Shown: piece after piece, positions 1 to 64,000 of the stretch
How the letters are laid out: the number at the start of each line of letters is the position of its first letter
How positions within the stretch are numbered: the first letter of the stretch is position 1
Source of the DNA: Escherichia phage T5
Length of the DNA stretch: 64,000 nt
Strand: one strand, 5' to 3'
Sequence record: NC_005859.1
Notes under the pieces: model-generated
Seen by the model: only the letters and a program-made list of their open reading frames with translations
Told to the model about the DNA's origin: nothing
The model's database searches: none
Position numbers and translations under genes: made by a program

Positions 1-5
1 CAATA

Positions 6-344
6 ATGATTGTTGGGGTATCTTCATGGTTCTCTGTCAGGAATGAGATGGAGAACGTTCAGATTATGACCGGGTTAGGTCTTATAGACCGTTTTCTTGG
101 TACAACGGATTTTACTGGTGGTGGGCTATCTAGGGGTAATTCTGTTCTTCGCTTCGTTGAAAAGCATAAGCTCAAACATTGGTGTGTGCTGGATGATGCT
201 GGTGCTATGATGTATCAGTATCCAACGGTTATAGTCAATGGTAGAACTGGAATAAATCTTCAAGATTTAAGAGCTGTTAGCTATATGTTAGAATTTAGTC
301 CAGATCTTGAAATGTGTAAAGCCCTACAACAATTTAAGGTGTAA
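6..344 (+). CDS. hypothetical protein (may be 5'-truncated by window edge)
   Basis: 112-aa ORF; tightly packed with downstream gene (stop 344, next ATG 347). Confidence 0.45.
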   Translation: MIVGVSSWFSVRNEMENVQIMTGLGLIDRFLGTTDFTGGGLSRGNSVLRFVEKHKLKHWCVLDDAGAMMYQYPTVIVNGRTGINLQDLRAVSYMLEFSPDLEMCKALQQFKV

Positions 345-346
345 AT

Positions 347-775
347 ATGTTTAATAATGTATTCTCTAAAGAAGCTAATCCAATATTGGTTAATTTTTGG
401 CGTACTCTTCCAGCCAACCTGTACAATGAGGCTATTAATGCTCTAAAAATATGGTGTGAGAATAATGAAATCTCCTTTGCTTTTAAAGGCGAGATTGAAG
501 AAGCTCCCTGTATTGGTTTAATTGTGCAGGTAGAGGATGGTCTTGAAGAGATTGTCGGCTGGAAAGAGTTAGATGAAATGGGCTTGGTTTTTGCATTAAA
601 CTATAAGCTGTTTATGCCTAATAAACACCGTATTGTTGTTAACTATAAAACCAGTGAATCTCCTGGCTTTCAAGTTAATGAACATTACGGTTGGTCTTAC
701 TCACCGGAAGAAGTAAATGATGGTATCCAAAAACTTCGTCGTTTTGGTTATCAAATTCCGGGTTTAACTGCCTAA
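347..775 (+). CDS. hypothetical protein, tandem paralog A
   Basis: 142-aa ORF; shares PCIG...W.EL..MGL..ALN..LF.P...RFGY.IPGL pattern with next ORF. Confidence 0.6.
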   Translation: MFNNVFSKEANPILVNFWRTLPANLYNEAINALKIWCENNEISFAFKGEIEEAPCIGLIVQVEDGLEEIVGWKELDEMGLVFALNYKLFMPNKHRIVVNYKTSESPGFQVNEHYGWSYSPEEVNDGIQKLRRFGYQIPGLTA

Positions 776-784
776 GGAGGCACA

Positions 785-1177
785 ATGGAACAAATATATT
801 GGCGTCAGATTGATCCTAGTTTGGTGAAGTGTGCAGAGAAGCTGCTACAACGTTGGTTGGGGGTAAGACAAGCCTCCTTCACTTTTCCGGAGCAGCAAAT
901 AGACGATCCCTGTATTGGTGTTTTCCTATCAGGCTACGCTGGGGAATGGGAATTGGATTGGAATGAATTGTCTGCTATGGGTTTAATTGTTGCACTAAAT
1001 TTCTCTTTGTTCCATCCACGTGGTTTGGCTATATGTCGTGTGCCTGATGATGGTTGTTCGCCCCATCTTTTACGGGTGGAAGATGATATTTGGGAGTACA
1101 CTCCAGATACTCTCAAAGAAGCTAAAGAACAGTTAAACCGTGTTGGGATCTATGTTCCAGGCCTGAATGATGAATGA
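785..1177 (+). CDS. hypothetical protein, tandem paralog B
   Basis: 130-aa ORF; RBS aaggagg upstream; clear similarity to 347..775 product. Confidence 0.6.
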   Translation: MEQIYWRQIDPSLVKCAEKLLQRWLGVRQASFTFPEQQIDDPCIGVFLSGYAGEWELDWNELSAMGLIVALNFSLFHPRGLAICRVPDDGCSPHLLRVEDDIWEYTPDTLKEAKEQLNRVGIYVPGLNDE

Positions 1178-1200
1178 TTTTTATTAGCTGAACTCTGATT

Positions 1201-1227
1201 ACCGAGTCATTTTGGCTCGGTTTTCTC
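1201..1227 (+). terminator. rho-independent terminator
   Basis: stem accgagtc/ggctcggt with following T-run, just after stop of 785..1177. Confidence 0.55.
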
Positions 1228-1268
1228 TGTACTCAAAGACACTGATAGCACCATCCGGAAAATTTTAC

Positions 1269-1297
1269 TTGCAGGATGCCCAAAATCTTGATATAAT
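1269..1297 (+). promoter_or_regulatory. sigma70-type early promoter
   Basis: -35 TTGCAG, 17-bp spacer, extended -10 TGaTATAAT, followed by T5-early-like ATTTATATTGAATTGAGAGA tract. Confidence 0.5.
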
Positions 1298-1794
1298 ATT
1301 TATATTGAATTGAGAGACATTAGTAAAAATTGATTTTGCTAATTTTTCTTGTTTACAATCCGCGATACGGAACAGTTAGGCTGCCCCATTAAGGGTTGTT
1401 TTAACTGTTACTAGTGTTTATATTGCATTAGTTAATATTCAATTAAGTGATCTGTGTACCCTGAATTCGGAAAGGTAAATCCAAACCGTGCATATTTAGC
1501 TCGTTATATAGGCAGAGTTTTATATGGGGGTGCGAACGAAAAGAGCAGCGAATGGCGGCACGTACAGTAGTCACCTACCAATAGGATAGTGAGGACAAAT
1601 AGAATCGGCTTAGCGGCCAATGACCTAGGTTCTATTCTGTATATGAGCGAAGAGAGCACAGCACTGAGATATGATAACTTATTCATATTGTTTGATGATA
1701 ATTGATGTTTACGTAAATAGTAGTAATAGTTGTTCTATTCTTTCTGAATAGTCCTAAAGAAAAGATTTCGATTAACCAACACAGGAGTATTGTT

Positions 1795-4581
1795 GTGTTT
1801 TCTATCCTCCAAGGTCACGCCGGATTTTCTCGTGATTTAGCAACAGGTATTTGGCGAGAAATCAAAGCGGAAGATTATACCTTTGCCAAGCGATTCTCGA
1901 AAGAGCATCCAGAAGGTAAACCAGCTTCTATGCCCTTCAAATTTGATGTAATAGAAGAGCACGACCCACAAAGCCTTGCCGAAATGTTACCCCTCATGAG
2001 ACGTTTAACGTCTGACCCTCATATCGTTGCGGTGCGAGGTCGATGTCTCGCACCTAAAAATAATGTGCGACGTAAGAAAGGTAACTTTAATGTATCTAAT
2101 CCTAGTAATATTATTGCTATGGACGTGGATGGTATCCTAGATACCGGTGGGTATGACAAATTTAATCTTGTTGGTATGGCCCGCCACATTATTAAGATGT
2201 TGAATAGTATTAGTGAGGATATGTTTCCTCTTGATGCAGGGTTTATTGCTCATGCATCGTCTTCGGCTGGGCTAAAACCAGGTATCCGAATGCACTTAAT
2301 GCTAGAATCTAACGTCAAGGTAACTCAGGGTCAGCTAAAGTTCTTATTTACATCTATCAACGATAGTAGTAAGCAAAAATTTGGTTTTGATATTGCCGAC
2401 CTAGCTTATTATTCATCTGTCCAGCTCCACTATTTTGCCGACCCCTTATTTAGCGATGGTATTGTTGATCCGTTTAAAGCGGAGAGTAAGCCACGTCTGG
2501 TGTATGTTAAAGGTTCGAAAGTAAATTTGCCCAATAATCTGGTTGACTATGAAACAACTAGAGGGGAGTTTAAGGAAGAGTTTTATTCTTTACTTGATCA
2601 AATTAAAGGCAAAAAGATTGCTTCTGATAAAGTAGAAGAAACCATCAGCGAGTTAGAAGAGGCTGATGATGGAGTGTATTTGCGTATTATCCCCAAACTA
2701 TACCATAGAGCATTAGAGGATGGTGTTGATTTTGCATGGCTAGAACGTGAGATTAAACCAGCTTTATCTGAATATATTGCAACTAAAGATAACAGTCGTA
2801 ATATTCAAGATTACTTTAATAACGGTCGTAAGCAGGCTCTCAAAGCGTTTGTTAATAATTCTAAACGTGAGATTCCATTAAATCTGAAAGGTGTTCCACT
2901 TAAGAAATTAGAAGTGGATTCTCCACCAGAAGTTCCATACCTGAAGATTAACATTGTGCCCCCAAAAGGCCATATAACATTTGTTAAGGCAAGTCTTGGT
3001 ACTGGTAAAACTACGGCAGTAACTAAATGGCTGGACGCAGGTGTTCTTCCAGGCAACTTTTTAGCAGTTACAAATACTAGAGCACTGGTATCTTCAAATG
3101 CCAAGAAATTTAGTGCAGGACAATACGATAAGTCTGTAGATATGCTCAACTTTAAACGTGGAGCTATCGATCGTATGTCCACAACTATTCACTCTTTGCA
3201 TAAGTTCAAAAGTTTTATTGGGCAAATAGACACCATTTTTATTGATGAATGTGACGCTGTAATGAATGACCTATTATTCGCCCCTGTTGTTAAACAACGT
3301 CGCGAGTGTATTCAAGTTCTACGTGACATCCTTATGACAGCTAAGACTGTAATCTTATCCGATGGTGATATTAGTGCTGAGACGATTGAAGCATATGGTT
3401 CTCTAATTGATTTTGATAAACCAGTAGCATTTTATAATCATCACCGTAAAATGCTGTCAAAAGCACACGCTTATGAGTTTCCTGATGAATCCAGTATTTG
3501 GGTTGCACTTCAGACTTCTCTAGAGATGGGTGAGAAATCTATTCTAGTATCTGATTGTGGCCCGGATGAGCTGAATGAGAAGGGTATGGCACTGCGTCGT
3601 AATACGGGTGCGTTAGTTAAGGAAATCCATTCAAACTCCACCTCAGATGTGGATATTCGACGTATTCTGGATTATACAACTAATGAGCTAATTGATCAAC
3701 AAATTGATTGCTTATTATGTAGTCCATCCGTAACGAGTGGCGTTGACTTTAACTATTTCGATAATGTGTTTGTTATTACTAGAACCAGTAATCAAGCGCC
3801 AAACATGCGTTTCCAAGCAATCAGGCGCGACCGTGGTGCCCAGAACATCTATTATTTTATTGATAAATCTACGAGTGGATTCTCTGCAGGTTCTGAGCAA
3901 TATAATATTGATGAAGGTTGGCTGGAGTTAGCACAGCAATTATACGCACGTCGTAGAGAGCTGGAATCTAGAAACTATACTAGTACCTTACGTTATTATT
4001 TGCTTGATCAGGGTGCAACTATTGATATTTTCAGCGAAAGCTGGGGAACTATTGAAGGTGCTGGTAAAGAATATACAGAAGAGCGAATCAAAGCTATTCT
4101 GCATTCAACTCCAGATTATTGTGCCCCACGTCATGCAGATGCATATGAAGCTAAACTACTTCTTGTTCGCTATTATCATCTTGAGTCTATTAAAGATGTA
4201 ACAGTTGAGCATGTCGAACAATATATCAAAGATAAACCGAATGATCGAGCTGCATTCTTCCATAAGATGCACGAGATGTTCTGGGAAGATATTAAGAAGT
4301 GTTCAAATGTGACCATTAAACCATTCATAGAGGCTCTGAAAGGTAAGAAGAAAGACTTCTTCCTTAAAACAGGTCAGAGTGCCAACCCAAAATATGCTAG
4401 AATGTATCTTGGTATGATGGGTATTGGTAAGGATATGAACACTGAAAATATTGTAGACTGGTACAGAACCTATTGTAAAATCGAGTGTATGCCAATTCCT
4501 TTCAAATTCATGACAGAGGAAGAGAGGGCTATGGCAGAAGAAGTAATGTCCGAACTTGGAGCAACTAATGAAGATGCATAA
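1795..4581 (+). CDS. large P-loop ATPase, putative replication/origin-binding helicase-like protein
   Basis: 928-aa ORF, GTG start with RBS aggag; Walker A LGTGKTT; Walker-B-like FIDECD. Confidence 0.7.
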   Translation: MFSILQGHAGFSRDLATGIWREIKAEDYTFAKRFSKEHPEGKPASMPFKFDVIEEHDPQSLAEMLPLMRRLTSDPHIVAVRGRCLAPKNNVRRKKGNFNVSNPSNIIAMDVDGILDTGGYDKFNLVGMARHIIKMLNSISEDMFPLDAGFIAHASSSAGLKPGIRMHLMLESNVKVTQGQLKFLFTSINDSSKQKFGFDIADLAYYSSVQLHYFADPLFSDGIVDPFKAESKPRLVYVKGSKVNLPNNLVDYETTRGEFKEEFYSLLDQIKGKKIASDKVEETISELEEADDGVYLRIIPKLYHRALEDGVDFAWLEREIKPALSEYIATKDNSRNIQDYFNNGRKQALKAFVNNSKREIPLNLKGVPLKKLEVDSPPEVPYLKINIVPPKGHITFVKASLGTGKTTAVTKWLDAGVLPGNFLAVTNTRALVSSNAKKFSAGQYDKSVDMLNFKRGAIDRMSTTIHSLHKFKSFIGQIDTIFIDECDAVMNDLLFAPVVKQRRECIQVLRDILMTAKTVILSDGDISAETIEAYGSLIDFDKPVAFYNHHRKMLSKAHAYEFPDESSIWVALQTSLEMGEKSILVSDCGPDELNEKGMALRRNTGALVKEIHSNSTSDVDIRRILDYTTNELIDQQIDCLLCSPSVTSGVDFNYFDNVFVITRTSNQAPNMRFQAIRRDRGAQNIYYFIDKSTSGFSAGSEQYNIDEGWLELAQQLYARRRELESRNYTSTLRYYLLDQGATIDIFSESWGTIEGAGKEYTEERIKAILHSTPDYCAPRHADAYEAKLLLVRYYHLESIKDVTVEHVEQYIKDKPNDRAAFFHKMHEMFWEDIKKCSNVTIKPFIEALKGKKKDFFLKTGQSANPKYARMYLGMMGIGKDMNTENIVDWYRTYCKIECMPIPFKFMTEEERAMAEEVMSELGATNEDA

Positions 4582-5086
4582 ACCAATGCCTCCTATGGCA
4601 TTTATCCTAGAAAAGCTTAGGTATGACGAAAGTACCGGGGACTTAATTTGGTTATCTGGCCCAAGGAAGGGAAAGGTGGCGGGCTCCAAAATGAAAACTG
4701 GAAGACAGTTAGAGTTTACGATAAATGGGGAGCGGACAGCTTACTTAGCCCATAGAATAATCTGGTTTATAAAGACAGGCGAAGATCCTGGGGATAAAAC
4801 TATCGACCACAAAGACGGTGATAGTTTAAACAACTTGTGGGATAATTTACGTAAGGCTACCTATTCCGAAAATGGAAAGAATAAGAAGTGTTCTACTAAT
4901 TCTACCGGATTCACTGGAGTTGTAAAACGAGGTAATAGATATATGGCCTACGCTTACTGCGAGGGAAAGCAGCATATTTTTGGTAGACGAGATACCCCGG
5001 AAGAAGCCCATCAGCTATACCTTAGGGGAGTTAAAGAACTGTTTGGTGAATTTAATCCCTCGGAGAGATATGACAGTGAAGAATAA
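4556..5086 (+). CDS. HNH homing endonuclease with AP2-like DNA-binding domain
   Basis: 176 aa; AHRIIW...IDHKDGDSLNN..NLR.AT..EN HNH motif; C-terminal TGFTGV..RGNRYMAY AP2-like segment; start overlaps preceding gene. Confidence 0.75.
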   Translation: MEQLMKMHKPMPPMAFILEKLRYDESTGDLIWLSGPRKGKVAGSKMKTGRQLEFTINGERTAYLAHRIIWFIKTGEDPGDKTIDHKDGDSLNNLWDNLRKATYSENGKNKKCSTNSTGFTGVVKRGNRYMAYAYCEGKQHIFGRRDTPEEAHQLYLRGVKELFGEFNPSERYDSEE

Positions 5087-5303
5087 AAAATGGGAAACAA
5101 GGAAGTTTCCAGTAAAAGAACGTAAAGTTCCTGTTTATGATACTTCGGAGAAGCTATGTAGGGTGGTACCGCACAGATTAGCTGGCATCCCTAACATATC
5201 CGAATGGTTACTTAAACAACGGAGGACTAGCGTATCCCTTCGCATAGGGTTTGAGTTAGATAAAGTATATGCTGAACTTTCTTCTTTGCTCAAAGAATCA
5301 TAA
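5070..5303 (+). CDS. hypothetical small protein
   Basis: ATG overlapping HNH stop, RBS ggagaga; longer upstream start at 4980 would overlap HNH coding. Confidence 0.3.
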   Translation: MTVKNKKWETRKFPVKERKVPVYDTSEKLCRVVPHRLAGIPNISEWLLKQRRTSVSLRIGFELDKVYAELSSLLKES

Positions 5304-5312
5304 AAAATTTAT

Positions 5313-5341
5313 TTGCTTTCAGGAAAATTTTTCTGTATAAT
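5313..5341 (+). promoter_or_regulatory. T5 early promoter, sequence matches PN25
   Basis: -35 TTGCTT 5313-5318, 17-bp spacer, -10 TATAAT 5336-5341, AT-rich upstream and ATAAATTTGAGAGAGGAG downstream; identical to my memory of PN25. Confidence 0.85.
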
Positions 5342-5371
5342 AGATTCATAAATTTGAGAGAGGAGTTAAAT

Positions 5372-6076
5372 ATGGCTGGTTCTCGCAGAAAGAAACATAT
5401 CCATGAAATCCCGGATGAAGTCTTTAAAAAAGTTATAGAGCATCTGGAAAACGGTGGTACTAAGAAAGCAGCATGTGAAATGCTCGGCGTATCATCCAAT
5501 CCAACTATGGAAAGGATGATTGAAGAGTGGCAAGACCGCCAGATTCAAGTTGCCGAAATGAAGAAAAAGAAACGTGGTACACTCATTGAAGGTATTGAGT
5601 TGGCCAACGTTATTGAACAGTATCTATCTGGCGATTCTTTCGAAGAGATTGCCGATCGTAATTACCGCTCTGTAGCAATGGTTAAATCTGTTCTGGAACG
5701 CTATGGTGCTCTGCTTCGTTTGAACGATATTGTAGATCCATTGAATCCACCAATTATTCCTGATGATGCTGTAGCAGAAGAATTTGAGGTAGGTGAGCTT
5801 GTTTGGGTTCCTGGATACCAGTGTATTGGTGAAATCAAAAAAGCAATGGATAACCCTGTTGGTTGTTACCGTGTTTGGCTTCTATCAGAAGGCAAACAAC
5901 AGAACGTTCATTATATGAATTATGAGCTGGCCTCTGTTAAACACCTGGAAAAGTTAGGGGTTGATGTAAAATCTCTGGGGTATAAATGGACTCGGGAAGA
6001 AGTCATTACGTTGATTAACGAAGCTGTTAAGGCCGCCTTGAAACTTGATAAAGAAAAAGGAAAACGCCGTGAGTAG
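5372..6076 (+). CDS. hypothetical protein with probable N-terminal helix-turn-helix
   Basis: ATG at 5372 sits 6 nt after RBS gagaggag and downstream of the PN25 start site; the track start 5354 lies at the transcription start. Confidence 0.7.
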   Translation: MAGSRRKKHIHEIPDEVFKKVIEHLENGGTKKAACEMLGVSSNPTMERMIEEWQDRQIQVAEMKKKKRGTLIEGIELANVIEQYLSGDSFEEIADRNYRSVAMVKSVLERYGALLRLNDIVDPLNPPIIPDDAVAEEFEVGELVWVPGYQCIGEIKKAMDNPVGCYRVWLLSEGKQQNVHYMNYELASVKHLEKLGVDVKSLGYKWTREEVITLINEAVKAALKLDKEKGKRRE

Positions 6077-6320
6077 ACTAACTGATTTACTTAAAGATGG
6101 GGAAGTAAAAACACTATATCGTAGAAGCTGGGATAACGATAATAACGGCTTAGTGTTACTAACTTTAGATGCTGACTCGGATGTAGCTACTCAGCATACC
6201 TGGGTAGCCGGTAATTATCCATATAGCGAGGTTGTTTCATTAACAGTATGCGAAGCTATTGCAGACGATTGGGAGGTTGCCAGCATTGAGGGTATGCTCG
6301 CTGTTGGCCTGGTGGAGTAA
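6045..6320 (+). CDS. hypothetical protein
   Basis: 91-aa ORF overlapping upstream gene; true start may be GTG near 6070. Confidence 0.45.
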   Translation: MIKKKENAVSRLTDLLKDGEVKTLYRRSWDNDNNGLVLLTLDADSDVATQHTWVAGNYPYSEVVSLTVCEAIADDWEVASIEGMLAVGLVE

Positions 6321-6337
6321 CTACTTAAAAATTTCAG

Positions 6338-6366
6338 TTGCTTAATCCTACAATTCTTGATATAAT
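6338..6366 (+). promoter_or_regulatory. sigma70-type early promoter
   Basis: -35 TTGCTT, 17-bp spacer, -10 TATAAT. Confidence 0.6.
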
Positions 6367-6423
6367 ATTCTCATAGTTTGAAAGAACTATTCTGTTTTAT
6401 TCTTAATTAAGGAAATATAAAAT

Positions 6424-6834
6424 ATGACTACTCCAACTCAGTGGACTGATGAACTGTTCGAAAAAATGTCTTCCGAATACGTTGCTCGTATGGAGCAATT
6501 CCCAGAGGATGAACGTCCGGGTGTTAGCATGGAAATTGTTAGCGAAATTGCCCAGGAAAATGGTGTAACTCCGAACGGTTTTCGTATGAAGCTGACTAAA
6601 GCAGGTTTGTATATTAAGAAAGCTGCTGGTTCTACTTCTAAATCTAGCGCATCTACTGGAGAAAAAGCTTCCGGTGGTTCTCGTACCTCCAAAGCTCAAG
6701 CCCACGCCGACCTTCGCGCAGCATTCTCTGATGCTGGCTTAGCACCAGATTTTCTGGATGATGCAATTATCGACAAACTGACCGGTAAAGCGGCTGCTCA
6801 TCTGGCAGAAGCAATCCGAGCTATCACTAAGTAA
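6424..6834 (+). CDS. hypothetical protein, probably abundant
   Basis: 136-aa ORF with E. coli-preferred codons (ctg, cgt, ggt); promoter plus RBS aaggaaa upstream. Confidence 0.65.
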   Translation: MTTPTQWTDELFEKMSSEYVARMEQFPEDERPGVSMEIVSEIAQENGVTPNGFRMKLTKAGLYIKKAAGSTSKSSASTGEKASGGSRTSKAQAHADLRAAFSDAGLAPDFLDDAIIDKLTGKAAAHLAEAIRAITK

Positions 6835-6870
6835 TTTTAGATAAATCCACCAACAAAAGGAACTATAGCT

Positions 6871-7167
6871 ATGACTAAAGCTGAAATTATTGCACAGTGC
6901 GAAAAATTTGGTGAGTTTTATCTTCATTACGAGAAACTTCGTCAGAAAGGAACCACGTACCTTCAGGGTACAATGGAATTTGATCCGGCCCAAGATAAAT
7001 ATCTGGCTGAGCGTATTAAACGCGAACGTATTCGTAAAGCGAAAGATGATGAAATCCTTGTCTTCTCTCGTACTAATGATAGCTTCCGTTTTATTCCTGT
7101 CGAGAAAGTCCGTCGTGTGACTAGCCTCCAATCAGAGTTAGATCGTGCTTCTCCAGTAGGCCGATAA
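6871..7167 (+). CDS. hypothetical protein
   Basis: 98-aa ORF, RBS aaaggaa. Confidence 0.55.
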   Translation: MTKAEIIAQCEKFGEFYLHYEKLRQKGTTYLQGTMEFDPAQDKYLAERIKRERIRKAKDDEILVFSRTNDSFRFIPVEKVRRVTSLQSELDRASPVGR

Positions 7168-7177
7168 GAAAACAATT

Positions 7178-7199
7178 AGCCCCTATATGGGGCTTTTTG
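7178..7199 (+). terminator. rho-independent terminator
   Basis: agcccc-tatat-ggggct hairpin followed by TTTTT. Confidence 0.7.
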
Positions 7200-7217
7200 T
7201 GTATTTGGGATATGTAA

Positions 7218-7526
7218 ATGAGCGAACAGGTAAATCAAAACTATGAAGGACACGTTGATGACCAGTCCATCATACTTTGGGAGAAGGAGGGGGAACAAGT
7301 AAGATTAACAGTATCTGAATTTCGTGGGAATCTATACATGGGTATTCGTTACTGGCTTCTTGATATTAATGATGAATGGTTTCCAACGAAATCTGGCTTC
7401 TCTTTTCCTTACACCCTAGAAACAACATCACAGCTTTTCTATGCGTTTACACAGATTCTTAGCGAATCTGAGGTTTTACATGAAGTACAGAAACGAGCTG
7501 AAGAACTCAAAGCCAAGAATGCCTAG
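7218..7526 (+). CDS. hypothetical protein
   Basis: 102-aa ORF. Confidence 0.55.
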   Translation: MSEQVNQNYEGHVDDQSIILWEKEGEQVRLTVSEFRGNLYMGIRYWLLDINDEWFPTKSGFSFPYTLETTSQLFYAFTQILSESEVLHEVQKRAEELKAKNA

Positions 7527-7540
7527 TTCTTGGCTTTTTC
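7511..7540 (+). terminator. rho-independent terminator
   Basis: gccaagaa-tgcctag-ttcttggc hairpin overlapping stop codon, then TTTTT. Confidence 0.65.
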
Positions 7541-7553
7541 TTTATAAATGTAT

Positions 7554-7582
7554 TTGCTTTCAACTCAGTTTTGTTATATAAT
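7554..7582 (+). promoter_or_regulatory. sigma70-type early promoter
   Basis: -35 TTGCTT, 17-bp spacer, -10 TATAAT, ATTTATATAAATT downstream. Confidence 0.6.
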
Positions 7583-7613
7583 ATTTATATAAATTAATGA
7601 GAGATATAAATAA

Positions 7614-8585
7614 ATGACTAATGTAAAAGAATTTATTAAACGCTGTCAAGAAGCATATTATCAAGGCATGTCTTTAATCTCTGATGAAGAATATGATCGC
7701 CTGGTAAAACGCTTCCCGTTAGAGGAAGAGATCGGGCCTAAGGGTGATATTCCACATCTATATCGTATGTATTCTTTACAGAAAGTTTACTATAACCGTG
7801 GTGATAAACCACCATTCAATCCTTTAGGTCAGGTGGAAACCGATAAGTTAGATGGTTGTGCAATTTCTCTGCTATATATTAACGGCGAATTTGTTCAAGC
7901 ATTAACCCGCGGTAATGGTATTCTGGGGAATGATGTCACAAGCAACGTAAGATTGCTGAACATTCCTAAAAAGATTTCCCAAAAAGTACCTACTCAAATC
8001 ACTGGTGAAGTTCTAATTACAAAAGAAGTAGAAAATAAACGTAACTTTGCCTCTGGTGCTATTAACCTCAAAGATAGCGATGATTTCGTACAACGTATCG
8101 GGGAAGGTGGTTTAATCTTCGTTGCATACGGTATCCAGTGTTCTGCTGAATCTGTAGGTATTACAGAAGCATATTTAAAAGATATGCTTTGGCTAGAGAA
8201 TGAGAACTTCTTAACAGTTGTTAATGTGCGTTCCTTCTTTAAATGGATTCCGACGGACGGTAAAGTTGTTCGTATTAATGACAACAACAAATTCTTCCGT
8301 GAAGGCTGGACTAATAAATTCCCTCGTGGAGCATTCGCTATTAAAGAGGATGAAGAAGGCGAGATTACAACTCTTACTAAAGTTGAATGGCAGGTAGGGG
8401 CTTCGGGTAAAGTAACTCCAGTTGGTTATTTTGAACCGGTAATTATTGATGATGCTACAATTGTTAAAGCAACTCTTAATAACGTTGATTATATTAACTC
8501 TCTCGATCTAGAGATCGGTTGCCAGATTCGAGTGATTCGTGCTGGTGGTGTAATCCCGTGCATAGTAGAGCGAGTATACGATTAA
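7614..8585 (+). CDS. NAD-dependent DNA ligase, N-terminal part (adenylation and OB domains)
   Basis: 323 aa; LigA-like N-terminus and KLDG adenylation-lysine motif. Confidence 0.8.
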   Translation: MTNVKEFIKRCQEAYYQGMSLISDEEYDRLVKRFPLEEEIGPKGDIPHLYRMYSLQKVYYNRGDKPPFNPLGQVETDKLDGCAISLLYINGEFVQALTRGNGILGNDVTSNVRLLNIPKKISQKVPTQITGEVLITKEVENKRNFASGAINLKDSDDFVQRIGEGGLIFVAYGIQCSAESVGITEAYLKDMLWLENENFLTVVNVRSFFKWIPTDGKVVRINDNNKFFREGWTNKFPRGAFAIKEDEEGEITTLTKVEWQVGASGKVTPVGYFEPVIIDDATIVKATLNNVDYINSLDLEIGCQIRVIRAGGVIPCIVERVYD

Positions 8586-8728
8586 TACATAACCCTTTGC
8601 TACCCATCTACCATATCGGAATTATAAAGTGGTTATTGACATTTTCGCCGCTTAGGTATATACTATTATCATTCAGTTGAGGGATAGAAAGTTATGGCGA
8701 GGGTAAGCAAAGTTAGTTAAAATTGTAG

Positions 8729-8757
8729 TTGCTAAATGCTTAAATACTTGCTATAAT
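8729..8757 (+). promoter_or_regulatory. sigma70-type promoter between ligase halves
   Basis: -35 TTGCTA, 17-bp spacer, extended -10 TGcTATAAT. Confidence 0.55.
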
Positions 8758-8787
8758 ATTTATATAAATTGATAAGGAAGAAATTTG

Positions 8788-9567
8788 ATGAAAATCGAAA
8801 TTCCAACACAATGTCCCTCTTGTGGTTCTAAGCTAGATCTTGTCAACGGACAATTATTCTGTCGTAATAAGTCCAACTGTCCAGCGCAATCAAGTAAGTT
8901 AATTGAGAACTTCTGTACAAAAATGAAGTTAAAGGGCTTTGGCCCGAAAACTATTGAGAAGCTGGAGCTGACGAAGATTTCAGAACTATTTTACCTAACC
9001 GAAGAAGATTTGGTTAGAGCCGTGGGTAGCAAGGTTGCCGCTAAGTTAATTAGCGAATTAAATACTAAAGTTCGCGGAGACATTGACTTTGGTTCAGTTC
9101 TCGGTTCTTTAGGAATCCCTCTAATTGGAGAGGTTGCAGCAAAGAAATTATCCCAAAATTGCACTAGCTTTCAAGATGTGAAGGCTGACGGCAAGGCTGG
9201 AGAAAACTATAAAGCCTGGCTAAATTCCCCACAAGGCAAGGATGTAATCGAATTACCGTGGAAATTCTCAAAGGGTATTAAGGGTGCTAAAGCTGAGGTC
9301 ATCATCACTGATGGTCTAGTAGCCCAGCCAAATGGAATCACGGTGTGTATTACCGGATCTTTGCAAGATTTTGCAAATCGAACGGATGCAACAAACTATT
9401 TAGAAGGTCTAGGATATACGGTTAAGAAATCCGTTACCAAAGACGTCAAATACCTAATCTGTGAGGATGAATCGAAGCGTTCTTCCTCATCTTATAAGAA
9501 AGCCGAAACGAATGGGATAGAAATCCTGTCGATTAAAGAACTATTGGAGAAAAATAATAATGTCTAA
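8788..9567 (+). CDS. NAD-dependent DNA ligase, C-terminal part (Zn finger, HhH, BRCT-like)
   Basis: Cys4 motif CPSCGS...CRNKSNCPAQ typical of LigA zinc finger; separate ORF about 200 bp after the N-terminal part. Confidence 0.75.
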   Translation: MKIEIPTQCPSCGSKLDLVNGQLFCRNKSNCPAQSSKLIENFCTKMKLKGFGPKTIEKLELTKISELFYLTEEDLVRAVGSKVAAKLISELNTKVRGDIDFGSVLGSLGIPLIGEVAAKKLSQNCTSFQDVKADGKAGENYKAWLNSPQGKDVIELPWKFSKGIKGAKAEVIITDGLVAQPNGITVCITGSLQDFANRTDATNYLEGLGYTVKKSVTKDVKYLICEDESKRSSSSYKKAETNGIEILSIKELLEKNNNV

Positions 9568-10327
9568 ACTGAACTGGAACGTAGAAGGTGTAACCGAGTC
9601 TCTGAAAGCAAAAGCCACTGCTCTGGGTGTTGATGTAATCTCTCAAGAACAAGTAGCTGCTATCGCTGCTGAACTGGCTGCTGAAACTGGCAAAGACGTT
9701 ACCGCTCGCTCTGTTGGCTCTAAGCTGCGTAAAGAAGGTTTCGAAGTACAGAAAGCTAACGAAGTACAGAAATCCCCGTGGACTCCTGAGCAGGAAGCTG
9801 AACTGGTTGATTTCCTGAACGCTCATGCTGGTCAGTATACTTATGCTGAAATCGCTGCTGCTGTAGCTGGTGGTCAATTTGGTGCTAAGCAGGTACAGGG
9901 TAAGATCCTGAGTCTGGAAATGACAGCATCTGTTAAGCCGACCGAAAAAGCTGCCGCTGTTCGTTCCTTCACTCCGGATGAAGAAACTGACTTTGTTAAT
10001 CAGGTTGTTGCTGGTGCTACTATTGAAGCTATCGCTGCTCACTTCGGTCGCAATATTAAGCAGATCCGTGGTAAAGCTCTGAGTCTGCTTCGTGAAGGTC
10101 GTATCGCGGCTATGCCGGTACAGGAAACTTCAAGTGCTAAAACTCGTGAAGATCTGCTAGAAGGTCTGGATCTGGTTAACATGACCGTTGCTGAGATCGC
10201 TGAGAAAACTGGTAAGTCTGAGCGTGGTGTTAAATCTATGCTGTCTCGTCGTGGTCTGGTTGCTAAGGACTATGATGGTGCCGCTAAGCGTGCTAAACTG
10301 GATGCAAAAGCTGCGGCTGCTGAATAA
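9560..10327 (+). CDS. hypothetical abundant protein with internal repeated HTH-like modules
   Basis: 255 aa; strongly optimised codon usage; repeated ~45-aa units (TPEQEAELVDF / TPDEETDFVNQ / MTVAEIAEKTGKSERGVKSML). Confidence 0.7.
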   Translation: MSKLNWNVEGVTESLKAKATALGVDVISQEQVAAIAAELAAETGKDVTARSVGSKLRKEGFEVQKANEVQKSPWTPEQEAELVDFLNAHAGQYTYAEIAAAVAGGQFGAKQVQGKILSLEMTASVKPTEKAAAVRSFTPDEETDFVNQVVAGATIEAIAAHFGRNIKQIRGKALSLLREGRIAAMPVQETSSAKTREDLLEGLDLVNMTVAEIAEKTGKSERGVKSMLSRRGLVAKDYDGAAKRAKLDAKAAAAE

Positions 10328-10358
10328 TCTGGTAAATTAAACCTAAGGGGAGGGGGCT

Positions 10359-11867
10359 ATGCTCCTTCCCCTTTTTGCATTTAGAAGGCACGAAAGCGTG
10401 CAAAGGAGAATGACCTTGTTTAACGTGCAAGCTGTAGTGTTGAAGATGCTTCTAGCTTCCGAACAGAAGCAAATAGCATTGGAAACATTCTCAAAACTGC
10501 ATAAAGATCATTTTAATGACGCTTTCTCCTCAATTTACCAAGCCGTCCAGAATTATTATAAAAAATATAACACAATGCCGTCCATTGACGCACTGATGCT
10601 TGAGGCTAATAGGAACGCCCGCCTTTCTCAAGCTCTAGTCGTTTTAGCTAACACTCAAATTCCAGAAGTTAGCATGGAACAGGCACTTGAAGTCCTAGAG
10701 GCCGAGTATACACAGGATTTATTCCTGAAGCTTCTAGAAACAGACGTGCTTCAAGATTTAACAATGCTGGATCAGGGAGAAATTCTTAACCGAGTTGCCT
10801 CCCTTCACTTAAAATTAGAAGAGAAAGTAACGAATACTGGAAAAGTATTCAACGCAGATAACATGCGTATTTTCCAGAGAGAAGAAGATACCAAACTGAA
10901 CTTAATCGCTCTTGGTATTTGTAATGAGTTCGACGCTCAAATTGGTTTAGCTCGCACAGAAACGTTACTGCTTGGTGGTTGGCGTGGTACTGGTAAATCC
11001 ATTATCTGTTCAAACATACAGGTTGGAGATATTGCTCCATACTTCTCAATTGAGATGAAAGAACATGAAGTATTTAGACGTAATCTAGCCATGTTAGCTG
11101 GTGTATCAGCACTAGCAATGCGAAATAATACTCTAGAAGGTGCAGCTCTGTTGAGATTAGCCAGAACTAGAGCTAGAATGTTTAACGGTGGTGAAGAGCT
11201 TTTCGATAACTTCGTTAAACAATACACAATGGCTAAGATGAGTGATTTCTACGATATGGAAAGTAAGCTAATAGAAGGATATGAGCTACATACTCCTATG
11301 ATTATTGTTTATGATCCTGAGCTGTCTATTACAACAGTTGACGTAGAATTAAATAAATTAGTTGCTAGATATGGGGATAAAGTTACAGTAGCTTTACTTG
11401 ACTATATTAACCAAACCCGACTTCCAGATTCTAAAACCATTGATATGTATGACTGGAAAGAACAGATGGTTGTTAGCTCGTCTTTCAAATCCATCTGCCA
11501 GAAACATAACGTGGCTGGTGTAGCTCCTTACCAGATTGATCAAGATGGTAGAACACGTATGTCAAAAGGGATTCTTGATTCCGCAGACATGGCTGCTAAT
11601 CTTAATGCTGCAAAAGCTGATAATGGTCAAGGTGCTATTATGTTTGACTTCGTTAAGACCCGTTCTTCTGATAGCGTGAAGTTTATGCCTAAAATGAACT
11701 GGGAAACCCTGCGGATGGATAACACTACCAACCTAGCAATGGAAGATATATCTCAAATGGAAGCTGAGTTCGTTATCCCTATTGAGAAGGATAAGCCGGC
11801 TCAATCTAAACGTGCTAAGAAAGACAAAGCTGAAAATTCAACAGGTGAACAGGCCAGCGATATATGA
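10359..11867 (+). CDS. DnaB-like replicative helicase
   Basis: Walker A GGWRGTGKS; RecA-like C-terminal half; exact start uncertain (10359 has ggagg RBS, alternatives 10410/10416). Confidence 0.75.
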   Translation: MLLPLFAFRRHESVQRRMTLFNVQAVVLKMLLASEQKQIALETFSKLHKDHFNDAFSSIYQAVQNYYKKYNTMPSIDALMLEANRNARLSQALVVLANTQIPEVSMEQALEVLEAEYTQDLFLKLLETDVLQDLTMLDQGEILNRVASLHLKLEEKVTNTGKVFNADNMRIFQREEDTKLNLIALGICNEFDAQIGLARTETLLLGGWRGTGKSIICSNIQVGDIAPYFSIEMKEHEVFRRNLAMLAGVSALAMRNNTLEGAALLRLARTRARMFNGGEELFDNFVKQYTMAKMSDFYDMESKLIEGYELHTPMIIVYDPELSITTVDVELNKLVARYGDKVTVALLDYINQTRLPDSKTIDMYDWKEQMVVSSSFKSICQKHNVAGVAPYQIDQDGRTRMSKGILDSADMAANLNAAKADNGQGAIMFDFVKTRSSDSVKFMPKMNWETLRMDNTTNLAMEDISQMEAEFVIPIEKDKPAQSKRAKKDKAENSTGEQASDI

Positions 11868-12397
11868 TAACACAGGAAAGGCTAAAAGAGTTATTTGATT
11901 ACTCCCCAGGAACTGGGGAGTTTACTAGAAAAGTATCTAGAGGTAATCAGAAAGCTGGTAGTATAGTAACCAGAAAAGACTCTAACGGTTATATAATTAT
12001 TGGTATAGATGGCAAGGATTACAAAGCCCATCGGATGGCTTTTCTATTTATGGAAAATACATTACCGGAAAAAGTAGACCATGTAAATAGAATACCCTTT
12101 GATAATAGGTGGTGTAATCTAAGAGATGCCACAGCCCAGGAAAATAGTAGAAATAAAACCGCATGTAGTAAGTCTGGATACTTGGGAGTTGCTTGGGATA
12201 TCGAAAAACAAAGATGGAGAGTTCAGGTAAGAGACTCTAATAGCACTCTTAAAAATGGTGGCAGATTTAAGTATGAGGAGCTAGAGCTAGCTGTAAATTC
12301 AGCAAATATACTAAGGACTAAGTTACATGGAGAACGTGCTGTTATAGAAATTTTTGATACATCTAATTATCCTTCACTGGAGGAGTTAAATTCATGA
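11864..12397 (+). CDS. HNH homing endonuclease with AP2-like domain
   Basis: 177 aa; AHRMAF...VDHVNRIPFDNRWCNLR..T..EN HNH motif; YLGVAWD...RWRVQV AP2-like; ATGA overlaps with both neighbours. Confidence 0.75.
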   Translation: MITQERLKELFDYSPGTGEFTRKVSRGNQKAGSIVTRKDSNGYIIIGIDGKDYKAHRMAFLFMENTLPEKVDHVNRIPFDNRWCNLRDATAQENSRNKTACSKSGYLGVAWDIEKQRWRVQVRDSNSTLKNGGRFKYEELELAVNSANILRTKLHGERAVIEIFDTSNYPSLEELNS

Positions 12398-13284
12398 GTC
12401 GAATAACAGAATTACTTGATCTTAAGGGAATTGAGTATAAAGATACTGGTGGAGATATTTTAATCTGTTGTCTCAATCCAGATCATGACGATAAACACCC
12501 AAGTTTGCGTATTGACCCTGAAACAGGTATTATGCACTGCTTGAGTTGTGGCTTCGGTAAAGGTATACCGAGCATTTACCATTATTTTAATGAGACTCAG
12601 TACCGACAGTCCCCAAGGCTATCGCAAGTACGTAAAAAGATTTCAGAGATTAGGAATGGATCAACGAATCTTGCAATTCCTGAATCTGCTTACCTTTTCG
12701 AAGGTGATTTCCGAGGTATAAGTTCTAAGACCTTGAAGAAATATTTTGCTTTCCAACACCAAGCAGACTGGGAAGGCAGAATTGTATTCCCAATCACAGA
12801 TGCTGTTGGACGCAATATCCTATTTTTGGGTCGTTCTATAAACAGTTCTGCCCCTCCTAAATACTTAGTAAAACCAAAACAAGTTTCACCACCAATTTTT
12901 CCTGTACGATATAATACTCCGGTTCTTATTCTAGTTGAAGGCATCTTTGATATGCTGAACCTAGAGGATAATGGTATAGACTATGCTTCTTGCTGCTTTG
13001 GTACACATCAGTTTACTTCGGATAACATTGCAGATAAGTTCAGTCCTTATATTATTGCCGGTGTAAAAGTTGTTGTTATCTTACTAGATAATGATGCTTC
13101 TGGTAATAAAGCTGCACAAGCATTGGCCAAGCTAATTCGTACAAAAACGCGTTTAACACCTGTAGTTGCTAACTTTCTTCTGCCTGAAGGTAAAGACCCG
13201 GGTGACTTAAATAAAGAAGAGATTGATACGTTAGCAAAACGTATTGAAATTTTAGTTGCTGAATCGCTTAAAGATTTGGTATAA
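12394..13284 (+). CDS. DNA primase (CHC2 zinc finger plus Toprim)
   Basis: C..NPDH...H..LSCGFGKG zinc finger; Toprim-like ILVEGIFD and LLDNDASG motifs. Confidence 0.8.
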   Translation: MSRITELLDLKGIEYKDTGGDILICCLNPDHDDKHPSLRIDPETGIMHCLSCGFGKGIPSIYHYFNETQYRQSPRLSQVRKKISEIRNGSTNLAIPESAYLFEGDFRGISSKTLKKYFAFQHQADWEGRIVFPITDAVGRNILFLGRSINSSAPPKYLVKPKQVSPPIFPVRYNTPVLILVEGIFDMLNLEDNGIDYASCCFGTHQFTSDNIADKFSPYIIAGVKVVVILLDNDASGNKAAQALAKLIRTKTRLTPVVANFLLPEGKDPGDLNKEEIDTLAKRIEILVAESLKDLV

Positions 13285-13288
13285 TATA

Positions 13289-13333
13289 TTGGTAAGTTAG
13301 AGAAGAAACACTGAAGTTATACTTACTTACCAA
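13289..13333 (+). promoter_or_regulatory. leader hairpin immediately 5' of DNA polymerase RBS
   Basis: 9-bp stem ttggtaagt / acttaccaa with ~27-nt loop ending 1 nt before SD aggaga; possible extended -10 TGgTATAAT at 13277-13285. Confidence 0.35.
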
Positions 13334-13346
13334 GAGGAGATTAAAT

Positions 13347-15914
13347 TTGAAAATCGCAGTAGTTGATAAAGCTCTAAACAACACTCGTTATGATAAACAT
13401 TTCCAGCTATACGGCGAGGAAGTTGATGTATTCCATATGTGTAACGAGAAGTTGTCCGGTCGTTTGCTCAAAAAGCATATTACTATCGGAACTCCGGAAA
13501 ACCCATTTGACCCGAATGATTATGATTTTGTTATACTGGTAGGTGCCGAACCTTTCCTGTACTTTGCAGGTAAGAAAGGTATTGGTGATTATACCGGTAA
13601 ACGTGTAGAGTATAATGGATATGCTAACTGGATTGCGAGTATCAGCCCAGCCCAGTTACACTTTAAACCTGAAATGAAACCAGTTTTTGATGCAACAGTA
13701 GAGAATATCCACGATATTATCAATGGTCGTGAGAAGATTGCAAAAGCTGGTGATTACCGTCCTATTACTGACCCTGATGAGGCTGAAGAATATATCAAGA
13801 TGGTGTATAATATGGTTATCGGACCCGTCGCATTCGACTCCGAAACCTCAGCACTATACTGTCGAGATGGTTATCTGCTTGGTGTTTCTATTTCTCACCA
13901 AGAGTATCAGGGTGTATATATCGATTCTGATTGTCTCACAGAGGTTGCAGTATATTATCTCCAGAAAATTCTGGATAGTGAAAACCACACTATTGTTTTT
14001 CACAACTTGAAGTTTGATATGCACTTTTATAAGTACCATCTGGGACTTACTTTTGATAAAGCACATAAAGAACGCAGGCTCCATGATACCATGTTGCAGC
14101 ACTATGTTTTAGATGAACGTCGTGGTACTCATGGCTTGAAATCTCTAGCAATGAAGTATACCGATATGGGTGACTATGACTTCGAACTAGATAAGTTCAA
14201 AGATGATTACTGTAAAGCACATAAAATCAAGAAAGAAGATTTCACCTATGATTTAATTCCGTTTGATATTATGTGGCCATATGCTGCGAAAGATACGGAT
14301 GCCACTATACGTTTGCACAACTTCTTTTTACCAAAAATTGAGAAGAATGAAAAACTTTGCAGTCTGTATTACGATGTTTTGATGCCTGGTTGCGTATTCT
14401 TGCAACGTGTTGAGGATCGTGGAGTACCTATCTCTATTGATCGTTTGAAAGAAGCTCAGTATCAGTTGACTCATAATTTGAATAAAGCCCGTGAGAAACT
14501 GTACACTTATCCAGAAGTTAAACAGCTAGAACAAGATCAGAATGAAGCATTTAACCCGAACTCTGTTAAGCAGCTACGTGTTCTTCTGTTTGATTACGTT
14601 GGCTTAACTCCAACAGGTAAACTGACGGATACTGGAGCAGATTCTACGGATGCAGAAGCTCTAAATGAACTGGCTACGCAGCATCCAATTGCTAAAACTC
14701 TGCTAGAGATTCGTAAGCTGACTAAGCTGATCTCTACTTATGTTGAGAAGATTCTACTGAGTATTGATGCAGATGGTTGCATTCGTACTGGTTTCCATGA
14801 ACATATGACTACTTCTGGTCGTCTGAGTTCTTCTGGTAAACTGAACCTGCAACAGTTACCCCGTGATGAATCTATTATCAAGGGTTGTGTAGTAGCTCCT
14901 CCTGGGTATCGTGTAATCGCGTGGGACTTAACAACTGCGGAAGTTTATTATGCTGCTGTTCTATCTGGTGATAGAAATATGCAACAGGTATTTATCAACA
15001 TGAGAAATGAACCCGATAAATACCCAGACTTCCACTCCAACATCGCACACATGGTGTTTAAGCTGCAATGCGAACCCCGTGATGTTAAAAAGCTGTTCCC
15101 AGCTCTGCGTCAGGCTGCTAAAGCAATCACCTTCGGTATTCTGTATGGTTCTGGCCCAGCTAAAGTAGCGCATTCTGTTAACGAAGCATTACTAGAACAA
15201 GCAGCCAAGACGGGCGAACCGTTTGTTGAATGTACTGTTGCAGATGCTAAAGAGTACATTGAGACTTACTTCGGTCAGTTCCCACAGCTTAAGCGTTGGA
15301 TTGATAAGTGCCACGATCAGATCAAGAATCATGGATTTATCTATAGTCACTTTGGTCGTAAACGTCGTCTGCATAATATCCATTCCGAAGACCGTGGTGT
15401 TCAGGGTGAAGAAATTCGTTCTGGATTTAATGCAATCATTCAGTCTGCTTCTTCTGATAGTCTCCTTTTAGGTGCTGTAGATGCAGATAATGAGATCATT
15501 TCTCTTGGTTTAGAACAAGAGATGAAGATTGTTATGTTGGTTCATGACTCCGTAGTTGCTATTGTTCGTGAGGATTTGATCGACCAATACAATGAAATCC
15601 TGATTCGTAATATTCAGAAAGACCGTGGTATCAGTATTCCTGGCTGTCCGATTGGTATTGATTCAGATTCTGAAGCTGGAGGTTCTCGTGACTATTCTTG
15701 TGGTAAGATGAAGAAACAGCACCCATCAATCGCTTGTATTGATGATGATGAATATACTCGTTATGTCAAGGGTGTATTACTTGATGCAGAATTCGAGTAT
15801 AAGAAACTAGCTGCAATGGATAAAGAGCATCCAGATCATAGCAAATACAAGGATGATAAGTTTATTGCTGTATGTAAAGATTTGGATAACGTGAAAAGGA
15901 TTCTCGGTGCTTGA
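13347..15914 (+). CDS. DNA polymerase, family A (PolA-like with 3'-5' exonuclease)
   Basis: 855 aa, TTG start with RBS aggaga; exo motif DSETSALY; motif B KAITFGILYGSG; motif C VHDS; length matches T5 polymerase. Confidence 0.92.
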   Translation: MKIAVVDKALNNTRYDKHFQLYGEEVDVFHMCNEKLSGRLLKKHITIGTPENPFDPNDYDFVILVGAEPFLYFAGKKGIGDYTGKRVEYNGYANWIASISPAQLHFKPEMKPVFDATVENIHDIINGREKIAKAGDYRPITDPDEAEEYIKMVYNMVIGPVAFDSETSALYCRDGYLLGVSISHQEYQGVYIDSDCLTEVAVYYLQKILDSENHTIVFHNLKFDMHFYKYHLGLTFDKAHKERRLHDTMLQHYVLDERRGTHGLKSLAMKYTDMGDYDFELDKFKDDYCKAHKIKKEDFTYDLIPFDIMWPYAAKDTDATIRLHNFFLPKIEKNEKLCSLYYDVLMPGCVFLQRVEDRGVPISIDRLKEAQYQLTHNLNKAREKLYTYPEVKQLEQDQNEAFNPNSVKQLRVLLFDYVGLTPTGKLTDTGADSTDAEALNELATQHPIAKTLLEIRKLTKLISTYVEKILLSIDADGCIRTGFHEHMTTSGRLSSSGKLNLQQLPRDESIIKGCVVAPPGYRVIAWDLTTAEVYYAAVLSGDRNMQQVFINMRNEPDKYPDFHSNIAHMVFKLQCEPRDVKKLFPALRQAAKAITFGILYGSGPAKVAHSVNEALLEQAAKTGEPFVECTVADAKEYIETYFGQFPQLKRWIDKCHDQIKNHGFIYSHFGRKRRLHNIHSEDRGVQGEEIRSGFNAIIQSASSDSLLLGAVDADNEIISLGLEQEMKIVMLVHDSVVAIVREDLIDQYNEILIRNIQKDRGISIPGCPIGIDSDSEAGGSRDYSCGKMKKQHPSIACIDDDEYTRYVKGVLLDAEFEYKKLAAMDKEHPDHSKYKDDKFIAVCKDLDNVKRILGA

Positions 15915-16404
15915 TTTCAAATTGCCCGTCTATGCGTTACGGGCGTTTGTATCAATTGAGCAAGAAGGTGATTATTCCGTAATTACAACAAGATATAATA
16001 AATATGTGCTAGATAACAGGAAGTTGCCTGGCACGTTTTCTCAACGTAGGCTTATTCTATTTGAGAAACGGAAAGAATTACCATACAAGCTCTATCCTAT
16101 TAGGGGTAGAATATCAATGTTGTCTCAATTAGTTGGGTCAAAGCGTAACCAATTTATAGATTCTGATGGAAATCTTATTAATTGGAAGAAAACTACGTTC
16201 TATGATGTTGTCACCTCTAAAGTTTTGCATTCAGCTAGAATTTATAATGGAAAATACCAATGCTATGTGGCTAAAGTCCCTTATCCATTTGTATTATCCT
16301 ATGTTCCAGCTTATATAAGCTATATTCTGGTAAATAATAGCCCTGTTATTTATCAAGTCCATCAAGAGGAGCCTGAAATTCCTAGACTTAGAATAAAATT
16401 ATGA
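15907..16404 (+). CDS. hypothetical protein
   Basis: 165-aa ORF coupled between polymerase and helicase; GTG start overlapping polymerase stop. Confidence 0.5.
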   Translation: MLDFKLPVYALRAFVSIEQEGDYSVITTRYNKYVLDNRKLPGTFSQRRLILFEKRKELPYKLYPIRGRISMLSQLVGSKRNQFIDSDGNLINWKKTTFYDVVTSKVLHSARIYNGKYQCYVAKVPYPFVLSYVPAYISYILVNNSPVIYQVHQEEPEIPRLRIKL

Positions 16405-17753
16405 AGGTTGTTATATCTAATAAAGCCTATTTCAAGCCCGATGATGAACTTTGGGATTATTGTAGTAAGCAAACCACTTATCACATAGAGACAATGACTA
16501 GTAAATACCCTATTATGTATAAGAATAGTGGTGTTGTTGCCAAAGAGATTAAGTGGATTCCTATTACGCGTCTGGACTTATTAGATGCTAAAGGAATAAA
16601 ATACGAATTAGTCGATAAACGCACACTAGCACCGGTAGATATACCAAAACCTAAGTTCAAGCTGCGTGAAGAAGATCAGCTTCCAATATACGAAGAATGC
16701 GATGATACCTGTATTATTAATGGTAAGCCTGGGTTTGGTAAAACTATCCTAGCACTTGCACTTGCGTATAAATTTGGCCAGAAAACTTTAGTAATCTGTA
16801 CGAATACATCCATTCGTGAAATGTGGGCGGCAGAAGTTCGTAAATGGTTTGGGTTTGAACCAGGTATCATAGGTTCTGGGAAATACAATATTGATCCGCC
16901 AATTGTAGTCAGTAATATTCAAACAGTGAATAAACATGCGAATAATCTTTCTAAAGTATTCGGTACTGTTATAGTTGATGAAGTTCACCATTGTGTGGCT
17001 ACAACTTTCACTAACTTCCTAGAAATATCATGTGCTCGCTATAAAATTGGACTATCCGGTACACTAAAACGAAAAGACGGTTTACAAGTTATGTTCAAAG
17101 ATTTCTTTGGATATAAGATATTTAGCCCGCCGGTTAATAATACTGTTGCACCTACAATCCATAGGTACTCCGTGCCTGTTGAGCTATCAGGAAACCAAAA
17201 CGTACCGTGGGCATTACGTGCTAACGATGTGTATAATCATCCTGAATATCGAGAGACTATTATAAACCTAGCACATTTATATGTGAATATGGGACATAAA
17301 GTACTCATTGTAAGTGATAGAACAGAGTTAATCCAAACAATACTAGAAGCTCTTACACAGCGTGGTGTTACAACCTATGAAATTATAGGAGCAACCCACT
17401 TAGATGACCGATTAAAAATTCAGGAAGATATAGCAAAAGGCGGGCCGTGTGTGCTTGCAGCAGCTCAAAGCATCTTCTCTGAAGGTATTTCACTTAACGA
17501 GCTGTCTTGTTTAATAATGGGAAGCCTCATTAATAATGAATCTCTCATTGAACAGCTTGCAGGCCGTGTTCAACGTATTGTCGAGGGTAAACTCGACCCA
17601 ATCGTTGTAGATCTAATTATGAAAGGTGGCACTGGGTTAAGGCAGGCTTCTGGACGTATGGCAGTATATCGTAACAACGGGTGGAAAACTATTACTATGA
17701 CTCCGGAGAAAGCAGTTCAATTAGCTAAAATTGCATTTGGCAACAGCTCATAA
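16401..17753 (+). CDS. SF2 helicase (DEAD/DEAH-like), T5 D10-like
   Basis: 450 aa; Walker A GKPGFGKT; Walker B DEVHH; helicase C-terminal region. Confidence 0.8.
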   Translation: MKVVISNKAYFKPDDELWDYCSKQTTYHIETMTSKYPIMYKNSGVVAKEIKWIPITRLDLLDAKGIKYELVDKRTLAPVDIPKPKFKLREEDQLPIYEECDDTCIINGKPGFGKTILALALAYKFGQKTLVICTNTSIREMWAAEVRKWFGFEPGIIGSGKYNIDPPIVVSNIQTVNKHANNLSKVFGTVIVDEVHHCVATTFTNFLEISCARYKIGLSGTLKRKDGLQVMFKDFFGYKIFSPPVNNTVAPTIHRYSVPVELSGNQNVPWALRANDVYNHPEYRETIINLAHLYVNMGHKVLIVSDRTELIQTILEALTQRGVTTYEIIGATHLDDRLKIQEDIAKGGPCVLAAAQSIFSEGISLNELSCLIMGSLINNESLIEQLAGRVQRIVEGKLDPIVVDLIMKGGTGLRQASGRMAVYRNNGWKTITMTPEKAVQLAKIAFGNSS

Positions 17754-17765
17754 ATGATGTATAAT
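17737..17765 (+). promoter_or_regulatory. sigma70-type early promoter
   Basis: -35 TTGGCA, 17-bp spacer, -10 TATAAT, then ATATACATAAATTTGAGAGAG. Confidence 0.55.
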
Positions 17766-17836
17766 ATATACATAAATTTGAGAGAGAAAGTTTCGGATTG
17801 ATAAGAAAGTCCGAAGCAGAAAAATAAAAATTTTAG

Positions 17837-17866
17837 TTGCTAAATTCTCTCGAAATCTAGTATAAT
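17837..17866 (+). promoter_or_regulatory. sigma70-type early promoter (second of a tandem pair)
   Basis: -35 TTGCTA, ~18-bp spacer, -10 TATAAT, then ATATACATAAATTCGAGGAG; near-duplicate of the promoter 100 bp upstream. Confidence 0.55.
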
Positions 17867-17973
17867 ATATACATAAATTCGAGGAGAAAACAAAAATTAA
17901 ATTCTTCGATTATGAAAAGCTATACTTACTAGCTAGAGGAAATTCCGACCTAATTATTAAGCTATTCAAAAGA

Positions 17974-18258
17974 ATGCTTACAGAGCCTGATGCTCACCAA
18001 TTATTGGTCGGTTCCTCATTCATTTTGAATGAATCAACAATAGTTGATAATCCAAATAAATTGTCTAATAGGCAACTGGCAGAATATCTAGGAATTTTAA
18101 GTCTACGAAATTATGCCGAATACAAGTTTACAAACGATCCTAGTTTGGACATACAATATGTTCCAGTATGGATACCACGTTTAGTAATCGACACTAACCC
18201 ACTAATCGCAATTAACAAATCGAAATTAATCTTTAAAGAGGAAATAAAATATGGCTAA
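17974..18258 (+). CDS. hypothetical protein
   Basis: 94-aa ORF; poor codon usage. Confidence 0.4.
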   Translation: MLTEPDAHQLLVGSSFILNESTIVDNPNKLSNRQLAEYLGILSLRNYAEYKFTNDPSLDIQYVPVWIPRLVIDTNPLIAINKSKLIFKEEIKYG

Positions 18259-19024
18259 GTCTTGGGGCGAAACTACTGGCGGTTCTAACGATAAAATCGA
18301 ATTCCTGAAGTTCAACAACGGTATCACTCGTGTTCGTATCGTTTCTGGTGTTCTTCCACGTTATGTCTATTGGCTGACTAATAAAGAGGGTAGCGTAGCT
18401 CCTTTCGAATGTCTCCGTTTTAACCGTGACAAAGAGAGCTTTGTTCGTGGTAAAGCTGATCCGGTTCATGAGTTGGGCTTCTTTGAGAAAGAGCTGGATA
18501 AAGATGGCAATCGTGTACCGCTGAAACCGAAGAAAAACTATATCGCTTTTGTTATCGACCGTTCTGATAACAAACTGAAAGTAATGGAAGTCAAAGCTAC
18601 TATTCTGAAAGGCATCCAGTCTATCATGAAGCAGTTGAATCTGGCAACTCCGTTTGATATTGATATTTCTATCGAGAAAAAAGGCAAAGGTTTCGATACT
18701 GAGTATGATGTACAGCAGATTGCTGCTATGCAGTTCCAGATTAAGCTGCAAGATCCTAACAGTGCAGAATCTAAGCAATATGCTGCAGATGTAGATCTGA
18801 TTGGTGAAGCTATGTGTGACGAAGATGGCGACATCATTAAGTTCGAGAAAGTTCCTTCTCTGGAACAAACCTATCCGGTTCCTACCTATGAAGAGCAGAA
18901 AGAAGCAATTCAAGCCTTCATGGAAGGTCGTGAGAATAAAGATGACGATGCCAAGTCTGGTAACAGCAATGCTGGTTCTCAGAAAGGTATTGACCAGGAA
19001 GCTGCAAGCGATCTGGATGACTAA
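18251..19024 (+). CDS. abundant acidic-tailed protein, possibly ssDNA-binding
   Basis: 257 aa; strong RBS agagga; optimised codons; acidic C-terminus DQEAASDLDD as in many SSBs; function inferred only. Confidence 0.65.
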   Translation: MAKSWGETTGGSNDKIEFLKFNNGITRVRIVSGVLPRYVYWLTNKEGSVAPFECLRFNRDKESFVRGKADPVHELGFFEKELDKDGNRVPLKPKKNYIAFVIDRSDNKLKVMEVKATILKGIQSIMKQLNLATPFDIDISIEKKGKGFDTEYDVQQIAAMQFQIKLQDPNSAESKQYAADVDLIGEAMCDEDGDIIKFEKVPSLEQTYPVPTYEEQKEAIQAFMEGRENKDDDAKSGNSNAGSQKGIDQEAASDLDD

Positions 19025-19030
19025 TAAATA

Positions 19031-19055
19031 GAGGGGCTTCGGCCCCTTTCTTTTT
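19031..19055 (+). terminator. rho-independent terminator
   Basis: aggggc-ttcg-gcccct hairpin followed by T-run. Confidence 0.75.
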
Positions 19056-19060
19056 AATAT

Positions 19061-20038
19061 ATGAGAATATTATTTAGTGCTGATCATCATATCAAACTAG
19101 GACAAGATAAAGTTCCAAAGGAATGGCAGAAGCGTCGCTTCCTGATGCTAGGAGAACGGTTAAATGATATATTCCATAATCATAACTGTGATCTTCATAT
19201 TGCTGGTGGTGATATACTTGATGTTGCCGACCCGTCGTCAGAAGAAATAGAACTGCTTGAACAGTTCATGTCAAGACTTGACCATCCAGGCAAAATTTTT
19301 ACTGGAAATCATGAAATGTTAACTAAAACCATTTCGTGTCTGTATCATTACGCAGGGGTTATTAATAAAGTAACTAGTGGGAAGTGGGAAGTAATTACCA
19401 AACCATATCGTTCCCCTGAATTTGATATTGTTCCGTATGATGAGATCCATAAAGCTAAGTGGAAACCTCCGGTATCAAAACTATGTTTCACGCATGTTCG
19501 TGGTGAAATCCCTCCACATGTAAAACCAGAAATTGATCTAACTAAGTACAACTGTTATGATACTGTAATTGCTGGCGATTTACATTCTTATACTAATAGC
19601 CAGACTATCGGATCTACTAGACTCCTCTACCCAGGGTCTCCATTAACTACATCGTTCCATAGAGAACGCACAAAAGGTACAAATGGTTGCTTTATTATTG
19701 ATACCGACACATTAAAAGTAGAATGGATTGAACTAGGTGATTTACCACAACTGATTCGTAAAACAATCGGAGCAGGTGAAGAGATGGAACCTAGTGATTA
19801 TGATCGTGTAGTCTACGAAGTTACTGGTGACGTTGTTCAATTAAAGTCTATCAAAGACTCTGATTTATTAGATAAGAAGATTAACCATCGAGTTACTAAA
19901 GACGCTAAGTTAAATCTTGTTGATCTTGATATGTTAGGTGAACTTGAACTTTACTTCCGTGAAGTCGAGAAGCTATCTCAAGGCGACATTGATAGAATCT
20001 TGGCTAGAGCTGCGAAATATGTCAAAGATTACAATTAA
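19061..20038 (+). CDS. SbcD/Mre11-like metallophosphoesterase nuclease (T5 D12-like)
   Basis: 325 aa; N-terminal ILFSADHH and GGDILD calcineurin-like motifs. Confidence 0.8.
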   Translation: MRILFSADHHIKLGQDKVPKEWQKRRFLMLGERLNDIFHNHNCDLHIAGGDILDVADPSSEEIELLEQFMSRLDHPGKIFTGNHEMLTKTISCLYHYAGVINKVTSGKWEVITKPYRSPEFDIVPYDEIHKAKWKPPVSKLCFTHVRGEIPPHVKPEIDLTKYNCYDTVIAGDLHSYTNSQTIGSTRLLYPGSPLTTSFHRERTKGTNGCFIIDTDTLKVEWIELGDLPQLIRKTIGAGEEMEPSDYDRVVYEVTGDVVQLKSIKDSDLLDKKINHRVTKDAKLNLVDLDMLGELELYFREVEKLSQGDIDRILARAAKYVKDYN

Positions 20039-21857
20039 GACACTAAAATTTAGTAACGTTATGTCTTACGGTAAGGACATCGTAATTCATTTCGATAAGA
20101 ATCCAGTTACTCAACTAATTGGGGGCAATGGGCTAGGGAAATCCACCATCGCTACGGTTATCGAGGAGTTGTTTTATAACAAGAACTCTCGAGGTATCAA
20201 GAAGGATGCATTGTTCTCTTGGAATGCCCCTAAGAAAGAATACGATATGCACGCTTACTTCTCAAAAGATGAAGATGAGTATGAATTGCATAAAGTAGTT
20301 AAATCAACTGCTAAAGTTACACTCATTAAGAATGGAGAAGATATTAGTGGGCATACGGCAACCCAAACATATAAGATGATTGAAGAGATTATGGGTGGTG
20401 ACTTTCAAACATTCACCAAACTAATTTATCAATCAGTGGGTTCCAACCTAGATTTTCTAAAAGCAACGGATGCAACACGTAAGGCTTTTCTTGTTAACTT
20501 GTTCAATCAAGAGCAATACAAAGAAATGTCGGAAACTATTAAGGCTGACCGTAAAGAAATAGCAAATACCTTAAATAATTTGCAGGGCCAGATGGCTGTA
20601 ATTACGAAAATCCTTAATGGGAAAAATAATCTAGGAACTTTGCAGGAACCTGTAGAAGTACCGGAGTTTGATGAAGAGCCATTAGCACAAGAACTTACTG
20701 AATCGAAAATTAAGGCGGCATTAGCCAAGTCTCAAGAGGCTAATATTACTAAGTTGCGTAATTTGGACAAAGCTGTACAAGTTGCCGAACAATCTTTCGA
20801 ACCTTTCAAAAATTTGCCCGCGCCCACCGACCAAAATGAAGAGATCTCGAGTGTTACGCGTGACCTAACGATTGTGACCTCACGTGCGAGCGAAGTTAAG
20901 AAACGTTATCAGAAGTTCAAGCAAGAGGCTTCAAATACTGAATGTCCTACTTGCGGTACTCATCTGAATACAACTGCTGCTCAAAAAGCCATGGATATGG
21001 CTAGAGTAGAATATGATCCTCTGTTCAAAGAGAAGCAATCTCTTGAAGCTAAGCTAGAACAGTTGAAGAAAGAACAACTTGAGTACGTTGCGTATACTAG
21101 AGCAAAGGATGCTTTGGATAAAGCAGTGGTAGCTAGAGACGAGTTCAAAAATTCAATGAGTGATGCTTCTTTTGAAGAACTCAATGTGCAAATCCTACAG
21201 GTGCAAATCCGACAATTAGAGCAGGAAATCGCTGATGGCCGTTCTAAGGTTGCAATTGCCAAAGAGCATAATGCAACTGTCGAATTAGCCAATGCAAAAT
21301 ATAAAGCAAAGCTAGAACAGATTGAGAAAGCAGAAGCAGAAATGACTGAGATTACCTCCAAACTGGATGGAGTATCAGAAGCTGTTGCTGATCTCGATAT
21401 TCTAATTGCTGCATTGAAAAATCTGGTGGGGTATAAACTAGAGCATAGTGTGAAAGTATTTGAAGAGCTAATTAATAAATATCTTTCTATTATGACTGGC
21501 GGTAAATTCGCACTTGGATTTGAACTTGATGAAACAAAATTACAAGTAGTAATCTTCAATGATGGAAATCGTACCAGTATGGAGAACTGCTCTACTGGTC
21601 AGCAAAGTCGAATTAATCTAGCAACCCTGTTAGCTATTCGGATGCTGTTAACATCTATTAGTAAAGTTAATATTAATCTTCTATTCCTTGATGAAGTAAT
21701 TAGCTTTATTGATACGAAAGGACTTGATACTCTCGTTGAACTATTAAATGAGGAAGAAAGTCTAAATTCTATCATTGTTTCTCATGGGCATACGCATCCA
21801 TTAGCTCATAAGATTACTGTCAAAAAAGATGCAGAAGGATTTTCCTACTTAGAATAA
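20019..21857 (+). CDS. SbcC/Rad50-like ATPase (T5 D13-like)
   Basis: Walker A GGNGLGKST; long coiled-coil middle; signature/Walker B region LFLDEV; start set at internal ATG 20019 (track start 19938 overlaps D12 by 100 nt). Confidence 0.8.
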   Translation: MSKITIKTLKFSNVMSYGKDIVIHFDKNPVTQLIGGNGLGKSTIATVIEELFYNKNSRGIKKDALFSWNAPKKEYDMHAYFSKDEDEYELHKVVKSTAKVTLIKNGEDISGHTATQTYKMIEEIMGGDFQTFTKLIYQSVGSNLDFLKATDATRKAFLVNLFNQEQYKEMSETIKADRKEIANTLNNLQGQMAVITKILNGKNNLGTLQEPVEVPEFDEEPLAQELTESKIKAALAKSQEANITKLRNLDKAVQVAEQSFEPFKNLPAPTDQNEEISSVTRDLTIVTSRASEVKKRYQKFKQEASNTECPTCGTHLNTTAAQKAMDMARVEYDPLFKEKQSLEAKLEQLKKEQLEYVAYTRAKDALDKAVVARDEFKNSMSDASFEELNVQILQVQIRQLEQEIADGRSKVAIAKEHNATVELANAKYKAKLEQIEKAEAEMTEITSKLDGVSEAVADLDILIAALKNLVGYKLEHSVKVFEELINKYLSIMTGGKFALGFELDETKLQVVIFNDGNRTSMENCSTGQQSRINLATLLAIRMLLTSISKVNINLLFLDEVISFIDTKGLDTLVELLNEEESLNSIIVSHGHTHPLAHKITVKKDAEGFSYLE

Positions 21858-21860
21858 AAC

Positions 21861-22343
21861 ATGGCTGTAGATAGTAGAGAGAAAGGTAAACGTGGAGAAT
21901 ATCAGGTAAGAGATATTCTACGTGAGCGTACAGGTCTTGAGTGGGAACGTGTTCCTGGCTCTGGTGCTTTTGGCCAGAGCCACGGACTGAAAGGTGACAT
22001 CTACCTTCCACCACAAAGTGGACACATTAGTAAATACTGCTTCGAAGTTAAGTGGTATAAAGATGATAATATATCAAGTAATTTATTTAATGTTGGTGAA
22101 TCCACTCTAGAGAAGTGGTGGCAGCAGTGCTCACGTGAAGGTGAGCAGATGAACTCCAAACCTGCATTAATATTCAAAAAAGACAGAGGACAGTGGTTAA
22201 TAGCTTTGGATAGCTCAGACCCGATGGTTGACAACTTAATGAGTCGTACCCATATGGTGTTAAATAAGAAAGACATGGAAATCGTAATTGGTTTATTTGA
22301 GCCGTGGCTACATCATGCATCTGTTGAGGACTTAATTAAATAA
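21861..22343 (+). CDS. hypothetical protein (T5 D14-like position)
   Basis: 160-aa ORF between SbcC-like and FEN genes. Confidence 0.6.
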   Translation: MAVDSREKGKRGEYQVRDILRERTGLEWERVPGSGAFGQSHGLKGDIYLPPQSGHISKYCFEVKWYKDDNISSNLFNVGESTLEKWWQQCSREGEQMNSKPALIFKKDRGQWLIALDSSDPMVDNLMSRTHMVLNKKDMEIVIGLFEPWLHHASVEDLIK

Positions 22344-23218
22344 TGAGTAAATCCTGGGGAAAATTTATTGAAGAAGAGGAAGCTGAAATGGCTTCCCGTC
22401 GTAATCTAATGATTGTCGATGGAACTAACTTAGGCTTTCGCTTCAAACATAACAATAGTAAAAAACCATTTGCCTCAAGTTATGTTTCAACTATTCAATC
22501 TCTGGCAAAATCCTACTCTGCCAGAACTACGATTGTTCTAGGTGATAAGGGAAAATCCGTATTTCGTCTAGAACATCTACCAGAGTATAAAGGTAATCGT
22601 GATGAAAAGTACGCACAACGTACGGAAGAGGAGAAAGCGCTAGATGAGCAGTTCTTTGAGTATTTGAAGGATGCTTTCGAGTTGTGTAAAACTACATTCC
22701 CAACTTTTACCATTCGTGGTGTAGAAGCAGACGATATGGCAGCTTATATTGTTAAGCTCATCGGGCATCTTTATGATCACGTTTGGCTAATATCTACAGA
22801 TGGTGACTGGGATACTTTATTAACGGATAAAGTTTCTCGTTTTTCTTTCACAACACGTCGTGAGTATCATCTTCGTGATATGTATGAACATCATAATGTT
22901 GATGATGTTGAGCAGTTTATCTCCCTGAAAGCAATTATGGGAGATCTAGGAGATAATATTCGTGGTGTTGAAGGAATAGGAGCAAAACGCGGATATAATA
23001 TTATTCGTGAGTTTGGTAACGTACTGGATATTATTGATCAGCTTCCACTGCCTGGAAAGCAGAAATATATACAGAACCTGAATGCATCGGAAGAACTGCT
23101 TTTCCGAAACTTGATTCTGGTTGATTTACCTACCTACTGTGTGGATGCTATTGCTGCTGTAGGTCAAGATGTGTTAGATAAGTTTACAAAAGATATTTTG
23201 GAGATTGCAGAACAATGA
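22343..23218 (+). CDS. D15: flap endonuclease / 5'-3' exonuclease (T5 D15-like)
   Basis: 291 aa, same length as T5 FEN; N-terminal LMIVDGTNLGFR and acidic metal-binding residues. Confidence 0.85.
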   Translation: MSKSWGKFIEEEEAEMASRRNLMIVDGTNLGFRFKHNNSKKPFASSYVSTIQSLAKSYSARTTIVLGDKGKSVFRLEHLPEYKGNRDEKYAQRTEEEKALDEQFFEYLKDAFELCKTTFPTFTIRGVEADDMAAYIVKLIGHLYDHVWLISTDGDWDTLLTDKVSRFSFTTRREYHLRDMYEHHNVDDVEQFISLKAIMGDLGDNIRGVEGIGAKRGYNIIREFGNVLDIIDQLPLPGKQKYIQNLNASEELLFRNLILVDLPTYCVDAIAAVGQDVLDKFTKDILEIAEQ

Positions 23219-23661
23219 TTAAAATTAAGTTAACTCATCCAGATTGTATGCCTAAGATTGGATCTGAAGATGCCGCAGGTATGGATCTGCGAGCATTCTT
23301 TGGTACTAATCCTGCAGCGGATTTACGAGCTATTGCACCAGGCAAATCCCTAATGATTGACACCGGTGTTGCGGTAGAAATTCCGCGAGGTTGGTTCGGT
23401 TTGGTGGTTCCTCGTAGCTCTTTAGGTAAGCGCCATTTGATGATCGCAAACACCGCAGGAGTGATCGACTCAGACTATCGTGGTACTATTAAGATGAACC
23501 TCTATAATTATGGTTCTGAAATGCAAACTCTAGAGAATTTCGAAAGACTTTGTCAGTTGGTAGTGCTACCACATTATTCAACCCATAACTTTAAAATCGT
23601 TGACGAACTAGAGGAGACTATTCGTGGAGAAGGCGGATTTGGAAGTTCAGGAAGCAAATAA
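23215..23661 (+). CDS. dut: dUTPase
   Basis: 148 aa; dUTPase motifs AAGMDL, RSSLGKR, GVIDSDYRG. Confidence 0.85.
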   Translation: MIKIKLTHPDCMPKIGSEDAAGMDLRAFFGTNPAADLRAIAPGKSLMIDTGVAVEIPRGWFGLVVPRSSLGKRHLMIANTAGVIDSDYRGTIKMNLYNYGSEMQTLENFERLCQLVVLPHYSTHNFKIVDELEETIRGEGGFGSSGSK

Positions 23662-23887
23662 TTTTACTGATCCTAATATAGTAGGTACTGATACTAGTAC
23701 ACCAACTTATCAGACTAAAACTACAGAACCAGAAACGTTTGTACTAAAAACAGACAAAGAAGGTAATGTTACTTTCTGGGATCCTGAAGGTTTTGTAGAG
23801 CTTTGTACTAATACAGATAATGATCAGTTAAAATTACTACTAACTATTTATAATCTTGGTATTATAGAAGGTTGTAGAAGTGAATAA
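23624..23887 (+). CDS. hypothetical small protein
   Basis: 87-aa ORF overlapping dUTPase end; followed by terminator. Confidence 0.4.
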   Translation: MEKADLEVQEANNFTDPNIVGTDTSTPTYQTKTTEPETFVLKTDKEGNVTFWDPEGFVELCTNTDNDQLKLLLTIYNLGIIEGCRSE

Positions 23888-23895
23888 TAGAAAAA

Positions 23896-23930
23896 CCCCA
23901 GTGGACAAAATCCACTGGGGTTTCTTTTTT
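23896..23930 (+). terminator. rho-independent terminator ending the plus-strand module
   Basis: 10-bp stem ccccagtgga / tccactgggg, loop caaaa, then 10-nt T-run. Confidence 0.85.
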
Positions 23931-24084
23931 ATTAAACCTTACTAGCAAGTAAAGAATTAACTACTTGGGTTAAGTCTGCTATTTGCTTTTTAAAATCTCT
24001 ATTAGACAATTAGCTGAGTGTTTGTCATATAATATTGCTATTGAATACCTAGCTCGATGATGTTTCCCTGTAAAATGCTATGTG

Positions 24085-24116
24085 AAAATAAAGGGGCCTA
24101 ATGACCCCTCTTTTTT
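24085..24116. terminator. bidirectional terminator-like hairpin at convergent junction
   Basis: aggggcc..gacccct hairpin flanked by A-run on one side and T-run on the other; directly 3' of tail fibre gene. Confidence 0.55.
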
Positions 24117-27100
24117 ACATACCTAATTTATCCTCAATTGCAGATAACCTCGCTTCAAATCCTTTTGCGATAAAAAGGTTTAACTCTTCAAGGCGGAATG
24201 AGTAATGATCGCCAGCCGGGATTGTTTTGTAGATCGGGTTTTCAGTTCCATCTTCATTTGCAGGGCCGTATTCAGAAACAACCGTATGTTCATCCCATTT
24301 GTCATAGCAGATGAAACCATATTTGAACGGATCAAGCCCAAAACTTTCCATGATCTCAATTGCACGCTGCACGGTCAAACCGCAGTGTTCGCGAATATCA
24401 TTCATGTCAGCTTGCTCCTTCCACGTCCAAAACCCAATCTCCTTCGCAATAGCTTTGGCCGCTTCGGTTTCAGGATCGCTCATGGCTCGAACATCGTTCT
24501 TCAATCTAGCATCGGAGGTGTTAATTGTACCATTTACGGCGTAAACCTGCTTAACCCTACCAGATCCCCAGCCTAAGTTATATCTGTTATCTGCCATCGG
24601 CATTAACGTTCCGTTATGGTCAACCCCCCACCGTGGGAGACGAGAGATGCTTCCAGACTCACATGTCTCCAACACAACCTGTGTTGGCGTTGAAGTTGGA
24701 CCCCACCCCCCAGCGGACTTAATTGCTACACTACCACGCATTGAGTCGAACTTCTCTCCATCATGACCAGACGCACCAATATAGAAAGTCGAACCGGGTT
24801 GTGTAGCGCCAATATATCGCGTCGTATCTGCTAGACTACCATCACACCACATAGCTCGAATAGCTGGCGCCGAGGCCCCAGAACCACGTGGCGCAATCAA
24901 GTCAATCTCTGGTGCCTGGGGTGCAACAATTTTCAGCCCTCGTCCATCCTGTATACTCGGGGCGTTAAACCTAGGCACAGCAGCATTTAGTGTTTCAATG
25001 CTACGCACCAACCCAAGATCTGAGTGCATAGCTCCATCTGGAACTAGCCAAAGATCTCCATTATCTGACAGTCTGAATGCCGGAACCCTATCGCTAATCG
25101 TCTTACCTTTAGGAGTGACAAGTAAACGAATCCACCCCCCGTGATTGGTTGCCGATGTATCGCCAGCCCCCAGGAAATGCAATGCTGCATTGCTATGTTC
25201 AGTATATGTAGAACCTAACCACGGGCGTGAACCATAACCACCTAAAAGCTGGTTGTTCTTCGTTACGCTATTGGACGCTCCGCGAGTGTAGTTATGGAAC
25301 ACGGCAGAACCTCCAGCCGTATTCTCAATACCAAAAGAACACTCCGTTGCGCTATCGCCGATAAAGTTAACGCCAATCCCGGTTGTCGCGGTTGTCTCCT
25401 TCAGTGGTAAGCTCTGTGACGCGGTAACATCAATCTCTTTGCTATTGACACCACCCTTAACAACCAAATCACCATTTGGTGAAAGAATCATCTGACCTTC
25501 CGATATCCCATCACCATTTGGTCGAAAATATATCATTTGACCAGCTTTTGCGCTAATGATTGGAGAGCCTGCATTGTTGCAACGAATTGCCGCACCTTGA
25601 CCAAATGAGATTTTTGTGTCTCCAGCGCTGGCCGATGTGCAAGAAATTTCAACCTGGTTATCTAGCGACGTTGCCCCCGCTGGACGAAGCTGCAATAGTC
25701 TATCAGTTCCGCCAGAGGAAGATAAAATCAATCTACCTTCACCACCTTCACGAACTATAGAGCCGCGACCAATTACGATCCCCTTATCAGACGATGGCAT
25801 TTTTGATGTAGCGCCGCCACCAACACCGAGGTTTCCGTTCAGAACGCCAGCGCCACCAACCGAAAGCTCATTACCAGACAGGCGACCTGATACGCTCATT
25901 GACTTAACACTCACATCTTGGTTCATGCCGCTGACAACAGACTCACGCCAGGCTGACCACGTGCCATTGCTACAATAACGTGTAAACTCACGATTTAAGT
26001 CAGTGCCAAAAAGTCGCTGGCGGTTAGTGAAATCAGTGTCACCCACTTTGCGGATTGACTCGACGTAAAGAATGAAGTTACCACCTATTCCGCTTGGCTT
26101 GTTGGTAATGTTGTTGCCGCCACCAGCACTAACGCACTGGTAAACACGAATCGACCCGGGATCGCTTTTCTTAATCATCAAGGAGTTAAGATCAAGTTCC
26201 TGGTCACTAATGTTTTTAGCCTCCCAAGGTCCGGCGAATCCATTAGTAAAATCCATTAGCCCAGCAACAGAGAAACCAGCATCCATCATCTTGCGCGTTA
26301 CAATCTTGCTGTTTTGTTTATGATCAGGATTCTCACCAAAAGCTAGATCTCCATCAATATCAATACCTAGAAGCTTTGCGTTCATGTTATTGAGCTTGAA
26401 TCCAACCGACACATTAGAATCTGAGTCGCGCACTAACATGATGGGCGTATGTTGCTTACCACTGACTCGCAGGTTTGTAGCAGCTGTGTTTGTGTCATCG
26501 TTGGAAAATTCAGCAGTCCGAGATGAGATCTTATAACTGATCTTTGCATCTTTCGCTTCGATTCGCCCATCGTGACGCACGATAAAATCTCCAGTACTGG
26601 TGCCGTCGGAAGTCTTAGCCCTGATGTGGATTTCGCCAAGTGAGCCATTGTTTGGTGGTGACCAAATAACACCGCGCTCGCCTCCGTCGTTGTTCATGAA
26701 CCACAGATGGGCGTTTCCTTGTGTTGATTTTAACCTGATAGACGGCGTTTCTTTCCGTATATCAAGATCACCTGACATAACATCGCCTGCTTTTTTCACC
26801 TGCGCATCGTTAGTTACGTTGCCAAGTCCAACGTCCGATTTCGACGGTTTGTTTGCCGTGCCGTAGAGAGTGTTGGCGTAAACAATGTCACTTGCAAGGT
26901 TGCGGTCAGTGGTTGCTAGCACCTTAACGATTCCAGTGTTGTACTGCACGTTAATTGCAGCATGGGTATCTCCGCAATGAGAGTAAAAGCCAGAACCGTG
27001 ATCGTTAATATCAACGTTTGCACCTGATTCGCGAGCCGCTCGCCAGTATTGACCGCCATTAGCTTTAAGCTTGTTGATCAAGTCTACGTTGCTCTGCACG

Positions 27101-28305
27101 GAGCTATAGGAAAGACCGTTACCGCCAAGACCGAAAGCGCCTACAAGCATAGCATTTTCAAGGCCCAAGTCTGCCTTAGTAGGCTTATTTACCTGGTCGT
27201 AAATCCTTGCGGCTAGGCTTTCAATAAATCCTGATGGTTGAGTATCTTGACTAACAAATCCTTCTGGAATGTATAATTCAGTCCTGCCAGTCTGTGCCAG
27301 TACTGCAACCCTTGTTTCTTTAATAAAGGCTCGCTGATAGCACCAGACTTCGAAATAGCCATCACCTTCTACAAGGCCGTAACGCAGTTGGTTATCCCAG
27401 GCAAGGTTTGGTGAACCGAGTCGGCGAACACTTAAAAATTTAGTTATATTTTCACTGGTTACCCCTCTTGCATCGTTAAGACCGCGAGCAGATATCTCTA
27501 CAAAGTCAATATTACCGTAACTTGAACCGTAGTTACCGCCATTTGTAATCATTAGCGTTAGGTGACAGCTTACTGCACCTGGATCGGTAAGTTTAGCTAT
27601 CTTGACGTAAACGCTATTGTTGTTTGTACCGACGGGCCAGTCGTATTGCGTTACTGGGCTTACGAGTTCACTTGCCATATCGAGATATTCTTTCGCCTTA
27701 TTCTCTGACGTTTTGGCATTGGTTTCGCTTGTTTTTGCTGCTGTCTCGCTTTTCTTTGCATTGGTTTCTGATGTTTTTGCTGCTGTGGCAGAGTTTGCAG
27801 CCGCTGTTTTTGATGCATCCGCCGCCTGAGCGCTATTACCAGCATTTGTTTCAGATGTTTTTGCGGCCCTCGCGGAATTTTCTGCCGCCGTTGCAAAGGA
27901 AGATGCGCTACTAGCACTTGATGCTGCGTTCGTTTCTGAAGTTTTTGCAGCATTTTTACTATTATTGGCGTTAGTCTCGGAAGTTTTTGCAGCTTTAGCA
28001 CTATTAGCAGAAGCAGTAGCAGAGGAGGCAGACTGAGTTGCAGATTGCTGAGAAGATGTTGCGGAAATTTCTGCCTCATTCTCAGAATCTTTGGCATTTA
28101 ACTCTGATTGCTTAGCATTAATTTCAGACTGCTTAGCTGCAGGGCCGGATGCTTTAGAAGACTCTATCGCAGAGGTTACGTCTGCAGCAGTAATAGAGCT
28201 AATGGAATTAGAAAGCACAACTGTATACTTAGGATATTTACTTGCAGTTATACTATTCTGGTCCATAGTGACCATTTGCTGTAGAATTATTTTAGTTATA
28301 GCCAT
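24115..28305 (-). CDS. ltf: L-shaped tail fibre protein (pb1-like) with C-terminal intramolecular chaperone domain
   Basis: 1396 aa, same length as T5 pb1; N-terminal AKTSETNA-type repeats; C-terminal ...AMSDPETEAAKAIAKEIGFWTWKE... chaperone/autoprotease-like segment. Confidence 0.85.
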   Translation of the reverse strand: MAITKIILQQMVTMDQNSITASKYPKYTVVLSNSISSITAADVTSAIESSKASGPAAKQSEINAKQSELNAKDSENEAEISATSSQQSATQSASSATASANSAKAAKTSETNANNSKNAAKTSETNAASSASSASSFATAAENSARAAKTSETNAGNSAQAADASKTAAANSATAAKTSETNAKKSETAAKTSETNAKTSENKAKEYLDMASELVSPVTQYDWPVGTNNNSVYVKIAKLTDPGAVSCHLTLMITNGGNYGSSYGNIDFVEISARGLNDARGVTSENITKFLSVRRLGSPNLAWDNQLRYGLVEGDGYFEVWCYQRAFIKETRVAVLAQTGRTELYIPEGFVSQDTQPSGFIESLAARIYDQVNKPTKADLGLENAMLVGAFGLGGNGLSYSSVQSNVDLINKLKANGGQYWRAARESGANVDINDHGSGFYSHCGDTHAAINVQYNTGIVKVLATTDRNLASDIVYANTLYGTANKPSKSDVGLGNVTNDAQVKKAGDVMSGDLDIRKETPSIRLKSTQGNAHLWFMNNDGGERGVIWSPPNNGSLGEIHIRAKTSDGTSTGDFIVRHDGRIEAKDAKISYKISSRTAEFSNDDTNTAATNLRVSGKQHTPIMLVRDSDSNVSVGFKLNNMNAKLLGIDIDGDLAFGENPDHKQNSKIVTRKMMDAGFSVAGLMDFTNGFAGPWEAKNISDQELDLNSLMIKKSDPGSIRVYQCVSAGGGNNITNKPSGIGGNFILYVESIRKVGDTDFTNRQRLFGTDLNREFTRYCSNGTWSAWRESVVSGMNQDVSVKSMSVSGRLSGNELSVGGAGVLNGNLGVGGGATSKMPSSDKGIVIGRGSIVREGGEGRLILSSSGGTDRLLQLRPAGATSLDNQVEISCTSASAGDTKISFGQGAAIRCNNAGSPIISAKAGQMIYFRPNGDGISEGQMILSPNGDLVVKGGVNSKEIDVTASQSLPLKETTATTGIGVNFIGDSATECSFGIENTAGGSAVFHNYTRGASNSVTKNNQLLGGYGSRPWLGSTYTEHSNAALHFLGAGDTSATNHGGWIRLLVTPKGKTISDRVPAFRLSDNGDLWLVPDGAMHSDLGLVRSIETLNAAVPRFNAPSIQDGRGLKIVAPQAPEIDLIAPRGSGASAPAIRAMWCDGSLADTTRYIGATQPGSTFYIGASGHDGEKFDSMRGSVAIKSAGGWGPTSTPTQVVLETCESGSISRLPRWGVDHNGTLMPMADNRYNLGWGSGRVKQVYAVNGTINTSDARLKNDVRAMSDPETEAAKAIAKEIGFWTWKEQADMNDIREHCGLTVQRAIEIMESFGLDPFKYGFICYDKWDEHTVVSEYGPANEDGTENPIYKTIPAGDHYSFRLEELNLFIAKGFEARLSAIEDKLGM
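27660..28100 (-). repeat. in-frame tandem coding repeats in tail fibre N-terminus
   Basis: reiterated gcattggtttc.gatgtttttgc.gctgt DNA units encoding AAKTSETNA-like peptide repeats. Confidence 0.7.
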
Positions 28306-28568
28306 TATTGAGTTACTCCATCACTAATATAAACCTTGCCTTCCATAATACGGAAAGAACTAGCAGCACTACCAACAGCTGTTCTAGTAATAATTACATC
28401 ATAGTATCCAGCCAATCTCTGTCTAGGGTTATATCTATCTCTTTCTTTGGATGCTTTGGAAGCAATAGTAGTTACAGCACTAACAGGTAGGCTTATAGAT
28501 GCTACACCTTGTGCAGCATCAACAATAGCTGTAGTAAAAGATGCTACAGTTTCAGCCCCATCTTCCAA
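28305..28568 (-). CDS. collar protein-like, C-terminal fragment (frame 2 of an apparently split gene)
   Basis: 87-aa ORF with weak TTG start; overlaps the end of 28544..28729 in a different frame. Confidence 0.4.
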
Positions 28569-28729
28569 GCTGCTTTTAATACTCCCTCTAAGAGAGAGAA
28601 ATCAGTAAGATCTACTGGTTTGGATGTAGATGGGTAAACACTATCATCTACGTCCATAAATTGCATAAGTAAACCATAAGGTACGTTCTCGTCTACCACT
28701 AAATCAATAACTCTATTTTCTGTACTCAT
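28544..28729 (-). CDS. collar protein-like, N-terminal fragment
   Basis: 61-aa ORF with ATG start; with the next ORF would make ~140 aa if fused. Confidence 0.4.
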
Positions 28730-28733
28730 TATT

Positions 28734-30800
28734 TTACCTTATATGGATATACCCGTTTTGCAGGTCTATCTTCATTTTGTAGGATCCCTCTGGGTTAGAG
28801 GATAGTGCTGCTGCACGATCATATATAATATTTACACCAATTTGTGATAAGAAAGCATTGTTAGCAACAATTTTACTAGCAGTTACCGTGCCATTAACTA
28901 TCATATCTCCGTGTAAAACCATTGCAGGGCTAGTCCACGCCGAACCATTCCACTGTCTAGTAAAAGCTGTCCCAGGAGCACCACTCTTATATTCAGTTAA
29001 TACGTCATATTTAACAGGACCACTGCCGAAATTAGATGTAAAAAATGAATTAGCTTGTGAGTCATTCCATGCTGTTAAATTAGCAATAGCAAGAGAATAC
29101 ATTCCAGGACCACGTTGTCCTGTAGCCCCCGGCCTGCCATCAACACCTTCTGTACCACTCCATTGAACTACGTCAGACCAACTAGTTCCCGATACTAATT
29201 GATTAGTAACTGGGTCCAGAGTACCTGTAGAACAGTAAATATTCTGAGTATTAGATGTTCTATTTGGTGGAGTTTTAGACCAACCAGAAGGTGGGTATGC
29301 AGGACTTGTTGGTTTAGCAGGTAATGAAGTACCTATAATATAGATAAATACTGTTTGCTTCCCTTGTATACCCGTCTGTATATCAATATCACCATTTGGG
29401 GTACCAATTACAACCTCACTAGAGATCCTAAGTATATTACCATCATAACGAATATACTGTGTAGCATTACCAATATCTAATTTTGGTTTAGCAGTAACAT
29501 TATCCATGCCCATCCAGATACCGGATTTTGTATCGCCCCAAGTTTTACCCTGTGTATAAATTGCTGGGTTATCTTGACCGGTTAAATTAGTCATGACAAA
29601 GTTAGCAGCATTAATAGTTTTAGTTATTACACTCCCATCAACGTTAACTATCTTTTTAACAGGGTCAAAGGATATTGGTGCTTTTCCTTCTGCGTCTAGA
29701 AGACCTATATTAATAGCACCAGTTGCAGCGTCAATTAAGAAAGTTTGTTTCCAGGTAGATCCATCTTTAATTTTACCCTTAATGTACGCATAGTTTACTT
29801 CGATACCAGTTTCATTAACAAAACTATTGTCTAATGGTGTACTCTCATTTAATATAAATGTCTGTACTGCGGAATCAGTAACATCTTGAGCATCTGGTCC
29901 CCAGGCAATAGATGACACTTTAAATTTATGCTCTACTTTCCACGGGAATGATATAATTGTTGCCGACTGAGCAGCCCCCACGTTGATTTTTTGTGCCTTA
30001 GTCCATCCAGTTCTTACAAACTCTGCCGAATCTATATAAGATAGAACGAACTCACGAACATTAGCACCCGCACCCCTATTCCAGTCCCACTGCACACGTA
30101 AATCATAACGCTCTTTACCGTCTGCTATGCGCGCAGCTTTAAACACAATATTAATAGGAGCCGCAGGAGGTACAAAGTTATATCTAACTTCAAAGACATT
30201 AGGATATTCATAGTATCCTGATGAATCAATAGTAACACCGTCTGGTAGGCTTATTTGACCAGAAATTCTTACCTTATAGGATCCAATTGGCACACCACCA
30301 AACATAATAGTAGGCATTAGTGCACCAACGTAATATTTAACCCATGGATTATTGGCATTAGAATTATCTTTTAATTCTATAGTGCAATAATCGGCCTCCC
30401 CTGTAGTATCTATATAAACTATTGGTGCTCCAACACCAACATCTACTGGTTCTGACTCGCATCGAGCACCAGTGATTCTAGGTGCTGATTTCATTTTAAA
30501 AGTTTGCTTATCAGATAGATTAATTCCTATCTGTGCATTAAGAAGTTCAGAGTCTATTATGGAATCATAAAATGCACCCTGAACTTCATAAGTTGTTGTA
30601 GGTTTTAAGTTATTAATAGTTACAGAGAAAGTATCAATACCCGTGAAATCCCTACGAGTAACGTTGCTGCCTTCTTTAAGCCAAAATGATCTACCTATAA
30701 CGTCGTAATCAGAGTAGATAGAATGCTGGATATACGCCAACGTATATCCAGTTAAGACGCTATTTAGAACCATTTTAGCTGGTGCATTATTTGAAATCAT
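28734..30800 (-). CDS. baseplate/tail tip protein pb4-like
   Basis: 688 aa, same length as T5 pb4; beta-rich, fibronectin/Ig-like repeats. Confidence 0.75.
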
Positions 30801-33650
30801 TTAAATAGTAGCCCAACCAACAGATTGCTCTCCGTTTTCCCCTTCAGCTCGTATTCTAAACCGTAATTTACGATTGATACCTAGAGCCCCCGAGTTTAGT
30901 AAAGCAAAATCCGCCTTATTATATGTTAATAGATAATCATAGGTATAGACATCTTCTATTCTAACACTACGAAGCATTCTATCTTGAGAATCATAAATTT
31001 CCAAAGTATAGTAAATTTCAGGAATTATTTCTTCCTCTGGAATCTTATCCCAAGCAAGTTTAACATCCGGTCCAACAAATTCAGTTACGTCTCCTGAAGC
31101 AGTATTAACAACCCTAAAGTTACTAACTACGCTTAAGTTCTTTGCGGAGTTAAGATCTACAGATAGTGTAACTGGAGAACTACGTCTACCATTAATATCT
31201 ACTGCGCGTAGCTCAAAAATAGCTAAACCAGCAGGCTCCCCTATAATCTCCTGAATCATTCTCTCATTAGGATTATTTTCCAGTTGTTGAACTATGTAGG
31301 GATTAACATGTCCAGAATGTGCAATAGAATAGTATACTACGTTATTTGTAAGACTAGGAAGCCAGGATAGCTCACCATTCTTACCTATAGCACCAACTAC
31401 GCCACCTGGAGTAGGGGTGTACTTAAAGTCTCTAGGCGGTAGAACGTTATTACTAATATCAGGAATATCATTACCACTATTATCTACCTGTTCGGAATTA
31501 ATAAATACATCTTCTCCATACTCTTGGAGGACTAGATTAATTTTACCATCACGAGTATTTTCTACTTCGTCAACCAGGAAGAATTTGTCCTTCCAGCCGT
31601 AACGTTCATATGTGAAAGCAATAGGATCGTTAGGCTCTATACCTATAAATTTATAGGGTACGGAAAAACTTAAAGTACGGGAGTATCTAGATTTCTTAAG
31701 TTCCCTATCTGCGTAACTCCTAGCAGTGTAGTAATTAGTAATATTAGCAAAAGATAACTGAAGTTTCTTGTCAAGACCTTTATCCTGCTCTTTAAACTTC
31801 GAGTTATAGAACGTAATAGAGTTTGTTTTCCAGCTTAGTGCAGGGTCTACTAAGGATGCCTGTACTGAGTTAAACTTATTTCTACCAGTAGTATCAGATA
31901 AGTCTAAATCTCCATAAGTATCTAGAAAATTTATTCTCAGAGGATTCGTAGAATATTTTTCTACTGTTATTCTATACTCACCTGATAGGTTATTTATAGC
32001 TCCACCAAAGGATTCTAATATACCTTGAACGTTTTTAAAAACTGATTCAGAAGTATCCAGTATAGTATTTAGTTGAACTATTTGACGATTCTCAGATAGG
32101 GGGTCATTCCACCCAACGTAACGCCAGTAGGGCTGCCAACTAGTCTGGTAGGACTCGTCAATTATATCAAGTATTTTTGCCTCTGATATTACTTTTTGTA
32201 GCGGGAACTGATCTAAAGTAATATCAGCACCATAACGATCTGAAGTCAGGTAATCCATAAGTTGCCAGATACCATTTAAGCTAGTCTTATCTGCTTTTAT
32301 AGTACCATCAGAGTTGTATACTTTAACTTTCTTACCCTGCACTTCTGCGCTAATTTCAGGAATTTCAGTTCTATTCTCATTAATAGTAAATCTAACTATA
32401 GCATAAGCTGTATCCAATAACTTATAACGAGAATCCCAGTATTCCGGTCCGTTGCCGTTCTGATTCTGTAGATAAAATCCTTTTTTCTTAGCAATGTCTA
32501 CAAGTACTTGTGCAGCAGTCTGGTCTGGTTTTCCATGAAAGGTCCAGATTCTTATATCCCCATTACCATCGTTATACTTATATTCTTGTCCATGAACAGA
32601 AGGTTGAGATGTACTTGTACCAGCAGCTAGACGGTGCATTGTATCACCGACTATCTTTTTACGTCCAAAACAAGTTCTAGTATCGGAGTCTGTTTCATCA
32701 AAACATATCATAGGGCTATCTCCGATATAGAAATCTAGAAATCCATCTATCTCACCTTCTGCAAAAGCATATACTACGTATACTATATTAGGGTTATTTA
32801 GTTCCGTATCTGCAAAAATAGGTATACCAGGAATTTTCTGAACACCATATACTACAGGTATAAATTTAGCTGCTAAGTTAAAGTCTAGGTCAACTTCTTT
32901 AGTTACAGTCTCATAGTATTTTTTAAGGCTGTAGCTTCTAGACAGACCAAATAACTTTTTCTTAGACTGTAATTTATATCGTTCTTCTTTAACTTGGTAT
33001 TTAGCTAGAATAGTTGTACTTTTATTAGAGTGGAAGAATCCATAGTCTTCTTGGTACTCAGGACGTTTAGCCCCATTTGATGGCTGAAGAGTTCCATTAA
33101 CAACTTCAAGACCTCTATGAGATGCATCATCTGTATACCTGCCGTTTACTCTATCAAAATCATAAAATTGATTAGAACAGTTCCAAGTAATAACTGATGT
33201 ACCTATTCCGGAAGTATTAACGTTATCTTTTATTCCGCCTCCGGTAATTCTACCGCGGAAGAATAATAAAGGGCCATCTGTATCAGGATCTACAGGAAGA
33301 ATATTTCCTTCTTCATTGATTATTGCCTGATGGATAGTTATACCCCTATCTAGGAAAGATACTCCATTTTGAACTAGCTTTAGTACCTCATCTTCGGCAG
33401 TACCAGTTATTGTGAAGGATAGACTACCAATAGATAATTGACGGTTCTGTTTATGGGAGCTTATACTTTTTACTTTACCTGATCTGTACAAAATACCATT
33501 ATATGTAACATCTCTAAAATAATCTGTTAAGTAGATATAAGTAGCTGCGGAACCAGATGAACTTGGCAATTCAAGAGCTATAAGACATGCTGTCTTTAAT
33601 TTATCATGGGTATTCAGGTAATTTTTAGCACTATCGAGTATTTTCTTCAT
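30801..33650 (-). CDS. baseplate hub protein pb3-like
   Basis: 949 aa, same length as T5 pb3; directly downstream of Dit-like gene. Confidence 0.75.
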   Translation of the reverse strand: MKKILDSAKNYLNTHDKLKTACLIALELPSSSGSAATYIYLTDYFRDVTYNGILYRSGKVKSISSHKQNRQLSIGSLSFTITGTAEDEVLKLVQNGVSFLDRGITIHQAIINEEGNILPVDPDTDGPLLFFRGRITGGGIKDNVNTSGIGTSVITWNCSNQFYDFDRVNGRYTDDASHRGLEVVNGTLQPSNGAKRPEYQEDYGFFHSNKSTTILAKYQVKEERYKLQSKKKLFGLSRSYSLKKYYETVTKEVDLDFNLAAKFIPVVYGVQKIPGIPIFADTELNNPNIVYVVYAFAEGEIDGFLDFYIGDSPMICFDETDSDTRTCFGRKKIVGDTMHRLAAGTSTSQPSVHGQEYKYNDGNGDIRIWTFHGKPDQTAAQVLVDIAKKKGFYLQNQNGNGPEYWDSRYKLLDTAYAIVRFTINENRTEIPEISAEVQGKKVKVYNSDGTIKADKTSLNGIWQLMDYLTSDRYGADITLDQFPLQKVISEAKILDIIDESYQTSWQPYWRYVGWNDPLSENRQIVQLNTILDTSESVFKNVQGILESFGGAINNLSGEYRITVEKYSTNPLRINFLDTYGDLDLSDTTGRNKFNSVQASLVDPALSWKTNSITFYNSKFKEQDKGLDKKLQLSFANITNYYTARSYADRELKKSRYSRTLSFSVPYKFIGIEPNDPIAFTYERYGWKDKFFLVDEVENTRDGKINLVLQEYGEDVFINSEQVDNSGNDIPDISNNVLPPRDFKYTPTPGGVVGAIGKNGELSWLPSLTNNVVYYSIAHSGHVNPYIVQQLENNPNERMIQEIIGEPAGLAIFELRAVDINGRRSSPVTLSVDLNSAKNLSVVSNFRVVNTASGDVTEFVGPDVKLAWDKIPEEEIIPEIYYTLEIYDSQDRMLRSVRIEDVYTYDYLLTYNKADFALLNSGALGINRKLRFRIRAEGENGEQSVGWATI

Positions 33651-34261
33651 AGACTTTCCCTCAAGGAAAGTGAAATACCAGAGTAAGTACCATTGTTATT
33701 TAGGGTAGAACCGAAGGAATCTCCGTTCATTAGCTTAGTTCTAAATAAGATACCATTAAAAACTGGTTTTTCACTACCCGTAGTAGTAATAAATAGATCA
33801 GGATACAGGGAAATATTCCATACGTTTCCTGAACTACTAAAATTTGTTATTTTATAAACTTTAGGATGAGTAGATAATTTAAATAAATCCCCAGCTTTTG
33901 GCTGCCCAGTTAGGGTTCCATTAGTATTTAGTATAATTTGAGAACCTTTTTGACCGGCGGGTATGGTAACACTCTTGGTATCACCACGTACTCTAAATGC
34001 TTCATACTGAGGCAGGAGTACATCTAAATAATCTCCAGTTCTTTTATACTCTAAAAGCCTAGAGTCTAGAAATGCATATTCATCCGGGAAAAGTTCCGGG
34101 TATGAGATATTAATTCCCCAGTATTGAGCAGATATTTTAACCTCTTTGACTTTACCATTAGGTAATTCATCACGAATCATAGGGTCGTTATCTACTAAAT
34201 TGACGCTTTCAAAACCTAACCCTGGGTACTCTGGGTTCGTGTATGGATCTGGTAGTCTCAT
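33647..34261 (-). CDS. distal tail protein (Dit, pb9-like)
   Basis: 204 aa, same length as T5 pb9; between tape measure and hub genes. Confidence 0.75.
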   Translation of the reverse strand: MRLPDPYTNPEYPGLGFESVNLVDNDPMIRDELPNGKVKEVKISAQYWGINISYPELFPDEYAFLDSRLLEYKRTGDYLDVLLPQYEAFRVRGDTKSVTIPAGQKGSQIILNTNGTLTGQPKAGDLFKLSTHPKVYKITNFSSSGNVWNISLYPDLFITTTGSEKPVFNGILFRTKLMNGDSFGSTLNNNGTYSGISLSLRESL

Positions 34262-34288
34262 AGTTAATTTCTCCTCTTTAATAACAAT

Positions 34289-34317
34289 ATTATAATAGTA
34301 TTGGAAAATTTTATCAA
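34289..34317 (-). promoter_or_regulatory. sigma70-like promoter upstream of Dit gene
   Basis: minus strand -35 TTGATA, 17-bp spacer, -10 TATAAT, then RBS gaggag. Confidence 0.35.
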
Positions 34318-34332
34318 GAAATTTTTATTTTT

Positions 34333-34363
34333 CCATAAAGAAAAGGAGGACATAAAGTCCTCC
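34333..34363 (-). terminator. rho-independent terminator after tape measure gene
   Basis: minus-strand hairpin ggaggac-tttat-gtcctcc followed by TTTTCTTT. Confidence 0.6.
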
Positions 34364-34370
34364 TCCAATA

Positions 34371-37300
34371 TTAAGAATTACCAAGAGATTTCAGGGTGGT
34401 TCCATTCTCATTAAGAGCCAGTTCCACGGCATCTCTGAAAGCAGTACTGTTATTCGATGCAAAATCTCTGAAGCTTGCCGCATCCATAGTGCTGATATTC
34501 AGGATAATAGGTCTTCCAGAGGTAGTCTTTGATCCATCGGAAAGCTGATCATTAGGTGTAGCTTTCATAGGAACCATAGGAGTTACTACTTCGGTACCAT
34601 GCTCACCCATTTGATAACTAACTCCAGGGTACATCATACCGCCCTCAGCACGCGGAACAAATGAGTTGGCATTACCAATACCTTTATCACCGCGTAGGTA
34701 GGATAGTTCTCCTGAACTAGCTTGCATAGATACATCAACATTTTTCTGTCGCTCACCTAGAGTTAAGTACTGAGTAGTATCTGCCCCAGAATCCGCAATA
34801 GAAGACATGCCAGATGCAGAAGATGCTTGAGCAAGAGCTAACGCACCTGCTAAACCTGCCGCCACCATCAAAGGAATAGAGAACGGGTATGGTACAGCTG
34901 TTGCTGCTTGCATTACTGCTACTGCTGTCTGAATGATGATCTGTTTCTTAGCTGCATCTTGCTGAATCTTCAGCTTTTCAGCTTCTAATTTTTTCAGCTT
35001 AGCTTTAGATGCCTCAGATTTGCCATCACGCTTCTGTTCTGCTGCAATAGCCTGATCAATTGCACTAACCTGCTGACTAGTACTGTATTGAATCATAGAA
35101 GCTACAGTCTGCATACCGGAAGCAATCATAGACGTAGTATCTAAAGATCCCTGAGAGAACTGAATCATAGCATTAGTTAAATTACCCATGCTTTGAGCCA
35201 CAGCGGTTGCTTCGGAATTTAATTCAGACAACTTAGAGATCGCCTGGTCATAAGAAGCCATTCTATTTTGCATATCAGCAAAATCTTTATCTTCTCCGAT
35301 TAACCCAGTAGTAGGAGTATAAGTAGCCCCAACAGAAGATCCTACCTGTTGCTGCATTTGACTTTCTCGCTGCTTTTTAAGCTGCTCTAAAGCTGCTGAA
35401 GTTTTATAAATCTCATTACGATACTTAAGCTCCTCTTCCGTATTACCCTTAGATAGTTCCAGCTGTTGCTGGAGAATGGATAATCTCTCCGTAAGAATTT
35501 GAGATTGACCAGTAACATTTCTCTGCGTTTGACTGACCTCTAGTGCATCCATGAGGGCTGATACATGTGAGGCTGTTCCCTGTTTCTCCGCTTCCCATAT
35601 TTCTCTACTTATTTGTGCTTGAGCACGTCTAGACTGCTCTACTTTAGCTTGACCATCCGCTTGTTTAGAGTATAATTCCGTTTTTTCCTGCTCTAACTGC
35701 AGCTCTAGTCTTAACTGCGCCAAACGATACTGAGTACTCGTCATAGTGCGGTCATTCAGAAGAGCTATTTCTCTATCAACACCAAGAATCTTATCAGTAT
35801 AGTCTTTAGTCTTCTTAGCATTTTCGAATCCCTGGGCTTTAGTATTAAGAATTTCTGTCTCTATCTTAGCTACTTGTTTTAATGCTTCGGGATCATTAGG
35901 GTTAATAGCTAGCAACGCTTTTGCCGCCGTAAGCTGTTCCTGCTGTTGTCGTAGTAACACCTCTCTAGCTGCTGCTTCTGCCTTGGCCTTATCCTTAGTC
36001 TGGTTGTAAACCTCATCTTTACGCTTAGCTACTTCCAGTGCATTTTGCTCACTCTTATCCATAGCAGTTACATATTCTGATAGACCTTTCTGTGCAGCCT
36101 TCATTTGGTCTAGGCTTGAGAAACCTAGATTTAGGTTCTTAACTAGAGTATCCGCACTTTGCCCGGTTACTTTAGAAGTATCTTCTACTGCTTTTACAAC
36201 ACTATTTAGGTCACTAGAGGCTTTTTTAGCGTTAGTAATACTACTTGCCGCCATTCTTATGTTATTTGCAGTATCACTAGAGCTTTTCTTCAGGAAATCA
36301 AAGTTCTTCTGTATCTCTGATACAGCTTTGAGGTTATTAGGATCAACTTCGAATACTCCTTTGTCTCCTGGAACAGCAGTATCAGCATACTTCATCTTAG
36401 CGCCTAACTGCTCAGCTAGTTTGCCATTACGTAACAGAGCTTCTCCAGTATCCTGTACCGCTTGTCTTAGAACCTTCTCAGTTTTAGTGCGTTCTTCTAT
36501 CTCTTTGTTTTGACGAGCCAATTCATTAGTGAGTTGTACTACTAACTTATTACTCTCATCACCACCAATACCGCCAGCAGTAAGGGCATTGGCGATAGGA
36601 GCAGTAGCCGCCTGTTTTGCCTTAAGATCATCCAATTGCTGCTTAAGCTCTTGAGCTTTCTTAACACGTTCTTCGCTTTCTTTAAGATATGTATCTAGAT
36701 CTTCTCGCGCCCCTACAGCATTCTCTATTAAAGCTGTAACGTTTTCAGCTGGAGTAGTTTTAGCGGATGCACTACGTGCCATTGCGGAAACTCTCATCTG
36801 GGAAGATTTAGTTTGGTATAAGAAAGTATTAAGGGTATCCATAACAGGATTTAAGTATGTAGCAGCACTTTGTTGTAAACTTCTTAGAGCTGAGTTAGCA
36901 TTGGCAGCAAATTGTTCCCAAGAGGTTGCCTTAAGAGCATCATCTAGGTATCCAAATCTACGAGTAGACTCTGCAATAACTTCATTTGCATACGCTTGTT
37001 GTTTCTGGTATGTAGTTAAACTATCTACAGTATATTTAATACCTGTACTGGTAGCATTTAATTGTTTAACGTAATTTTCATACGCATCGTTAAGACGAAT
37101 AGTAACACCAAGTTCATCCAGAAGTTCGATTTCTTGTTTTGATACACCCTTAATTACACGGTTAAGTGCATCAGTCATATCAACACCAAGAACAGCAGCC
37201 GCACGACGTGCTACTAAACCGAACTGCTCTAGTTGTTCGCTGTCAAATCCATAAGCGGAAGCAGAGGATGCTTGACGCATAGCCTCTTCAAAGGATATAG

Positions 37301-38030
37301 CACCATTAGTAGCGTTTTGTAGTGATAAAGCTAGTGTCTGTACCGGTGTACCTGTCATGGTGCCGACAATAGTACCGAACTGTTCCAGCCTATTTAGCTG
37401 GTCACCTACTTTTAGGCTCTCAAAAGCAGTCTGTAGGACGAATACGTTAGAAGCAAGAGCTGCGTACATAATAGGTAACCTACCGCCGATCTTAGCCATT
37501 GCTGCAAAGTCACGAGTAGCTCCGCGTGCGGAACCGGAAGTATTACCTAAAGCTCTAGAAGCCCTACCAGCAGCACCAGCAGTGTCATTAAAACCCTTAG
37601 ATGTACCACCTAAAGCTCTATTGGTGTCATACAATCTATCTTGAACTTTCTCTGTTGCAGCTGCAACATCATTACCCATTGCTTTAACAGATCTAGAAAC
37701 CCCATCGAATCCAATTTCTAGTTTATCTGTTACTTCAATAAGTTGGATAGCCAGGTAATCTAGCTTATCACCAATACCATCAATGGATTTAGTGATACCA
37801 GCCATACCCCTACTAGCCTGCATTTTAGTAAGACTTTTTGCTGCTCTATCTGCTGCCCTCTCAATGGAGTATAGAGTTCTGGGCATTTTACCTAACTGTT
37901 CATTTGTCAGTTCGGAAGCAGCAGCAGCATTTTCTAATGCATCAGATACGTTTTCAATAGACTTTGCAGTACGGGTTGCCCCCTTCTGTTTAACGTCTAT
38001 TAGTAATTCTCGTATTAGCTTATCAGTCAT
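34371..38030 (-). CDS. tape measure protein (pb2-like)
   Basis: 1219 aa, same length as T5 pb2; long coiled-coil; hydrophobic segment near C-terminus. Confidence 0.85.
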   Translation of the reverse strand: MTDKLIRELLIDVKQKGATRTAKSIENVSDALENAAAASELTNEQLGKMPRTLYSIERAADRAAKSLTKMQASRGMAGITKSIDGIGDKLDYLAIQLIEVTDKLEIGFDGVSRSVKAMGNDVAAATEKVQDRLYDTNRALGGTSKGFNDTAGAAGRASRALGNTSGSARGATRDFAAMAKIGGRLPIMYAALASNVFVLQTAFESLKVGDQLNRLEQFGTIVGTMTGTPVQTLALSLQNATNGAISFEEAMRQASSASAYGFDSEQLEQFGLVARRAAAVLGVDMTDALNRVIKGVSKQEIELLDELGVTIRLNDAYENYVKQLNATSTGIKYTVDSLTTYQKQQAYANEVIAESTRRFGYLDDALKATSWEQFAANANSALRSLQQSAATYLNPVMDTLNTFLYQTKSSQMRVSAMARSASAKTTPAENVTALIENAVGAREDLDTYLKESEERVKKAQELKQQLDDLKAKQAATAPIANALTAGGIGGDESNKLVVQLTNELARQNKEIEERTKTEKVLRQAVQDTGEALLRNGKLAEQLGAKMKYADTAVPGDKGVFEVDPNNLKAVSEIQKNFDFLKKSSSDTANNIRMAASSITNAKKASSDLNSVVKAVEDTSKVTGQSADTLVKNLNLGFSSLDQMKAAQKGLSEYVTAMDKSEQNALEVAKRKDEVYNQTKDKAKAEAAAREVLLRQQQEQLTAAKALLAINPNDPEALKQVAKIETEILNTKAQGFENAKKTKDYTDKILGVDREIALLNDRTMTSTQYRLAQLRLELQLEQEKTELYSKQADGQAKVEQSRRAQAQISREIWEAEKQGTASHVSALMDALEVSQTQRNVTGQSQILTERLSILQQQLELSKGNTEEELKYRNEIYKTSAALEQLKKQRESQMQQQVGSSVGATYTPTTGLIGEDKDFADMQNRMASYDQAISKLSELNSEATAVAQSMGNLTNAMIQFSQGSLDTTSMIASGMQTVASMIQYSTSQQVSAIDQAIAAEQKRDGKSEASKAKLKKLEAEKLKIQQDAAKKQIIIQTAVAVMQAATAVPYPFSIPLMVAAGLAGALALAQASSASGMSSIADSGADTTQYLTLGERQKNVDVSMQASSGELSYLRGDKGIGNANSFVPRAEGGMMYPGVSYQMGEHGTEVVTPMVPMKATPNDQLSDGSKTTSGRPIILNISTMDAASFRDFASNNSTAFRDAVELALNENGTTLKSLGNS

Positions 38031-38839
38031 CTAATGTTTTCCTGTATAAAACTATTAGTTAAAGATAGTATAGTTTCTAGCTCAGAGTAGTGACAAGTTT
38101 CGGTGTACCCATCTGGAAGGATACGTTTATCTAATACTCCTGTGTTTACTGAGTCCTTTACTACTTTTTCTAGCCCCCTAGCCATAGAACCATAAGAAAA
38201 AGTATGAGAAAAAATTACCGAGTGCTCGCATAGTGATTTATTGCTCTGCTGCCTCATTCTCTCTAGTACATCCTTACCAGTGATCCCAAATTTTAGAAAG
38301 TGAGTCCCTTGATACGTTAATTTCTGTATATAAAAAGTAGCTGGTATATTAGGATTAAATCCTCCTGAAGCACAATCAGGACACCCTGTATCGTGATTAA
38401 TAAAATGGTGTATAGACACATCCCAGATACAACCATCTTTTAAACACTTAAGTATAATCTTAGAATCTTTATTAATATAGGTGGAAGACCAAGATAGAAA
38501 GTTATATCCTTTCTCGGCACACTTACTTTTTATTTGTTCTTCTCTTTCTTCCTTCGTCCATCTAGCTTTGCCTGCGCATGCAGGGCATTTTTGGGCAGTA
38601 ATCCGTAAAAAGTTATCCAACCTAGGAGACCAGGTGTAATAACATTTATTACACTTAAGTGTAAGGGTGCTTTTAATATTAGTGTACTCACCTATCCAGC
38701 CAACAAAGGATAAATTTTTATCATTGCAAATGTTGCTTATCTGAGACTCTCTATCCTGTTTAGTAATCTTCTTTCCCATACTATACCAACCTATATGTTT
38801 ATAAATAAAAAAGGCTCTGGGCATATCACCCAGAGCCAA
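38027..38839 (-). CDS. putative homing endonuclease-like protein (two zinc-ribbon modules, T5orf172/GIY-YIG-like C-terminus)
   Basis: 270 aa; two CxxC...CPxC modules; paralog of 48023..48856. Confidence 0.55.
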   Translation of the reverse strand: MALGDMPRAFFIYKHIGWYSMGKKITKQDRESQISNICNDKNLSFVGWIGEYTNIKSTLTLKCNKCYYTWSPRLDNFLRITAQKCPACAGKARWTKEEREEQIKSKCAEKGYNFLSWSSTYINKDSKIILKCLKDGCIWDVSIHHFINHDTGCPDCASGGFNPNIPATFYIQKLTYQGTHFLKFGITGKDVLERMRQQSNKSLCEHSVIFSHTFSYGSMARGLEKVVKDSVNTGVLDKRILPDGYTETCHYSELETILSLTNSFIQENIR

Positions 38840-38873
38840 GCCTCATCGTGGAACGCCCCATTGGAGGAAACTT

Positions 38874-39242
38874 TTACCGTGCTCGAGATTTGGCATGTGG
38901 CTTAACGTTAGGTATTCTACCGTTTTGCGGCTTATGCTTCTCAGCACGTTTACGTGCAGCGTCTACAGCTTTAGCATCAAATATATTGATAATGTGTAGA
39001 ACAAATTCTTTCTCTATAGGATCTGTAATCCCATAAATATCAAATAAAACACCTAAAGCAGCCTTGTCTTTACCTATAAAGATAGGGAAGTCACCAGGTA
39101 TGAAACAGTCAACTAGACTATTATAAATATTCATACTAATAGCTACAATAGGTGGAAAGTCTTCAAGTTCAACAGGCATGGCCTTAGGATCAGGCTCTAT
39201 ACCCATTGATTCACAAAGTATTAAATATTGTTGTTTAGTCAT
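38874..39242 (-). CDS. putative tail assembly chaperone
   Basis: 122-aa acidic ORF upstream of tape measure region; position-based. Confidence 0.4.
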   Translation of the reverse strand: MTKQQYLILCESMGIEPDPKAMPVELEDFPPIVAISMNIYNSLVDCFIPGDFPIFIGKDKAALGVLFDIYGITDPIEKEFVLHIINIFDAKAVDAARKRAEKHKPQNGRIPNVKPHAKSRAR

Positions 39243-39303
39243 TTTAGATGCTGAGCTTTTAATACACTTATCTGCAAAATCAGCAACAGCATCTAGTAAT
39301 TCT

Positions 39304-39708
39304 TTACGCTTTTGAGCTACGAAAAGTATCTAGGTGGAACACTGTCTGGTTGATCCAAGAATCAAACGCAGCAGAGTTCTGCATAAGCATTACAGCATTA
39401 TCACGACTAAATGGAACTTCAGTAGCAGGATCAGCATCTGTTTCAATCAGCATCAGTTTTTCAACGTCACCTACAGTCAAACCAGTCCAACCTTTAATCG
39501 CAGCATCAACGAAAGCTTCAATAAACTTATCATCATCCTGTACCTGAATCAAAGTACCATTAACCCACTCGTCACGCTTAGCAGAGGTGATAACTCGTTT
39601 AGAAGTAGCACGAGACATATAATTAAGCTCTAGCTTAAAGTTTGGCATACCTGGGTATGAAAGAGTGACAGTACGAGTTTCTAAAGTAATATCTTTTAAG
39701 TTAATCAT
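39304..39708 (-). CDS. hypothetical tail-associated protein
   Basis: 134-aa ORF between tail tube and chaperone genes. Confidence 0.5.
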   Translation of the reverse strand: MINLKDITLETRTVTLSYPGMPNFKLELNYMSRATSKRVITSAKRDEWVNGTLIQVQDDDKFIEAFVDAAIKGWTGLTVGDVEKLMLIETDADPATEVPFSRDNAVMLMQNSAAFDSWINQTVFHLDTFRSSKA

Positions 39709-40604
39709 TATTTTCTTTCTCCAAAGAAGTTTATTTCTACAGGGTCTGAATCAGCAGTAGGGATTACGTCATACTCTACCTGATACAAATCTGAGAAGTT
39801 TAGGCGTTTTGAAATACGTGCTAAAGGGAATGTTATAGAAACATATTTATTTTTAATAATTAGTGGAGTTCTTGTTTCAGGATCTAGATTCAAGAACTTA
39901 TCTCCTACCAATCTCTTAACATAATAGAAAGCTAGCGTTGCGGAAGCATTCATCTCATTGACATAAGCTCGTTTATTAGTATAAATTTTATTTATATCAA
40001 ATATATTTCTATCTTCTCTCCAAGAACATTGTTGCTGGAAAGACATAGATGCTGAAATTAGCGCTGGCAACGGAGAGCTATTAGTGTACACAGCAGGAGC
40101 GCTATATGGAAGAACTTCACCCTGTGTAATTGTATATCCATCTCGGAAAGTAGATACTTCAGAGAATTTTCCAGACTCAATACCAACATTTAGGATCGGT
40201 ATACTCTTATCTAGAGAAAAATCAACTGTTGATACATAACAGTTTTCGAAATAAATACAGCTATTATTATGATTAATAATATACATATTGAACATAATAG
40301 GTTCAATATTGGGAGTATTTCTTGGCAAAAATAAAGAATTTCCCTCACGCGTGAATCCCATCCAATCAAAGAAGTTAGATTCAATAAGCGTAGTACTGAA
40401 ATTTATTGCCAATGAAATAGATGAAGGATCTTGAGCATTAATAATAGAGTCTGCATAGTTTGTACGATTATGAATAGTACGTCTAAGAGTTTTAAACTCT
40501 TGAAAAGACGTACTAGCGTCATAGTTAGAGAGGGCATCGAAATGATACCCTCTACCGTCATACTCAATAACTATTTTAGACTCTCGCATGAGAGAATAAA
40601 ACAT
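39708..40604 (-). CDS. hypothetical structural protein
   Basis: 298-aa ORF coupled downstream of tail tube gene. Confidence 0.55.
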   Translation of the reverse strand: MFYSLMRESKIVIEYDGRGYHFDALSNYDASTSFQEFKTLRRTIHNRTNYADSIINAQDPSSISLAINFSTTLIESNFFDWMGFTREGNSLFLPRNTPNIEPIMFNMYIINHNNSCIYFENCYVSTVDFSLDKSIPILNVGIESGKFSEVSTFRDGYTITQGEVLPYSAPAVYTNSSPLPALISASMSFQQQCSWREDRNIFDINKIYTNKRAYVNEMNASATLAFYYVKRLVGDKFLNLDPETRTPLIIKNKYVSITFPLARISKRLNFSDLYQVEYDVIPTADSDPVEINFFGERK

Positions 40605-40608
40605 TTAA

Positions 40609-42003
40609 TTAACCACCTGCTGTTACAGTAATAACTTTAGTGCCTTTAACACCAGAGCCGTCTTTAGCCGTGGCTTCAACAGTTACCGCACCGGTTTTAC
40701 TAGCATCTGCTCTTAGTAACCCTGTTGCATTGATAGTAGCTGCATCACCGGCAGTGATAGCCCAAGTAACTTCCTTATTCCTTGCGGAAGAAGGAGTAAC
40801 TTCAACACTCATCTGAAGAGTAGCTGATCGATTTAATGTAGTAACATTTCCAGCAGACTTAACAGTAATTGCGGTTACAGCATCAGTAGCACCGTCACCA
40901 TTAACAATTAGATTATTAATAGTTGTTCTAGTATACTTACTAGAGAAGCCTAAGTAACCTTCGTCACCAGCATCCAGATCTGACGGAATAGCCTTAAATT
41001 CTACTGAAGTACCAAGTACATCATCAGTCTCAATAGTAGGAATATTAACGTGCGCCTGTTTAGCTACTAGAATAGCTGCAGGACGTTCATCATCATACTC
41101 GCCACCAAGTACTAGGGCGATTTCAAAGCGGTTAACTACCTTCAGAGTTTTGATAAGATCTTTATACAGTTCCATAGAACCAAGAGATTTATCATTCAGG
41201 TAAGCAGTTAATGAACCAGTTAATTCAAAAGCACCAGTAAAGGAACCAATTGGAATAGTAACACGGGACATTACATTAGGTGTTAGGTAAGTAATGTTGT
41301 TGTTAATAGTAAAAGTACCACCGGTAATTGGTATATCATAAGACTTATTGGTATCCATGTCCTTGATCTTCAAGATCGTTAGTTTGTTCTTAATGTAAGA
41401 ACCCTGGATAGTCATATAAGTTTCATCATCAATACCTATTTGATCTGGATCAAATGGTTGCTCATCCAGTGGGATTAGCTGGTTACCATTACCAGACCAA
41501 GTTACACGACCAATATCTTCAATATCAACGTTAACTTCTGCCTGATTAATCTGACAGGAATCGATATAACTCCACGTTTTATCAGTCAGAATGTAAATAT
41601 GTAGCATTGCTAACTCATGATAGGAATTATCTTTAAAGTTAACCATGAAGTTAGTAGCATTATTATGTGCTCCAGTAGTTCCTTCAAGATTAATAGCTCT
41701 ACCACTAGAAAGTGCATGCCATAACATATAGTCAGGAACAATTTGTTTGCTAGTATTTTTATCTTTATACGGCAGGATATAAGTAGAGAAACTCCACTCA
41801 GCTGCGTTTAAAGAGTCGTTAAAACGTTTAGAACCACGAGTTGGACGCGGACCAGCTTCATTAACAGTAATATCTGTTGAGTTACTGTCCTGACCCCAAG
41901 AAATATCATCCTGAACTAGAATCTCTTGCGTGTTGGTCTTATTATGACCAGTCTTAACCGTAGACACGAAGATTCGAGTATTACGTAATAGTTGTAAAGA
42001 CAT
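40609..42003 (-). CDS. major tail tube protein (pb6-like) with C-terminal Ig-like domain
   Basis: 464 aa, same length as T5 pb6; C-terminal Big_2-like ...VTVEATAKDGSGVKGTKVITVTAGG. Confidence 0.8.
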   Translation of the reverse strand: MSLQLLRNTRIFVSTVKTGHNKTNTQEILVQDDISWGQDSNSTDITVNEAGPRPTRGSKRFNDSLNAAEWSFSTYILPYKDKNTSKQIVPDYMLWHALSSGRAINLEGTTGAHNNATNFMVNFKDNSYHELAMLHIYILTDKTWSYIDSCQINQAEVNVDIEDIGRVTWSGNGNQLIPLDEQPFDPDQIGIDDETYMTIQGSYIKNKLTILKIKDMDTNKSYDIPITGGTFTINNNITYLTPNVMSRVTIPIGSFTGAFELTGSLTAYLNDKSLGSMELYKDLIKTLKVVNRFEIALVLGGEYDDERPAAILVAKQAHVNIPTIETDDVLGTSVEFKAIPSDLDAGDEGYLGFSSKYTRTTINNLIVNGDGATDAVTAITVKSAGNVTTLNRSATLQMSVEVTPSSARNKEVTWAITAGDAATINATGLLRADASKTGAVTVEATAKDGSGVKGTKVITVTAGG

Positions 42004-42029
42004 TTAATTATTTTCTCCTAATCTGTAAC

Positions 42030-42515
42030 TTATCTGCGAAGTGACCTACGTGGAGGCTGATACCTCACTGTTACATTTATTTCTGCTAAACCATATGGGG
42101 CCAGTAGACCCTCATCTGTACTAACTGATGTAATGATCATATCAGTTGCCTCACATGGGAAGGTCGATCCATTAGGTTTACTAACAGTATATTCTAAATT
42201 TCCACCTGTGTCAATAACGGTTTTTATATCCGCTACGAGTTTTTCAAGTTGCTCTTGAATGTCTGTTTTCTCTTTATCGTACACCAGGATTGGAAGTTCT
42301 AAAAACATCCACTGTTGGCCTGAAGGAAGATACTGCCCAGTTTCAGTTCCGATATGAACTGCTACATAAGGAAACTCTCGTATTTCCTCAAATTTATAAG
42401 TTTGACGAGAAACGTTTCCATATAGGTTATTAAAATATTCGTCAGGTTGAGAACCATCCATTTGTTTAGAGATTCGGTCAACCATAGCTTGTGCAATACT
42501 TGTTCTATGATCCAT
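42030..42515 (-). CDS. tail terminator-like protein
   Basis: 161-aa ORF directly upstream of tail tube gene. Confidence 0.55.
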   Translation of the reverse strand: MDHRTSIAQAMVDRISKQMDGSQPDEYFNNLYGNVSRQTYKFEEIREFPYVAVHIGTETGQYLPSGQQWMFLELPILVYDKEKTDIQEQLEKLVADIKTVIDTGGNLEYTVSKPNGSTFPCEATDMIITSVSTDEGLLAPYGLAEINVTVRYQPPRRSLRR

Positions 42516-42518
42516 TTA

Positions 42519-43286
42519 TTAGGTTCCTTGATTAACCTTAATTTTATATCTGGAGTGAATCAGGTCTCTTGCAGCTTTTGCTATAGCCTCACCAATAAGT
42601 TTTTGTGGGTTTCTAGCGCCAGGATAAGGTCGTAGGGATAATCTTCTATATGTAGATACTGCCGGATTGAACACAGAATATGGACGAGTCATATAGTTAT
42701 ATGTTACGTTTAATTCAGGAGAGCCTTTACTAGTTTCAGAATCACGAAGCATAACATCTTTAATTTTTAAAGAGTTTGCAAAGCGACCAGTTCTAAACTT
42801 TAATGGTGCTCCAGCTTTTTTCATATCCTTTATTAAGTATTCTTTAGCAACTATTTCTAGTATAATCTTCATATTGCTGTTAGACACAAAACGTCCAGAA
42901 GCACCTGTTACTGCACCAGAATATCCATCTTCAACATCACTAGGATCACCAAAGTTTACCTGTACCCTACCAGTAGAACGTTTTTTACCTACTGAGGATT
43001 TTTTACCGGCGGTTGCTTGTATTAGATTCTCCAGAGCACCTAAATCTCCAGAAAGATCTAAACTAGAGGATACAGCTTTTAGTATAGAAGCTGTCCTAAT
43101 GTTAAGGAGATCTTGTGATACAGGTTTTGAAAACTTAAAGGATACTTGAGCAACAGTACCATCTCTGGTAGGATCTTTTAACCCTGTTTCAACAGAGTAT
43201 ACAACAGTATTCTTATTGTTTTCAGATCGGCTTGCAGTATCTAGCTGCTCTTTAATAATTTGTCTAGCTAGATCAGAAAGAGACAT
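42519..43286 (-). CDS. tail completion / neck protein
   Basis: 255-aa ORF in head-tail joining position. Confidence 0.5.
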   Translation of the reverse strand: MSLSDLARQIIKEQLDTASRSENNKNTVVYSVETGLKDPTRDGTVAQVSFKFSKPVSQDLLNIRTASILKAVSSSLDLSGDLGALENLIQATAGKKSSVGKKRSTGRVQVNFGDPSDVEDGYSGAVTGASGRFVSNSNMKIILEIVAKEYLIKDMKKAGAPLKFRTGRFANSLKIKDVMLRDSETSKGSPELNVTYNYMTRPYSVFNPAVSTYRRLSLRPYPGARNPQKLIGEAIAKAARDLIHSRYKIKVNQGT

Positions 43287-43798
43287 TATACTCTCCTATA
43301 CACTTCAATAATAGTACGAATATGCTCTGGAATACCAGATTTAGTGTTATTGAAGGTTACTGTTTCACCACCAATTGTTCTAGCTTGGCGATAATCTTGT
43401 TTGTGCCAATGATCTACTAGCATACATGCTGCAAGTTTGAGATCCTCAGGCATTGGGTTAAACCCACCCTGTGTATATTCTACGTCCATATAACCTTCTG
43501 GAGGATTAAATTTAAGAAGTATAACCCCATCAGAATACAACTTATACTGTTCAGGATCTATCTCCTTATCATTAATAGTCATTTTGGTTACTGAAGTAGC
43601 TGAGGGAGAACTTAAAAAGTATTTTTTACGAGTAGGTTTTGTAGTGATTAACTGGTCTACTGCGTCAGCATCATCCATACCTAAAAGGCTAGTAATCAGC
43701 GCATTGGCAGCAGTAATCATCACCTCTACTCCAGATTCTAGTTCCGGTCGTTTTAAACCACCATATAATCTATAGTCTTCAGCTGTGATTATTTGCAT
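43286..43798 (-). CDS. head completion / head-tail connector protein
   Basis: 170-aa ORF; first gene after the post-capsid terminator. Confidence 0.5.
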   Translation of the reverse strand: MQIITAEDYRLYGGLKRPELESGVEVMITAANALITSLLGMDDADAVDQLITTKPTRKKYFLSSPSATSVTKMTINDKEIDPEQYKLYSDGVILLKFNPPEGYMDVEYTQGGFNPMPEDLKLAACMLVDHWHKQDYRQARTIGGETVTFNNTKSGIPEHIRTIIEVYRRV

Positions 43799-43810
43799 TT
43801 ATTTTTCCCA

Positions 43811-43838
43811 ATAAAAAAGGAGAGCCGAAGCTCTCCTT
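43811..43838 (-). terminator. rho-independent terminator after major capsid gene
   Basis: minus-strand hairpin aaggagagc-ttcg-gctctcctt followed by TTTTTTATT. Confidence 0.8.
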
Positions 43839-43857
43839 ATCGGCTGAAAAGCCTGTA

Positions 43858-45234
43858 TTAAGACGCAGCGTAAGTACCAGATACAACGCCATTTGCAAAG
43901 TAACGTTGCAGGTTAACACGCTGAGTAACGTAGTACGCATCACGCTGTTTACCAGCTTGGCGCTCACGTTCAACAGTAACAGCGCGCTGACGTGGCATTA
44001 CGAAGTTATCTTTATAAACAATAACTGCGAACTCTGCTGAGTTAGCTTTAGCTGGGAAATACTCGGAAACTACAACCGGCAGACCATAAATACGACCAAC
44101 CTGACCTTGCAGTTTAACAGAATCGTTACCAACCTGGGCAACATCCTGCCATTCTTCATCTTCCAGCAGATCGTAGTAAGCATCCATAGATACGATCAGT
44201 ACCAGTTTGCTCAGTTTCAGACCATGACGACCCAGTTTACGACGCAGTTTGGAGATAGTTTTAGCAGTTACTAGAACAGAACCATCAGCTTTAGCCTCAG
44301 TAACAACCTTAGCACTATCTTCACTAGCAAGGGTCAGCAGACCTTTCGGCTTACCAGAACCATCACCAGTCATGAAAGCTTCTTCGATAGAAACAGCGTG
44401 TGCTTCAATCAGACGCTTACGCAACAGCGGCAGCAGGGAGAAGATTGCATCTTCTTCAGTTTCATCAGTAATAAAGGACTTGGCAGCCAGTTTGTAAGTA
44501 CTGAAGTGGATTTCTTTAAGAGCTCCTTTAACTTCCTCACCAGTAGTTGTATCGGTACCATAAGTAGAAGCAGCAACCCAAGTAGCTTTACCAGCATCCG
44601 GTTCAACCAGCATAGTAAGAATCTTACTGGACATCGGCAGTTCTTCGAACAGTGCGCCAACTACCAGCTCTTTCTGCAGGTCGCGGATAATACGCTGAGA
44701 GAAAATAGTTTCATAGCTTTCACTAGAAACTTCTACGGAAGAAGACTGATTCACTGCTTTCAGGTGTCTCTGACCATGCTCGGTCTCGAATACGCCTTTT
44801 TCCATTACATAAGATAACAGAACCAGTTTTTCTACTTCGTCTTCAAAGTTTTCCTGAGTACCATACAGTGCTTTAGCTACGCTATCACCGACGAAGGAAC
44901 GACCTTCACGAGCTGTCAGCAGAGATTTGATTTCATCCTGAAGACCAACAATAGTTTCCTGCTGTTTTTCTACTGTCTGCGCAAACAGTTCATTACTCTT
45001 CTTAGATTTCTCATCCAGCGACTTAACCAGTTCCAGAGCCTCTTCCAGACGCTTACGGTCTTCGCCAACTGCTTTAGAAACCAGGTCATTCATACGAGCC
45101 AGTTCTTTTTCTTCCTGCTCTTTACGCATACGTTCAGCTTCCTGAGCTTTCTGAGCAGCGGTCAGACCTTCCAGAGATTTAGCCAGATCACCCAGACCAA
45201 GTTCTTCTTTCAGCTTATTAATATCAATAGTCAT
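43858..45234 (-). CDS. major capsid protein (pb8-like, HK97 fold expected)
   Basis: 458 aa, same length as T5 pb8; optimised codons; strong terminator downstream. Confidence 0.85.
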   Translation of the reverse strand: MTIDINKLKEELGLGDLAKSLEGLTAAQKAQEAERMRKEQEEKELARMNDLVSKAVGEDRKRLEEALELVKSLDEKSKKSNELFAQTVEKQQETIVGLQDEIKSLLTAREGRSFVGDSVAKALYGTQENFEDEVEKLVLLSYVMEKGVFETEHGQRHLKAVNQSSSVEVSSESYETIFSQRIIRDLQKELVVGALFEELPMSSKILTMLVEPDAGKATWVAASTYGTDTTTGEEVKGALKEIHFSTYKLAAKSFITDETEEDAIFSLLPLLRKRLIEAHAVSIEEAFMTGDGSGKPKGLLTLASEDSAKVVTEAKADGSVLVTAKTISKLRRKLGRHGLKLSKLVLIVSMDAYYDLLEDEEWQDVAQVGNDSVKLQGQVGRIYGLPVVVSEYFPAKANSAEFAVIVYKDNFVMPRQRAVTVERERQAGKQRDAYYVTQRVNLQRYFANGVVSGTYAAS

Positions 45235-45251
45235 TTTTAAATAATTCTCCG

Positions 45252-45884
45252 TTATTCTTTAACGTAGCCTAAAGCTATCGCAAGTTTTTCTAGTTCAGAA
45301 AGATTACGTTCTTGAGCTGGGACAGCTTTAGAACTTATTGCAGTAAAAGATTTACGCCATTCAGTATAATCATGACCATTCATGCTCTTAGCGAGATTGA
45401 ATGTTGAGTCCTGATTACAAGGTACAGAAACTACCGAAACTTCGTATAGTTCTAAATCTTTAATAATAAATATATCAGTAGCTTCATCCCACTCTGCATC
45501 TAGGCAGCGGAATCCGATACTAAAAGTTTTCAGTACACCGTTTTTAATTAGTGAAAAGATAGCCGGGTCAGAACTTTCATTGATCTCACATTCGATTTCG
45601 AGACCCATTTCAGTAGGGTTAAGATCAATACACTTACCGATTGGACGACGATGATCGTGTCCGAAAAGAATAATCGGGTTTTTCATGTAGTTAGTAAGTG
45701 CATTAGACGTTTTCCACGCAGAAGCAGGAATTACATCACCAGCGCGATCTTTACTAATTGTGTTAGCGAATCCACGGATTTTTACAACACCTTCTTTGGA
45801 TTCGCTATCAATAGATTTAATATAAGCATCTAAATGAACGGGTGCTGATTTTAACTTGTTATAGTCAATAGCAGCTTGTGTCAT
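45252..45884 (-). CDS. prohead maturation protease (pb11-like)
   Basis: 210 aa, same length as T5 pb11; adjacent to capsid gene. Confidence 0.75.
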   Translation of the reverse strand: MTQAAIDYNKLKSAPVHLDAYIKSIDSESKEGVVKIRGFANTISKDRAGDVIPASAWKTSNALTNYMKNPIILFGHDHRRPIGKCIDLNPTEMGLEIECEINESSDPAIFSLIKNGVLKTFSIGFRCLDAEWDEATDIFIIKDLELYEVSVVSVPCNQDSTFNLAKSMNGHDYTEWRKSFTAISSKAVPAQERNLSELEKLAIALGYVKE

Positions 45885-45887
45885 TTA

Positions 45888-46382
45888 TTAGCCTCCAGGA
45901 ACAGTAGGATTAACTGTCACAGCACATGTAGTAGAATCCTTACTTACTTGCTTACTATCTGTTACAGTTACTTTATAAGAGCCGGCATCCTCAGCTGCTG
46001 CTGTAGGCTTAGTATAGGTAGCTCCTGAAGCATCCGGAATAGGAGAACCATCTTTAGTCCATGCATAAGTATATGGACCAGTACCACCAGTTGCAGTAAC
46101 AGAAAGTGTTAATGCTGCTCCCTCTTCAACTGACATGCTAGCAGTTAAATCTTTAGAAAGAGTTAATGGTGGAGCCGGTGGGGCCGGAGGAATTGCTTTA
46201 CCATAAGCCTCTACAAATTTCTTCCATACTTTACGGTTAGTATGCGCAGATGAAAGCCCTAGTTCTCTACGCAGAAAAGCATAGCTAGGAACATATTTAT
46301 GCGCAGCAACCGTAGCAAAGAAGATATGAGATTCTGGTAGTTTTTCACCAAAAATGGTCCTTAGACCACTATAATCAATCAT
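45888..46382 (-). CDS. capsid decoration protein (pb10-like) with Ig-like domain
   Basis: 164 aa; C-terminal TLSVTATGGTGPYTYAWTKDG Ig-like segment. Confidence 0.7.
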   Translation of the reverse strand: MIDYSGLRTIFGEKLPESHIFFATVAAHKYVPSYAFLRRELGLSSAHTNRKVWKKFVEAYGKAIPPAPPAPPLTLSKDLTASMSVEEGAALTLSVTATGGTGPYTYAWTKDGSPIPDASGATYTKPTAAAEDAGSYKVTVTDSKQVSKDSTTCAVTVNPTVPGG

Positions 46383-46384
46383 TC

Positions 46385-47596
46385 TTAATCTCCCTCGGTG
46401 GAACCTTTAGGTCTACCACCTTCTTGACCAGATACACCTGTTGCAGAACCAGCGACGTTAGCAGGAATACGGATCTTATTCATCTGCTCATCATCTAAAG
46501 GCTCCAGGTTCAGCTCTGAACGAGCTTCGTTACCGGTTATAATACCATTATTAACCAATGAGGTTAAATGTTTAGCCTCTGCTTCTTTATCTGGTGTTAA
46601 TGCTGCGACTTCCTTAGTATTAGGAGTGATCTTATAACCAAAAAAGAAAGTAAGAGAACTAGTCAGTTTGTTCAGCATAGGAATGATAGTCATATAATAG
46701 AACAATTCGATGTTTGGTCGAATATTCGCATTATTACCACCATCAAGCAGTACTTGCGGAACTCCAAAGGCTAGACAAATAGATTTATTAAACCCTTCTA
46801 TGTCTTCCTTAAAGTCTAGATCTTTAAAAGAGGATATTTGGGAGTACGGTTTAGCTTTCATACCACCATCTAGAATCAGGACAGAGGACTGACCCGTACT
46901 AGGATTATAATCGAGTTGTAATTCTTCTTGTTTACGCTCACGCAATTTCTTGTTCAGGATTTCATCCGTCTCAAGAATAAGACCAATCACGGTTCCGTTA
47001 TCGAGGAATTTCTCTTTAAAGTTAAGCATCTTAGAACGCTTCTCAAGAGAATCAATAACAGTAGCAACACGAGATTGGCCAGAAATTTGAGAGTTTGTGC
47101 CACACACGTAACTGTTATCCTTTATAAAGATAATCTCATCTACGCGATAGTTTATCTGATTATTAAATATAAATTTTTTGATAAACTTATTGGCATCTGC
47201 CTCGACCTGCATAAGAGCGGCCGGGACATGGTAAAGCGATGTGCCATCCCAATAGATGTATGCACAACCTTCAAAAAGTAGGTCAGTGACTACAAGTCTA
47301 CGGAATGTGCTTATATCCATGAATGGATTAGGTCGTACATTTAAGAGAGTGTCTAGAGTCTTTGTTTTGACGCCATTAGCGTACGTAACAATATTATATT
47401 TATCTCCGACAGTATAAGAACACTCCGCCGCACTATCTATAACCATATTAGCAGTTCTATTGAGAATCTCAATTTTACTGTAGGCTTGTCCAGTGGTAAA
47501 AGGCTTACGGTTAGTGCGATGACTAACTGGTTCCATGTCTCTTATAATACGTTGACCCGGATTTAGCTTTTCAGTAATCCAGCTTTTAAAACCCAT
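46385..47596 (-). CDS. portal protein (pb7-like)
   Basis: 403 aa, same length as T5 pb7; between terminase and protease. Confidence 0.8.
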   Translation of the reverse strand: MGFKSWITEKLNPGQRIIRDMEPVSHRTNRKPFTTGQAYSKIEILNRTANMVIDSAAECSYTVGDKYNIVTYANGVKTKTLDTLLNVRPNPFMDISTFRRLVVTDLLFEGCAYIYWDGTSLYHVPAALMQVEADANKFIKKFIFNNQINYRVDEIIFIKDNSYVCGTNSQISGQSRVATVIDSLEKRSKMLNFKEKFLDNGTVIGLILETDEILNKKLRERKQEELQLDYNPSTGQSSVLILDGGMKAKPYSQISSFKDLDFKEDIEGFNKSICLAFGVPQVLLDGGNNANIRPNIELFYYMTIIPMLNKLTSSLTFFFGYKITPNTKEVAALTPDKEAEAKHLTSLVNNGIITGNEARSELNLEPLDDEQMNKIRIPANVAGSATGVSGQEGGRPKGSTEGD

Positions 47597-48048
47597 TATA
47601 AGAACCTTGCGAATCCTGATTTTGTTTCAGTCTTGACTTGTGTCTTTTCTTGAGGATTCTGTATTTTGTCTTTCTGCTTTTGAACCCATGCTTTCTGTTT
47701 ATTAGCAGAAAATAATGGAGGTTCTTTCGTGTAAACCTTATGTAATAATTGGTGATGGTGCTGGCACAATGTTACCACGTCCCTAACTAACTCATGCTCA
47801 TATTTCTTGTAGAATGCTTCCCTATTTGAAAGGACGATATTCTCATCAGTGAAATCCAGCTGGAGTTCTTTAGCAAATTTTTTTATTAGCTGAGATATAG
47901 TATGATAGTGATGAAGTTCTAGGTCTTCACTACTACCACATATAGCACAGCAACCATCCTTACTATACCTAGATTTTATACCATCCCTCATTATGGAAAT
48001 GGCATCACGTTTGTACTTAGTATTAGTGGCCATACTCCTCCAATCCAA
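47596..48048 (-). CDS. HNH endonuclease
   Basis: 150 aa; CxxC...HHYH...HHHQLLH zinc/HNH motifs. Confidence 0.7.
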   Translation of the reverse strand: MDWRSMATNTKYKRDAISIMRDGIKSRYSKDGCCAICGSSEDLELHHYHTISQLIKKFAKELQLDFTDENIVLSNREAFYKKYEHELVRDVVTLCQHHHQLLHKVYTKEPPLFSANKQKAWVQKQKDKIQNPQEKTQVKTETKSGFARFL

Positions 48049-48856
48049 AGCTATTTAGAAAGATTACTATATCCTCAGGAGCAACATTAAAAAATTCCGT
48101 GCTTCCTGTAAAATTAGAAAACCCACAGTTTTTATTATAATATTCTCTGTGAACTTCCTTTTCTAAATCTAAAGCAGTCTCTCTATCTGGCAGATGATAC
48201 ATGGTGAACAAGTACAGGTCAGAAAATCCAGATTCTCTTTTAACTTCATTCAACCGTTTCTCGGGATATAAGCTTATGCCTACTTTAGTACCGCTAGAGA
48301 AGGACATGATATAGAGGAATCCACCATTCTCCCACTTAAGAGAACAATAAGGACATCTCTTACCTTGAGTCAATCCATCTAAGGTAATGAAACAGTCATG
48401 CCCATTATTGCAGCGTAGATGTAGTTTTGTTTTAGCATTAGTATAGCTGCTTAACAGAGTATACCCTATATTAGATATTCTGTTACTAACTTCATCTAAC
48501 GATATTGTATTATTGGAGCAGTGTGGACAACCTCTCCTCATATGGAGTATAGAATGTGGTGTTGCTTCCCAAACGTGTGCTCTCTGGCATTTAAATACTG
48601 TTTTTGTACGTTGGTTTACATATTCACCGACAATTTGGATTCCACGATCAGCTAATCTAATATTTATATCTTTTATTGTTAGCTTTTGTCGACCCATAGA
48701 ATCTCCTACACCCATGTAGAGCATTAATTTTTCTTGTTTACGTTCTATTATGGGAGAAGTTCTCCCGATCAATGAATATAGTATACATAATCGTATCGAA
48801 TTTGTAAAGGGGATTTTAAAATACAGGAATGGGATACCAACTGAGTAGTATCCCAT
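48023..48856 (-). CDS. putative homing endonuclease-like protein (two zinc-ribbon modules, T5orf172/GIY-YIG-like C-terminus)
   Basis: 277 aa; KCQRAHVW...GCPHCS and RCNNGH...RCPYCS modules; paralog of 38027..38839. Confidence 0.55.
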   Translation of the reverse strand: MGYYSVGIPFLYFKIPFTNSIRLCILYSLIGRTSPIIERKQEKLMLYMGVGDSMGRQKLTIKDINIRLADRGIQIVGEYVNQRTKTVFKCQRAHVWEATPHSILHMRRGCPHCSNNTISLDEVSNRISNIGYTLLSSYTNAKTKLHLRCNNGHDCFITLDGLTQGKRCPYCSLKWENGGFLYIMSFSSGTKVGISLYPEKRLNEVKRESGFSDLYLFTMYHLPDRETALDLEKEVHREYYNKNCGFSNFTGSTEFFNVAPEDIVIFLNSFGLEEYGH

Positions 48857-48867
48857 CCTATACTTAT

Positions 48868-50184
48868 TTATTTACCACGGGAAATAGAGTAAATTCCATA
48901 GCGGAGCGCATCACAAAGGTGAGAGTTAGCATCATGACGTGGTTTTTCACGTGATAATTTCTCTTCGCCTTCTTGGAAGTCCCACTTATAGTTCTGCAAT
49001 GCATGAATTAAGGAGGAACATGAAGCATCTACAATAATCTTGCCCTGCTGGAATAGCGCTTGCAGGCATGCTAGACCATCTAGGACAGACTTTTTAGCTG
49101 GAGCAGATGCAATTTCATGCTCATATGCTAAATCCTGGCGGAACTGAGCTGCTGCAGAGTCAACAAAAATACGATCAACTTTATAACGATCTATACAGTG
49201 CTGAATATAAGCAGCATGCTGAGCTGTAGTTTTCTCCGCCTGCTGGTACTCTTCTAATACATAGTAAGTATCCGTATCGTAATGATATTTAATAGTAAGA
49301 ACTGCTGTAGGATCACGATAACCAACGTCAATACCAAGCAACGTTTCGAATGCTTCATCATCTTTAAAGAAGTGACGCATACCTTTGAGGTCTTTAACAT
49401 GATCGATAGCATTAAAGGTATCAAAGATCTGGCCCTCGAATACAGAGAAGTCAGCCTCGTATTCTTGGCGGAAGTAGTTTTTACTAACTGTACGGCGTGC
49501 TTCCTCAATATCATTCAAGTCAGCACGTGGGTTATCACGATATGTACCATGAATAGATACCCAGTTAGGCAACGTATCATCAAATCCGTAGGCGTAAAAC
49601 TCTTTAAACCAGTTACCTCCACGAGGGGTGGAAATAAATAGAGCCTTAGAATTAGGTTTATCCAGAGTAGGACGCAGCTGAACCCTGAAAGCATCACCAC
49701 CCACATCGGAAATTGCCGCTTCGTCAAAGATGATAAAATCATATGAACGTCCAACTGCGGAGTCAGCCTGCGCCGCAGAAGCTAGTTTGAAGAGCGAGCC
49801 GTTTGCCAGCTCAATCTCTTTATCTTTGGCGTTTTCACGTTCGGTTTGTAGGCCATACTTCTTGATAAGACCACGAATCTGTGACCAACCAATGTTAGCC
49901 AGTGAGTAGTTAGGGGCAACTACTAGTACCTTCACATTAGGTTCCAGCAATTTTAGGAACCCAAGTGTGTATGCGATGAAGGATTTGCCTACACGACGTG
50001 ACACACACGCTGTTACAAAACGATGTCTAGGGTCCTCTAGGGCATTAATAATCGCTATTTGAGGACCATTAGGTGTAATACCTTCTTGTGCTAGTATTCC
50101 TGAAACAGGTAGACGAAAGAAACGTTTATCTATCCCGAAATCGATAACATCTACTGTATTAACGTAGGGTCTTGATACTTCCAT
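48868..50184 (-). CDS. terminase large subunit
   Basis: 438 aa; Walker A CVSRRVGKS; Walker B IIFDEAA; C-terminal RNaseH-like nuclease region. Confidence 0.85.
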   Translation of the reverse strand: MEVSRPYVNTVDVIDFGIDKRFFRLPVSGILAQEGITPNGPQIAIINALEDPRHRFVTACVSRRVGKSFIAYTLGFLKLLEPNVKVLVVAPNYSLANIGWSQIRGLIKKYGLQTERENAKDKEIELANGSLFKLASAAQADSAVGRSYDFIIFDEAAISDVGGDAFRVQLRPTLDKPNSKALFISTPRGGNWFKEFYAYGFDDTLPNWVSIHGTYRDNPRADLNDIEEARRTVSKNYFRQEYEADFSVFEGQIFDTFNAIDHVKDLKGMRHFFKDDEAFETLLGIDVGYRDPTAVLTIKYHYDTDTYYVLEEYQQAEKTTAQHAAYIQHCIDRYKVDRIFVDSAAAQFRQDLAYEHEIASAPAKKSVLDGLACLQALFQQGKIIVDASCSSLIHALQNYKWDFQEGEEKLSREKPRHDANSHLCDALRYGIYSISRGK

Positions 50185-50666
50185 TACTTCTTACCTCCAG
50201 TAGCTAGGGAAGTAATTAAGTCCATGTAGTTTTGATCCCCAGCTCCAGCAATAATATTATTCTGGATGTTGGTCTGGTTAGCTGGAGTACGGGCTGCTGC
50301 CTTCACTTTCTCCAGTTCTACCATCATTTTCATTTCTTCCATTTTCATTTTATGTGCTTTCCAGAGAATATCCATAATATCTTGGTCAGAACCCATGCCA
50401 GTTTCTTCCAGTTCCTCTAGTTTACGCTTGATAACTTCATCCAGAACACCAAATAAACGATCTCTGTTACGGAAACCACTCTCCATAAAAATATCATTTA
50501 AGTAGTTCTTAACTTCACTACGATTCATAATATCTCGAAAAGCAATTTCGGACATTCCAAGACTACGTGCGGCAGAAGGCACGTCGCTGCCACACTGTAA
50601 ATAAGCTTCAATCACATCCATCCCTTCAGGGGACATAAGATCTGGTACTAATACATCATTTGCCAT
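50184..50666 (-). CDS. putative terminase small subunit
   Basis: 160-aa ORF coupled upstream of terminase large subunit. Confidence 0.5.
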
Positions 50667-50676
50667 ATTTCCTCCT

Positions 50677-52599
50677 TTAGGTAAGGCGTTGAATTATAAG
50701 TTTAATATTAGGTAAGCATGCTTTCATGCCAATTATATTACTCATGGAAGAATCTAACCAAATAGAGATATTATTATTTCCATCATTTCTCATATAGTAA
50801 GTTAGAGTATAGTATCCTGTTTGCCCAACAGATCCAGGCAACCCAGATACCCAATATGGTGTTGGATTATACGCAGCAGCCTGCAATTTACAAGCGTTTA
50901 CAACTGTACCTTTTATAGTAAAGAATGGAACGTATTCTCCGGCTGGTAGAGATAGTATTTGATGCAGTTTTTTATTTATGGTATTCCCCCCTATCCTAAA
51001 TCTACTATCACCGTATTCTGCCCCTTGGGATAACATTTCTGTAGGATTGAAGCAACCAATACCGCCTGCGGATAGCCATGTATCATCTATAAACTCCATA
51101 GTACATACAATAGCACCATTTCTACTGCTATTAAGATCTAACCCCACAGTACCAACATGTACAGATCCATTACCCTGGAATACTATGTTTCCAGATAATA
51201 TAGTGCTACCACTACCTCCCAGGAGTCTTAATGGTAATAAATTCTCACTCCAAACGTCGCCATAGTTATTACCTATTTTTGGTGGATTACTAGATACATA
51301 CCAAGATGCTGAAGGTAAAAAATTATAAATACTAACAACATTAGCATGTAAGCCACCAACATTACCACCTTTAATACTAGGAGCATTATTGCTCTCTGTG
51401 GTTGGTAGCCCAAATGTTGCTATACCTGATATTCCTGTTGAGGGAGAATCTTTACTTAGATTACAACCAACATCACGAAAATCAGCTCTGTTACCAACGT
51501 TGAAATTTTTCTCTATAAAATTAATAAATTTCCAAGATGTATTATTAACATTAACCCCTTTAATAATAAATTCTCTTGGGCTGAGCTTAATGTCATTACC
51601 GTTAAATAACCCACCGTCTATATTATACCCAGAACCATTGTATACTAGGTTAGTAACATACCATGTAATTTTAGATGGATAAATGCCTAAATGTTCGCTG
51701 TAGATACCTATAGGTCCATTGGCAGAATCATTAGGATCTCCCATACTTTCCCAGTAAGCATAGTTAGTAGGATCAGCACGTGCGAAACCTACGGAATACT
51801 TTGGTGATTCTGGATTACTGGGGTTATACGTAAAGTTAAGGGCTCCAGAGCTCGAAGCTCCCTGCACAGCCCCACCGGTAGTATAGTTTGGTCCTTCCAT
51901 ACCATAAAGAACCCTATTACAAGACCTACCACGAACGTATATAGCATTAAAACCAAAGTTCCTAGCTCCTGGGTGTCTAACATAATCACTAGGGATAGTT
52001 AAGGTTCCTGCATCAGCCACCACATAACCGGAACCACTCCACGCAGATTTGTAAAGAGCAGCACCACCTAAGTACATTGCACTTGATGCAAACCCCCTTC
52101 TCCCACTAAAAGCACCGAACATATGTTGACATCCTGTGCCATCTCTTAACTTTTGTGGTATAGTGCCACTAGTACCCGTATTAAAATAACCTACATCAAG
52201 TGAAAGATCGGCACTAGCTGTTATTTGTGTTTTTAATCCACCCTGAGACATAATCTGAGGATTTATAATACCATAGGCTTTTGCACCTACTCCCATAGAC
52301 ATGCCAGATAGCATATGTCTAGAGCCATCAGAAAACTCAATCTCTGTTAATACAACTCTATTAGGGTCATTATTATGTAGCTGTGTAACTCTACTAGGCA
52401 TTTCAGACCAGTAATAGTCACCAGCCCCCTGATCCAATCTTAATCCAGTAGAATGAGTTTCCGTTATAATTACGTGCGACATATCTGAATGAAAGATGGT
52501 TTGGGAATCAGGGTTGATATGTTGGTTAGTATCTCCACCACTACCCCTTCGCAGTGAGAGTATAGATTTGTTATTTAGCTTGCCAGCGAAAAAACTCAT
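50677..52599 (-). CDS. oad: receptor-binding tail protein (pb5-like, FhuA-binding)
   Basis: 640 aa, same length as T5 pb5; Gly/Asn-rich beta protein; adjacent to llp. Confidence 0.75.
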
Positions 52600-52618
52600 A
52601 AGTTCTCCAAAAATTTAG

Positions 52619-52647
52619 TTGCTTATACTGCCATAATTCTGTATAAT
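52619..52647 (+). promoter_or_regulatory. sigma70-type early promoter for llp
   Basis: -35 TTGCTT, 17-bp spacer, -10 TATAAT, PN25-like TAGTATTATAAATT downstream. Confidence 0.6.
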
Positions 52648-52678
52648 AGTATTATAAATTAAATAGGGGAGAATGTAA

Positions 52679-52912
52679 ATGAAAAAATTATTTTTAGCTA
52701 TGGCAGTGGTACTTCTTTCGGCTTGCTCTACTTTTGGACCTAAAGATATTAAATGTGAGGCATACTATATGCAGGATCATGTGAAATATAAGGCTAATGT
52801 TTTTGATAGGAAAGGGGATATGTTTTTGGTGTCACCAATTATGGCCTATGGATCTTTCTGGGCCCCCGTAAGCTACTTTACCGAAGGAAATACATGCGAG
52901 GGAGTTTTCTAA
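52679..52912 (+). CDS. llp: lytic-conversion lipoprotein Llp (receptor-blocking superinfection exclusion)
   Basis: 77 aa; signal peptide with lipobox LLSAC; same length and position as T5 Llp. Confidence 0.8.
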   Translation: MKKLFLAMAVVLLSACSTFGPKDIKCEAYYMQDHVKYKANVFDRKGDMFLVSPIMAYGSFWAPVSYFTEGNTCEGVF

Positions 52913-53075
52913 GTAAAAACCACCTTAGTAACCATCACCACTTAAGATGAACCTAGTGCAGAATTAGTTCAGGATACCACACAAGACACTATGGAAGGTG
53001 TGATGGGAATATTTACACTAATCACTGCAATTGCTAGAGTATTTTAAATACCACACTTATAGGAGCATGAAAGAT

Positions 53076-53204
53076 ATGTCAAACAAAAGAAAGAGCAGAC
53101 GTGGAGAAGTGTACGATAGCTGGATTAATAGCTTTGGATTAGGAACTATTTTATTCTTTATTTTCGTAGGTTTTTGGTTAGCAGCTATGGCGGGGTGGAT
53201 TTAA
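53076..53204 (+). CDS. small membrane protein (42 aa)
   Basis: hand-translated; RBS aggag 10 nt upstream; basic N-terminus then hydrophobic helix; not in ORF track (<60 aa). Confidence 0.45.
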   Translation: MSNKRKSRRGEVYDSWINSFGLGTILFFIFVGFWLAAMAGWI

Positions 53205-53311
53205 TGGAATGGGTAATTATTGCGTTGCTAGGGGTTGTGATTATTGGACAATGTATTTTAGATAATCACTTAGCTAGAATTGAAACTTTATTAACGGAGA
53301 AGCGTAAATGA
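53204..53311 (+). CDS. small membrane protein (35 aa)
   Basis: hand-translated MEWVIIALLGVVIIGQ...; ATG overlaps upstream stop (TAATG). Confidence 0.4.
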   Translation: MEWVIIALLGVVIIGQCILDNHLARIETLLTEKRK

Positions 53312-53502
53312 TGGAAGTAGTAGCTATAATAACAGTAATACTAGTCTGGGCAATTTTCATTGCTTCTTGCACCGTGTACGTTCGCCTAAAAACTCTAGAA
53401 GCTCAAGTAAAACAACAACAATTTGCTATAGAAAAATTAGTAGAACTCCAACGTTGTGATAGCATTCGTATTCTGCAAATTGAGAGGGAATTAGATGTTT
53501 AG
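53308..53502 (+). CDS. small membrane protein (64 aa)
   Basis: N-terminal transmembrane helix then coiled region; start overlaps upstream stop. Confidence 0.5.
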   Translation: MMEVVAIITVILVWAIFIASCTVYVRLKTLEAQVKQQQFAIEKLVELQRCDSIRILQIERELDV

Positions 53503-53740
53503 CATTATAGTTGCTTTTATTATCGGAATAATCGCGGGAGTTTTCGGAATGACTGCGGCTATTAACAAGCATCGTAAATACATTGCGGAAGTATCGCGGG
53601 AGATTGCGGAAAGGGAGCGGAAGTTTGACGAAAAACGTGCGGAGTTTGAGCGGGAGTGGTCGGACGGTTCTCGGGCGTCGCGGAAGAGATTCCGTGAGTT
53701 CAGACCAAAATACGGAGTTGATGACCATTCTATGCGCTAA
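53495..53740 (+). CDS. small membrane protein (81 aa)
   Basis: N-terminal transmembrane helix then charged ER-rich tail; start overlaps upstream stop. Confidence 0.5.
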   Translation: MFSIIVAFIIGIIAGVFGMTAAINKHRKYIAEVSREIAERERKFDEKRAEFEREWSDGSRASRKRFREFRPKYGVDDHSMR

Positions 53741-53850
53741 TTGGGAAATCTCGAAATTTCATAAGATTACACATGAAGGTGTGTCCACTGCCTCCGGCGA
53801 AAATACTTAGTCTGCTAACCGCCACCCCCGTTACTATTACCATGCTAACT

Positions 53851-53887
53851 GTTTCACCCTGCAACCATTTTAATTGCAGGGTGAAAC
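53851..53887. other. perfect 14-bp-stem hairpin at late / pre-early junction
   Basis: gtttcaccctgcaa - ccattttaa - ttgcagggtgaaac; no adjacent U-tract. Confidence 0.6.
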
Positions 53888-53904
53888 AATTTCAACTTTA
53901 ATTA

Positions 53905-54639
53905 TTACGCAACTTTTAATTTCTCAATATATTGTTGCGGGCTGCAACTATATTCTGCGCGTTCTTCTTCGGTCATACCTTCCCAACATAATTGCAGGCG
54001 GTCGGCTAGGAACTGATAATCATTATCATCCTCAAGAGATTCATCAATAAAGGTTTCACCTATCAATGTCACGCCGATTGATAGAATATCATTAACGGCT
54101 TGTGCGTCCAGCGTTTTAAATCCGTATGACGCTGCCGCTGATAGCACGCCTTTATGATCATCAATCATTGTAAAATCAGCGTTCGGATATAATTGTTTGA
54201 ATAGCCCAAAATAGTAACTTTTATAAACTGCGTCTTTGCTGTGGTATATCTCGCTAACTTTATCAGCCTCAAAATATTTGTGTAGTGTATCGCGGGAAAA
54301 TACACGGATATTACTATCACCACGACCGCGCAACCCTTGTTTACGCAAATAATAATAGTCCGACTTGCTCATTAGTCGAGCGGTGCAAATAATGTTTAAA
54401 GTATTTGCGTCATTCATGCACTGGCGCATATATGTAACAAGGGGCAATAGTGTATCTTGCATTATTAAATCATGTTTGCAGGCTTCATTTTTATACTTAT
54501 TTAAATCTAAATTGCCCTCGCTATCAAAGCAAGGCGCTACACGATGAAACGAATTAATGATAGTGCCGTCCAGATCCCAAATCATGACGCGGGAAATATG
54601 CGGGAAATTACGGGTAATATTCGTTTTAACTTGATTCAT
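53905..54639 (-). CDS. dmp: 5'-deoxyribonucleotidase (HAD family), Dmp-like
   Basis: 244 aa; HAD motif I IWDLDGT; terminal-repeat-like position next to A1. Confidence 0.75.
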   Translation of the reverse strand: MNQVKTNITRNFPHISRVMIWDLDGTIINSFHRVAPCFDSEGNLDLNKYKNEACKHDLIMQDTLLPLVTYMRQCMNDANTLNIICTARLMSKSDYYYLRKQGLRGRGDSNIRVFSRDTLHKYFEADKVSEIYHSKDAVYKSYYFGLFKQLYPNADFTMIDDHKGVLSAAASYGFKTLDAQAVNDILSIGVTLIGETFIDESLEDDNDYQFLADRLQLCWEGMTEEERAEYSCSPQQYIEKLKVA

Positions 54640-54719
54640 TTTGTTACGTTCTCCATTTGAGGGATTAGATTAATTCAGCATTACCCGCTATTAAATAGCG
54701 GGTAATAATAAATTAACTA

Positions 54720-55115
54720 TTAAAGGCCATACGCTAGCGCATCAGCGATAAAACTAACATCCTCGCCCGATACGCTGGAACGAATGCCAGCGCATGTATA
54801 CACCTTTGCGCTCATTAGCTGATCATCAAGGCAAGCGGGGCAAGGTGCGACTACTGCGAAAGCTAAACCGGATTTTACCGCGTCAATAATGATTGTTTCC
54901 TGTTTCATAGTGTCAACATAAACACCTTTTGCTTTAATATGGCTTGTTAGTTTGCCCTGCATATATGCAAACGTTGTAACTTGCATCGCGTCATTGAAAT
55001 CTAATAGCTCATCAATAACGTGACCGGCCTCGACGTGATAACGCTGACCATTAGAATAAACCAGAACAATAGAAGACTGAGCGCGATCGAATGGGATACG
55101 GTTAGATTTAGCCAT
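54720..55115 (-). CDS. hypothetical pre-early protein
   Basis: 131-aa ORF between dmp and A1. Confidence 0.55.
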   Translation of the reverse strand: MAKSNRIPFDRAQSSIVLVYSNGQRYHVEAGHVIDELLDFNDAMQVTTFAYMQGKLTSHIKAKGVYVDTMKQETIIIDAVKSGLAFAVVAPCPACLDDQLMSAKVYTCAGIRSSVSGEDVSFIADALAYGL

Positions 55116-55151
55116 GTTTATAACTCCAATTAGTTTAATAAGGGATTTAAT

Positions 55152-55430
55152 TTATTTGCTAGCTTCAAGACTTACAACAAAAGCGAGATTTGTTTCTTTC
55201 CATACGTCAGGAATATCATTTTCCTGTAAATGGTCTTTCGCTTCATACTCATTTTCAAAAGAATAAAAATCGCCGGACTCAATTATATAAATATGCCCGT
55301 TTAGTTCATTTTGATAAATATAACAATTATTATCTTTTAAATTGCGGTATACAGTACCATGCCGTAAAACATCAAGCGACCATGTATCAGCGGTGTTTTT
55401 CATGCTGGGAAGATTAATTTTAATAGCCAT
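55152..55430 (-). CDS. hypothetical pre-early protein
   Basis: 92-aa ORF. Confidence 0.5.
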   Translation of the reverse strand: MAIKINLPSMKNTADTWSLDVLRHGTVYRNLKDNNCYIYQNELNGHIYIIESGDFYSFENEYEAKDHLQENDIPDVWKETNLAFVVSLEASK

Positions 55431-55486
55431 TTAATTTAGCTCCTGTAATAGCGGCTATATCTCAAGCCGCTAGGGGAATAATTTAA

Positions 55487-57157
55487 TTACGCAAAGAATT
55501 TACCATTCTTAAAGTCAATCAAAGTGCGTTGACCGTTTGCATAGGTAATAATATGCGTTTGAGTCCAGCTAGACGCGCCAACGTTGTAACCCATGTCCAG
55601 ACTACCAGTCACGCCAGCGGTATAAACGCCGCCGTAAATGCTGGCGGTGTGGGTGTGTCCGGTGTTTAATTTGCCCAATTTCTTAAACTGTTTCGGGTTG
55701 CCACGGCTCCCGTTAATGCCGTTGTGACCGTGTACGCCGCATTCAATGCCTGCAATCTTGAAAGATTGGTCAGTGGTCAGGAAAATGGCGTTAAATTCAC
55801 AGCCTGCAACCTTGCGCAGCGCATAATCAAGCACGTTAAAAGTATCGTCTTTTTCTGCAATAGCTCCATAAATCGCAGCATTCAGGCGGTGATATAGTTC
55901 CGCGTTTGCTGGGTCGTCTTTAATGTTAGCATTACGATCATCTAACCAGCGGGATAGCGCCAGATCATGATTAGATTCAACAATGATTGTTTGAGAAAAA
56001 TCACGCTCCATTGATTCCAGTACGCGCCCCGTATCGATAAGATCATCTAATACCTTATCACGTCCGGCGGCATATTGTTTCGCTAGGAATACGCCAGATG
56101 CGCGGTTGTGATGGTTGCGTGATGTAAAATCATGCACGTCGTGTACAAACTGATATTTTGGTTTAAGAATATCAACAAGCCCGTAGGTGTCACCATGCCC
56201 CCAAGACGCAGCGGCGCACTCCTCATCTAATTTTTCAGCGTGAATGTCGCCATATTGTAAACCTAAAACGTGCCCCGTTGTTTCATAACATCCGGCAGGA
56301 GTGGCGCAAGTATTCAAATCATAAAACACGCCGCTCTCGTCCATCGTTTCAAGCTGGCGCACAAAAAACTCACCGTCCTCGTCAAACTCAACAATAAGCG
56401 CACCGAAGTTATGCAGCGCCTCGGCCTTTTGTCCTGCTTTCTGCTGGATGTAATTTTTTAGCGTTGCCGTTCCGGTTGAATACATACGGCGCACAATTTC
56501 ACCTTTTAAAGCTGGCACGCTTTCGGCGGTGATTTTAGCCGCTCCAATTGCTAGACCTTCAAGATTCAGCGCGGTTGCAGTTTCAGCGAATCCAGAAAGC
56601 GGATAATCTGCGGTGGGTAAAACGTTAATTTCAGCCATGAAAGCAAATCGGCGATTATTTAAAAACACGTTTTTATTGCAGATATATTTGTCAAATGCGG
56701 AATCGTATCTGATACCGTCGGCGCCCTCGCCATTTTGAAAACCGTTTTTGTTATAGATAAACTTGCTAACCAGCAAATCAGCGCCGATAAATTGGGCGTA
56801 TTGTTCAAGTGAGGCTAAAAAGTTTTTATGCGGGAACGTATTATTCTGAATCGATGTAATAATAAAGCGTTTACCTTGTTTTACTTCCCATTGCTCAACC
56901 GTGCTAGAAACAATCCCCGCCGCTTCTGGGCGCTCATCGTTTTTAATGGCTTTTGCTACTTTCGCCGCTTTCGGTTTCGCTGGTTTATTTGCTTCCAGCC
57001 AGTCACAAATTGCGGTAGAGTGTTTTGTTGTATCGTAAACCATTTTTGAAATATCGTCGCAAACTTCCAATTTAGTAGCGCGCAGACGTTTACCGTAGAA
57101 ATTAAAGTCAGCGGCCATTTTCAGGATAACGGTTTGTTTTTCTGCGGAAATAACCAT
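55487..57157 (-). CDS. A1: A1-like pre-early protein with metallophosphoesterase domain
   Basis: 556 aa, same length as T5 A1; calcineurin-like motifs GDIH, GDTYG, ESNHD, GHNG, HTHT in C-terminal half. Confidence 0.75.
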   Translation of the reverse strand: MVISAEKQTVILKMAADFNFYGKRLRATKLEVCDDISKMVYDTTKHSTAICDWLEANKPAKPKAAKVAKAIKNDERPEAAGIVSSTVEQWEVKQGKRFIITSIQNNTFPHKNFLASLEQYAQFIGADLLVSKFIYNKNGFQNGEGADGIRYDSAFDKYICNKNVFLNNRRFAFMAEINVLPTADYPLSGFAETATALNLEGLAIGAAKITAESVPALKGEIVRRMYSTGTATLKNYIQQKAGQKAEALHNFGALIVEFDEDGEFFVRQLETMDESGVFYDLNTCATPAGCYETTGHVLGLQYGDIHAEKLDEECAAASWGHGDTYGLVDILKPKYQFVHDVHDFTSRNHHNRASGVFLAKQYAAGRDKVLDDLIDTGRVLESMERDFSQTIIVESNHDLALSRWLDDRNANIKDDPANAELYHRLNAAIYGAIAEKDDTFNVLDYALRKVAGCEFNAIFLTTDQSFKIAGIECGVHGHNGINGSRGNPKQFKKLGKLNTGHTHTASIYGGVYTAGVTGSLDMGYNVGASSWTQTHIITYANGQRTLIDFKNGKFFA

Positions 57158-57253
57158 AATAATAAAACTCCATTAAAGGGATTAAAAAACGTTTGTTATT
57201 GGCAATATTGCCAAATATAACGCCTTGAATAATAGGCGTTATAATTTGCAACA

Positions 57254-57451
57254 TTAATTTAAAGGCATAAGGCTAGAACTAACACCACAAGCAACGGCGG
57301 CAATAAAACAAATCAGACCTAAACGCTTTGCTAACTTAGATTTACGTTTAAAATAATACGAATCTAAATCATTTTGAAAATAAGCGAACAATAACGAGGC
57401 CGCCATAATAAACAAGCCTAGAATGAGGGATTCAGTAGGGTAAAAGATCAT
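57254..57451 (-). CDS. small membrane protein
   Basis: 65 aa with two hydrophobic helices. Confidence 0.45.
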   Translation of the reverse strand: MIFYPTESLILGLFIMAASLLFAYFQNDLDSYYFKRKSKLAKRLGLICFIAAVACGVSSSLMPLN

Positions 57452-57507
57452 TTTAAAACTCCAGTCAAAGGGAAATTATAGTGGGGAATATTCCCCACTA
57501 ATTAAAT

Positions 57508-57915
57508 TTATTCGCCTGCGGCTTGTTTTACTTCATCGGCAACGCCTAACAGTTGCGCCACGGCGTCCAGCGTTTCCAATTTTGCACTTTCCAGTGATGC
57601 CAGATCGTCAGCGTCTTTGATAATACCGGAATCGATGGCATGTTTTGCAATCACACGCACGTAGTGCGCTTTGCGGATAGAACTGCCGCCGCCAACCTTG
57701 CGAGGTTTATCGCTTTTCTGATACGCTTTCGCGCTGGTCAATTTTGAGCGAACAGACACGGGAGAAGCCGCGCCAACTGCTTTTGCAATCTCTTTTAAAC
57801 CGTCGCTATTTGCGAAATCTAAACCGTTTTCATTAATTAACTGCTGGTACATGGAAACAGCTTTCTGAGTGTTTTCTTCATTCCAAGCGAATTTTGCGGT
57901 TTTAGCGTTAGTCAT
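57508..57915 (-). CDS. A2: A2-like pre-early DNA-binding protein
   Basis: 135-aa ORF immediately after A1 in transcription order; size and position match T5 A2. Confidence 0.65.
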   Translation of the reverse strand: MTNAKTAKFAWNEENTQKAVSMYQQLINENGLDFANSDGLKEIAKAVGAASPVSVRSKLTSAKAYQKSDKPRKVGGGSSIRKAHYVRVIAKHAIDSGIIKDADDLASLESAKLETLDAVAQLLGVADEVKQAAGE

Positions 57916-58010
57916 GATGTAACTCCTGTTTATTTAATTTAAGGGATAAGATTAACATAATGTTAATCGTTATATCCCCCGAACTACTGGGGGATATAAA
58001 AGTAACACTA

Positions 58011-58262
58011 TTACGCTACGGCTTCCCATTTTTCGTTACGCTGGGCAACCTTTACAACGTCGCCGGATTTAACCCGAACGTTGTAAACAGTTTTTCCGTT
58101 GTTACTCCGTTCCGTTTCAGCGTATACCGCATCAATTACATCAAACGGCATAAGCGCCGCGCCTTTAATGCGTTCGGTTTTTCCGGTTACCTCATCCGTT
58201 TTAGTAACGAAAGGGATAAAAACGGATTGACCAATTTTTGGCGCAGTAGTAACGTTTTGCAT
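58011..58262 (-). CDS. hypothetical protein
   Basis: 83-aa ORF; GC-richer codon usage like the A1/A2 block. Confidence 0.5.
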   Translation of the reverse strand: MQNVTTAPKIGQSVFIPFVTKTDEVTGKTERIKGAALMPFDVIDAVYAETERSNNGKTVYNVRVKSGDVVKVAQRNEKWEAVA

Positions 58263-58495
58263 AATATAAACTCCAGTTTATTAAGGGGGATTGTTCCGCA
58301 TTACCTGCTGTAAAAGTAGTGGCAGGTAATAAGCAACAATCCGCTCGCCAATATAATCAATTTAAAGAACTCCACTCAGGCCGCTATATCCCAGTTAGGG
58401 GGCGGGACACATTATGGTAAGTGCCGACCGTCATATTTTATCAAGTTATCGCTCTCATCGAACTGGGTACATCTTAAAGCCTATCGGCTAGGGTG

Positions 58496-58699
58496 TCAAA
58501 CTATTTTTTGCAGTTTTTTATGATTTTCTTTCAAGTCAATCATAATGTTTCGCCAGATCATTTCCAGACCTTGCTGGCGGCCTTTCTTGTACTGCCTAAA
58601 TCGATATTTTACCGATTGCTGGGCTATTGTCAACAATTTTTTAGTAGTACCATCTAATTTTTTAGCTGGTTTACCAGTGATCAATAAAGTTTGTTTCAT
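58496..58699 (-). CDS. hypothetical basic small protein
   Basis: 67-aa Lys/Arg-rich ORF in an otherwise non-coding stretch. Confidence 0.3.
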   Translation of the reverse strand: MKQTLLITGKPAKKLDGTTKKLLTIAQQSVKYRFRQYKKGRQQGLEMIWRNIMIDLKENHKKLQKIV

Positions 58700-59191
58700 A
58701 TCGTCGATTCCTTATAATATATAAGTTTACCGCCGATAGACTTTAAGATGTACCCAATTTTTAAAGAGCGTGGCGGTAAACTTCCCGCCGTGTAGTTCGT
58801 CATTGCCGCCCTACGAGATAAATAATAGGGGATACCCAAAAATGGCGCAACCTTATTTTTGTAAAGAAACGTAAAGAAGGCAACACGTCCGGCGCTCACC
58901 TAAGTTTAAAGGAAACGGGCGCGCGAATACCATAAAACCTAGCAGGTTGGCAAGTAATTTTTTCCTTTATATTTGCCTTGCCCTAGTTGACAAATCTTAG
59001 AAAGCTCGTGGTGACGATAAACGGGTTATCCCCTTATGATGGGATGCCTGAAAAATTTACCGCGTCAGAAAGCGTTTTAGGCGGCTTATTTTCGATTTAA
59101 CAAATATTTAACAAAAGCAAAATTGAAAAATAGTTGGAAAAGATATTGACTTTTAAAAATCAAGACTAAACGAGTTATTTTATAAAATTAA

Positions 59192-59710
59192 TTAATTGAC
59201 AATTCCAAATTCAGCTTTTTTAGTTTCTACCCATAATAATAACTCTTGTAAATCATAACCTGATTTACTAACACTTTTGTTACTAGTAGGATCTTTAACT
59301 ATAGCGCGCAAATAGTTTCTTCCGTTATTATCAACTCTAGAACCATTATAATAGATATGCTTAGGCAACTTATTAGCACGCTTATAATCTTTCTTGTTAT
59401 TCATATTCTGCTTATGGTCTACTAAGCGAAGATTATTAATGTTATTATTAGCACGGTTACGATCATTATGATCGATTGTTAGATTGCTATCAATCTCACC
59501 ATTAAATAATACCCATATTATTCTATGCACTGCGTATTGTTCGCCTGCTAACTTTACTCGATAGTAACCTGTGTTACTATAATGCCCTGCAATATCACCC
59601 ACCTTACTATTACCTTTCTGTACTTTCCATCTTAGAAATGATGGGGATGTTTCATCATAATAAAAGTTATCATTAGCAAGCGAATAATCTATATCTTTAA
59701 ATAGACCCAT
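59192..59710 (-). CDS. HNH homing endonuclease with AP2-like domain
   Basis: 172 aa; AVHRIIW...IDHNDRNRANNNINNLR...HKQN HNH motif; third member of the family at 4556 and 11864. Confidence 0.7.
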   Translation of the reverse strand: MGLFKDIDYSLANDNFYYDETSPSFLRWKVQKGNSKVGDIAGHYSNTGYYRVKLAGEQYAVHRIIWVLFNGEIDSNLTIDHNDRNRANNNINNLRLVDHKQNMNNKKDYKRANKLPKHIYYNGSRVDNNGRNYLRAIVKDPTSNKSVSKSGYDLQELLLWVETKKAEFGIVN

Positions 59711-59876
59711 TGTTATAGTTTCCTTATGTTATTAATTTAATCTCTATTATATTATATCAAAACCATTAGCAAACTACCTAATGAGTTTTTCAGGTTTAAT
59801 TAGCAGACTCATAATCACTTTAAAATCCTATTAGCCAACTAACTATATTTTGTTATATAATAACTGCATAAATTAG

Positions 59877-60010
59877 TTAGTGAGAAACACTATCATTTAA
59901 GTTATCCACAGCCTTATACATTTTGTAAATTAACTTGACACAATAGGAAGGCTTTATAGCACTTTTACACAGACTTATCCACAGGTTATTCCACTGTATA
60001 AATATACAGG
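59877..60010. repeat. left arm of ~130-bp imperfect inverted repeat, with DnaA boxes and 16-bp palindrome
   Basis: TTATCCACA at 59903-59911 and 59975-59983; palindrome ctgtataaatatacag 59994-60009; reverse complement aligns by eye with 63192-63320. Confidence 0.65.
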
Positions 60011-60275
60011 GTAAATGGAAAACATATTATAATGATGCCCAAAATAAGCGGCCTAAAACGCTTTCTAACGAGCAAAACGCTATAGGGTAATATTAAAGTA
60101 AAGCCTCAACGCGTCGCCCTGGTGGCTTCGCCGTGTTTTGCTCTTTACTATACCGCTGCGCGGTTAGCATAAAACTAGGCGCTAGGCAAGGAAAATAAAA
60201 AGGTAAAATAATATTTGCCTATGCTAGAAAATTACCTTTATCATTCACTCACCGATTAACGAGGGAGGCCAACAA

Positions 60276-61286
60276 ATGCGGCTATATAAACCAGATAACG
60301 CAACCGTCTTAAAGGGCGCCTTGCGCAACCTGCTGGATGGTAGCAGGACAACCAGCATTAAACATTTTATTAACAAGGCTGAAACTATTCACCAAAACTT
60401 TTTTAATGATTATGATGCCTATGATATGGATAGTTTTCTACCCCTATATAAGCAGGGGGCAACGATTATCTTATATAATCGTGATTGCCATATCTTTACG
60501 GGCAGGGGAGCGGGGCCGGATACTGATTTTATTGTTGCGCAGGGTAATAATATCGTTGCGTATCATAGCAATTCAGGCCGTCAATCATTTAATATAAATA
60601 ATTTTGAGCTTGTTGGGCTTGAATTAATAAACGGACTTTCTAGCCTTGAGGGATTTTTAGATGTTATCTGGAAGTATTTATCTGCTGGATGGCATAGACC
60701 TGATAGTGATGGATCTCAATATACGGCTGTAATGGCTTTTGATGGCGACGGTAATTTTTTATTACCATCGGAATTATATCCGTATGTATATAATGAGCTA
60801 GTACAAGAAGCGGGTTTTATTTTCTGGAAAGATGAGAATCAGATCATTGACAACACGGAAAAACATGCTGTAAATTCTAACACTCAAAGCGTTAACACTC
60901 AAATCACTGAAAACAAAGGAAAAAATGCCATGACCAAGATCGCTAATATCGTTGCCGCTAATAAATCCGCCGTTGTAAATGCTGCAAAACTGGAAGCGGG
61001 CAAAATTGCATTAACTCAAATCACGAAAGTAGCGGCTAAAAAAGCACCATTTATGATTAAAGGTTATATTGATACGCCTATTGGTCGGGTAGTTATTGCT
61101 AACCTGCTGAGCGTAGCGGTTGACCAGTACGCCCCTAGCAACCAAAAGGCGAAAGCGGTAGCGGGTGCAGCTATGGAAGCGGCTATGCTAGAAATGGTGC
61201 AAAGTTTTAACATCGCTGAAATGATTGATGAAATGGTGAAAGGTATTGATATTTCTACTTTTACCGTTAACACCGAAAGCGAGTAA
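60276..61286 (+). CDS. hypothetical protein (336 aa), first gene of inverted-repeat-bounded cassette
   Basis: RBS gagggagg; mixed alpha/beta N-terminal domain, Ala-rich helical C-terminus. Confidence 0.65.
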   Translation: MRLYKPDNATVLKGALRNLLDGSRTTSIKHFINKAETIHQNFFNDYDAYDMDSFLPLYKQGATIILYNRDCHIFTGRGAGPDTDFIVAQGNNIVAYHSNSGRQSFNINNFELVGLELINGLSSLEGFLDVIWKYLSAGWHRPDSDGSQYTAVMAFDGDGNFLLPSELYPYVYNELVQEAGFIFWKDENQIIDNTEKHAVNSNTQSVNTQITENKGKNAMTKIANIVAANKSAVVNAAKLEAGKIALTQITKVAAKKAPFMIKGYIDTPIGRVVIANLLSVAVDQYAPSNQKAKAVAGAAMEAAMLEMVQSFNIAEMIDEMVKGIDISTFTVNTESE

Positions 61287-61314
61287 TAATTAACCTAATG
61301 TAAAGTTTTGTAAA

Positions 61315-61340
61315 GGTCGCCATAATCGGCGGCCTTTTTT
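61315..61340 (+). terminator. possible terminator/attenuator
   Basis: short GC stem (tcgcc/ggcgg) followed by CCTTTTTTG. Confidence 0.35.
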
Positions 61341-61404
61341 GTTATAATGCCTTTACACCGTTTGAGGACGGTTGAAAATTTTCCCAAAATTTTGGAGGCT
61401 TAAA

Positions 61405-61635
61405 ATGGTTGCTTATTCTTCTTCTGACGCTCTTTTCACTGGAAAAGGCTGGGTATCAAATCGCTGGATCATTCAAGAAATGGTGCAGGAGTTCGGCATT
61501 GCTAAAACTTACACTACCATTCAGGCGCTTTATGATAATGATCAAATCGATCAGCAAACGGCGGGCTTTTTGCTGGATACCCTGAAAGCGGAACACTGTA
61601 CTAAAAAACAAGCCGCCAAAATTGTTTTAATGTAA
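61405..61635 (+). CDS. hypothetical protein
   Basis: 76 aa from ATG with RBS ggagg 6 nt upstream (track start 61372 is TTG). Confidence 0.55.
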   Translation: MVAYSSSDALFTGKGWVSNRWIIQEMVQEFGIAKTYTTIQALYDNDQIDQQTAGFLLDTLKAEHCTKKQAAKIVLM

Positions 61636-61684
61636 TTAATAACGGGGCGTTACTTTCGCCCCACTAACTAGGGGAGTATTACAA

Positions 61685-61849
61685 ATGGTTATTTTTCGAG
61701 CTATTCTGGCAGGTATCTTGGGCGCTATTCTGACCCTTTTTGCTACCGCTTACGGTATTCAAGATTCTTATTGTGGTTTAGTAAATACTAAACCTATGGT
61801 TATTATTGGCGCGGGTATCGCTGTATTTTCTTATCTGCTGGGCTGCATG
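61685..61849 (+). CDS. small membrane protein (54 aa)
   Basis: hand-translated MVIFRAILAGILGAILTLFATAYG...; RBS gggag; not in ORF track. Confidence 0.35.
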
Positions 61850-61866
61850 AATAAAGGAGAATAAAA

Positions 61867-62079
61867 ATGATCCGCAACGTTTCTCTTGCTCGTTCAAAGG
61901 GTTTTAAGCTGGTGGATGTTAACACATTCGAGCGGGAAGATTGTAAAATCGAATATGTAGCACGTAATAAAAACGCCTTTCGTGTTACAGAAAAGAAATT
62001 TGATAAGCGCGGCAACGTGATAGCTGAAACGGTTAAACATTTTGCCACCTTTTACGCGGCTTTTCGTGGAGTGTTATAA
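61867..62079 (+). CDS. hypothetical protein
   Basis: 70-aa ORF, RBS aaaggaga. Confidence 0.55.
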   Translation: MIRNVSLARSKGFKLVDVNTFEREDCKIEYVARNKNAFRVTEKKFDKRGNVIAETVKHFATFYAAFRGVL

Positions 62080-62080
62080 A

Positions 62081-62425
62081 ATGGTAATTTATGAAGGCAA
62101 TCGCTTTGTTGCTATTTGCCGACCGGGATTATTAGCAAACTACTTAAATCAGGTGTCACCTGAATATAAAGGCGTCATTAATATTTATGAGGGCAAGGCG
62201 CATTATAAGATTAATGCGGTCGTTGCCCGTGAATTAGCATTTCAATTTTTGACTTTCGCATCTTGTGATATTCAGGTCATGGGTGAAGCGTTAATTGCAG
62301 AAAATGAAGATGATTTTATTAATATCTTCCGCAAGGTATACACCGAGCGCCTGATAATGAAAGGCGCATATATTCAGTCAACTGCGGAAAGTATTGAAAC
62401 AGCTTTCAGAAAGGTGGCGCAATGA
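62081..62425 (+). CDS. hypothetical protein
   Basis: 114 aa from ATG 62081 (RBS ggag), 1 nt after upstream stop. Confidence 0.55.
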   Translation: MVIYEGNRFVAICRPGLLANYLNQVSPEYKGVINIYEGKAHYKINAVVARELAFQFLTFASCDIQVMGEALIAENEDDFINIFRKVYTERLIMKGAYIQSTAESIETAFRKVAQ

Positions 62426-62440
62426 AGCTATATATTTTCG

Positions 62441-62719
62441 TTGGTAATGTTGAGGCTGCGAATGATTCCGCTGGTGGCGATAACGTTCGCCACTATTGGC
62501 AAAAATATATTTACTAGGGTTATTATGATTACACTGATTTGCGTTAAAGCCGAAGGCGACACGATAGCGCGAGAAGGGCAAAAATATAAAGCCCAAAAAG
62601 ATCAATTACTCAAAACAATTGAGCGTTACAAAATACCCGATCTCAAGTATTCCGTAGTAGGACGCGATGGGATTCTAAGGGCGACACTTGAGAACGCTAT
62701 CTTTGAGATAGTCAACTAA
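62441..62719 (+). CDS. hypothetical protein (start uncertain)
   Basis: track ORF begins with TTG; internal ATG at 62525 would give 64 aa. Confidence 0.35.
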   Translation: MVMLRLRMIPLVAITFATIGKNIFTRVIMITLICVKAEGDTIAREGQKYKAQKDQLLKTIERYKIPDLKYSVVGRDGILRATLENAIFEIVN

Positions 62720-62734
62720 TAACGGGGCGTTATT

Positions 62735-62938
62735 ATGAGCAATAAAATTATTGTGACCAAAACTACCACAATGGTAGACGTTTTTTATGTGCCCGATACG
62801 CCGGAGAATCGGGGAGCGGTCGAGCGGGGCGAGTATGATAGCGTTATTTATGATGCCGATGGTTATTATCAGCATTTGGTCGATTCCTACGGGGAAGAGG
62901 AGAAGATCACGCATCGATTACCCGAGGGGGATTTATGA
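62735..62938 (+). CDS. hypothetical acidic small protein
   Basis: 67-aa ORF. Confidence 0.5.
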   Translation: MSNKIIVTKTTTMVDVFYVPDTPENRGAVERGEYDSVIYDADGYYQHLVDSYGEEEKITHRLPEGDL

Positions 62939-63048
62939 AACGATGGTTTAATCACTGGTATAAACGGTTTTTAGTACGGCATCGCAAGTCTAGACAGCAA
63001 GATGATTGGCGGGAAATGGCAAAGCGTAACAATTGCCCACTTCTCTGA
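62935..63048 (+). CDS. small basic protein (37 aa)
   Basis: hand-translated MKRWFNHWYKRFLVRHRKSRQQDDWREMAKRNNCPLL; ATGA overlap with upstream stop; followed by terminator. Confidence 0.35.
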   Translation: MKRWFNHWYKRFLVRHRKSRQQDDWREMAKRNNCPLL

Positions 63049-63055
63049 TAACCGA

Positions 63056-63077
63056 CGGGGATCAGCTCCCCGTTTTT
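63056..63077 (+). terminator. rho-independent terminator closing the plus-strand cassette
   Basis: cgggga-tcagc-tccccg hairpin followed by TTTTT. Confidence 0.7.
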
Positions 63078-63191
63078 CACGCCTCCAGTTAAATCCCCCT
63101 TTGTTTTAGTATCCCCATCAAAATTAAACGCGTTAGAATGCGATCTAGGACGTTTTAGGCATATATTAGAATTATTCACTGCGTAGGAATA

Positions 63192-63320
63192 CTGTATAAA
63201 TATACAGTAGGATAACCTGGGGATAAGTCTGTTGATAACGCTTCAAAATGGCTAGGATTTTGTCAAGGCGAATCGTGCTGTTGATAAGTCTGTGGATAAC
63301 TTAAATAACAGTGTTTCTCA
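63192..63320. repeat. right arm of inverted repeat, with DnaA-box cluster and 16-bp palindrome
   Basis: palindrome ctgtataaatatacag 63192-63207; DnaA-box-like 9-mers (rc TTATCCACA at 63291-63299; variants at 63209-63239 and 63279-63287); tail cttaaataacagtgtttctcac mirrors the left arm. Confidence 0.65.
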
Positions 63321-63323
63321 CTT

Positions 63324-63480
63324 CCGTTTTTAAATACGAATCATTATCATTCGTATTCCGCTTTTTAAATGAGAATCATTCCGCTTTTTAAATGAGAATC
63401 ATTTCACTTCCTGAATAGTTCTCATTCCCTTTCTTAAATGAGAATCATTATCATTTGCATTTCACTTTTTAAATGAGATT
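63324..63480. repeat. array of ~22-bp direct repeats (CCGCTTTTTAAATGAGAATCATT)
   Basis: two perfect tandem copies 63358-63403 plus three degenerate copies; each holds the small dyad AATGA-n3-TCATT. Confidence 0.75.
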
Positions 63481-63509
63481 GATTCTCATTATCATTCGCA
63501 TTCAGGCGA

Positions 63510-63527
63510 GCAGGGCAATTGCCCTGC
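63510..63527. other. perfect 18-bp palindrome
   Basis: gcagggcaattgccctgc followed by gcttttg. Confidence 0.7.
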
Positions 63528-63533
63528 GCTTTT

Positions 63534-63756
63534 GTGCAAATCCGACATTTGCCCCCATGGATTACGCGTGGGCGTGTATGTGCAAATCCGACAATTTTTG
63601 GTAGTGTGCGAATCCGACCCGAAAAATTTTTATAGTGTGCAAATCCGACAATGAATTTTCCCAAAAACTCCAGCAATCACGAACTGCGTTCGAATCCTGT
63701 GGAATTAGCTAGAGTATGTGCAAATCCGACATGTGTTGAGATGTGCGAATCCGACA
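63534..63756. repeat. iteron-like array: six copies of 14-bp GTGC(A/G)AATCCGAC(A/C)
   Basis: copies at 63534, 63580, 63606, 63646, 63718, 63743 with irregular 25-72 bp spacing, all same orientation, non-coding. Confidence 0.8.
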
Positions 63757-63892
63757 AGATTTTTGTGACTTCGATGGGAGGGTGTGTGATTGTATGGGTT
63801 TGAGGGGAAGATGAGAGAGCGAGAGAAATTTGGGAGGCTAGAAGGATATGGGCGCAGGATTGGTGCGGAGCACCTGATTTGCGGGGATTTTG

Positions 63893-63936
63893 GGGAAGAG
63901 TTGAGATAATTTGGGAAGATTTGAGATAGGTGCAGA
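63893..63936. repeat. purine-rich tandem repeat (TTTGGGGAAGAGTTGAGATA-like, 2 copies)
   Basis: within a strongly G+A-skewed plus-strand tract 63770-63940. Confidence 0.5.
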
Positions 63937-64000
63937 AAAAGTAAAATTTTATTAGCTAAAGGGGGCAAAATAGCTTGACAAGTGAAAATTTCTGTGGCTC

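Follow-up and report, generated by a model that had tools for sequence, protein, structure and literature searches.

Palindrome J of bacteriophage T5: a nick-recognition site that probably lies within a selected stem-loop

Introduction

Two-step DNA injection and site-specific nicks are among the oldest unexplained features of T5, a classical model phage. The nicks are introduced ahead of encapsidation and closed again once infection has occurred. Close to the right end of the T5 genome, a short and perfectly symmetric sequence stands between two arrays of repeats and next to one of these nicks. The question raised by this locus is whether its symmetry serves a purpose and, if so, whether it is read in duplex DNA, as by a dimeric protein, or in a folded single strand. 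Here, we compare the palindrome, its nick and its surroundings among T5-like phages and weigh the explanations that the comparison allows. The whole stretch of T5 DNA that was analysed (64,000 nucleotides of NC_005859.1) is called the window, and positions refer to it unless a record is named.

Results

Position and annotation of the palindrome

Positions 63000–63997 are 100% identical to 9219–10216 of AY692264 (T5 st0) and 99.8% identical to 9140–10136 of AY587007 (T5 ATCC 11303-B5); each record matches this interval twice, once per terminal repeat. Since position 1 of AY587007 aligns at 53782, the right terminal repeat takes up the final ~10.2 kb of the window. The 3′ limit of the window is the right genome end of T5 to within a few bases, which places the palindrome ~470 bp from that end.

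The palindrome itself, GCAGGGCAATTGCCCTGC, is exactly as an earlier note on this DNA had described it: all of its bases are self-complementary, its centre is AATT and it occurs once within the window (Table 1). The same note had placed it between two repeat arrays, and this is also correct. On its left, the last unit of a family of ~23-nt TTAAATGAGAATC repeats ends at 63481 and a TCATTATCATTCGCATTC unit ends at 63503; on its right, six TGTGCRAATCCGAC iterons begin at 63533.

Both the palindrome and its overlap with a nick are already annotated in GenBank and are hence known. AY587007 has 'palindrome J' features at 9650–9666 and 121263–121279, overlapped by 'major single-stranded nick 1, 7.9%' and 'nick 5, 99.7%', for which the sequence given is CCCTGCGC. 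In AY692264, the entire region is non-coding and labelled 'injection stop signal'. Our locus, palJ, is thus that of T5 palindrome J with major nick 1 (7.9%) and nick 5 (99.5–99.7%), described in AY587007 (Wang et al. 2005), in AY692264 and AY543070 (Ksenzenko et al.) and in the iss region of Heusterspreute et al. 1987. The earlier note missed the palindrome J annotation, as well as the + strand match to a rho-independent terminator presented below. The Davison preprint (10.1101/866236) includes palJ in a list of many 'Repeat Region 3' repeats and, together with several other palindromes, as a candidate site of hypothetical A1/A2 cleavage; apart from this candidacy, neither the T5 annotation nor the preprint gives palJ a function.

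Table 1. Features of the palJ locus in the right terminal repeat (window coordinates; a dot marks a feature without strand).
Feature	Position	Strand	Source and remarks
Last unit of the left repeat family, TCATTATCATTCGCATTC, bordering the palindrome	63486–63503	+	Repeat family D5; direct repeat C copy 4 / palindrome I
Extended stem-loop and T tract, AGGC-GA-GCAGGGC AATT GCCCTGC-GCTT TTGT	63504–63537	+	Terminator scan and RNA fold
18-bp perfect palindrome GCAGGGCAATTGCCCTGC, 'palindrome J' (palJ), right-terminal-repeat copy	63510–63527	.	Sequence and AY587007 features
Nick recognition sequence, + strand CCCTGCGC, minus strand 5′-GCGCAGGG-3′	63522–63529	−	AY587007 nick features; 6-nt overlap with the right arm
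Major single-chain interruption, cut between 63530 and 63529, giving 5′-pGCGCAGGGCAATTGCCCTGC...	63529–63530	−	AY692264 annotation
First TGTGCAAATCCGACA iteron ('direct repeat D copy 1')	63533–63547	+	Annotation and iteron search; constant distance from the nick

One record differs within the left arm. Where the window has positions 63513–63515, AY587007 (9650–9666) reads GCAGGCAATTGCCCTGC, with one G fewer, which makes a 17-nt imperfect palindrome. The perfect 18-mer is agreed by the window, AY692264 and a 121,750-bp T5 genome in IMG/VR, and the missing G is probably a sequencing error in a G run or a strain difference.

As a bare 18-bp palindrome, palJ is statistically weak and not rare by chance: first-order Markov shuffles of the window had a mean of 0.35 perfect palindromes of at least 18 bp, and 27% of the shuffles had at least one. 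What takes palJ beyond chance is that it is conserved and covaries in relatives. A longer perfect palindrome of the window, TAGTGGGGAATATTCCCCACTA (22 bp, 57479–57500), and one of 16 bp, TTGGCAATATTGCCAA (57199–57214), are also in the terminal repeat, in the Repeat Region 1/2 area judging by their position.

The right arm as a nick site

The earlier note had guessed at T5 and pointed to its site-specific nicks, and both points are supported: the DNA is that of T5, 2 nt separate an annotated major nick from the palindrome, and the right arm matches the nick consensus. The 'major DNA single-chain interruption' at complement 9748..9749 of AY692264, mapped through the 100% match, falls at 63529/63530. 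It is annotated at 7.9% in the left repeat and at 99.5–99.7% for the right-repeat copy, and by this annotation the minus strand is cut as 5′-...CAAAA/GCGCAGGGCAATTGCCCTGC...-3′ (a slash before or within a nick motif marks the cut), 2 bases outside the palindrome.

Six bases of the right arm and the GC that follows make up the nick consensus site common to all four distinct major nick sites of T5. On the minus strand, these read A/GCGCAGGGC at 7.9 and 99.7%, A/GCGCAGGGG at 18.3%, A/GCGCAGGGC at 32.6% and G/GCGCGGGC at 64.7%; on the + strand, each of the four has (C)CC(T)GCGC. The consensus R/GCGCRGG is attributed to Ksenzenko et al. (PMC3517423), and the nicked strand of T5 is the minus, or 3′–5′, strand (PMC10644984; PMC13250531). 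Read on that strand (5′-R/GCGCRGG-3′), the palJ site agrees with the consensus as A/GCGCAGGG, with R at + coordinate 63530. The left arm, on the other side, is an inverted copy of the nick-site core, broken in T5 by two bases (GCGAGCAGGG).

Elsewhere in the window, the 7-nt consensus is found on the minus strand at 20824, which is the 64.7% nick, and at 49774 (49767–49774, G/GCGCAGGC, ~88% of the genome), and on the + strand at 61808 and 63851, both of them in the terminal repeat and on the strand without nicks. The match at 49774 and the two + strand matches have no annotated major nick, so sequence alone does not define a nick; that the consensus by itself is insufficient for nicking was noted earlier (PMC3517423).

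GC-rich intergenic hairpins built on the CAGGGC/GCCCTG motif enclose two of the four distinct major nick sites. Besides palJ, the 32.6% nick (39659–39686 of AY587007, outside the window) lies inside an annotated terminator-like hairpin, AAGCCCTG...CAGGGCTT, that follows a gene of the minus strand. The other two sites, at 18.3% and 64.7%, fall within coding DNA, where no comparable hairpin involves the nick motif; because these are half of the major sites, a hairpin is not needed for nicking, and as a general requirement of nick sites it is ruled out. The iteron does not qualify as a general partner of nick sites either, with TGTGCAAATCCGAC-like copies near only two of the four.

Two observations concern the 64.7% site (20816–20824). 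The motif falls in a Pro-Ala-Pro coding stretch. T5 reads CCCGCGC there, whereas CCTGCGC, with CCAC after it, is the reading in Eps7, in SSP1 and in a Klebsiella Sugarlandvirus-like phage of 69% overall identity; in this alignment, the synonymous positions of the motif look constrained. About 360 bp to the right of the nick, within the D13/SbcC-like gene, there are two tandem + strand iteron copies (TGTGCAAATCCTAC at 21185–21198 and GGTGCAAATCCGAC at 21200–21213), where chance alone would give ~0.5 such matches per window. The two copies code for the repeated peptide VQILQVQIRQ, are kept in Eps7 and SSP1 and absent in a Klebsiella relative, and may be coding coincidences.

Conservation in T5-like phages

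Homologous segments were collected from IMG/VR genomes, metagenome contigs and GenBank phages, a second scan of IMG/VR adding no loci, and conservation was scored on the 31 distinct T5-like sequences that align over 63150–63800. The earlier note had asked whether close relatives lose the palindrome or mutate it freely; among these 31 sequences they do neither. The block from 63510 to 63549, which covers the palindrome, the nick and the first iteron, is the best conserved of the region (0.97–1.0 against a regional mean of 0.87), and its immediate flanks are conserved at 0.67 and 0.60.

The nick side reaches furthest. Three variant lineages depart from CCTGCGC at the homologous position, and two of these variants still match R/GCGCRGG; all others, and Sugarlandvirus with them, have CCTGCGC unchanged; GCGC/TT(T/A)TGTGC(A/G)AATCCGACA is kept in all relatives, again with Sugarlandvirus. 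The Klebsiella Sugarlandvirus relatives (~72% identity) have neither the left arm nor a stable hairpin and keep CCTGCGC/TTAT followed by the iteron. In these alignments, the nick site with the first iteron is the deepest conserved module, to which an inverted copy of the nick-site core has been added, and held complementary, in Markadamsvirinae.

The left arm of many phages mirrors the nick-site half over as many as 11 nt. Many phages, BF23 and NR01 among them, carry a perfect palindrome of 22 bp, GCGCAGGGCAATTGCCCTGCGC, which was seen at a minimum of 16 loci and bears the nick consensus preceded by A (A/GCGCAGGG) on both strands. Relative to the T5 type, this BF23-type form amounts to a 3-nt deletion that perfects a quasi-palindrome.

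Mechanical open reading frames do cross the palJ site. A protein-coding reading is nonetheless ruled out: indels of +1, −3, +5/6 and −12 nt in relatives break the frame, and the curated T5 records have no CDS there. In Salmonella phages NR01 and SE3, an annotated homing endonuclease gene on the minus strand (932–1471 of segment L095 and 728–1267 of segment L096, respectively) starts 33 nt to the right of the nick position, within the iteron array, in a stretch that is non-coding in T5.

Another annotated palindrome of this region, 'palindrome D' (TACTGTATAAATATACAGTA, 63190–63209), adjoins the DnaA boxes and is conserved at 0.92–0.93 in the same 31 sequences. Nineteen of its 20 positions agree with TACTGTATATATATACAGTA, the LexA/SOS-box consensus of E. 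coli. LexA or SOS is not mentioned in the Davison preprint (10.1101/866236).

Compensatory changes and loop length

The 22 distinct core variants have two-sided, pairing-restoring changes at three of the eight stem pairs, and no one-sided change to another standard pair was seen among them; none of 500 column shuffles reached three two-sided pairs. An A:T pair became G:C (GCGGGGGC...GCCCCCCGC) in FFH1, a single isolate with homopolymer runs. A G:C pair became A:T (GCAGAGC...GCTCTGC, variant GCGCAGAG) in fp01 and, independently, in phiP4, and another change, G:C to T:A (GCAGGTC...GACCTGC), is present in two contigs from metagenomes only. Complementarity was kept by these three independent two-sided changes, which support the hairpin idea of the earlier note. 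Every compensatory change is Watson–Crick on both strands, including the G:C to T:A double transversion, which has no wobble intermediate.

The loop is far less restricted. It is AATT in most phages, AAATT in two lineages, 9–10 nt long in several Epseptimavirus and 12 nt long in GSW6, and a stem of 7–8 bp is kept throughout these loop lengths of 4, 5, 9–10 and 12 nt. A stem-loop in single-stranded nucleic acid fits all variants, and the alignments favour it over a fixed-spacing operator or a cruciform.

The distance between the arms bears directly on the other structures that the earlier note had offered. Its symmetric operator is not supported: half-sites 4 nt apart in T5 are 5, 9–10 or 12 nt apart in relatives that keep the stem, and because the arm spacing varies in this way, which a fixed dimer site would not tolerate, any site of fixed geometry is disfavoured. 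Its cruciform is weakened. The 18–22 bp of symmetry around AATT in the T5 and BF23 types speak in favour of it, but the arms are short (7–9 bp), the stability calculated with DNA parameters is modest and the spacers of Epseptimavirus are long, for which reasons a cruciform is disfavoured as a conserved property.

In a broader form, the same idea would make palJ a dyad-symmetric duplex site for a dimeric protein, either an operator or the place of Davison's hypothetical A1/A2 restriction-like cleavage, which would release first-step-transfer (FST) DNA and leave cohesive ends. The perfect palindrome with its AATT centre is what such a site would look like, the 22-bp form bears the nick consensus on both strands in at least 16 related loci, and palJ is among Davison's candidates (10.1101/866236), in the iss region, to the right of the DnaA boxes and in both terminal repeats. 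Nevertheless, lineages that keep both arms have half-site spacings enlarged by 1, 5–6 and 8 nt, unlike a classical type II-like site; the T5 + strand has GCGAGC and not GCGC; and T5 nicks are reported on one strand only (PMC10644984; PMC13250531). We regard this explanation as very unlikely.

Its most far-reaching version, that palJ is a cis-acting break-and-join site of two-step infection, seems to us highly improbable. Nicks at both borders of the 22-bp form would leave each terminal repeat with a staggered break whose 5′ overhangs, 22 nt long, are self-complementary. If true, this break would free the first-step DNA and give cohesive ends that circularise one genome length, as in Davison's restriction-site model. 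In a variant of this reading, the nick and hairpin together would themselves be the physical injection stop.

Concerted changes in a palindrome do not have to be selected, and hairpin-templated (template-switch) mutation can also be a source of them, notably of the double transversion. Carried to its end, this argument would leave palJ without a function of its own: snap-back or template-switch synthesis at a recurrent nick would have produced the inverted copy and would keep it perfect, as a mutational by-product of the strand-displacement synthesis that starts from the nick. Both arms do change in concert with no intermediates seen, and the 22-bp form, the T5 type minus 3 nt, is a quasi-palindrome made perfect. 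However, two genera, Tequintavirus and Epseptimavirus, have kept the left arm while flanks and loop turned over heavily, and not all other nick sites have gained inverted copies, so that we give this explanation a low probability.

We prefer a stem-loop under two constraints. The right arm would be held by sequence recognition at the nick, the left arm by pairing, and the loop would be free. Such a model would account for near-invariant arms, for right-arm changes that are mirrored on the left, and for the fact that, of the three right-arm changes, two lie outside the 7-nt nick consensus or at its degenerate positions.

Hairpin stability and the terminator reading

It is probable, in our judgement, that palJ is a nick-recognition site embedded in a selected stem-loop. 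This stem-loop would be placed where FST DNA ends, immediately ahead of the iteron array. Judging from sequence and predicted folding, its likeliest role would be that of a + strand rho-independent terminator, or RNA hairpin, for rightward transcripts, a suggestion that we make tentatively and to which we give roughly one chance in three. A second possible role would be for the new 5′ end at the nick to fold back on itself.

The terminator scan found palJ on the + strand only, as a 7-bp stem with six G:C pairs and the loop AATT. The RNA fold of 63498–63540 agrees with this orientation (−22.6 kcal/mol, z −3.4 on the + strand against −16.4 kcal/mol, z −2.2 on the minus strand); on the + strand, the stem is lengthened by AGGC/GCUU flank pairs and followed by UUUUGUG. 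Hairpins of relatives have −18 to −26 kcal/mol with z from −3.9 to −6.2, and the homologous site in phage HdH2 bears an independent annotation, 'putative transcriptional terminator, -16.70'. A terminator on the minus strand was rejected, the stem having no T tract after it there, and the reading as a known RNA family was rejected as well: palJ has no Rfam match, and the two sub-threshold matches elsewhere in 62900–64000 are chance matches.

In its GC-rich stem of 7–9 bp and its 4-nt loop, palJ resembles rho-independent terminators. A T tract follows on the + strand but is short, with TTTT or, in some relatives, TTAT. palJ differs from such terminators also in its almost invariant stem and in having no open reading frame directly upstream. 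A GC-rich stem of at least 5 bp with a loop of 3–8 nt is present in T5, and the loop is 9–12 nt in Epseptimavirus. The T tract of T5 (GC, then TTTTGTG) is above the scan threshold; in Gostya9 and one other relative (L021) it is TTAT, with the hairpin kept. Conservation of the T tract cannot be credited to termination, because it is equal in Sugarlandvirus, which has no hairpin. Near-invariance of the stem sequence is unusual for a terminator. Finally, the nearest upstream open reading frame of the + strand, which ends at 63048, has a terminator of its own in palindrome C (63055–63074), a stronger and more canonical one, ~450 nt before palJ. Our literature search found no data that map 3′ ends of T5 transcripts.

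A hairpin at 53850–53888, GTTTCACCCTGCAA...TTGCAGGGTGAAAC, has the CCCTGC/GCAGGG core in common with palJ. We considered it as a mark of the repeat boundary and rejected it: it is the annotated putative terminator downstream of dmp, 69–105 nt inside the repeat.

If palJ were an ordinary intrinsic terminator, its GC-rich stem might hold the nick motif by coincidence, with hairpin and nick functionally uncoupled. In a genome of 39.6% GC such as this one, terminator stems are where GC-rich 8-mers accumulate, the 32.6% nick is likewise inside an annotated terminator hairpin and palJ passes the terminator scan, all of which a coincidence would explain. It would explain less well why the stem is almost invariant across Markadamsvirinae next to flanks at 0.60–0.67, why the nick motif persists without a hairpin in Sugarlandvirus and why in many phages the left arm mirrors the nick-site half over as many as 11 nt. 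For us, such a coincidence is an improbable explanation.

The stem-loop could also act in DNA. A frayed or displaced minus strand, 5′-pGCGCAGGGCAATTGCCCTGC(GC), would fold back on itself, and the + strand likewise, producing a branched structure at the FST boundary that could contribute to the arrest of injection, shield the 5′ end or serve as a boundary mark. The nick lies directly at the border of the (extended) palindrome, to the point that in the BF23 type the perfect 22-bp palindrome begins with the base that follows the nick; the compensatory changes, double transversion included, are Watson–Crick on both strands; and the site lies in the annotated injection stop signal, within ~50 bp of the estimated FST shear point (about 9618 in AY587007). 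Against this stands a stability of only about −8 to −9 kcal/mol with DNA parameters (z ~ −1 in a 43-nt context), and branching of relaxed duplex DNA is costly in energy. Sugarlandvirus also lacks the hairpin. Rogers et al. in 1979 reportedly described T5 mutants deficient in the interruptions that were viable and retained two-step injection, which counts against such a role. A hairpin acting in DNA at the nick is, in our view, unlikely.

Discussion

Comparison with other nicked genomes helps to place the proposed stem-loop with its embedded nick site. Like T5, phiKMV-like viruses and Pseudomonas phage tf have strand-specific nicks within a short consensus; their consensus sequences differ from that of T5, and a conserved palindrome enclosing the nick is not described there (PMC3517423). 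palJ also resembles the nic sites of rolling-circle origins and oriT, where a strand-specific nick adjoins a hairpin-forming inverted repeat and iterons. Unlike those sites, the palJ nick is outside the stem and not in the loop, and no Rep or relaxase is known to take part. The origins of T5 map elsewhere than palJ (10.1101/866236).

Because the element and its overlap with a nick were already in GenBank, our result is a refinement and not a discovery. palJ is the meeting point of the 7.9% nick and the edge of FST DNA, between the repeat arrays of the injection stop. The comparison among relatives provides a clean genetic handle on this point, in which the constraint on the right arm would be that of a nick site and the constraint on the left arm that of pairing alone, with a free loop. 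Since the two arms appear to be constrained differently and Klebsiella relatives have the nick site without the hairpin, arm mutants and compensatory mutants would separate the functions of nicking, hairpin formation and termination in T5.

Follow-up and report, generated by a model that had tools for sequence, protein, structure and literature searches.

A polar array of 13-bp repeats beside major nick 1 of phage T5 recurs across T5-like genera and may mark the boundary between first- and second-step DNA transfer

The closest described counterpart of the repeat array analyzed here is the direct repeat D (DRD) family of phage T5 itself. The T5 record AY587007 labels six units "direct repeat D" copies 1 to 6 and places "palindrome J" and "major single-stranded nick 1, 7.9%" ahead of them; DRD copies 7 to 9 are annotated just past the left terminal repeat, copy 10 in ORF019, and copies 11 and 12 in D13/exo2. 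A second T5 record, AY692264, annotates positions 9140 to 10144 as "injection stop signal," and the six repeats fall within that stretch. The endpoint of first-step transfer has been placed at ~7.9%, which is the left edge of the array, and published work has pinned the injection stop signal to no single element. Davison (2020, bioRxiv 10.1101/866236) credits work of 1987 and 2005 with the earlier descriptions of DRD and Repeat Region 3, emphasizes the conservation of the region, and gives DRD no role; as candidates for the stop signal, that paper names instead the DRE repeats and the upstream IRD'-spacer-IRC' element together with the DnaA boxes of the latter. Among the published accounts found (Davison's 2015 review lies outside this scope), none assigns a function to DRD, and none describes the coupling of the array to a nick motif at 11 bp, the conservation of the unit in Vibrio phages, or the floating of the terminal-repeat boundary relative to the array, all of which are reported below.

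Arrays of short sites next to a cut, an origin, or a nick are also familiar from other systems. The P1 pac hexamers, the SPP1 pacL and pacR sites, and the lambda cosB R sites are similar to the T5 locus in placing several short sites on one or both sides of a cut. P1 oriR, pSC101, and RK2 oriV are similar in having same-orientation repeats next to DnaA boxes and an A+T-rich block (63230 to 63299 and 63320 to 63503, respectively, in the T5 sequence analyzed here). Conjugative oriT and the geminivirus origin may be comparable in having a site-specific nick by a GC-rich hairpin, followed by a direct-repeat array. Finally, FtsK KOPS and SpoIIIE SRS sequences offer a possible analogy in their strict one-strand orientation with respect to directional DNA movement.

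The DNA that we analyzed (the window, 64,000 nucleotides) corresponds to about 57.75 to 121.75 kb of phage T5, and its end is the physical right terminus; its last kilobase is 100% identical to AY692264 (Escherichia phage T5) and 99.8% identical to AY587007. An earlier annotation made from the letters alone (the sequence-only reading) had picked out six same-orientation repeats near the end of the window, and a search with the pattern GTGCRAATCCGACM bore this out, giving six exact matches, all on the plus strand, at start-to-start spacings of 46, 26, 31, 81, and 25 bp. A repeat finder recovered the same family, and the six matches coincide with the six units annotated in AY587007, as follows.

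63534 to 63547, plus strand: DRD copy 1 (GTGCAAATCCGACA), exact match, "direct repeat D copy 1" of AY587007
63580 to 63593, plus strand: DRD copy 2 (GTGCAAATCCGACA), exact match, annotated in AY587007
63606 to 63619, plus strand: DRD copy 3 (GTGCGAATCCGACC), exact match, annotated in AY587007
63637 to 63650, plus strand: DRD copy 4 (GTGCAAATCCGACA), exact match, annotated in AY587007
63718 to 63731, plus strand: DRD copy 5 (GTGCAAATCCGACA), exact match, annotated in AY587007
63743 to 63756, plus strand: DRD copy 6 (GTGCGAATCCGACA), exact match, annotated in AY587007

With up to two mismatches allowed, the pattern has eight matches in the window against 0.70 expected by chance, the expectation being taken from 100 dinucleotide-preserving shuffles, none of which reached eight. 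These repeats are the DRD family already published for Repeat Region 3 of T5, and they are not new. Repeat Region 3, noncoding and ~1.2 kb long, forms the dmp-distal end of the terminal repeat and bears the annotation of injection stop signal; the sequence of the T5 DRD and the positions of copies 1 to 6 are identical to those found here, and the window holds the right-repeat copy. The tract is also gene free, as had been claimed: neither T5 record annotates a coding sequence in it, and its open reading frames are short mechanical ones of at most 87 amino acids with TTG or ATG starts. A promoter scan of the tract returned promoter-like sites at background level, with no excess, and an Rfam scan of the tract returned no RNA family.

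To place the array relative to the genome ends, we aligned the left end of AY587007 with the window, which located the terminal repeat.

53782 to 64000, no strand: right terminal repeat of 10,219 bp, ending at the physical right terminus (64000), 244 bp past DRD copy 6

The six-repeat array of the window sits in the right terminal repeat, at the dmp-distal end and by the nick annotated at 7.9% and 99.6%. It is the left repeat that is injected first, and the right-repeat copy of the array plays no part in first-step transfer. Since the repeat starts at 53782 and dmp lies ~0.1 to 0.9 kb into it, the distance of about 9.5 kb from dmp given in the sequence-only reading was roughly right. The reconstructed T5 genome as a whole contains 18 copies of the repeat at up to two mismatches, 18/0 on the plus strand: six in each terminal repeat, three at 86 to 270 bp past the left repeat, one in ORF019, and two in D13. 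The last two form a tandem pair within a coding sequence.

21186 to 21214, plus strand: tandem DRD pair (copies 11 and 12, starting at 21186 and 21201) in the D13/exo2 coding sequence; kept in Markadamsvirinae

In translation, the pair reads VQILQVQIRQ. Of 28 close relatives, 27 have an intact copy 12; copy 11 drifts, and few synonymous sites are available for testing. The pair is absent from the D13 genes of the My1 group and is probably not essential.

We compared the T5 locus with those of seven further phages. The repeated unit proved to be an asymmetric motif of 13 bp, GTGCRAAWCCGAY, which is present in 8 to 12 copies per array and lies nearly always on one strand (plus/minus counts of 10/0, 10/0, 11/0, 10/1, 12/1, and 8/2 in six phages); in 33 T5-like loci from IMG/VR, the array is in one orientation and its spacing is nearly unchanged. 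Because the whole 1.2-kb noncoding block is conserved among close relatives, the conservation scores obtained there (0.92 for units versus 0.86 for spacers) were uninformative, and divergent genera were needed. A search for distant relatives anchored on ORF018 retrieved only close relatives and Klebsiella phage IME260. IME260 and Pectobacterium phage My1 have 10 to 12 units at differing spacings, in flanks that are 54 to 59% identical and essentially unalignable. The array of Vibrio cholerae phage phi 3 comprises 12 GTGCAAAACCGAY units, and Vibrio phage Skimmer, whose record is inverted relative to T5 and whose A1 protein is ~31% identical to that of T5, has eight or nine units read as GTCGGATTTGCACC. 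The Vibrio phages keep the unit even though their A1 proteins are only 31 to 35% identical to that of T5, and across the T5-like phages of Escherichia, Klebsiella, Pectobacterium, and Vibrio the unit persists between flanks that do not align.

A profile built from 59 units of six phages in five genera reads G-T-G-C-R-A-A-W-C-C-G-A-Y, with 1.0 to 2.0 bits at each of the 13 positions and ~0 bits in the flanks; although the search pattern inflates the profile somewhat, the units stand out clearly from the flanks. To be conserved over 13 bp between flanks that carry no information is how a protein recognition site behaves, and it is the unit itself that is under selection. The units would then be sites for a sequence-specific DNA-binding protein, which fits the signature of multimeric protein binding that the sequence-only reading had seen in the array. 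Absence of the repeat from other T5-like genomes would have counted against that reading; the repeat is present in all lineages examined except the Proteus phage, which has a single degenerate unit. The D333-type Vibrio phages have a polar array in which drift has turned the right half of the unit into GTGCGAAACCTAT or GTGCGAATTCAAY. In view of this drift and of the single Proteus unit, long arrays that match the motif exactly are not a universal feature. With regard to helical phasing, 17 and 27 bp come up repeatedly among the unit spacings (Rayleigh p of ~0.007), a value to be read with the fact that tandem copies are not independent.

Upstream of the array, the noncoding block carries a series of further elements, as follows.

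63190 to 63209, no strand: "palindrome D" TACTGTATAAATATACAGTA, 19 of 20 positions matching the LexA SOS-box consensus; kept in eight phages
63230 to 63299, plus strand: DnaA-box cluster (reverse complements), with TGTTGATAA at 63230 and 63279 and TGTGGATAA at 63291
63320 to 63503, plus strand: DRC/DRE repeat block (TTTTTAAATGAGAATCATT...), A+T-rich, with Fur-box-like matches of 15 to 16 of 19 positions at 63434, 63440, and 63475
63510 to 63527, plus strand: "palindrome J" GCAGGGCAATTGCCCTGC, a GC-rich terminator-like hairpin overlapping the nick motif
63522 to 63529, minus strand: nick consensus CCCTGCGC, major nick 1 (7.9% in the left repeat and 99.6% in the right), between 63529 and 63530

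In the direction of DNA entry, the order of the modules is invariant, running from the LexA-type palindrome through the DnaA boxes and CCTGCGC to the array. Relative to the first unit, the palindrome ACTGTATAWATATACAGT is found at −270 to −550 and the DnaA boxes are found at −195 to −524, so that the boxes, whose presence upstream of the array was noted by Davison (2020, bioRxiv 10.1101/866236), keep a conserved position. A near-consensus LexA-type box and Fur-like boxes thus stand beside the array.

DnaA boxes, an A+T-rich repeated block, and then short same-orientation repeats make up an architecture that fits a plasmid-like replication origin, in which the units would be initiator iterons, and an origin-like element was one of the possibilities offered by the sequence-only reading. 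We nevertheless consider an origin highly improbable. In contrast to P1 oriR, pSC101, and RK2 oriV, the tract has no initiator gene annotated on either side in T5, BF23, My1, or IME260, its 13-bp unit is shorter than typical iterons of 17 to 22 bp, and we found no plasmid with similar DNA. An origin here would, furthermore, conflict with the mapping of T5 origins near the genome center by electron microscopy (cited in Davison 2020, bioRxiv 10.1101/866236) and with the fact that replication functions are not expressed in the first-step phase (Davison 2020, bioRxiv 10.1101/866236).

The array is coupled to the nick motif by a fixed junction. In T5, the motif ends 4 bp before DRD copy 1 and its CCTGCGC core starts 11 bp before it. 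Five lineages (T5, BF23, IME260, Skimmer, and the Proteus phage) have CCTGCGC at exactly −11 from the first unit, and phi 3 has CCCGCGC at −9, such that the 11-bp junction heading the array is conserved across subfamilies; a second GCGC-then-unit junction occurs in phi 3 and in D333. The array might accordingly be thought to position or stimulate a phage nicking enzyme for the major interruption at 7.9% and 99.6%. This reading could also draw on the location of the D13 pair, 363 bp from major nick 4, on the label "sciB: putative" that an old T5 record gives to the start of the small-terminase open reading frame, and on the annotated nicking endonuclease of the BF23 packaging module. However, it is hard to reconcile with the remaining nicks. 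All four annotated major nicks carry CCCTGCGC or CCCGCGC, but nicks 2 and 3, with CCCTGCGC, have no DRD within hundreds of base pairs, and nick 4 has none adjacent; conversely, no GCGC motif precedes the My1 array. Because nicks 2 to 4 share the motif without an adjoining DRD, we rejected DRD as the nick determinant. The DRD unit itself contains neither CCCTGCGC nor CCCGCGC, and only the junction before copy 1 carries such a motif. Nickless T5 mutants are viable, so that the family-wide conservation of 8 to 12 units would be hard to explain by nicking alone, and we regard nick targeting as quite improbable. The likeness to oriT and rolling-circle modules is limited in the same way, in that the nick motif also stands alone at other T5 nicks and no relaxase or Rep protein is known here.

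A different possibility arises from the near identity of the motif across phages of Escherichia, Klebsiella, Pectobacterium, and Vibrio, whose phage proteins are only 31 to 66% identical: the units might be sites for a gamma-proteobacterial DNA-binding protein, either as weak DnaA boxes or as sites for another host factor that anchors or arrests the entering DNA. The neighbors of the array do match host consensus sequences (the DnaA boxes, the SOS box at 19 of 20 positions, and the Fur-like boxes at 15 to 16 of 19), and TGTGCAAAT agrees at 8 of 9 positions with the reverse complement of the DnaA box TTWTNCACA and is oriented like the upstream boxes. The unit departs from this consensus, however. 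The match is 8 of 9 in T5 (aTTTGCACA) and falls to 7 of 9 after A or G, as in the many My1, phi 3, and Skimmer copies that begin A/G-GTGC, and the information in the unit extends 4 to 5 bp beyond the box, spanning 13 bp and including a CCGAY that would be superfluous for a 9-bp DnaA box. Spacings of 13 to 90 bp are, moreover, unlike those of the low-affinity DnaA arrays of oriC, and the drift of the right half of the unit in D333-type phages looks more like coevolution with a phage protein. A host protein as the binder therefore strikes us as distinctly unlikely. Separately, the unit was compared with the consensus sequences of CRP, Fis, IHF, PurR, CytR, FadR, NtrC, the XerC arm, the mar box, sigma-54, and sigma-28, none of which fitted; we know of no host regulator that has the consensus of the unit.

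The terminal-repeat end is also a constant neighbor of the array. Wherever termini are annotated or available from PhageTerm, the repeat boundary falls within or beside the array, at no more than ~500 bp from a unit in six genomes, with the units distributed as follows.

T5: 6 units inside the repeat, 3 outside
BF23: 6 units inside the repeat, 3 outside
My1: 6 units inside the repeat, 4 outside
IME260: 5 units inside the repeat, 6 outside
phi 3: 10 units inside the repeat and 1 spanning the boundary, 1 outside
Skimmer: 0 units inside the repeat, 8 outside

Because the boundary is in or beside the array in all of these genomes, we considered that the units might be recognition sites for the small terminase subunit that flank the cut in a pac- or cosB-like manner and mark the right-end cut and the start of packaging. 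Packaging should begin with the right end, given that injection begins with the left, although this direction of packaging is itself an inference. The gene for the presumed reader of such sites is present.

50184 to 50666, minus strand: small terminase subunit (PHROG 3802), putative rival binder of the array

Copy 6 stands at nearly the same distance from the terminus in T5 and in BF23 (244 bp and, from PhageTerm termini, 245 bp), the other repeat boundary (53782 in the window) has no such repeats, as initiation at one end predicts, and sites flanking the cut are found in P1 pac and in SPP1 pacL and pacR. Against packaging, the boundary floats, relative to copy 1, from −53 through +255, +367, and +466 to +497 bp, whereas the array stays fixed to the DnaA/LexA-type module and the nick motif; the packaged right end of Skimmer contains no copy at all; and the 240 bp nearest the T5 terminus, which are highly conserved, contain no DRD. 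Compared with the terminase sites of P1, SPP1, and lambda, the T5 sites, at 86 to 470 bp from the cut, lack a conserved geometry to it. Since the module order is invariant and the cut floats, we ranked a role at the boundary between first- and second-step transfer above one in cutting the terminus. The packaging reading is kept alive by the constant proximity of the array to the boundary, and we judge it unlikely. The array would, in our reading of these comparisons, belong to a control region for two-step transfer and not to a terminus-cutting site.

The sequence-only reading, then, is partly supported: it had the right place, and its origin alternative is unlikely. Its further suggestion, that this is the injection-stop locus, stands insofar as the repeats lie in the annotated stop-signal stretch by nick 1; that the repeats themselves are the signal would be no more than a possibility.

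If the array is read by a phage protein, the pre-early protein A2 comes to mind, as it is essential, binds DNA, and is required for second-step transfer; the literature gives no mechanism or target for it.

57508 to 57915, minus strand: gene A2, pre-early DNA-binding protein, putative binder of the array

Across the family, A2 and the small terminase are about equally conserved and both track phylogeny, and A2 is therefore not singled out over the small terminase in this respect. Searches of Pfam and of PDB sequences with either protein gave nothing significant. The structural model of A2 (mean pLDDT of 75.7) has two predicted three-helix domains joined by a linker; a Foldseek search with it gave no significant match, only weak ones of helix-turn-helix type (best E of 0.45). 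The model of the small terminase (pLDDT of 58.6) was too poor for use. In an alignment of A2 from five lineages, the most conserved block, S51-x3-VR-x-KL, is the third helix of the N-terminal three-helix domain. Such a helix in the model would be compatible with A2 reading a motif that is found family-wide, and it proves nothing. A2, together with A1, is in our view the most plausible candidate for the binder of the array.

We tentatively prefer, at a confidence somewhat short of even, the reading that the array is a set of polar sites for a sequence-specific protein, possibly A2, at the boundary between first- and second-step transfer. According to this proposal, first-step DNA would enter up to about the nick and the array, so that the array would be the first second-step DNA to be presented; a protein made during the pause, with A2 and A1 as the candidates, would load on the successive same-orientation sites and, once loaded, would help to hold or pull in the rest of the genome. 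As for the right repeat, it would carry copies only because part of the array happens to fall within the terminal repeat. In favor of this proposal are the first-step endpoint at ~7.9%, at the left edge of the array, and the position of the array directly after the nick motif CCTGCGC and downstream, in the direction of DNA entry, of the LexA-type palindrome and the DnaA boxes. A T5 mutant that lacks 13 pre-early genes is viable. To judge from the genes listed as deleted, this mutant should keep the noncoding tract and have a much shorter first-step DNA, and its viability therefore argues for a signal that is defined by sequence and not by distance. In the 1970s, Labedan and colleagues reportedly found that the uptake of second-step DNA continues after the capsids have been sheared off, which implies an active, protein-dependent import step. 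The strict orientation of KOPS and SRS offers a possible parallel for polar sites in directional DNA movement, with the differences that the DRD units are clustered at one place instead of being spread and that no translocase is known for second-step transfer of T5. Several points weigh against the preferred reading. In the literature, it is the inverted repeats upstream, with their DnaA boxes, and the DRE repeats that have been put forward as the stop signal, and DRD has not; the constant nearness of the array to the repeat boundary (~500 bp or less) follows from a pure transfer model only by an indirect route; and the additional DRD copies in D13 and ORF019 are not accounted for.

A more composite arrangement, in which the DRD array and nick 1 form the cis-acting start site for second-step transfer and the LexA-type, DnaA, and Fur-like sites let abundant host proteins join the pause, is possible but, to our minds, on the doubtful side. 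If it were true, host-factor sites and a phage-factor array would together make up the signal for stopping and restarting, and its parts would be separately testable. The halt of T5 DNA entry at 8% and its restart have gone unexplained for more than 50 years, and no mapping has yet traced the signal to a defined element. What the present analysis adds is a division of the region into testable modules, namely, the LexA-type box, the DnaA boxes, the Fur-like boxes, the nick motif at 11 bp, and the polar array. It speaks for an array linked to the transfer boundary and against one linked to the terminase cut, and it yields probes and point mutations with which the role of the array in the two-step entry of T5 DNA may be examined.

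The nick-site motif CCTGCGC begins exactly 11 bp 5' of the first unit of direct repeat D (DRD) in T5, BF23, Klebsiella phage IME260, Vibrio phage Skimmer and a Proteus phage, and in Vibrio phage phi 3 the sequence CCCGCGC lies 9 bp 5' of the first unit. At the remaining T5 nick sites, the motif is present without any DRD. Two places in T5 bring DRD units and nicks into view.

63523-63534: junction of the nick motif with the first DRD unit of the terminal-repeat array
21186-21214: tandem DRD pair within the D13/exo2 coding sequence, encoding VQILQVQIRQ

The D13/exo2 pair and annotated major nick 4 are 363 bp apart. Of 28 close relatives, 27 have the second copy of the pair intact; neither copy is present in the D13 genes of the My1 group. 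The left part of DRD, GTGCRAATCC, is one base off the tRNA T-arm consensus GTTCRAATCC, and of the sites elsewhere in T5 that match the DRD pattern with three mismatches, four are in the tRNA region (AY587007 positions 29191, 33509, 33883 and 41360). This likeness between DRD and the T-arm is probably a coincidence.

Upstream of the array, we found resemblances to the binding sites of two host regulators, LexA and Fur.

63190-63209: palindrome D, TACTGTATAAATATACAGTA, 19 of whose 20 positions fit the LexA SOS-box consensus, TACTGTATATATATACAGTA
54009-54033, 57956-57974, 63434-63458 and 63475-63493: Fur-box-like matches

A match as good as that of palindrome D to the SOS box would be expected 0.02 times. 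The palindrome is kept 5' of the DnaA boxes in T5, BF23, IME260, Pectobacterium phage My1, phi 3 and Skimmer, and it occurs upstream of these boxes in a diverged form in D333; its CTGTATAAATATACAG is also found within the inverted copy that lies in Repeat Region 2 (59994-60009). Davison (2020; bioRxiv 10.1101/866236) does not mention LexA, and a literature search turned up nothing. A scan of the whole 64-kb window with the Fur-box consensus GATAATGATAATCATTATC at a cut-off of at least 15 of 19 positions returned only six start positions, at the four places listed, against 0.51 expected by block shuffle. Every one of these places is within the terminal repeat, and two of them fall in the DRC/DRE repeats immediately 5' of the DRD array. 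FhuA, the T5 receptor, is iron-regulated.

Three tandem 15-bp palindromic units, TCMCTATATTAGTGA (positions 1-45 of stretch L137, equal to 7090-7134 of stretch L170), make up the edge of the Skimmer terminal repeat, and two tandem CATTAGCATGACCTA-like units lie directly outside it. These edge repeats differ from DRD and sit at the cut itself. For T5, we compared the 5' strand ends.

53782-53788: left boundary, TGTCCAC
63994-64000, bottom strand: right end, GAGCCAC

The equivalent position at the junction of the left repeat with unique DNA reads GATCCAC; all three sequences have a short CCAC in common, which could be chance.

Away from the terminal repeat, G+C content is 0.46-0.47 in 24001-28000, compared with 0.36-0.42 in the rest of the window, and GC skew changes sign in the same interval, where rightward early genes give way to leftward late genes. 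Three leftward ORFs lie in the packaging region.

50184-50666, minus strand: small-terminase ORF
48023-48856, minus strand: 277-aa ORF between the large-terminase gene and the HNH-like ORF
47596-48048, minus strand: 150-aa HNH-like ORF between the portal and large-terminase genes

The 277-aa ORF resembles a homing-type endonuclease; its domains are T5orf172/MUG113, CapR and treble-clef zinc finger, and the BF23 annotation has no gene at the position of this ORF. The old T5 record M62847 gives codons 1-21 of the small-terminase ORF the label "sciB: putative", in which "sci" means single-chain interruption, and the HNH-like ORF is the positional counterpart of a BF23 gene annotated as a nicking endonuclease. 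Thus, nicking and packaging genes lie next to each other.

Follow-up and report, generated by a model that had tools for sequence, protein, structure and literature searches.

In tailed phages, the DNA that was packaged last is released first. Lambda cosB combines R sites and a bend beside cosN, and SPP1 pacL and T3/T7 pacB are terminase recognition sites. At the T7 concatemer junction, the terminal repeat lies between arrays of short repeats, and concatemer processing requires a site at which transcription pauses. On the RNA level, rut sites such as lambda tR1 are C-rich, G-poor, and unstructured. [quoted passage not shown]

Both the DNA considered here and the repeats that it carries have been published, with names, for the type phage. 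Record AY692264 has a feature, "injection stop signal," at 9140-10144, and AY587007 lists copies 2 and 3 of direct repeat A between copy 6 of direct repeat D and the repeat end at 10139. Davison (2020 bioRxiv 10.1101/866236) treats 9194-10409 as the conserved "Repeat Region 3," places the stop-signal candidates, a DnaA-box inverted repeat at 9332-9462 and the DRE repeats, left of an estimated shear point at ~9618, and proposes that the A1/A2 target lies right of the stop. Both the annotated feature and Repeat Region 3 contain the tract described below, named repeats included, and thus cover the same DNA. The left end of T5 is injected first according to the literature, and papers from 2026 still call the mechanism by which transfer stops and restarts poorly understood. 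In Davison 2020 and the later papers citing it, the repeats are named, and neither the A repeats nor the tract is given a role; C-depletion, 10-bp phasing, the conserved boundary block, and the leftward promoter are not mentioned there. Furthermore, the searched literature yielded neither terminase binding nor genetic packaging data for T5. Relative to Davison 2020 and its citing papers, what is new here is the non-coding status of the tract, its conserved length and C-poverty, its Klebsiella equivalent, the phasing, a covarying hairpin, and the boundary block. Since the DNA and its repeats had been described before, the discovery is a modest one.

The window, by which we mean the whole stretch analyzed, comprises the right 64 kb (64,000 nucleotides) of the T5 genome as deposited in NC_005859.1, with the genome ending physically at position 64000, its right terminus. 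Its last bases, …TCTGTGGCTC, are identical to the end of the left-repeat copy in a 121,750-bp T5 contig, where they run on into TAAAAACTC…, which identifies the window edge as the deposited physical right terminus. By mapping, the first 3 kb of the window correspond to AY587007 position 57820. The last 1.1 kb is 100% identical to T5 st0 (AY692264) and 99.8% identical to ATCC 11303-B5 (AY587007), each of which is matched twice because both terminal repeats are in the record. At position 63998, the window reads …GTGGCTC and AY587007 reads …GTGGATC, with a terminal GATC site; this mismatch is either a strain difference or an end-sequencing error. Terminal-repeat annotations of the T5 records place the tract inside the repeat, 50 to 230 bp inward of the physical right end. 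The first-pass annotation had therefore been right in guessing at a terminus-proximal element and wrong in regarding it as incomplete and cut by the window edge, as the tract ends about 50 bp before the right terminus. The features to which we refer are the following.

53782-64000, plus strand: T5 right terminal repeat, 10,219 bp (the first bases of AY587007 map to 53782).
63192-63528, plus strand: published injection-stop candidates, namely, the DnaA-box inverted repeat (IRD'-spacer-IRC'), 23-nt repeats, palindrome J, and the 7.9% nick (AY587007; Davison 2020).
63534-63754, plus strand: six GTGCRAATCCGA repeats in the same orientation, equal to direct repeat D copies 1 to 6, flanking the tract on its left.
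63770-63949, plus strand: the C-depleted, G-rich, non-coding tract, equal to AY587007 9909-10088.
63805-63818, plus strand: partial third GGGAAGA…GAGA copy, from the repeat family search.
63821-63990, no strand assigned: helically phased segment, with A/T runs every 10.0 bp and G runs between them.
63853-63883, plus strand: two-helix hairpin with an outer stem CGCA/TGCG and an inner stem-loop GGTGC-GGA-GCACC (63862-63874), from the RNAalifold consensus.
63890-63928, plus strand: two 19-nt repeats in tandem, with a period of 20 bp, equal to AY587007 direct repeat A copies 2 and 3.
63950-64000, plus strand: inner half of a near-invariant block, with TTGACA at 63975-63980 and the terminal motif CTGTGGCTC at 63992-64000.

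The tract is real and lies far beyond the compositional range of the window. Over 63770-63940, the base composition is 27.5% A, 6.4% C, 41.5% G, and 24.6% T, and the strand asymmetry spans about 63770 to 63950, with a GC skew reaching +0.6 to +0.7. Purines account for 69% of the tract, compared with a window mean of 50% (sd 5%). When the whole 64 kb is scanned in 171-nt windows, the tract is the top non-overlapping locus for purine content (maximum of 0.708, at 63776) and the lowest for C (minimum of 0.058), in agreement with its having been singled out as unlike the rest of the window. Its earlier description as almost entirely G+A captured the purine-rich extreme correctly but implied a near-absence of pyrimidines that the T content contradicts; cytosine-depleted and G-rich fits better. 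In the substitution spectrum, avoidance of C is weak and not significant (16% versus 20 to 21%). The next-lowest-C segments, at 52640-53260, lie just left of the right terminal repeat, in the plus-strand genes ORF148 to ORF151, which encode Glu/Arg/Gly-rich products. We considered these segments, at ~52.6 to 53.3 kb, as a counterpart at the other boundary and rejected them as ordinary coding sequence unrelated to the tract.

The tract is non-coding. The first-pass annotation had named a location within an ordinary coding gene as the finding that would refute its view, and the tract does not lie in one. The open frames found there, one of 87 amino acids on the minus strand and one of 39 amino acids on the plus strand, vary in frame and extent among 31 relatives, and the T5 tract ORFs gave zero matches to PHROG families. 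Open frames are frequent on the G-poor minus strand of the tract and are inconsistent among the 31 distinct relatives. Substitutions within the tract lack 3-nt periodicity (p = 0.41 to 0.85), and indels of 1 to 2 nt occur among relatives. ARAGORN detected no tRNA or tRNA relic in the tract. A conserved G-quadruplex was rejected as well, since the G runs are not kept within Tequintavirus, those of T5 at 63776-63808 being gone in BF23, saus47N, and others; a canonical G4 pattern is found solely in the Klebsiella tract.

Within the tract, the tandem pair consists of TTGGGGAAGAGTTGAGATA (63890-63908) and TTTGGGAAGATTTGAGATA (63910-63928), which are identical at 17 of 19 positions and begin 110 bp ahead of the terminus. 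A tandem repeat had been noticed here before, and its presence holds; its period is 20 bp, not ~22 bp, and its extent is 63890-63928, not 63893-63936. None of 100 shuffles gave at least two matches. With just two copies, the pair fell below the score threshold of Tandem Repeats Finder, which did not report it. The pattern GGGAAGA…GAGA occurs three times in the tract, starting at 63805, 63893, and 63913, and in Epseptimavirus the tandem-repeat sequence is loosely kept. Direct repeat D, six copies of which lie to the left of the tract, gives 7 matches in the window, compared with 0.03 expected, and its copies 7 to 9 follow beyond the boundary, in the left-repeat copy. A lone exact copy of the direct-repeat-D core, GTGCAAATCCGA, lies at 21201-21212, far from the terminal repeat. 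Same-orientation repeat units in the tract are one possible source of its strand asymmetry. The DnaA boxes and iteron-like repeats of the region suggested an origin of the plasmid type, which we rejected: there was no plasmid match, and the T5 origins are mid-genome (Davison 2020 bioRxiv 10.1101/866236, citing earlier origin mapping). No motif common to the left and right termini was found.

The two-helix hairpin retains its pairing in spite of sequence change. In the RNAalifold alignment of relatives, it shows the double changes CG<->AU, UA<->CG, and CG<->UA, and the stems GGTGC/GCACC and CGCA/TGCG have as their counterparts GGCGT/ACGCC and GCAGC/GCTGC, respectively. These compensatory changes would fit a scenario in which the tract acts as a plus-strand structured non-coding RNA or intrinsic terminator, with the hairpin followed by a T run, as is clearest in Epseptimavirus (GCTGC-G-TTTTT); G-U pairs of the extended stem, moreover, are workable in plus-strand RNA only. 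As the covariation comes from two or three lineages, however, it amounts to modest evidence. In addition, the tract has no relevant match in Rfam 15 at an E value of ≤1, its plus-strand fold is no more stable than those of shuffles (z = +1.0), the promoter scan gives only weak plus-strand matches nearby, and the hairpin is not called as a terminator. Such an RNA-level element on the plus strand is therefore highly improbable. Other hairpins occur nearby. One, at 63680-63692 (CGAAC-TGC-GTTCG), has stems in relatives that differ yet are complementary (GATGC/GCATC and GTGC/GCAC). Ahead of it stands AAAAACTCCAGCAATCA, which is nearly identical to the AAAAACTCAGGCAATCA ahead of the hairpin GGGCC-TTC-GGCCC directly outside the repeat.

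Comparison with other T5-like termini, which the first-pass annotation had proposed, placed the tract in a conserved setting. About 440 phage records contain it at 74 to 100% identity, and all 31 relatives, whose distinct loci make up the alignment, have a homologue of 178 to 180 nt with 4.5 to 9.5% C and 37 to 41% G. Length and low C are thus kept, while conservation within the region is lowest in the interior of the tract (0.67 to 0.86 in some 30-nt bins). The neighbor of the tract is a near-invariant block of ~130 bp that straddles the terminal-repeat boundary (63950-64000 of the window and its continuation; AY587007 10089-10178). Column conservation over AY587007 10089-10178 is 0.96 to 0.99, the highest in the whole non-coding region, and identities of at least 90% are found for the boundary block in 311 of 444 phage records, compared with 70 of 441 for the tract query.

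The repeat end itself is marked by TTGACA-N11/12-CTGTGGCTC^TAAAAA (where ^ denotes the boundary), an arrangement common to Tequintavirus, Epseptimavirus, and Sugarlandvirus. The annotated repeat ends of T5, BF23, Shivani, Stitch, EscoHU1, SPC35, and vB_SenS-3 lie within 5 bp of the homologous site, with those of BF23 being read based (PhageTerm). No such conservation between genera is seen at the left physical ends. The TTGACA at 63975-63980 was considered as part of a sigma-70 promoter and rejected, as it has no acceptable -10 element and the promoter scan made no call there.

The Klebsiella T5-like phages (Sugarlandvirus) carry an equivalent arrangement, although their BLAST similarity to T5 is limited to the DnaA-box segment. 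In Sealy and IME260, the corresponding tracts cannot be aligned to that of T5, yet they are G-rich on the same strand, contain 8 to 13% C, and are preceded by GTGCAAATCCGA repeats. A different 20-bp tandem pair begins 110 bp before TTGACA…CCTGTGGCTC^TAAAAA, as in T5; both phages have a GC hairpin, which in Sealy is GCTGC-GGC-GCAGC at the equivalent place, and in both a hairpin of unrelated sequence lies past the boundary. The left and right repeat copies of IME260 diverge immediately past CCTGTGGCTC, which confirms the boundary in a third genus.

Deposited repeat ends are not always consistent with this boundary. The final 20 bp of IME260 (KX845404), GCTTAGAGGGTTGGGGGGTG, are outside the repeat and do not correspond to the left end, so that its annotated 10,277-bp repeat is 20 bp too long. 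Relative to the conserved boundary, the annotated end is ~207 bp short in saus47N, 18 bp short in Kenya-K15, 600 bp long in Kenya-K36, and ~209 bp short in chee130_1; these four offsets look like annotation inaccuracies. The boundary sequence …CTGTGGCTC^TAAAAA… can be used to correct terminal-repeat annotations, several of which are inconsistent.

The second conserved property is helical phasing. In T5, the top spectral peak is at 10.0 bp, with z values against shuffles of 5.6 for G and 6.9 for A/T dinucleotides. Every enterobacterial relative tested has the same top peak, with z reaching 10.4, and the period is also detected in the Klebsiella phages. When the sequence from 63871 to the terminus is written in rows of ten, an A/T run closes nearly every 10-mer. 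Within the 64-kb window, the tract ranks first among 120-nt loci and second among 220-nt loci; at the latter size, ~27901-28120 is the sole locus that exceeds it in 10-bp A/T periodicity (18.3 versus 16.0). The tract thus has A/T tracts phased at the helical repeat over several turns, with curvature being a prediction: the alternation of A/T and G runs at this interval predicts a curved, anisotropically bendable, or easily wrapped duplex. These data lend computational support to the first-pass suggestion of a structural element. They also bear on an alternative in which the tract has no function of its own, having arisen as a side effect of base composition or simply filling the space from the repeat arrays to the boundary block. 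The weakly conserved interior and the non-significant C avoidance would be in keeping with such a passive origin. In the absence of constraint, however, it is hard to see how the tract would have kept its length and phasing, or why Klebsiella phages with no alignable sequence would show the same composition and geometry again, which makes a passive origin rather improbable.

Considering these data, our best explanation, which we put forward tentatively, is that proteins assemble on the tract, as curved DNA, so that terminase can form the genome end and packaging can begin. In this scenario, it would be the terminus-proximal arm of the site that forms the inner (right) boundary of the long terminal repeat. 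A terminase or an accessory DNA-binding protein would assemble on the curved arm in concatemeric DNA, the cut would then be made at the conserved boundary (…TTGACA-N11-CTGTGGCTC^TAAAAA…), and packaging would proceed leftward from there. Since T5 injects its left end first, the last-in-first-out rule implies that the right end should be packaged first. The fixed geometry of a curved, repeat-bearing tract relative to an invariant cut site, together with packaging from the right end, fits a site for terminase or an accessory protein. As is typical of pac- and cosB-like sites, the tract is adjacent to a sequence-specific genome end (~50 bp away, with the boundary conserved to within 5 bp in seven phages), and it contains repeated motifs and predicted bent DNA (the 20-bp pair, the third partial copy, and the 10.0-bp phasing).

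Like lambda cosB, SPP1 pacL, and T3/T7 pacB, the T5 tract thus combines short repeats and bent DNA within a few hundred base pairs of a site-specific end, on what in T5 would be the first-packaged side. T5 differs from the cosB and pac systems in that it has neither cohesive ends nor headful cuts but makes a direct terminal repeat of 10 kb, and there is no sequence similarity among these sites. The T7 concatemer junction resembles the T5 region in its exact direct terminal repeat, in the same-orientation short-repeat arrays at its borders, and in transcription aimed at the junction, which in T5 is predicted. T7, however, uses its own RNA polymerase and has a 160-bp repeat, whereas the T5 promoter is known from a match to the sigma-70 consensus alone. 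Several observations speak against a packaging site. The tandem repeat is only loosely conserved in Epseptimavirus, and C avoidance is non-significant. Furthermore, curvature by itself does not require G runs on one strand, and an asymmetry found in three genera could reflect a role at the level of RNA or single strands.

A second possibility is that the tract belongs to the two-step injection device, either helping to stop the first step or to restart the second, for example, by being bound or cleaved by the A1/A2 proteins. The "injection stop signal" of AY692264 covers the tract, which also lies within the conserved Repeat Region 3, on the side of the stop where Davison proposes the A1/A2 target, and a mere 300 to 460 bp right of the estimated shear point at ~9618. 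That signal, however, was assigned by position alone, and the tract is located to the right of the published candidates, which lie ~450 to 580 bp leftward of it. According to a review, T5 ejects all of its DNA in vitro, with pauses that correlate with nicks, which argues that DNA structure alone does not halt transfer. A role in injection also does not predict the coupling between tract and boundary across three genera, and we consider it unlikely.

Packaging alone leaves one conserved feature unexplained, a leftward promoter. A consensus or near-consensus sigma-70 sequence, TTGACA-17/18-TATAAT with a TG extended -10, points left toward the boundary from a position 550 to 880 bp to its right in 27 of 34 distinct relatives, Klebsiella phages included; the evidence here is the sequence match. 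In T5, this match is at AY587007 10771-10799 on the minus strand, beyond the window, and the interval between it and the boundary contains no ORF of at least 30 amino acids. A small gene in this interval was rejected because the ORFs annotated in Kenya-K15 and Kenya-K36 are not intact in T5. Amid the variable non-coding DNA of the interval, AY587007 10488-10529 forms an invariant block of ~40 bp (CCATCCTAGCAGATGAGCGGCAAC.GGTGTATCATCTTGAA), over which some records annotate small ORFs that are likewise not intact in T5.

The leftward promoter brings in a reading at the RNA level, in which the tract would be a Rho-loading (rut) site on a leftward untranslated transcript of the left-repeat copy and of concatemers. 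We regard this as doubtful. Should it nevertheless apply, transcription would start at a strong promoter ~630 bp right of the boundary and cross the boundary, and Rho, loading on the C-rich RNA, would stop the polymerase short of reading the pre-early genes in antisense. The minus-strand RNA of the tract has a %C-%G value of 0.41 over 100 nt, which is ~5.6 SD above the mean and the extreme of the window on either strand, and it is nearly unstructured (minimum free energy of -11.5 kcal/mol for 200 nt). A rut site calls for ~80 nt or more of weakly structured RNA that is rich in C and poor in G, which this RNA provides; like lambda tR1-type sites, it would be long, C-rich, G-poor, unstructured, and untranslated, with the T5 transcript itself being predicted. 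Termination by Rho would account for the strand asymmetry, for the leftward promoter, and for a tract composition that is better conserved than the tract sequence. Nevertheless, a rut site needs neither a fixed length nor tandem repeats 110 bp from the boundary, and it gives no reason for the DNA helical phasing or the fixed distance to a DNA cut site that are both present in the T5 tract. In addition, the promoter is a consensus match only, and the right-repeat copy in virion DNA has no promoter downstream.

As a long shot, the leftward promoter could act together with the tract and with the invariant boundary block and the hairpin that flanks it, as one transcription-coupled end-formation module, a combination of the Rho and packaging ideas that present evidence makes unlikely. 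At the boundary, either Rho acting on the C-rich transcript or the hairpins would halt host RNA polymerase, and terminase would then cut and start packaging at a place marked by the stalled complex or by the curved DNA once it is opened. If true, such a module would be a host-polymerase analogue of the pause at the T7 concatemer junction, and strand asymmetry, helical phasing, and fixed geometry would be explained together.

Returning to the tract as a candidate packaging site, comparative evidence sets it apart from the stop candidates around the DnaA boxes and shows its geometry to be fixed relative to the conserved boundary. With the published stop-signal candidates on one side of it and the repeat boundary on the other, it touches on two old questions of T5 biology, namely, how DNA transfer stops and restarts and how the exact 10-kb terminal repeats are cut and regenerated, both of which papers from 2026 still call open. 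For the T5 group, the tract is a concrete candidate for the site of end formation and packaging.
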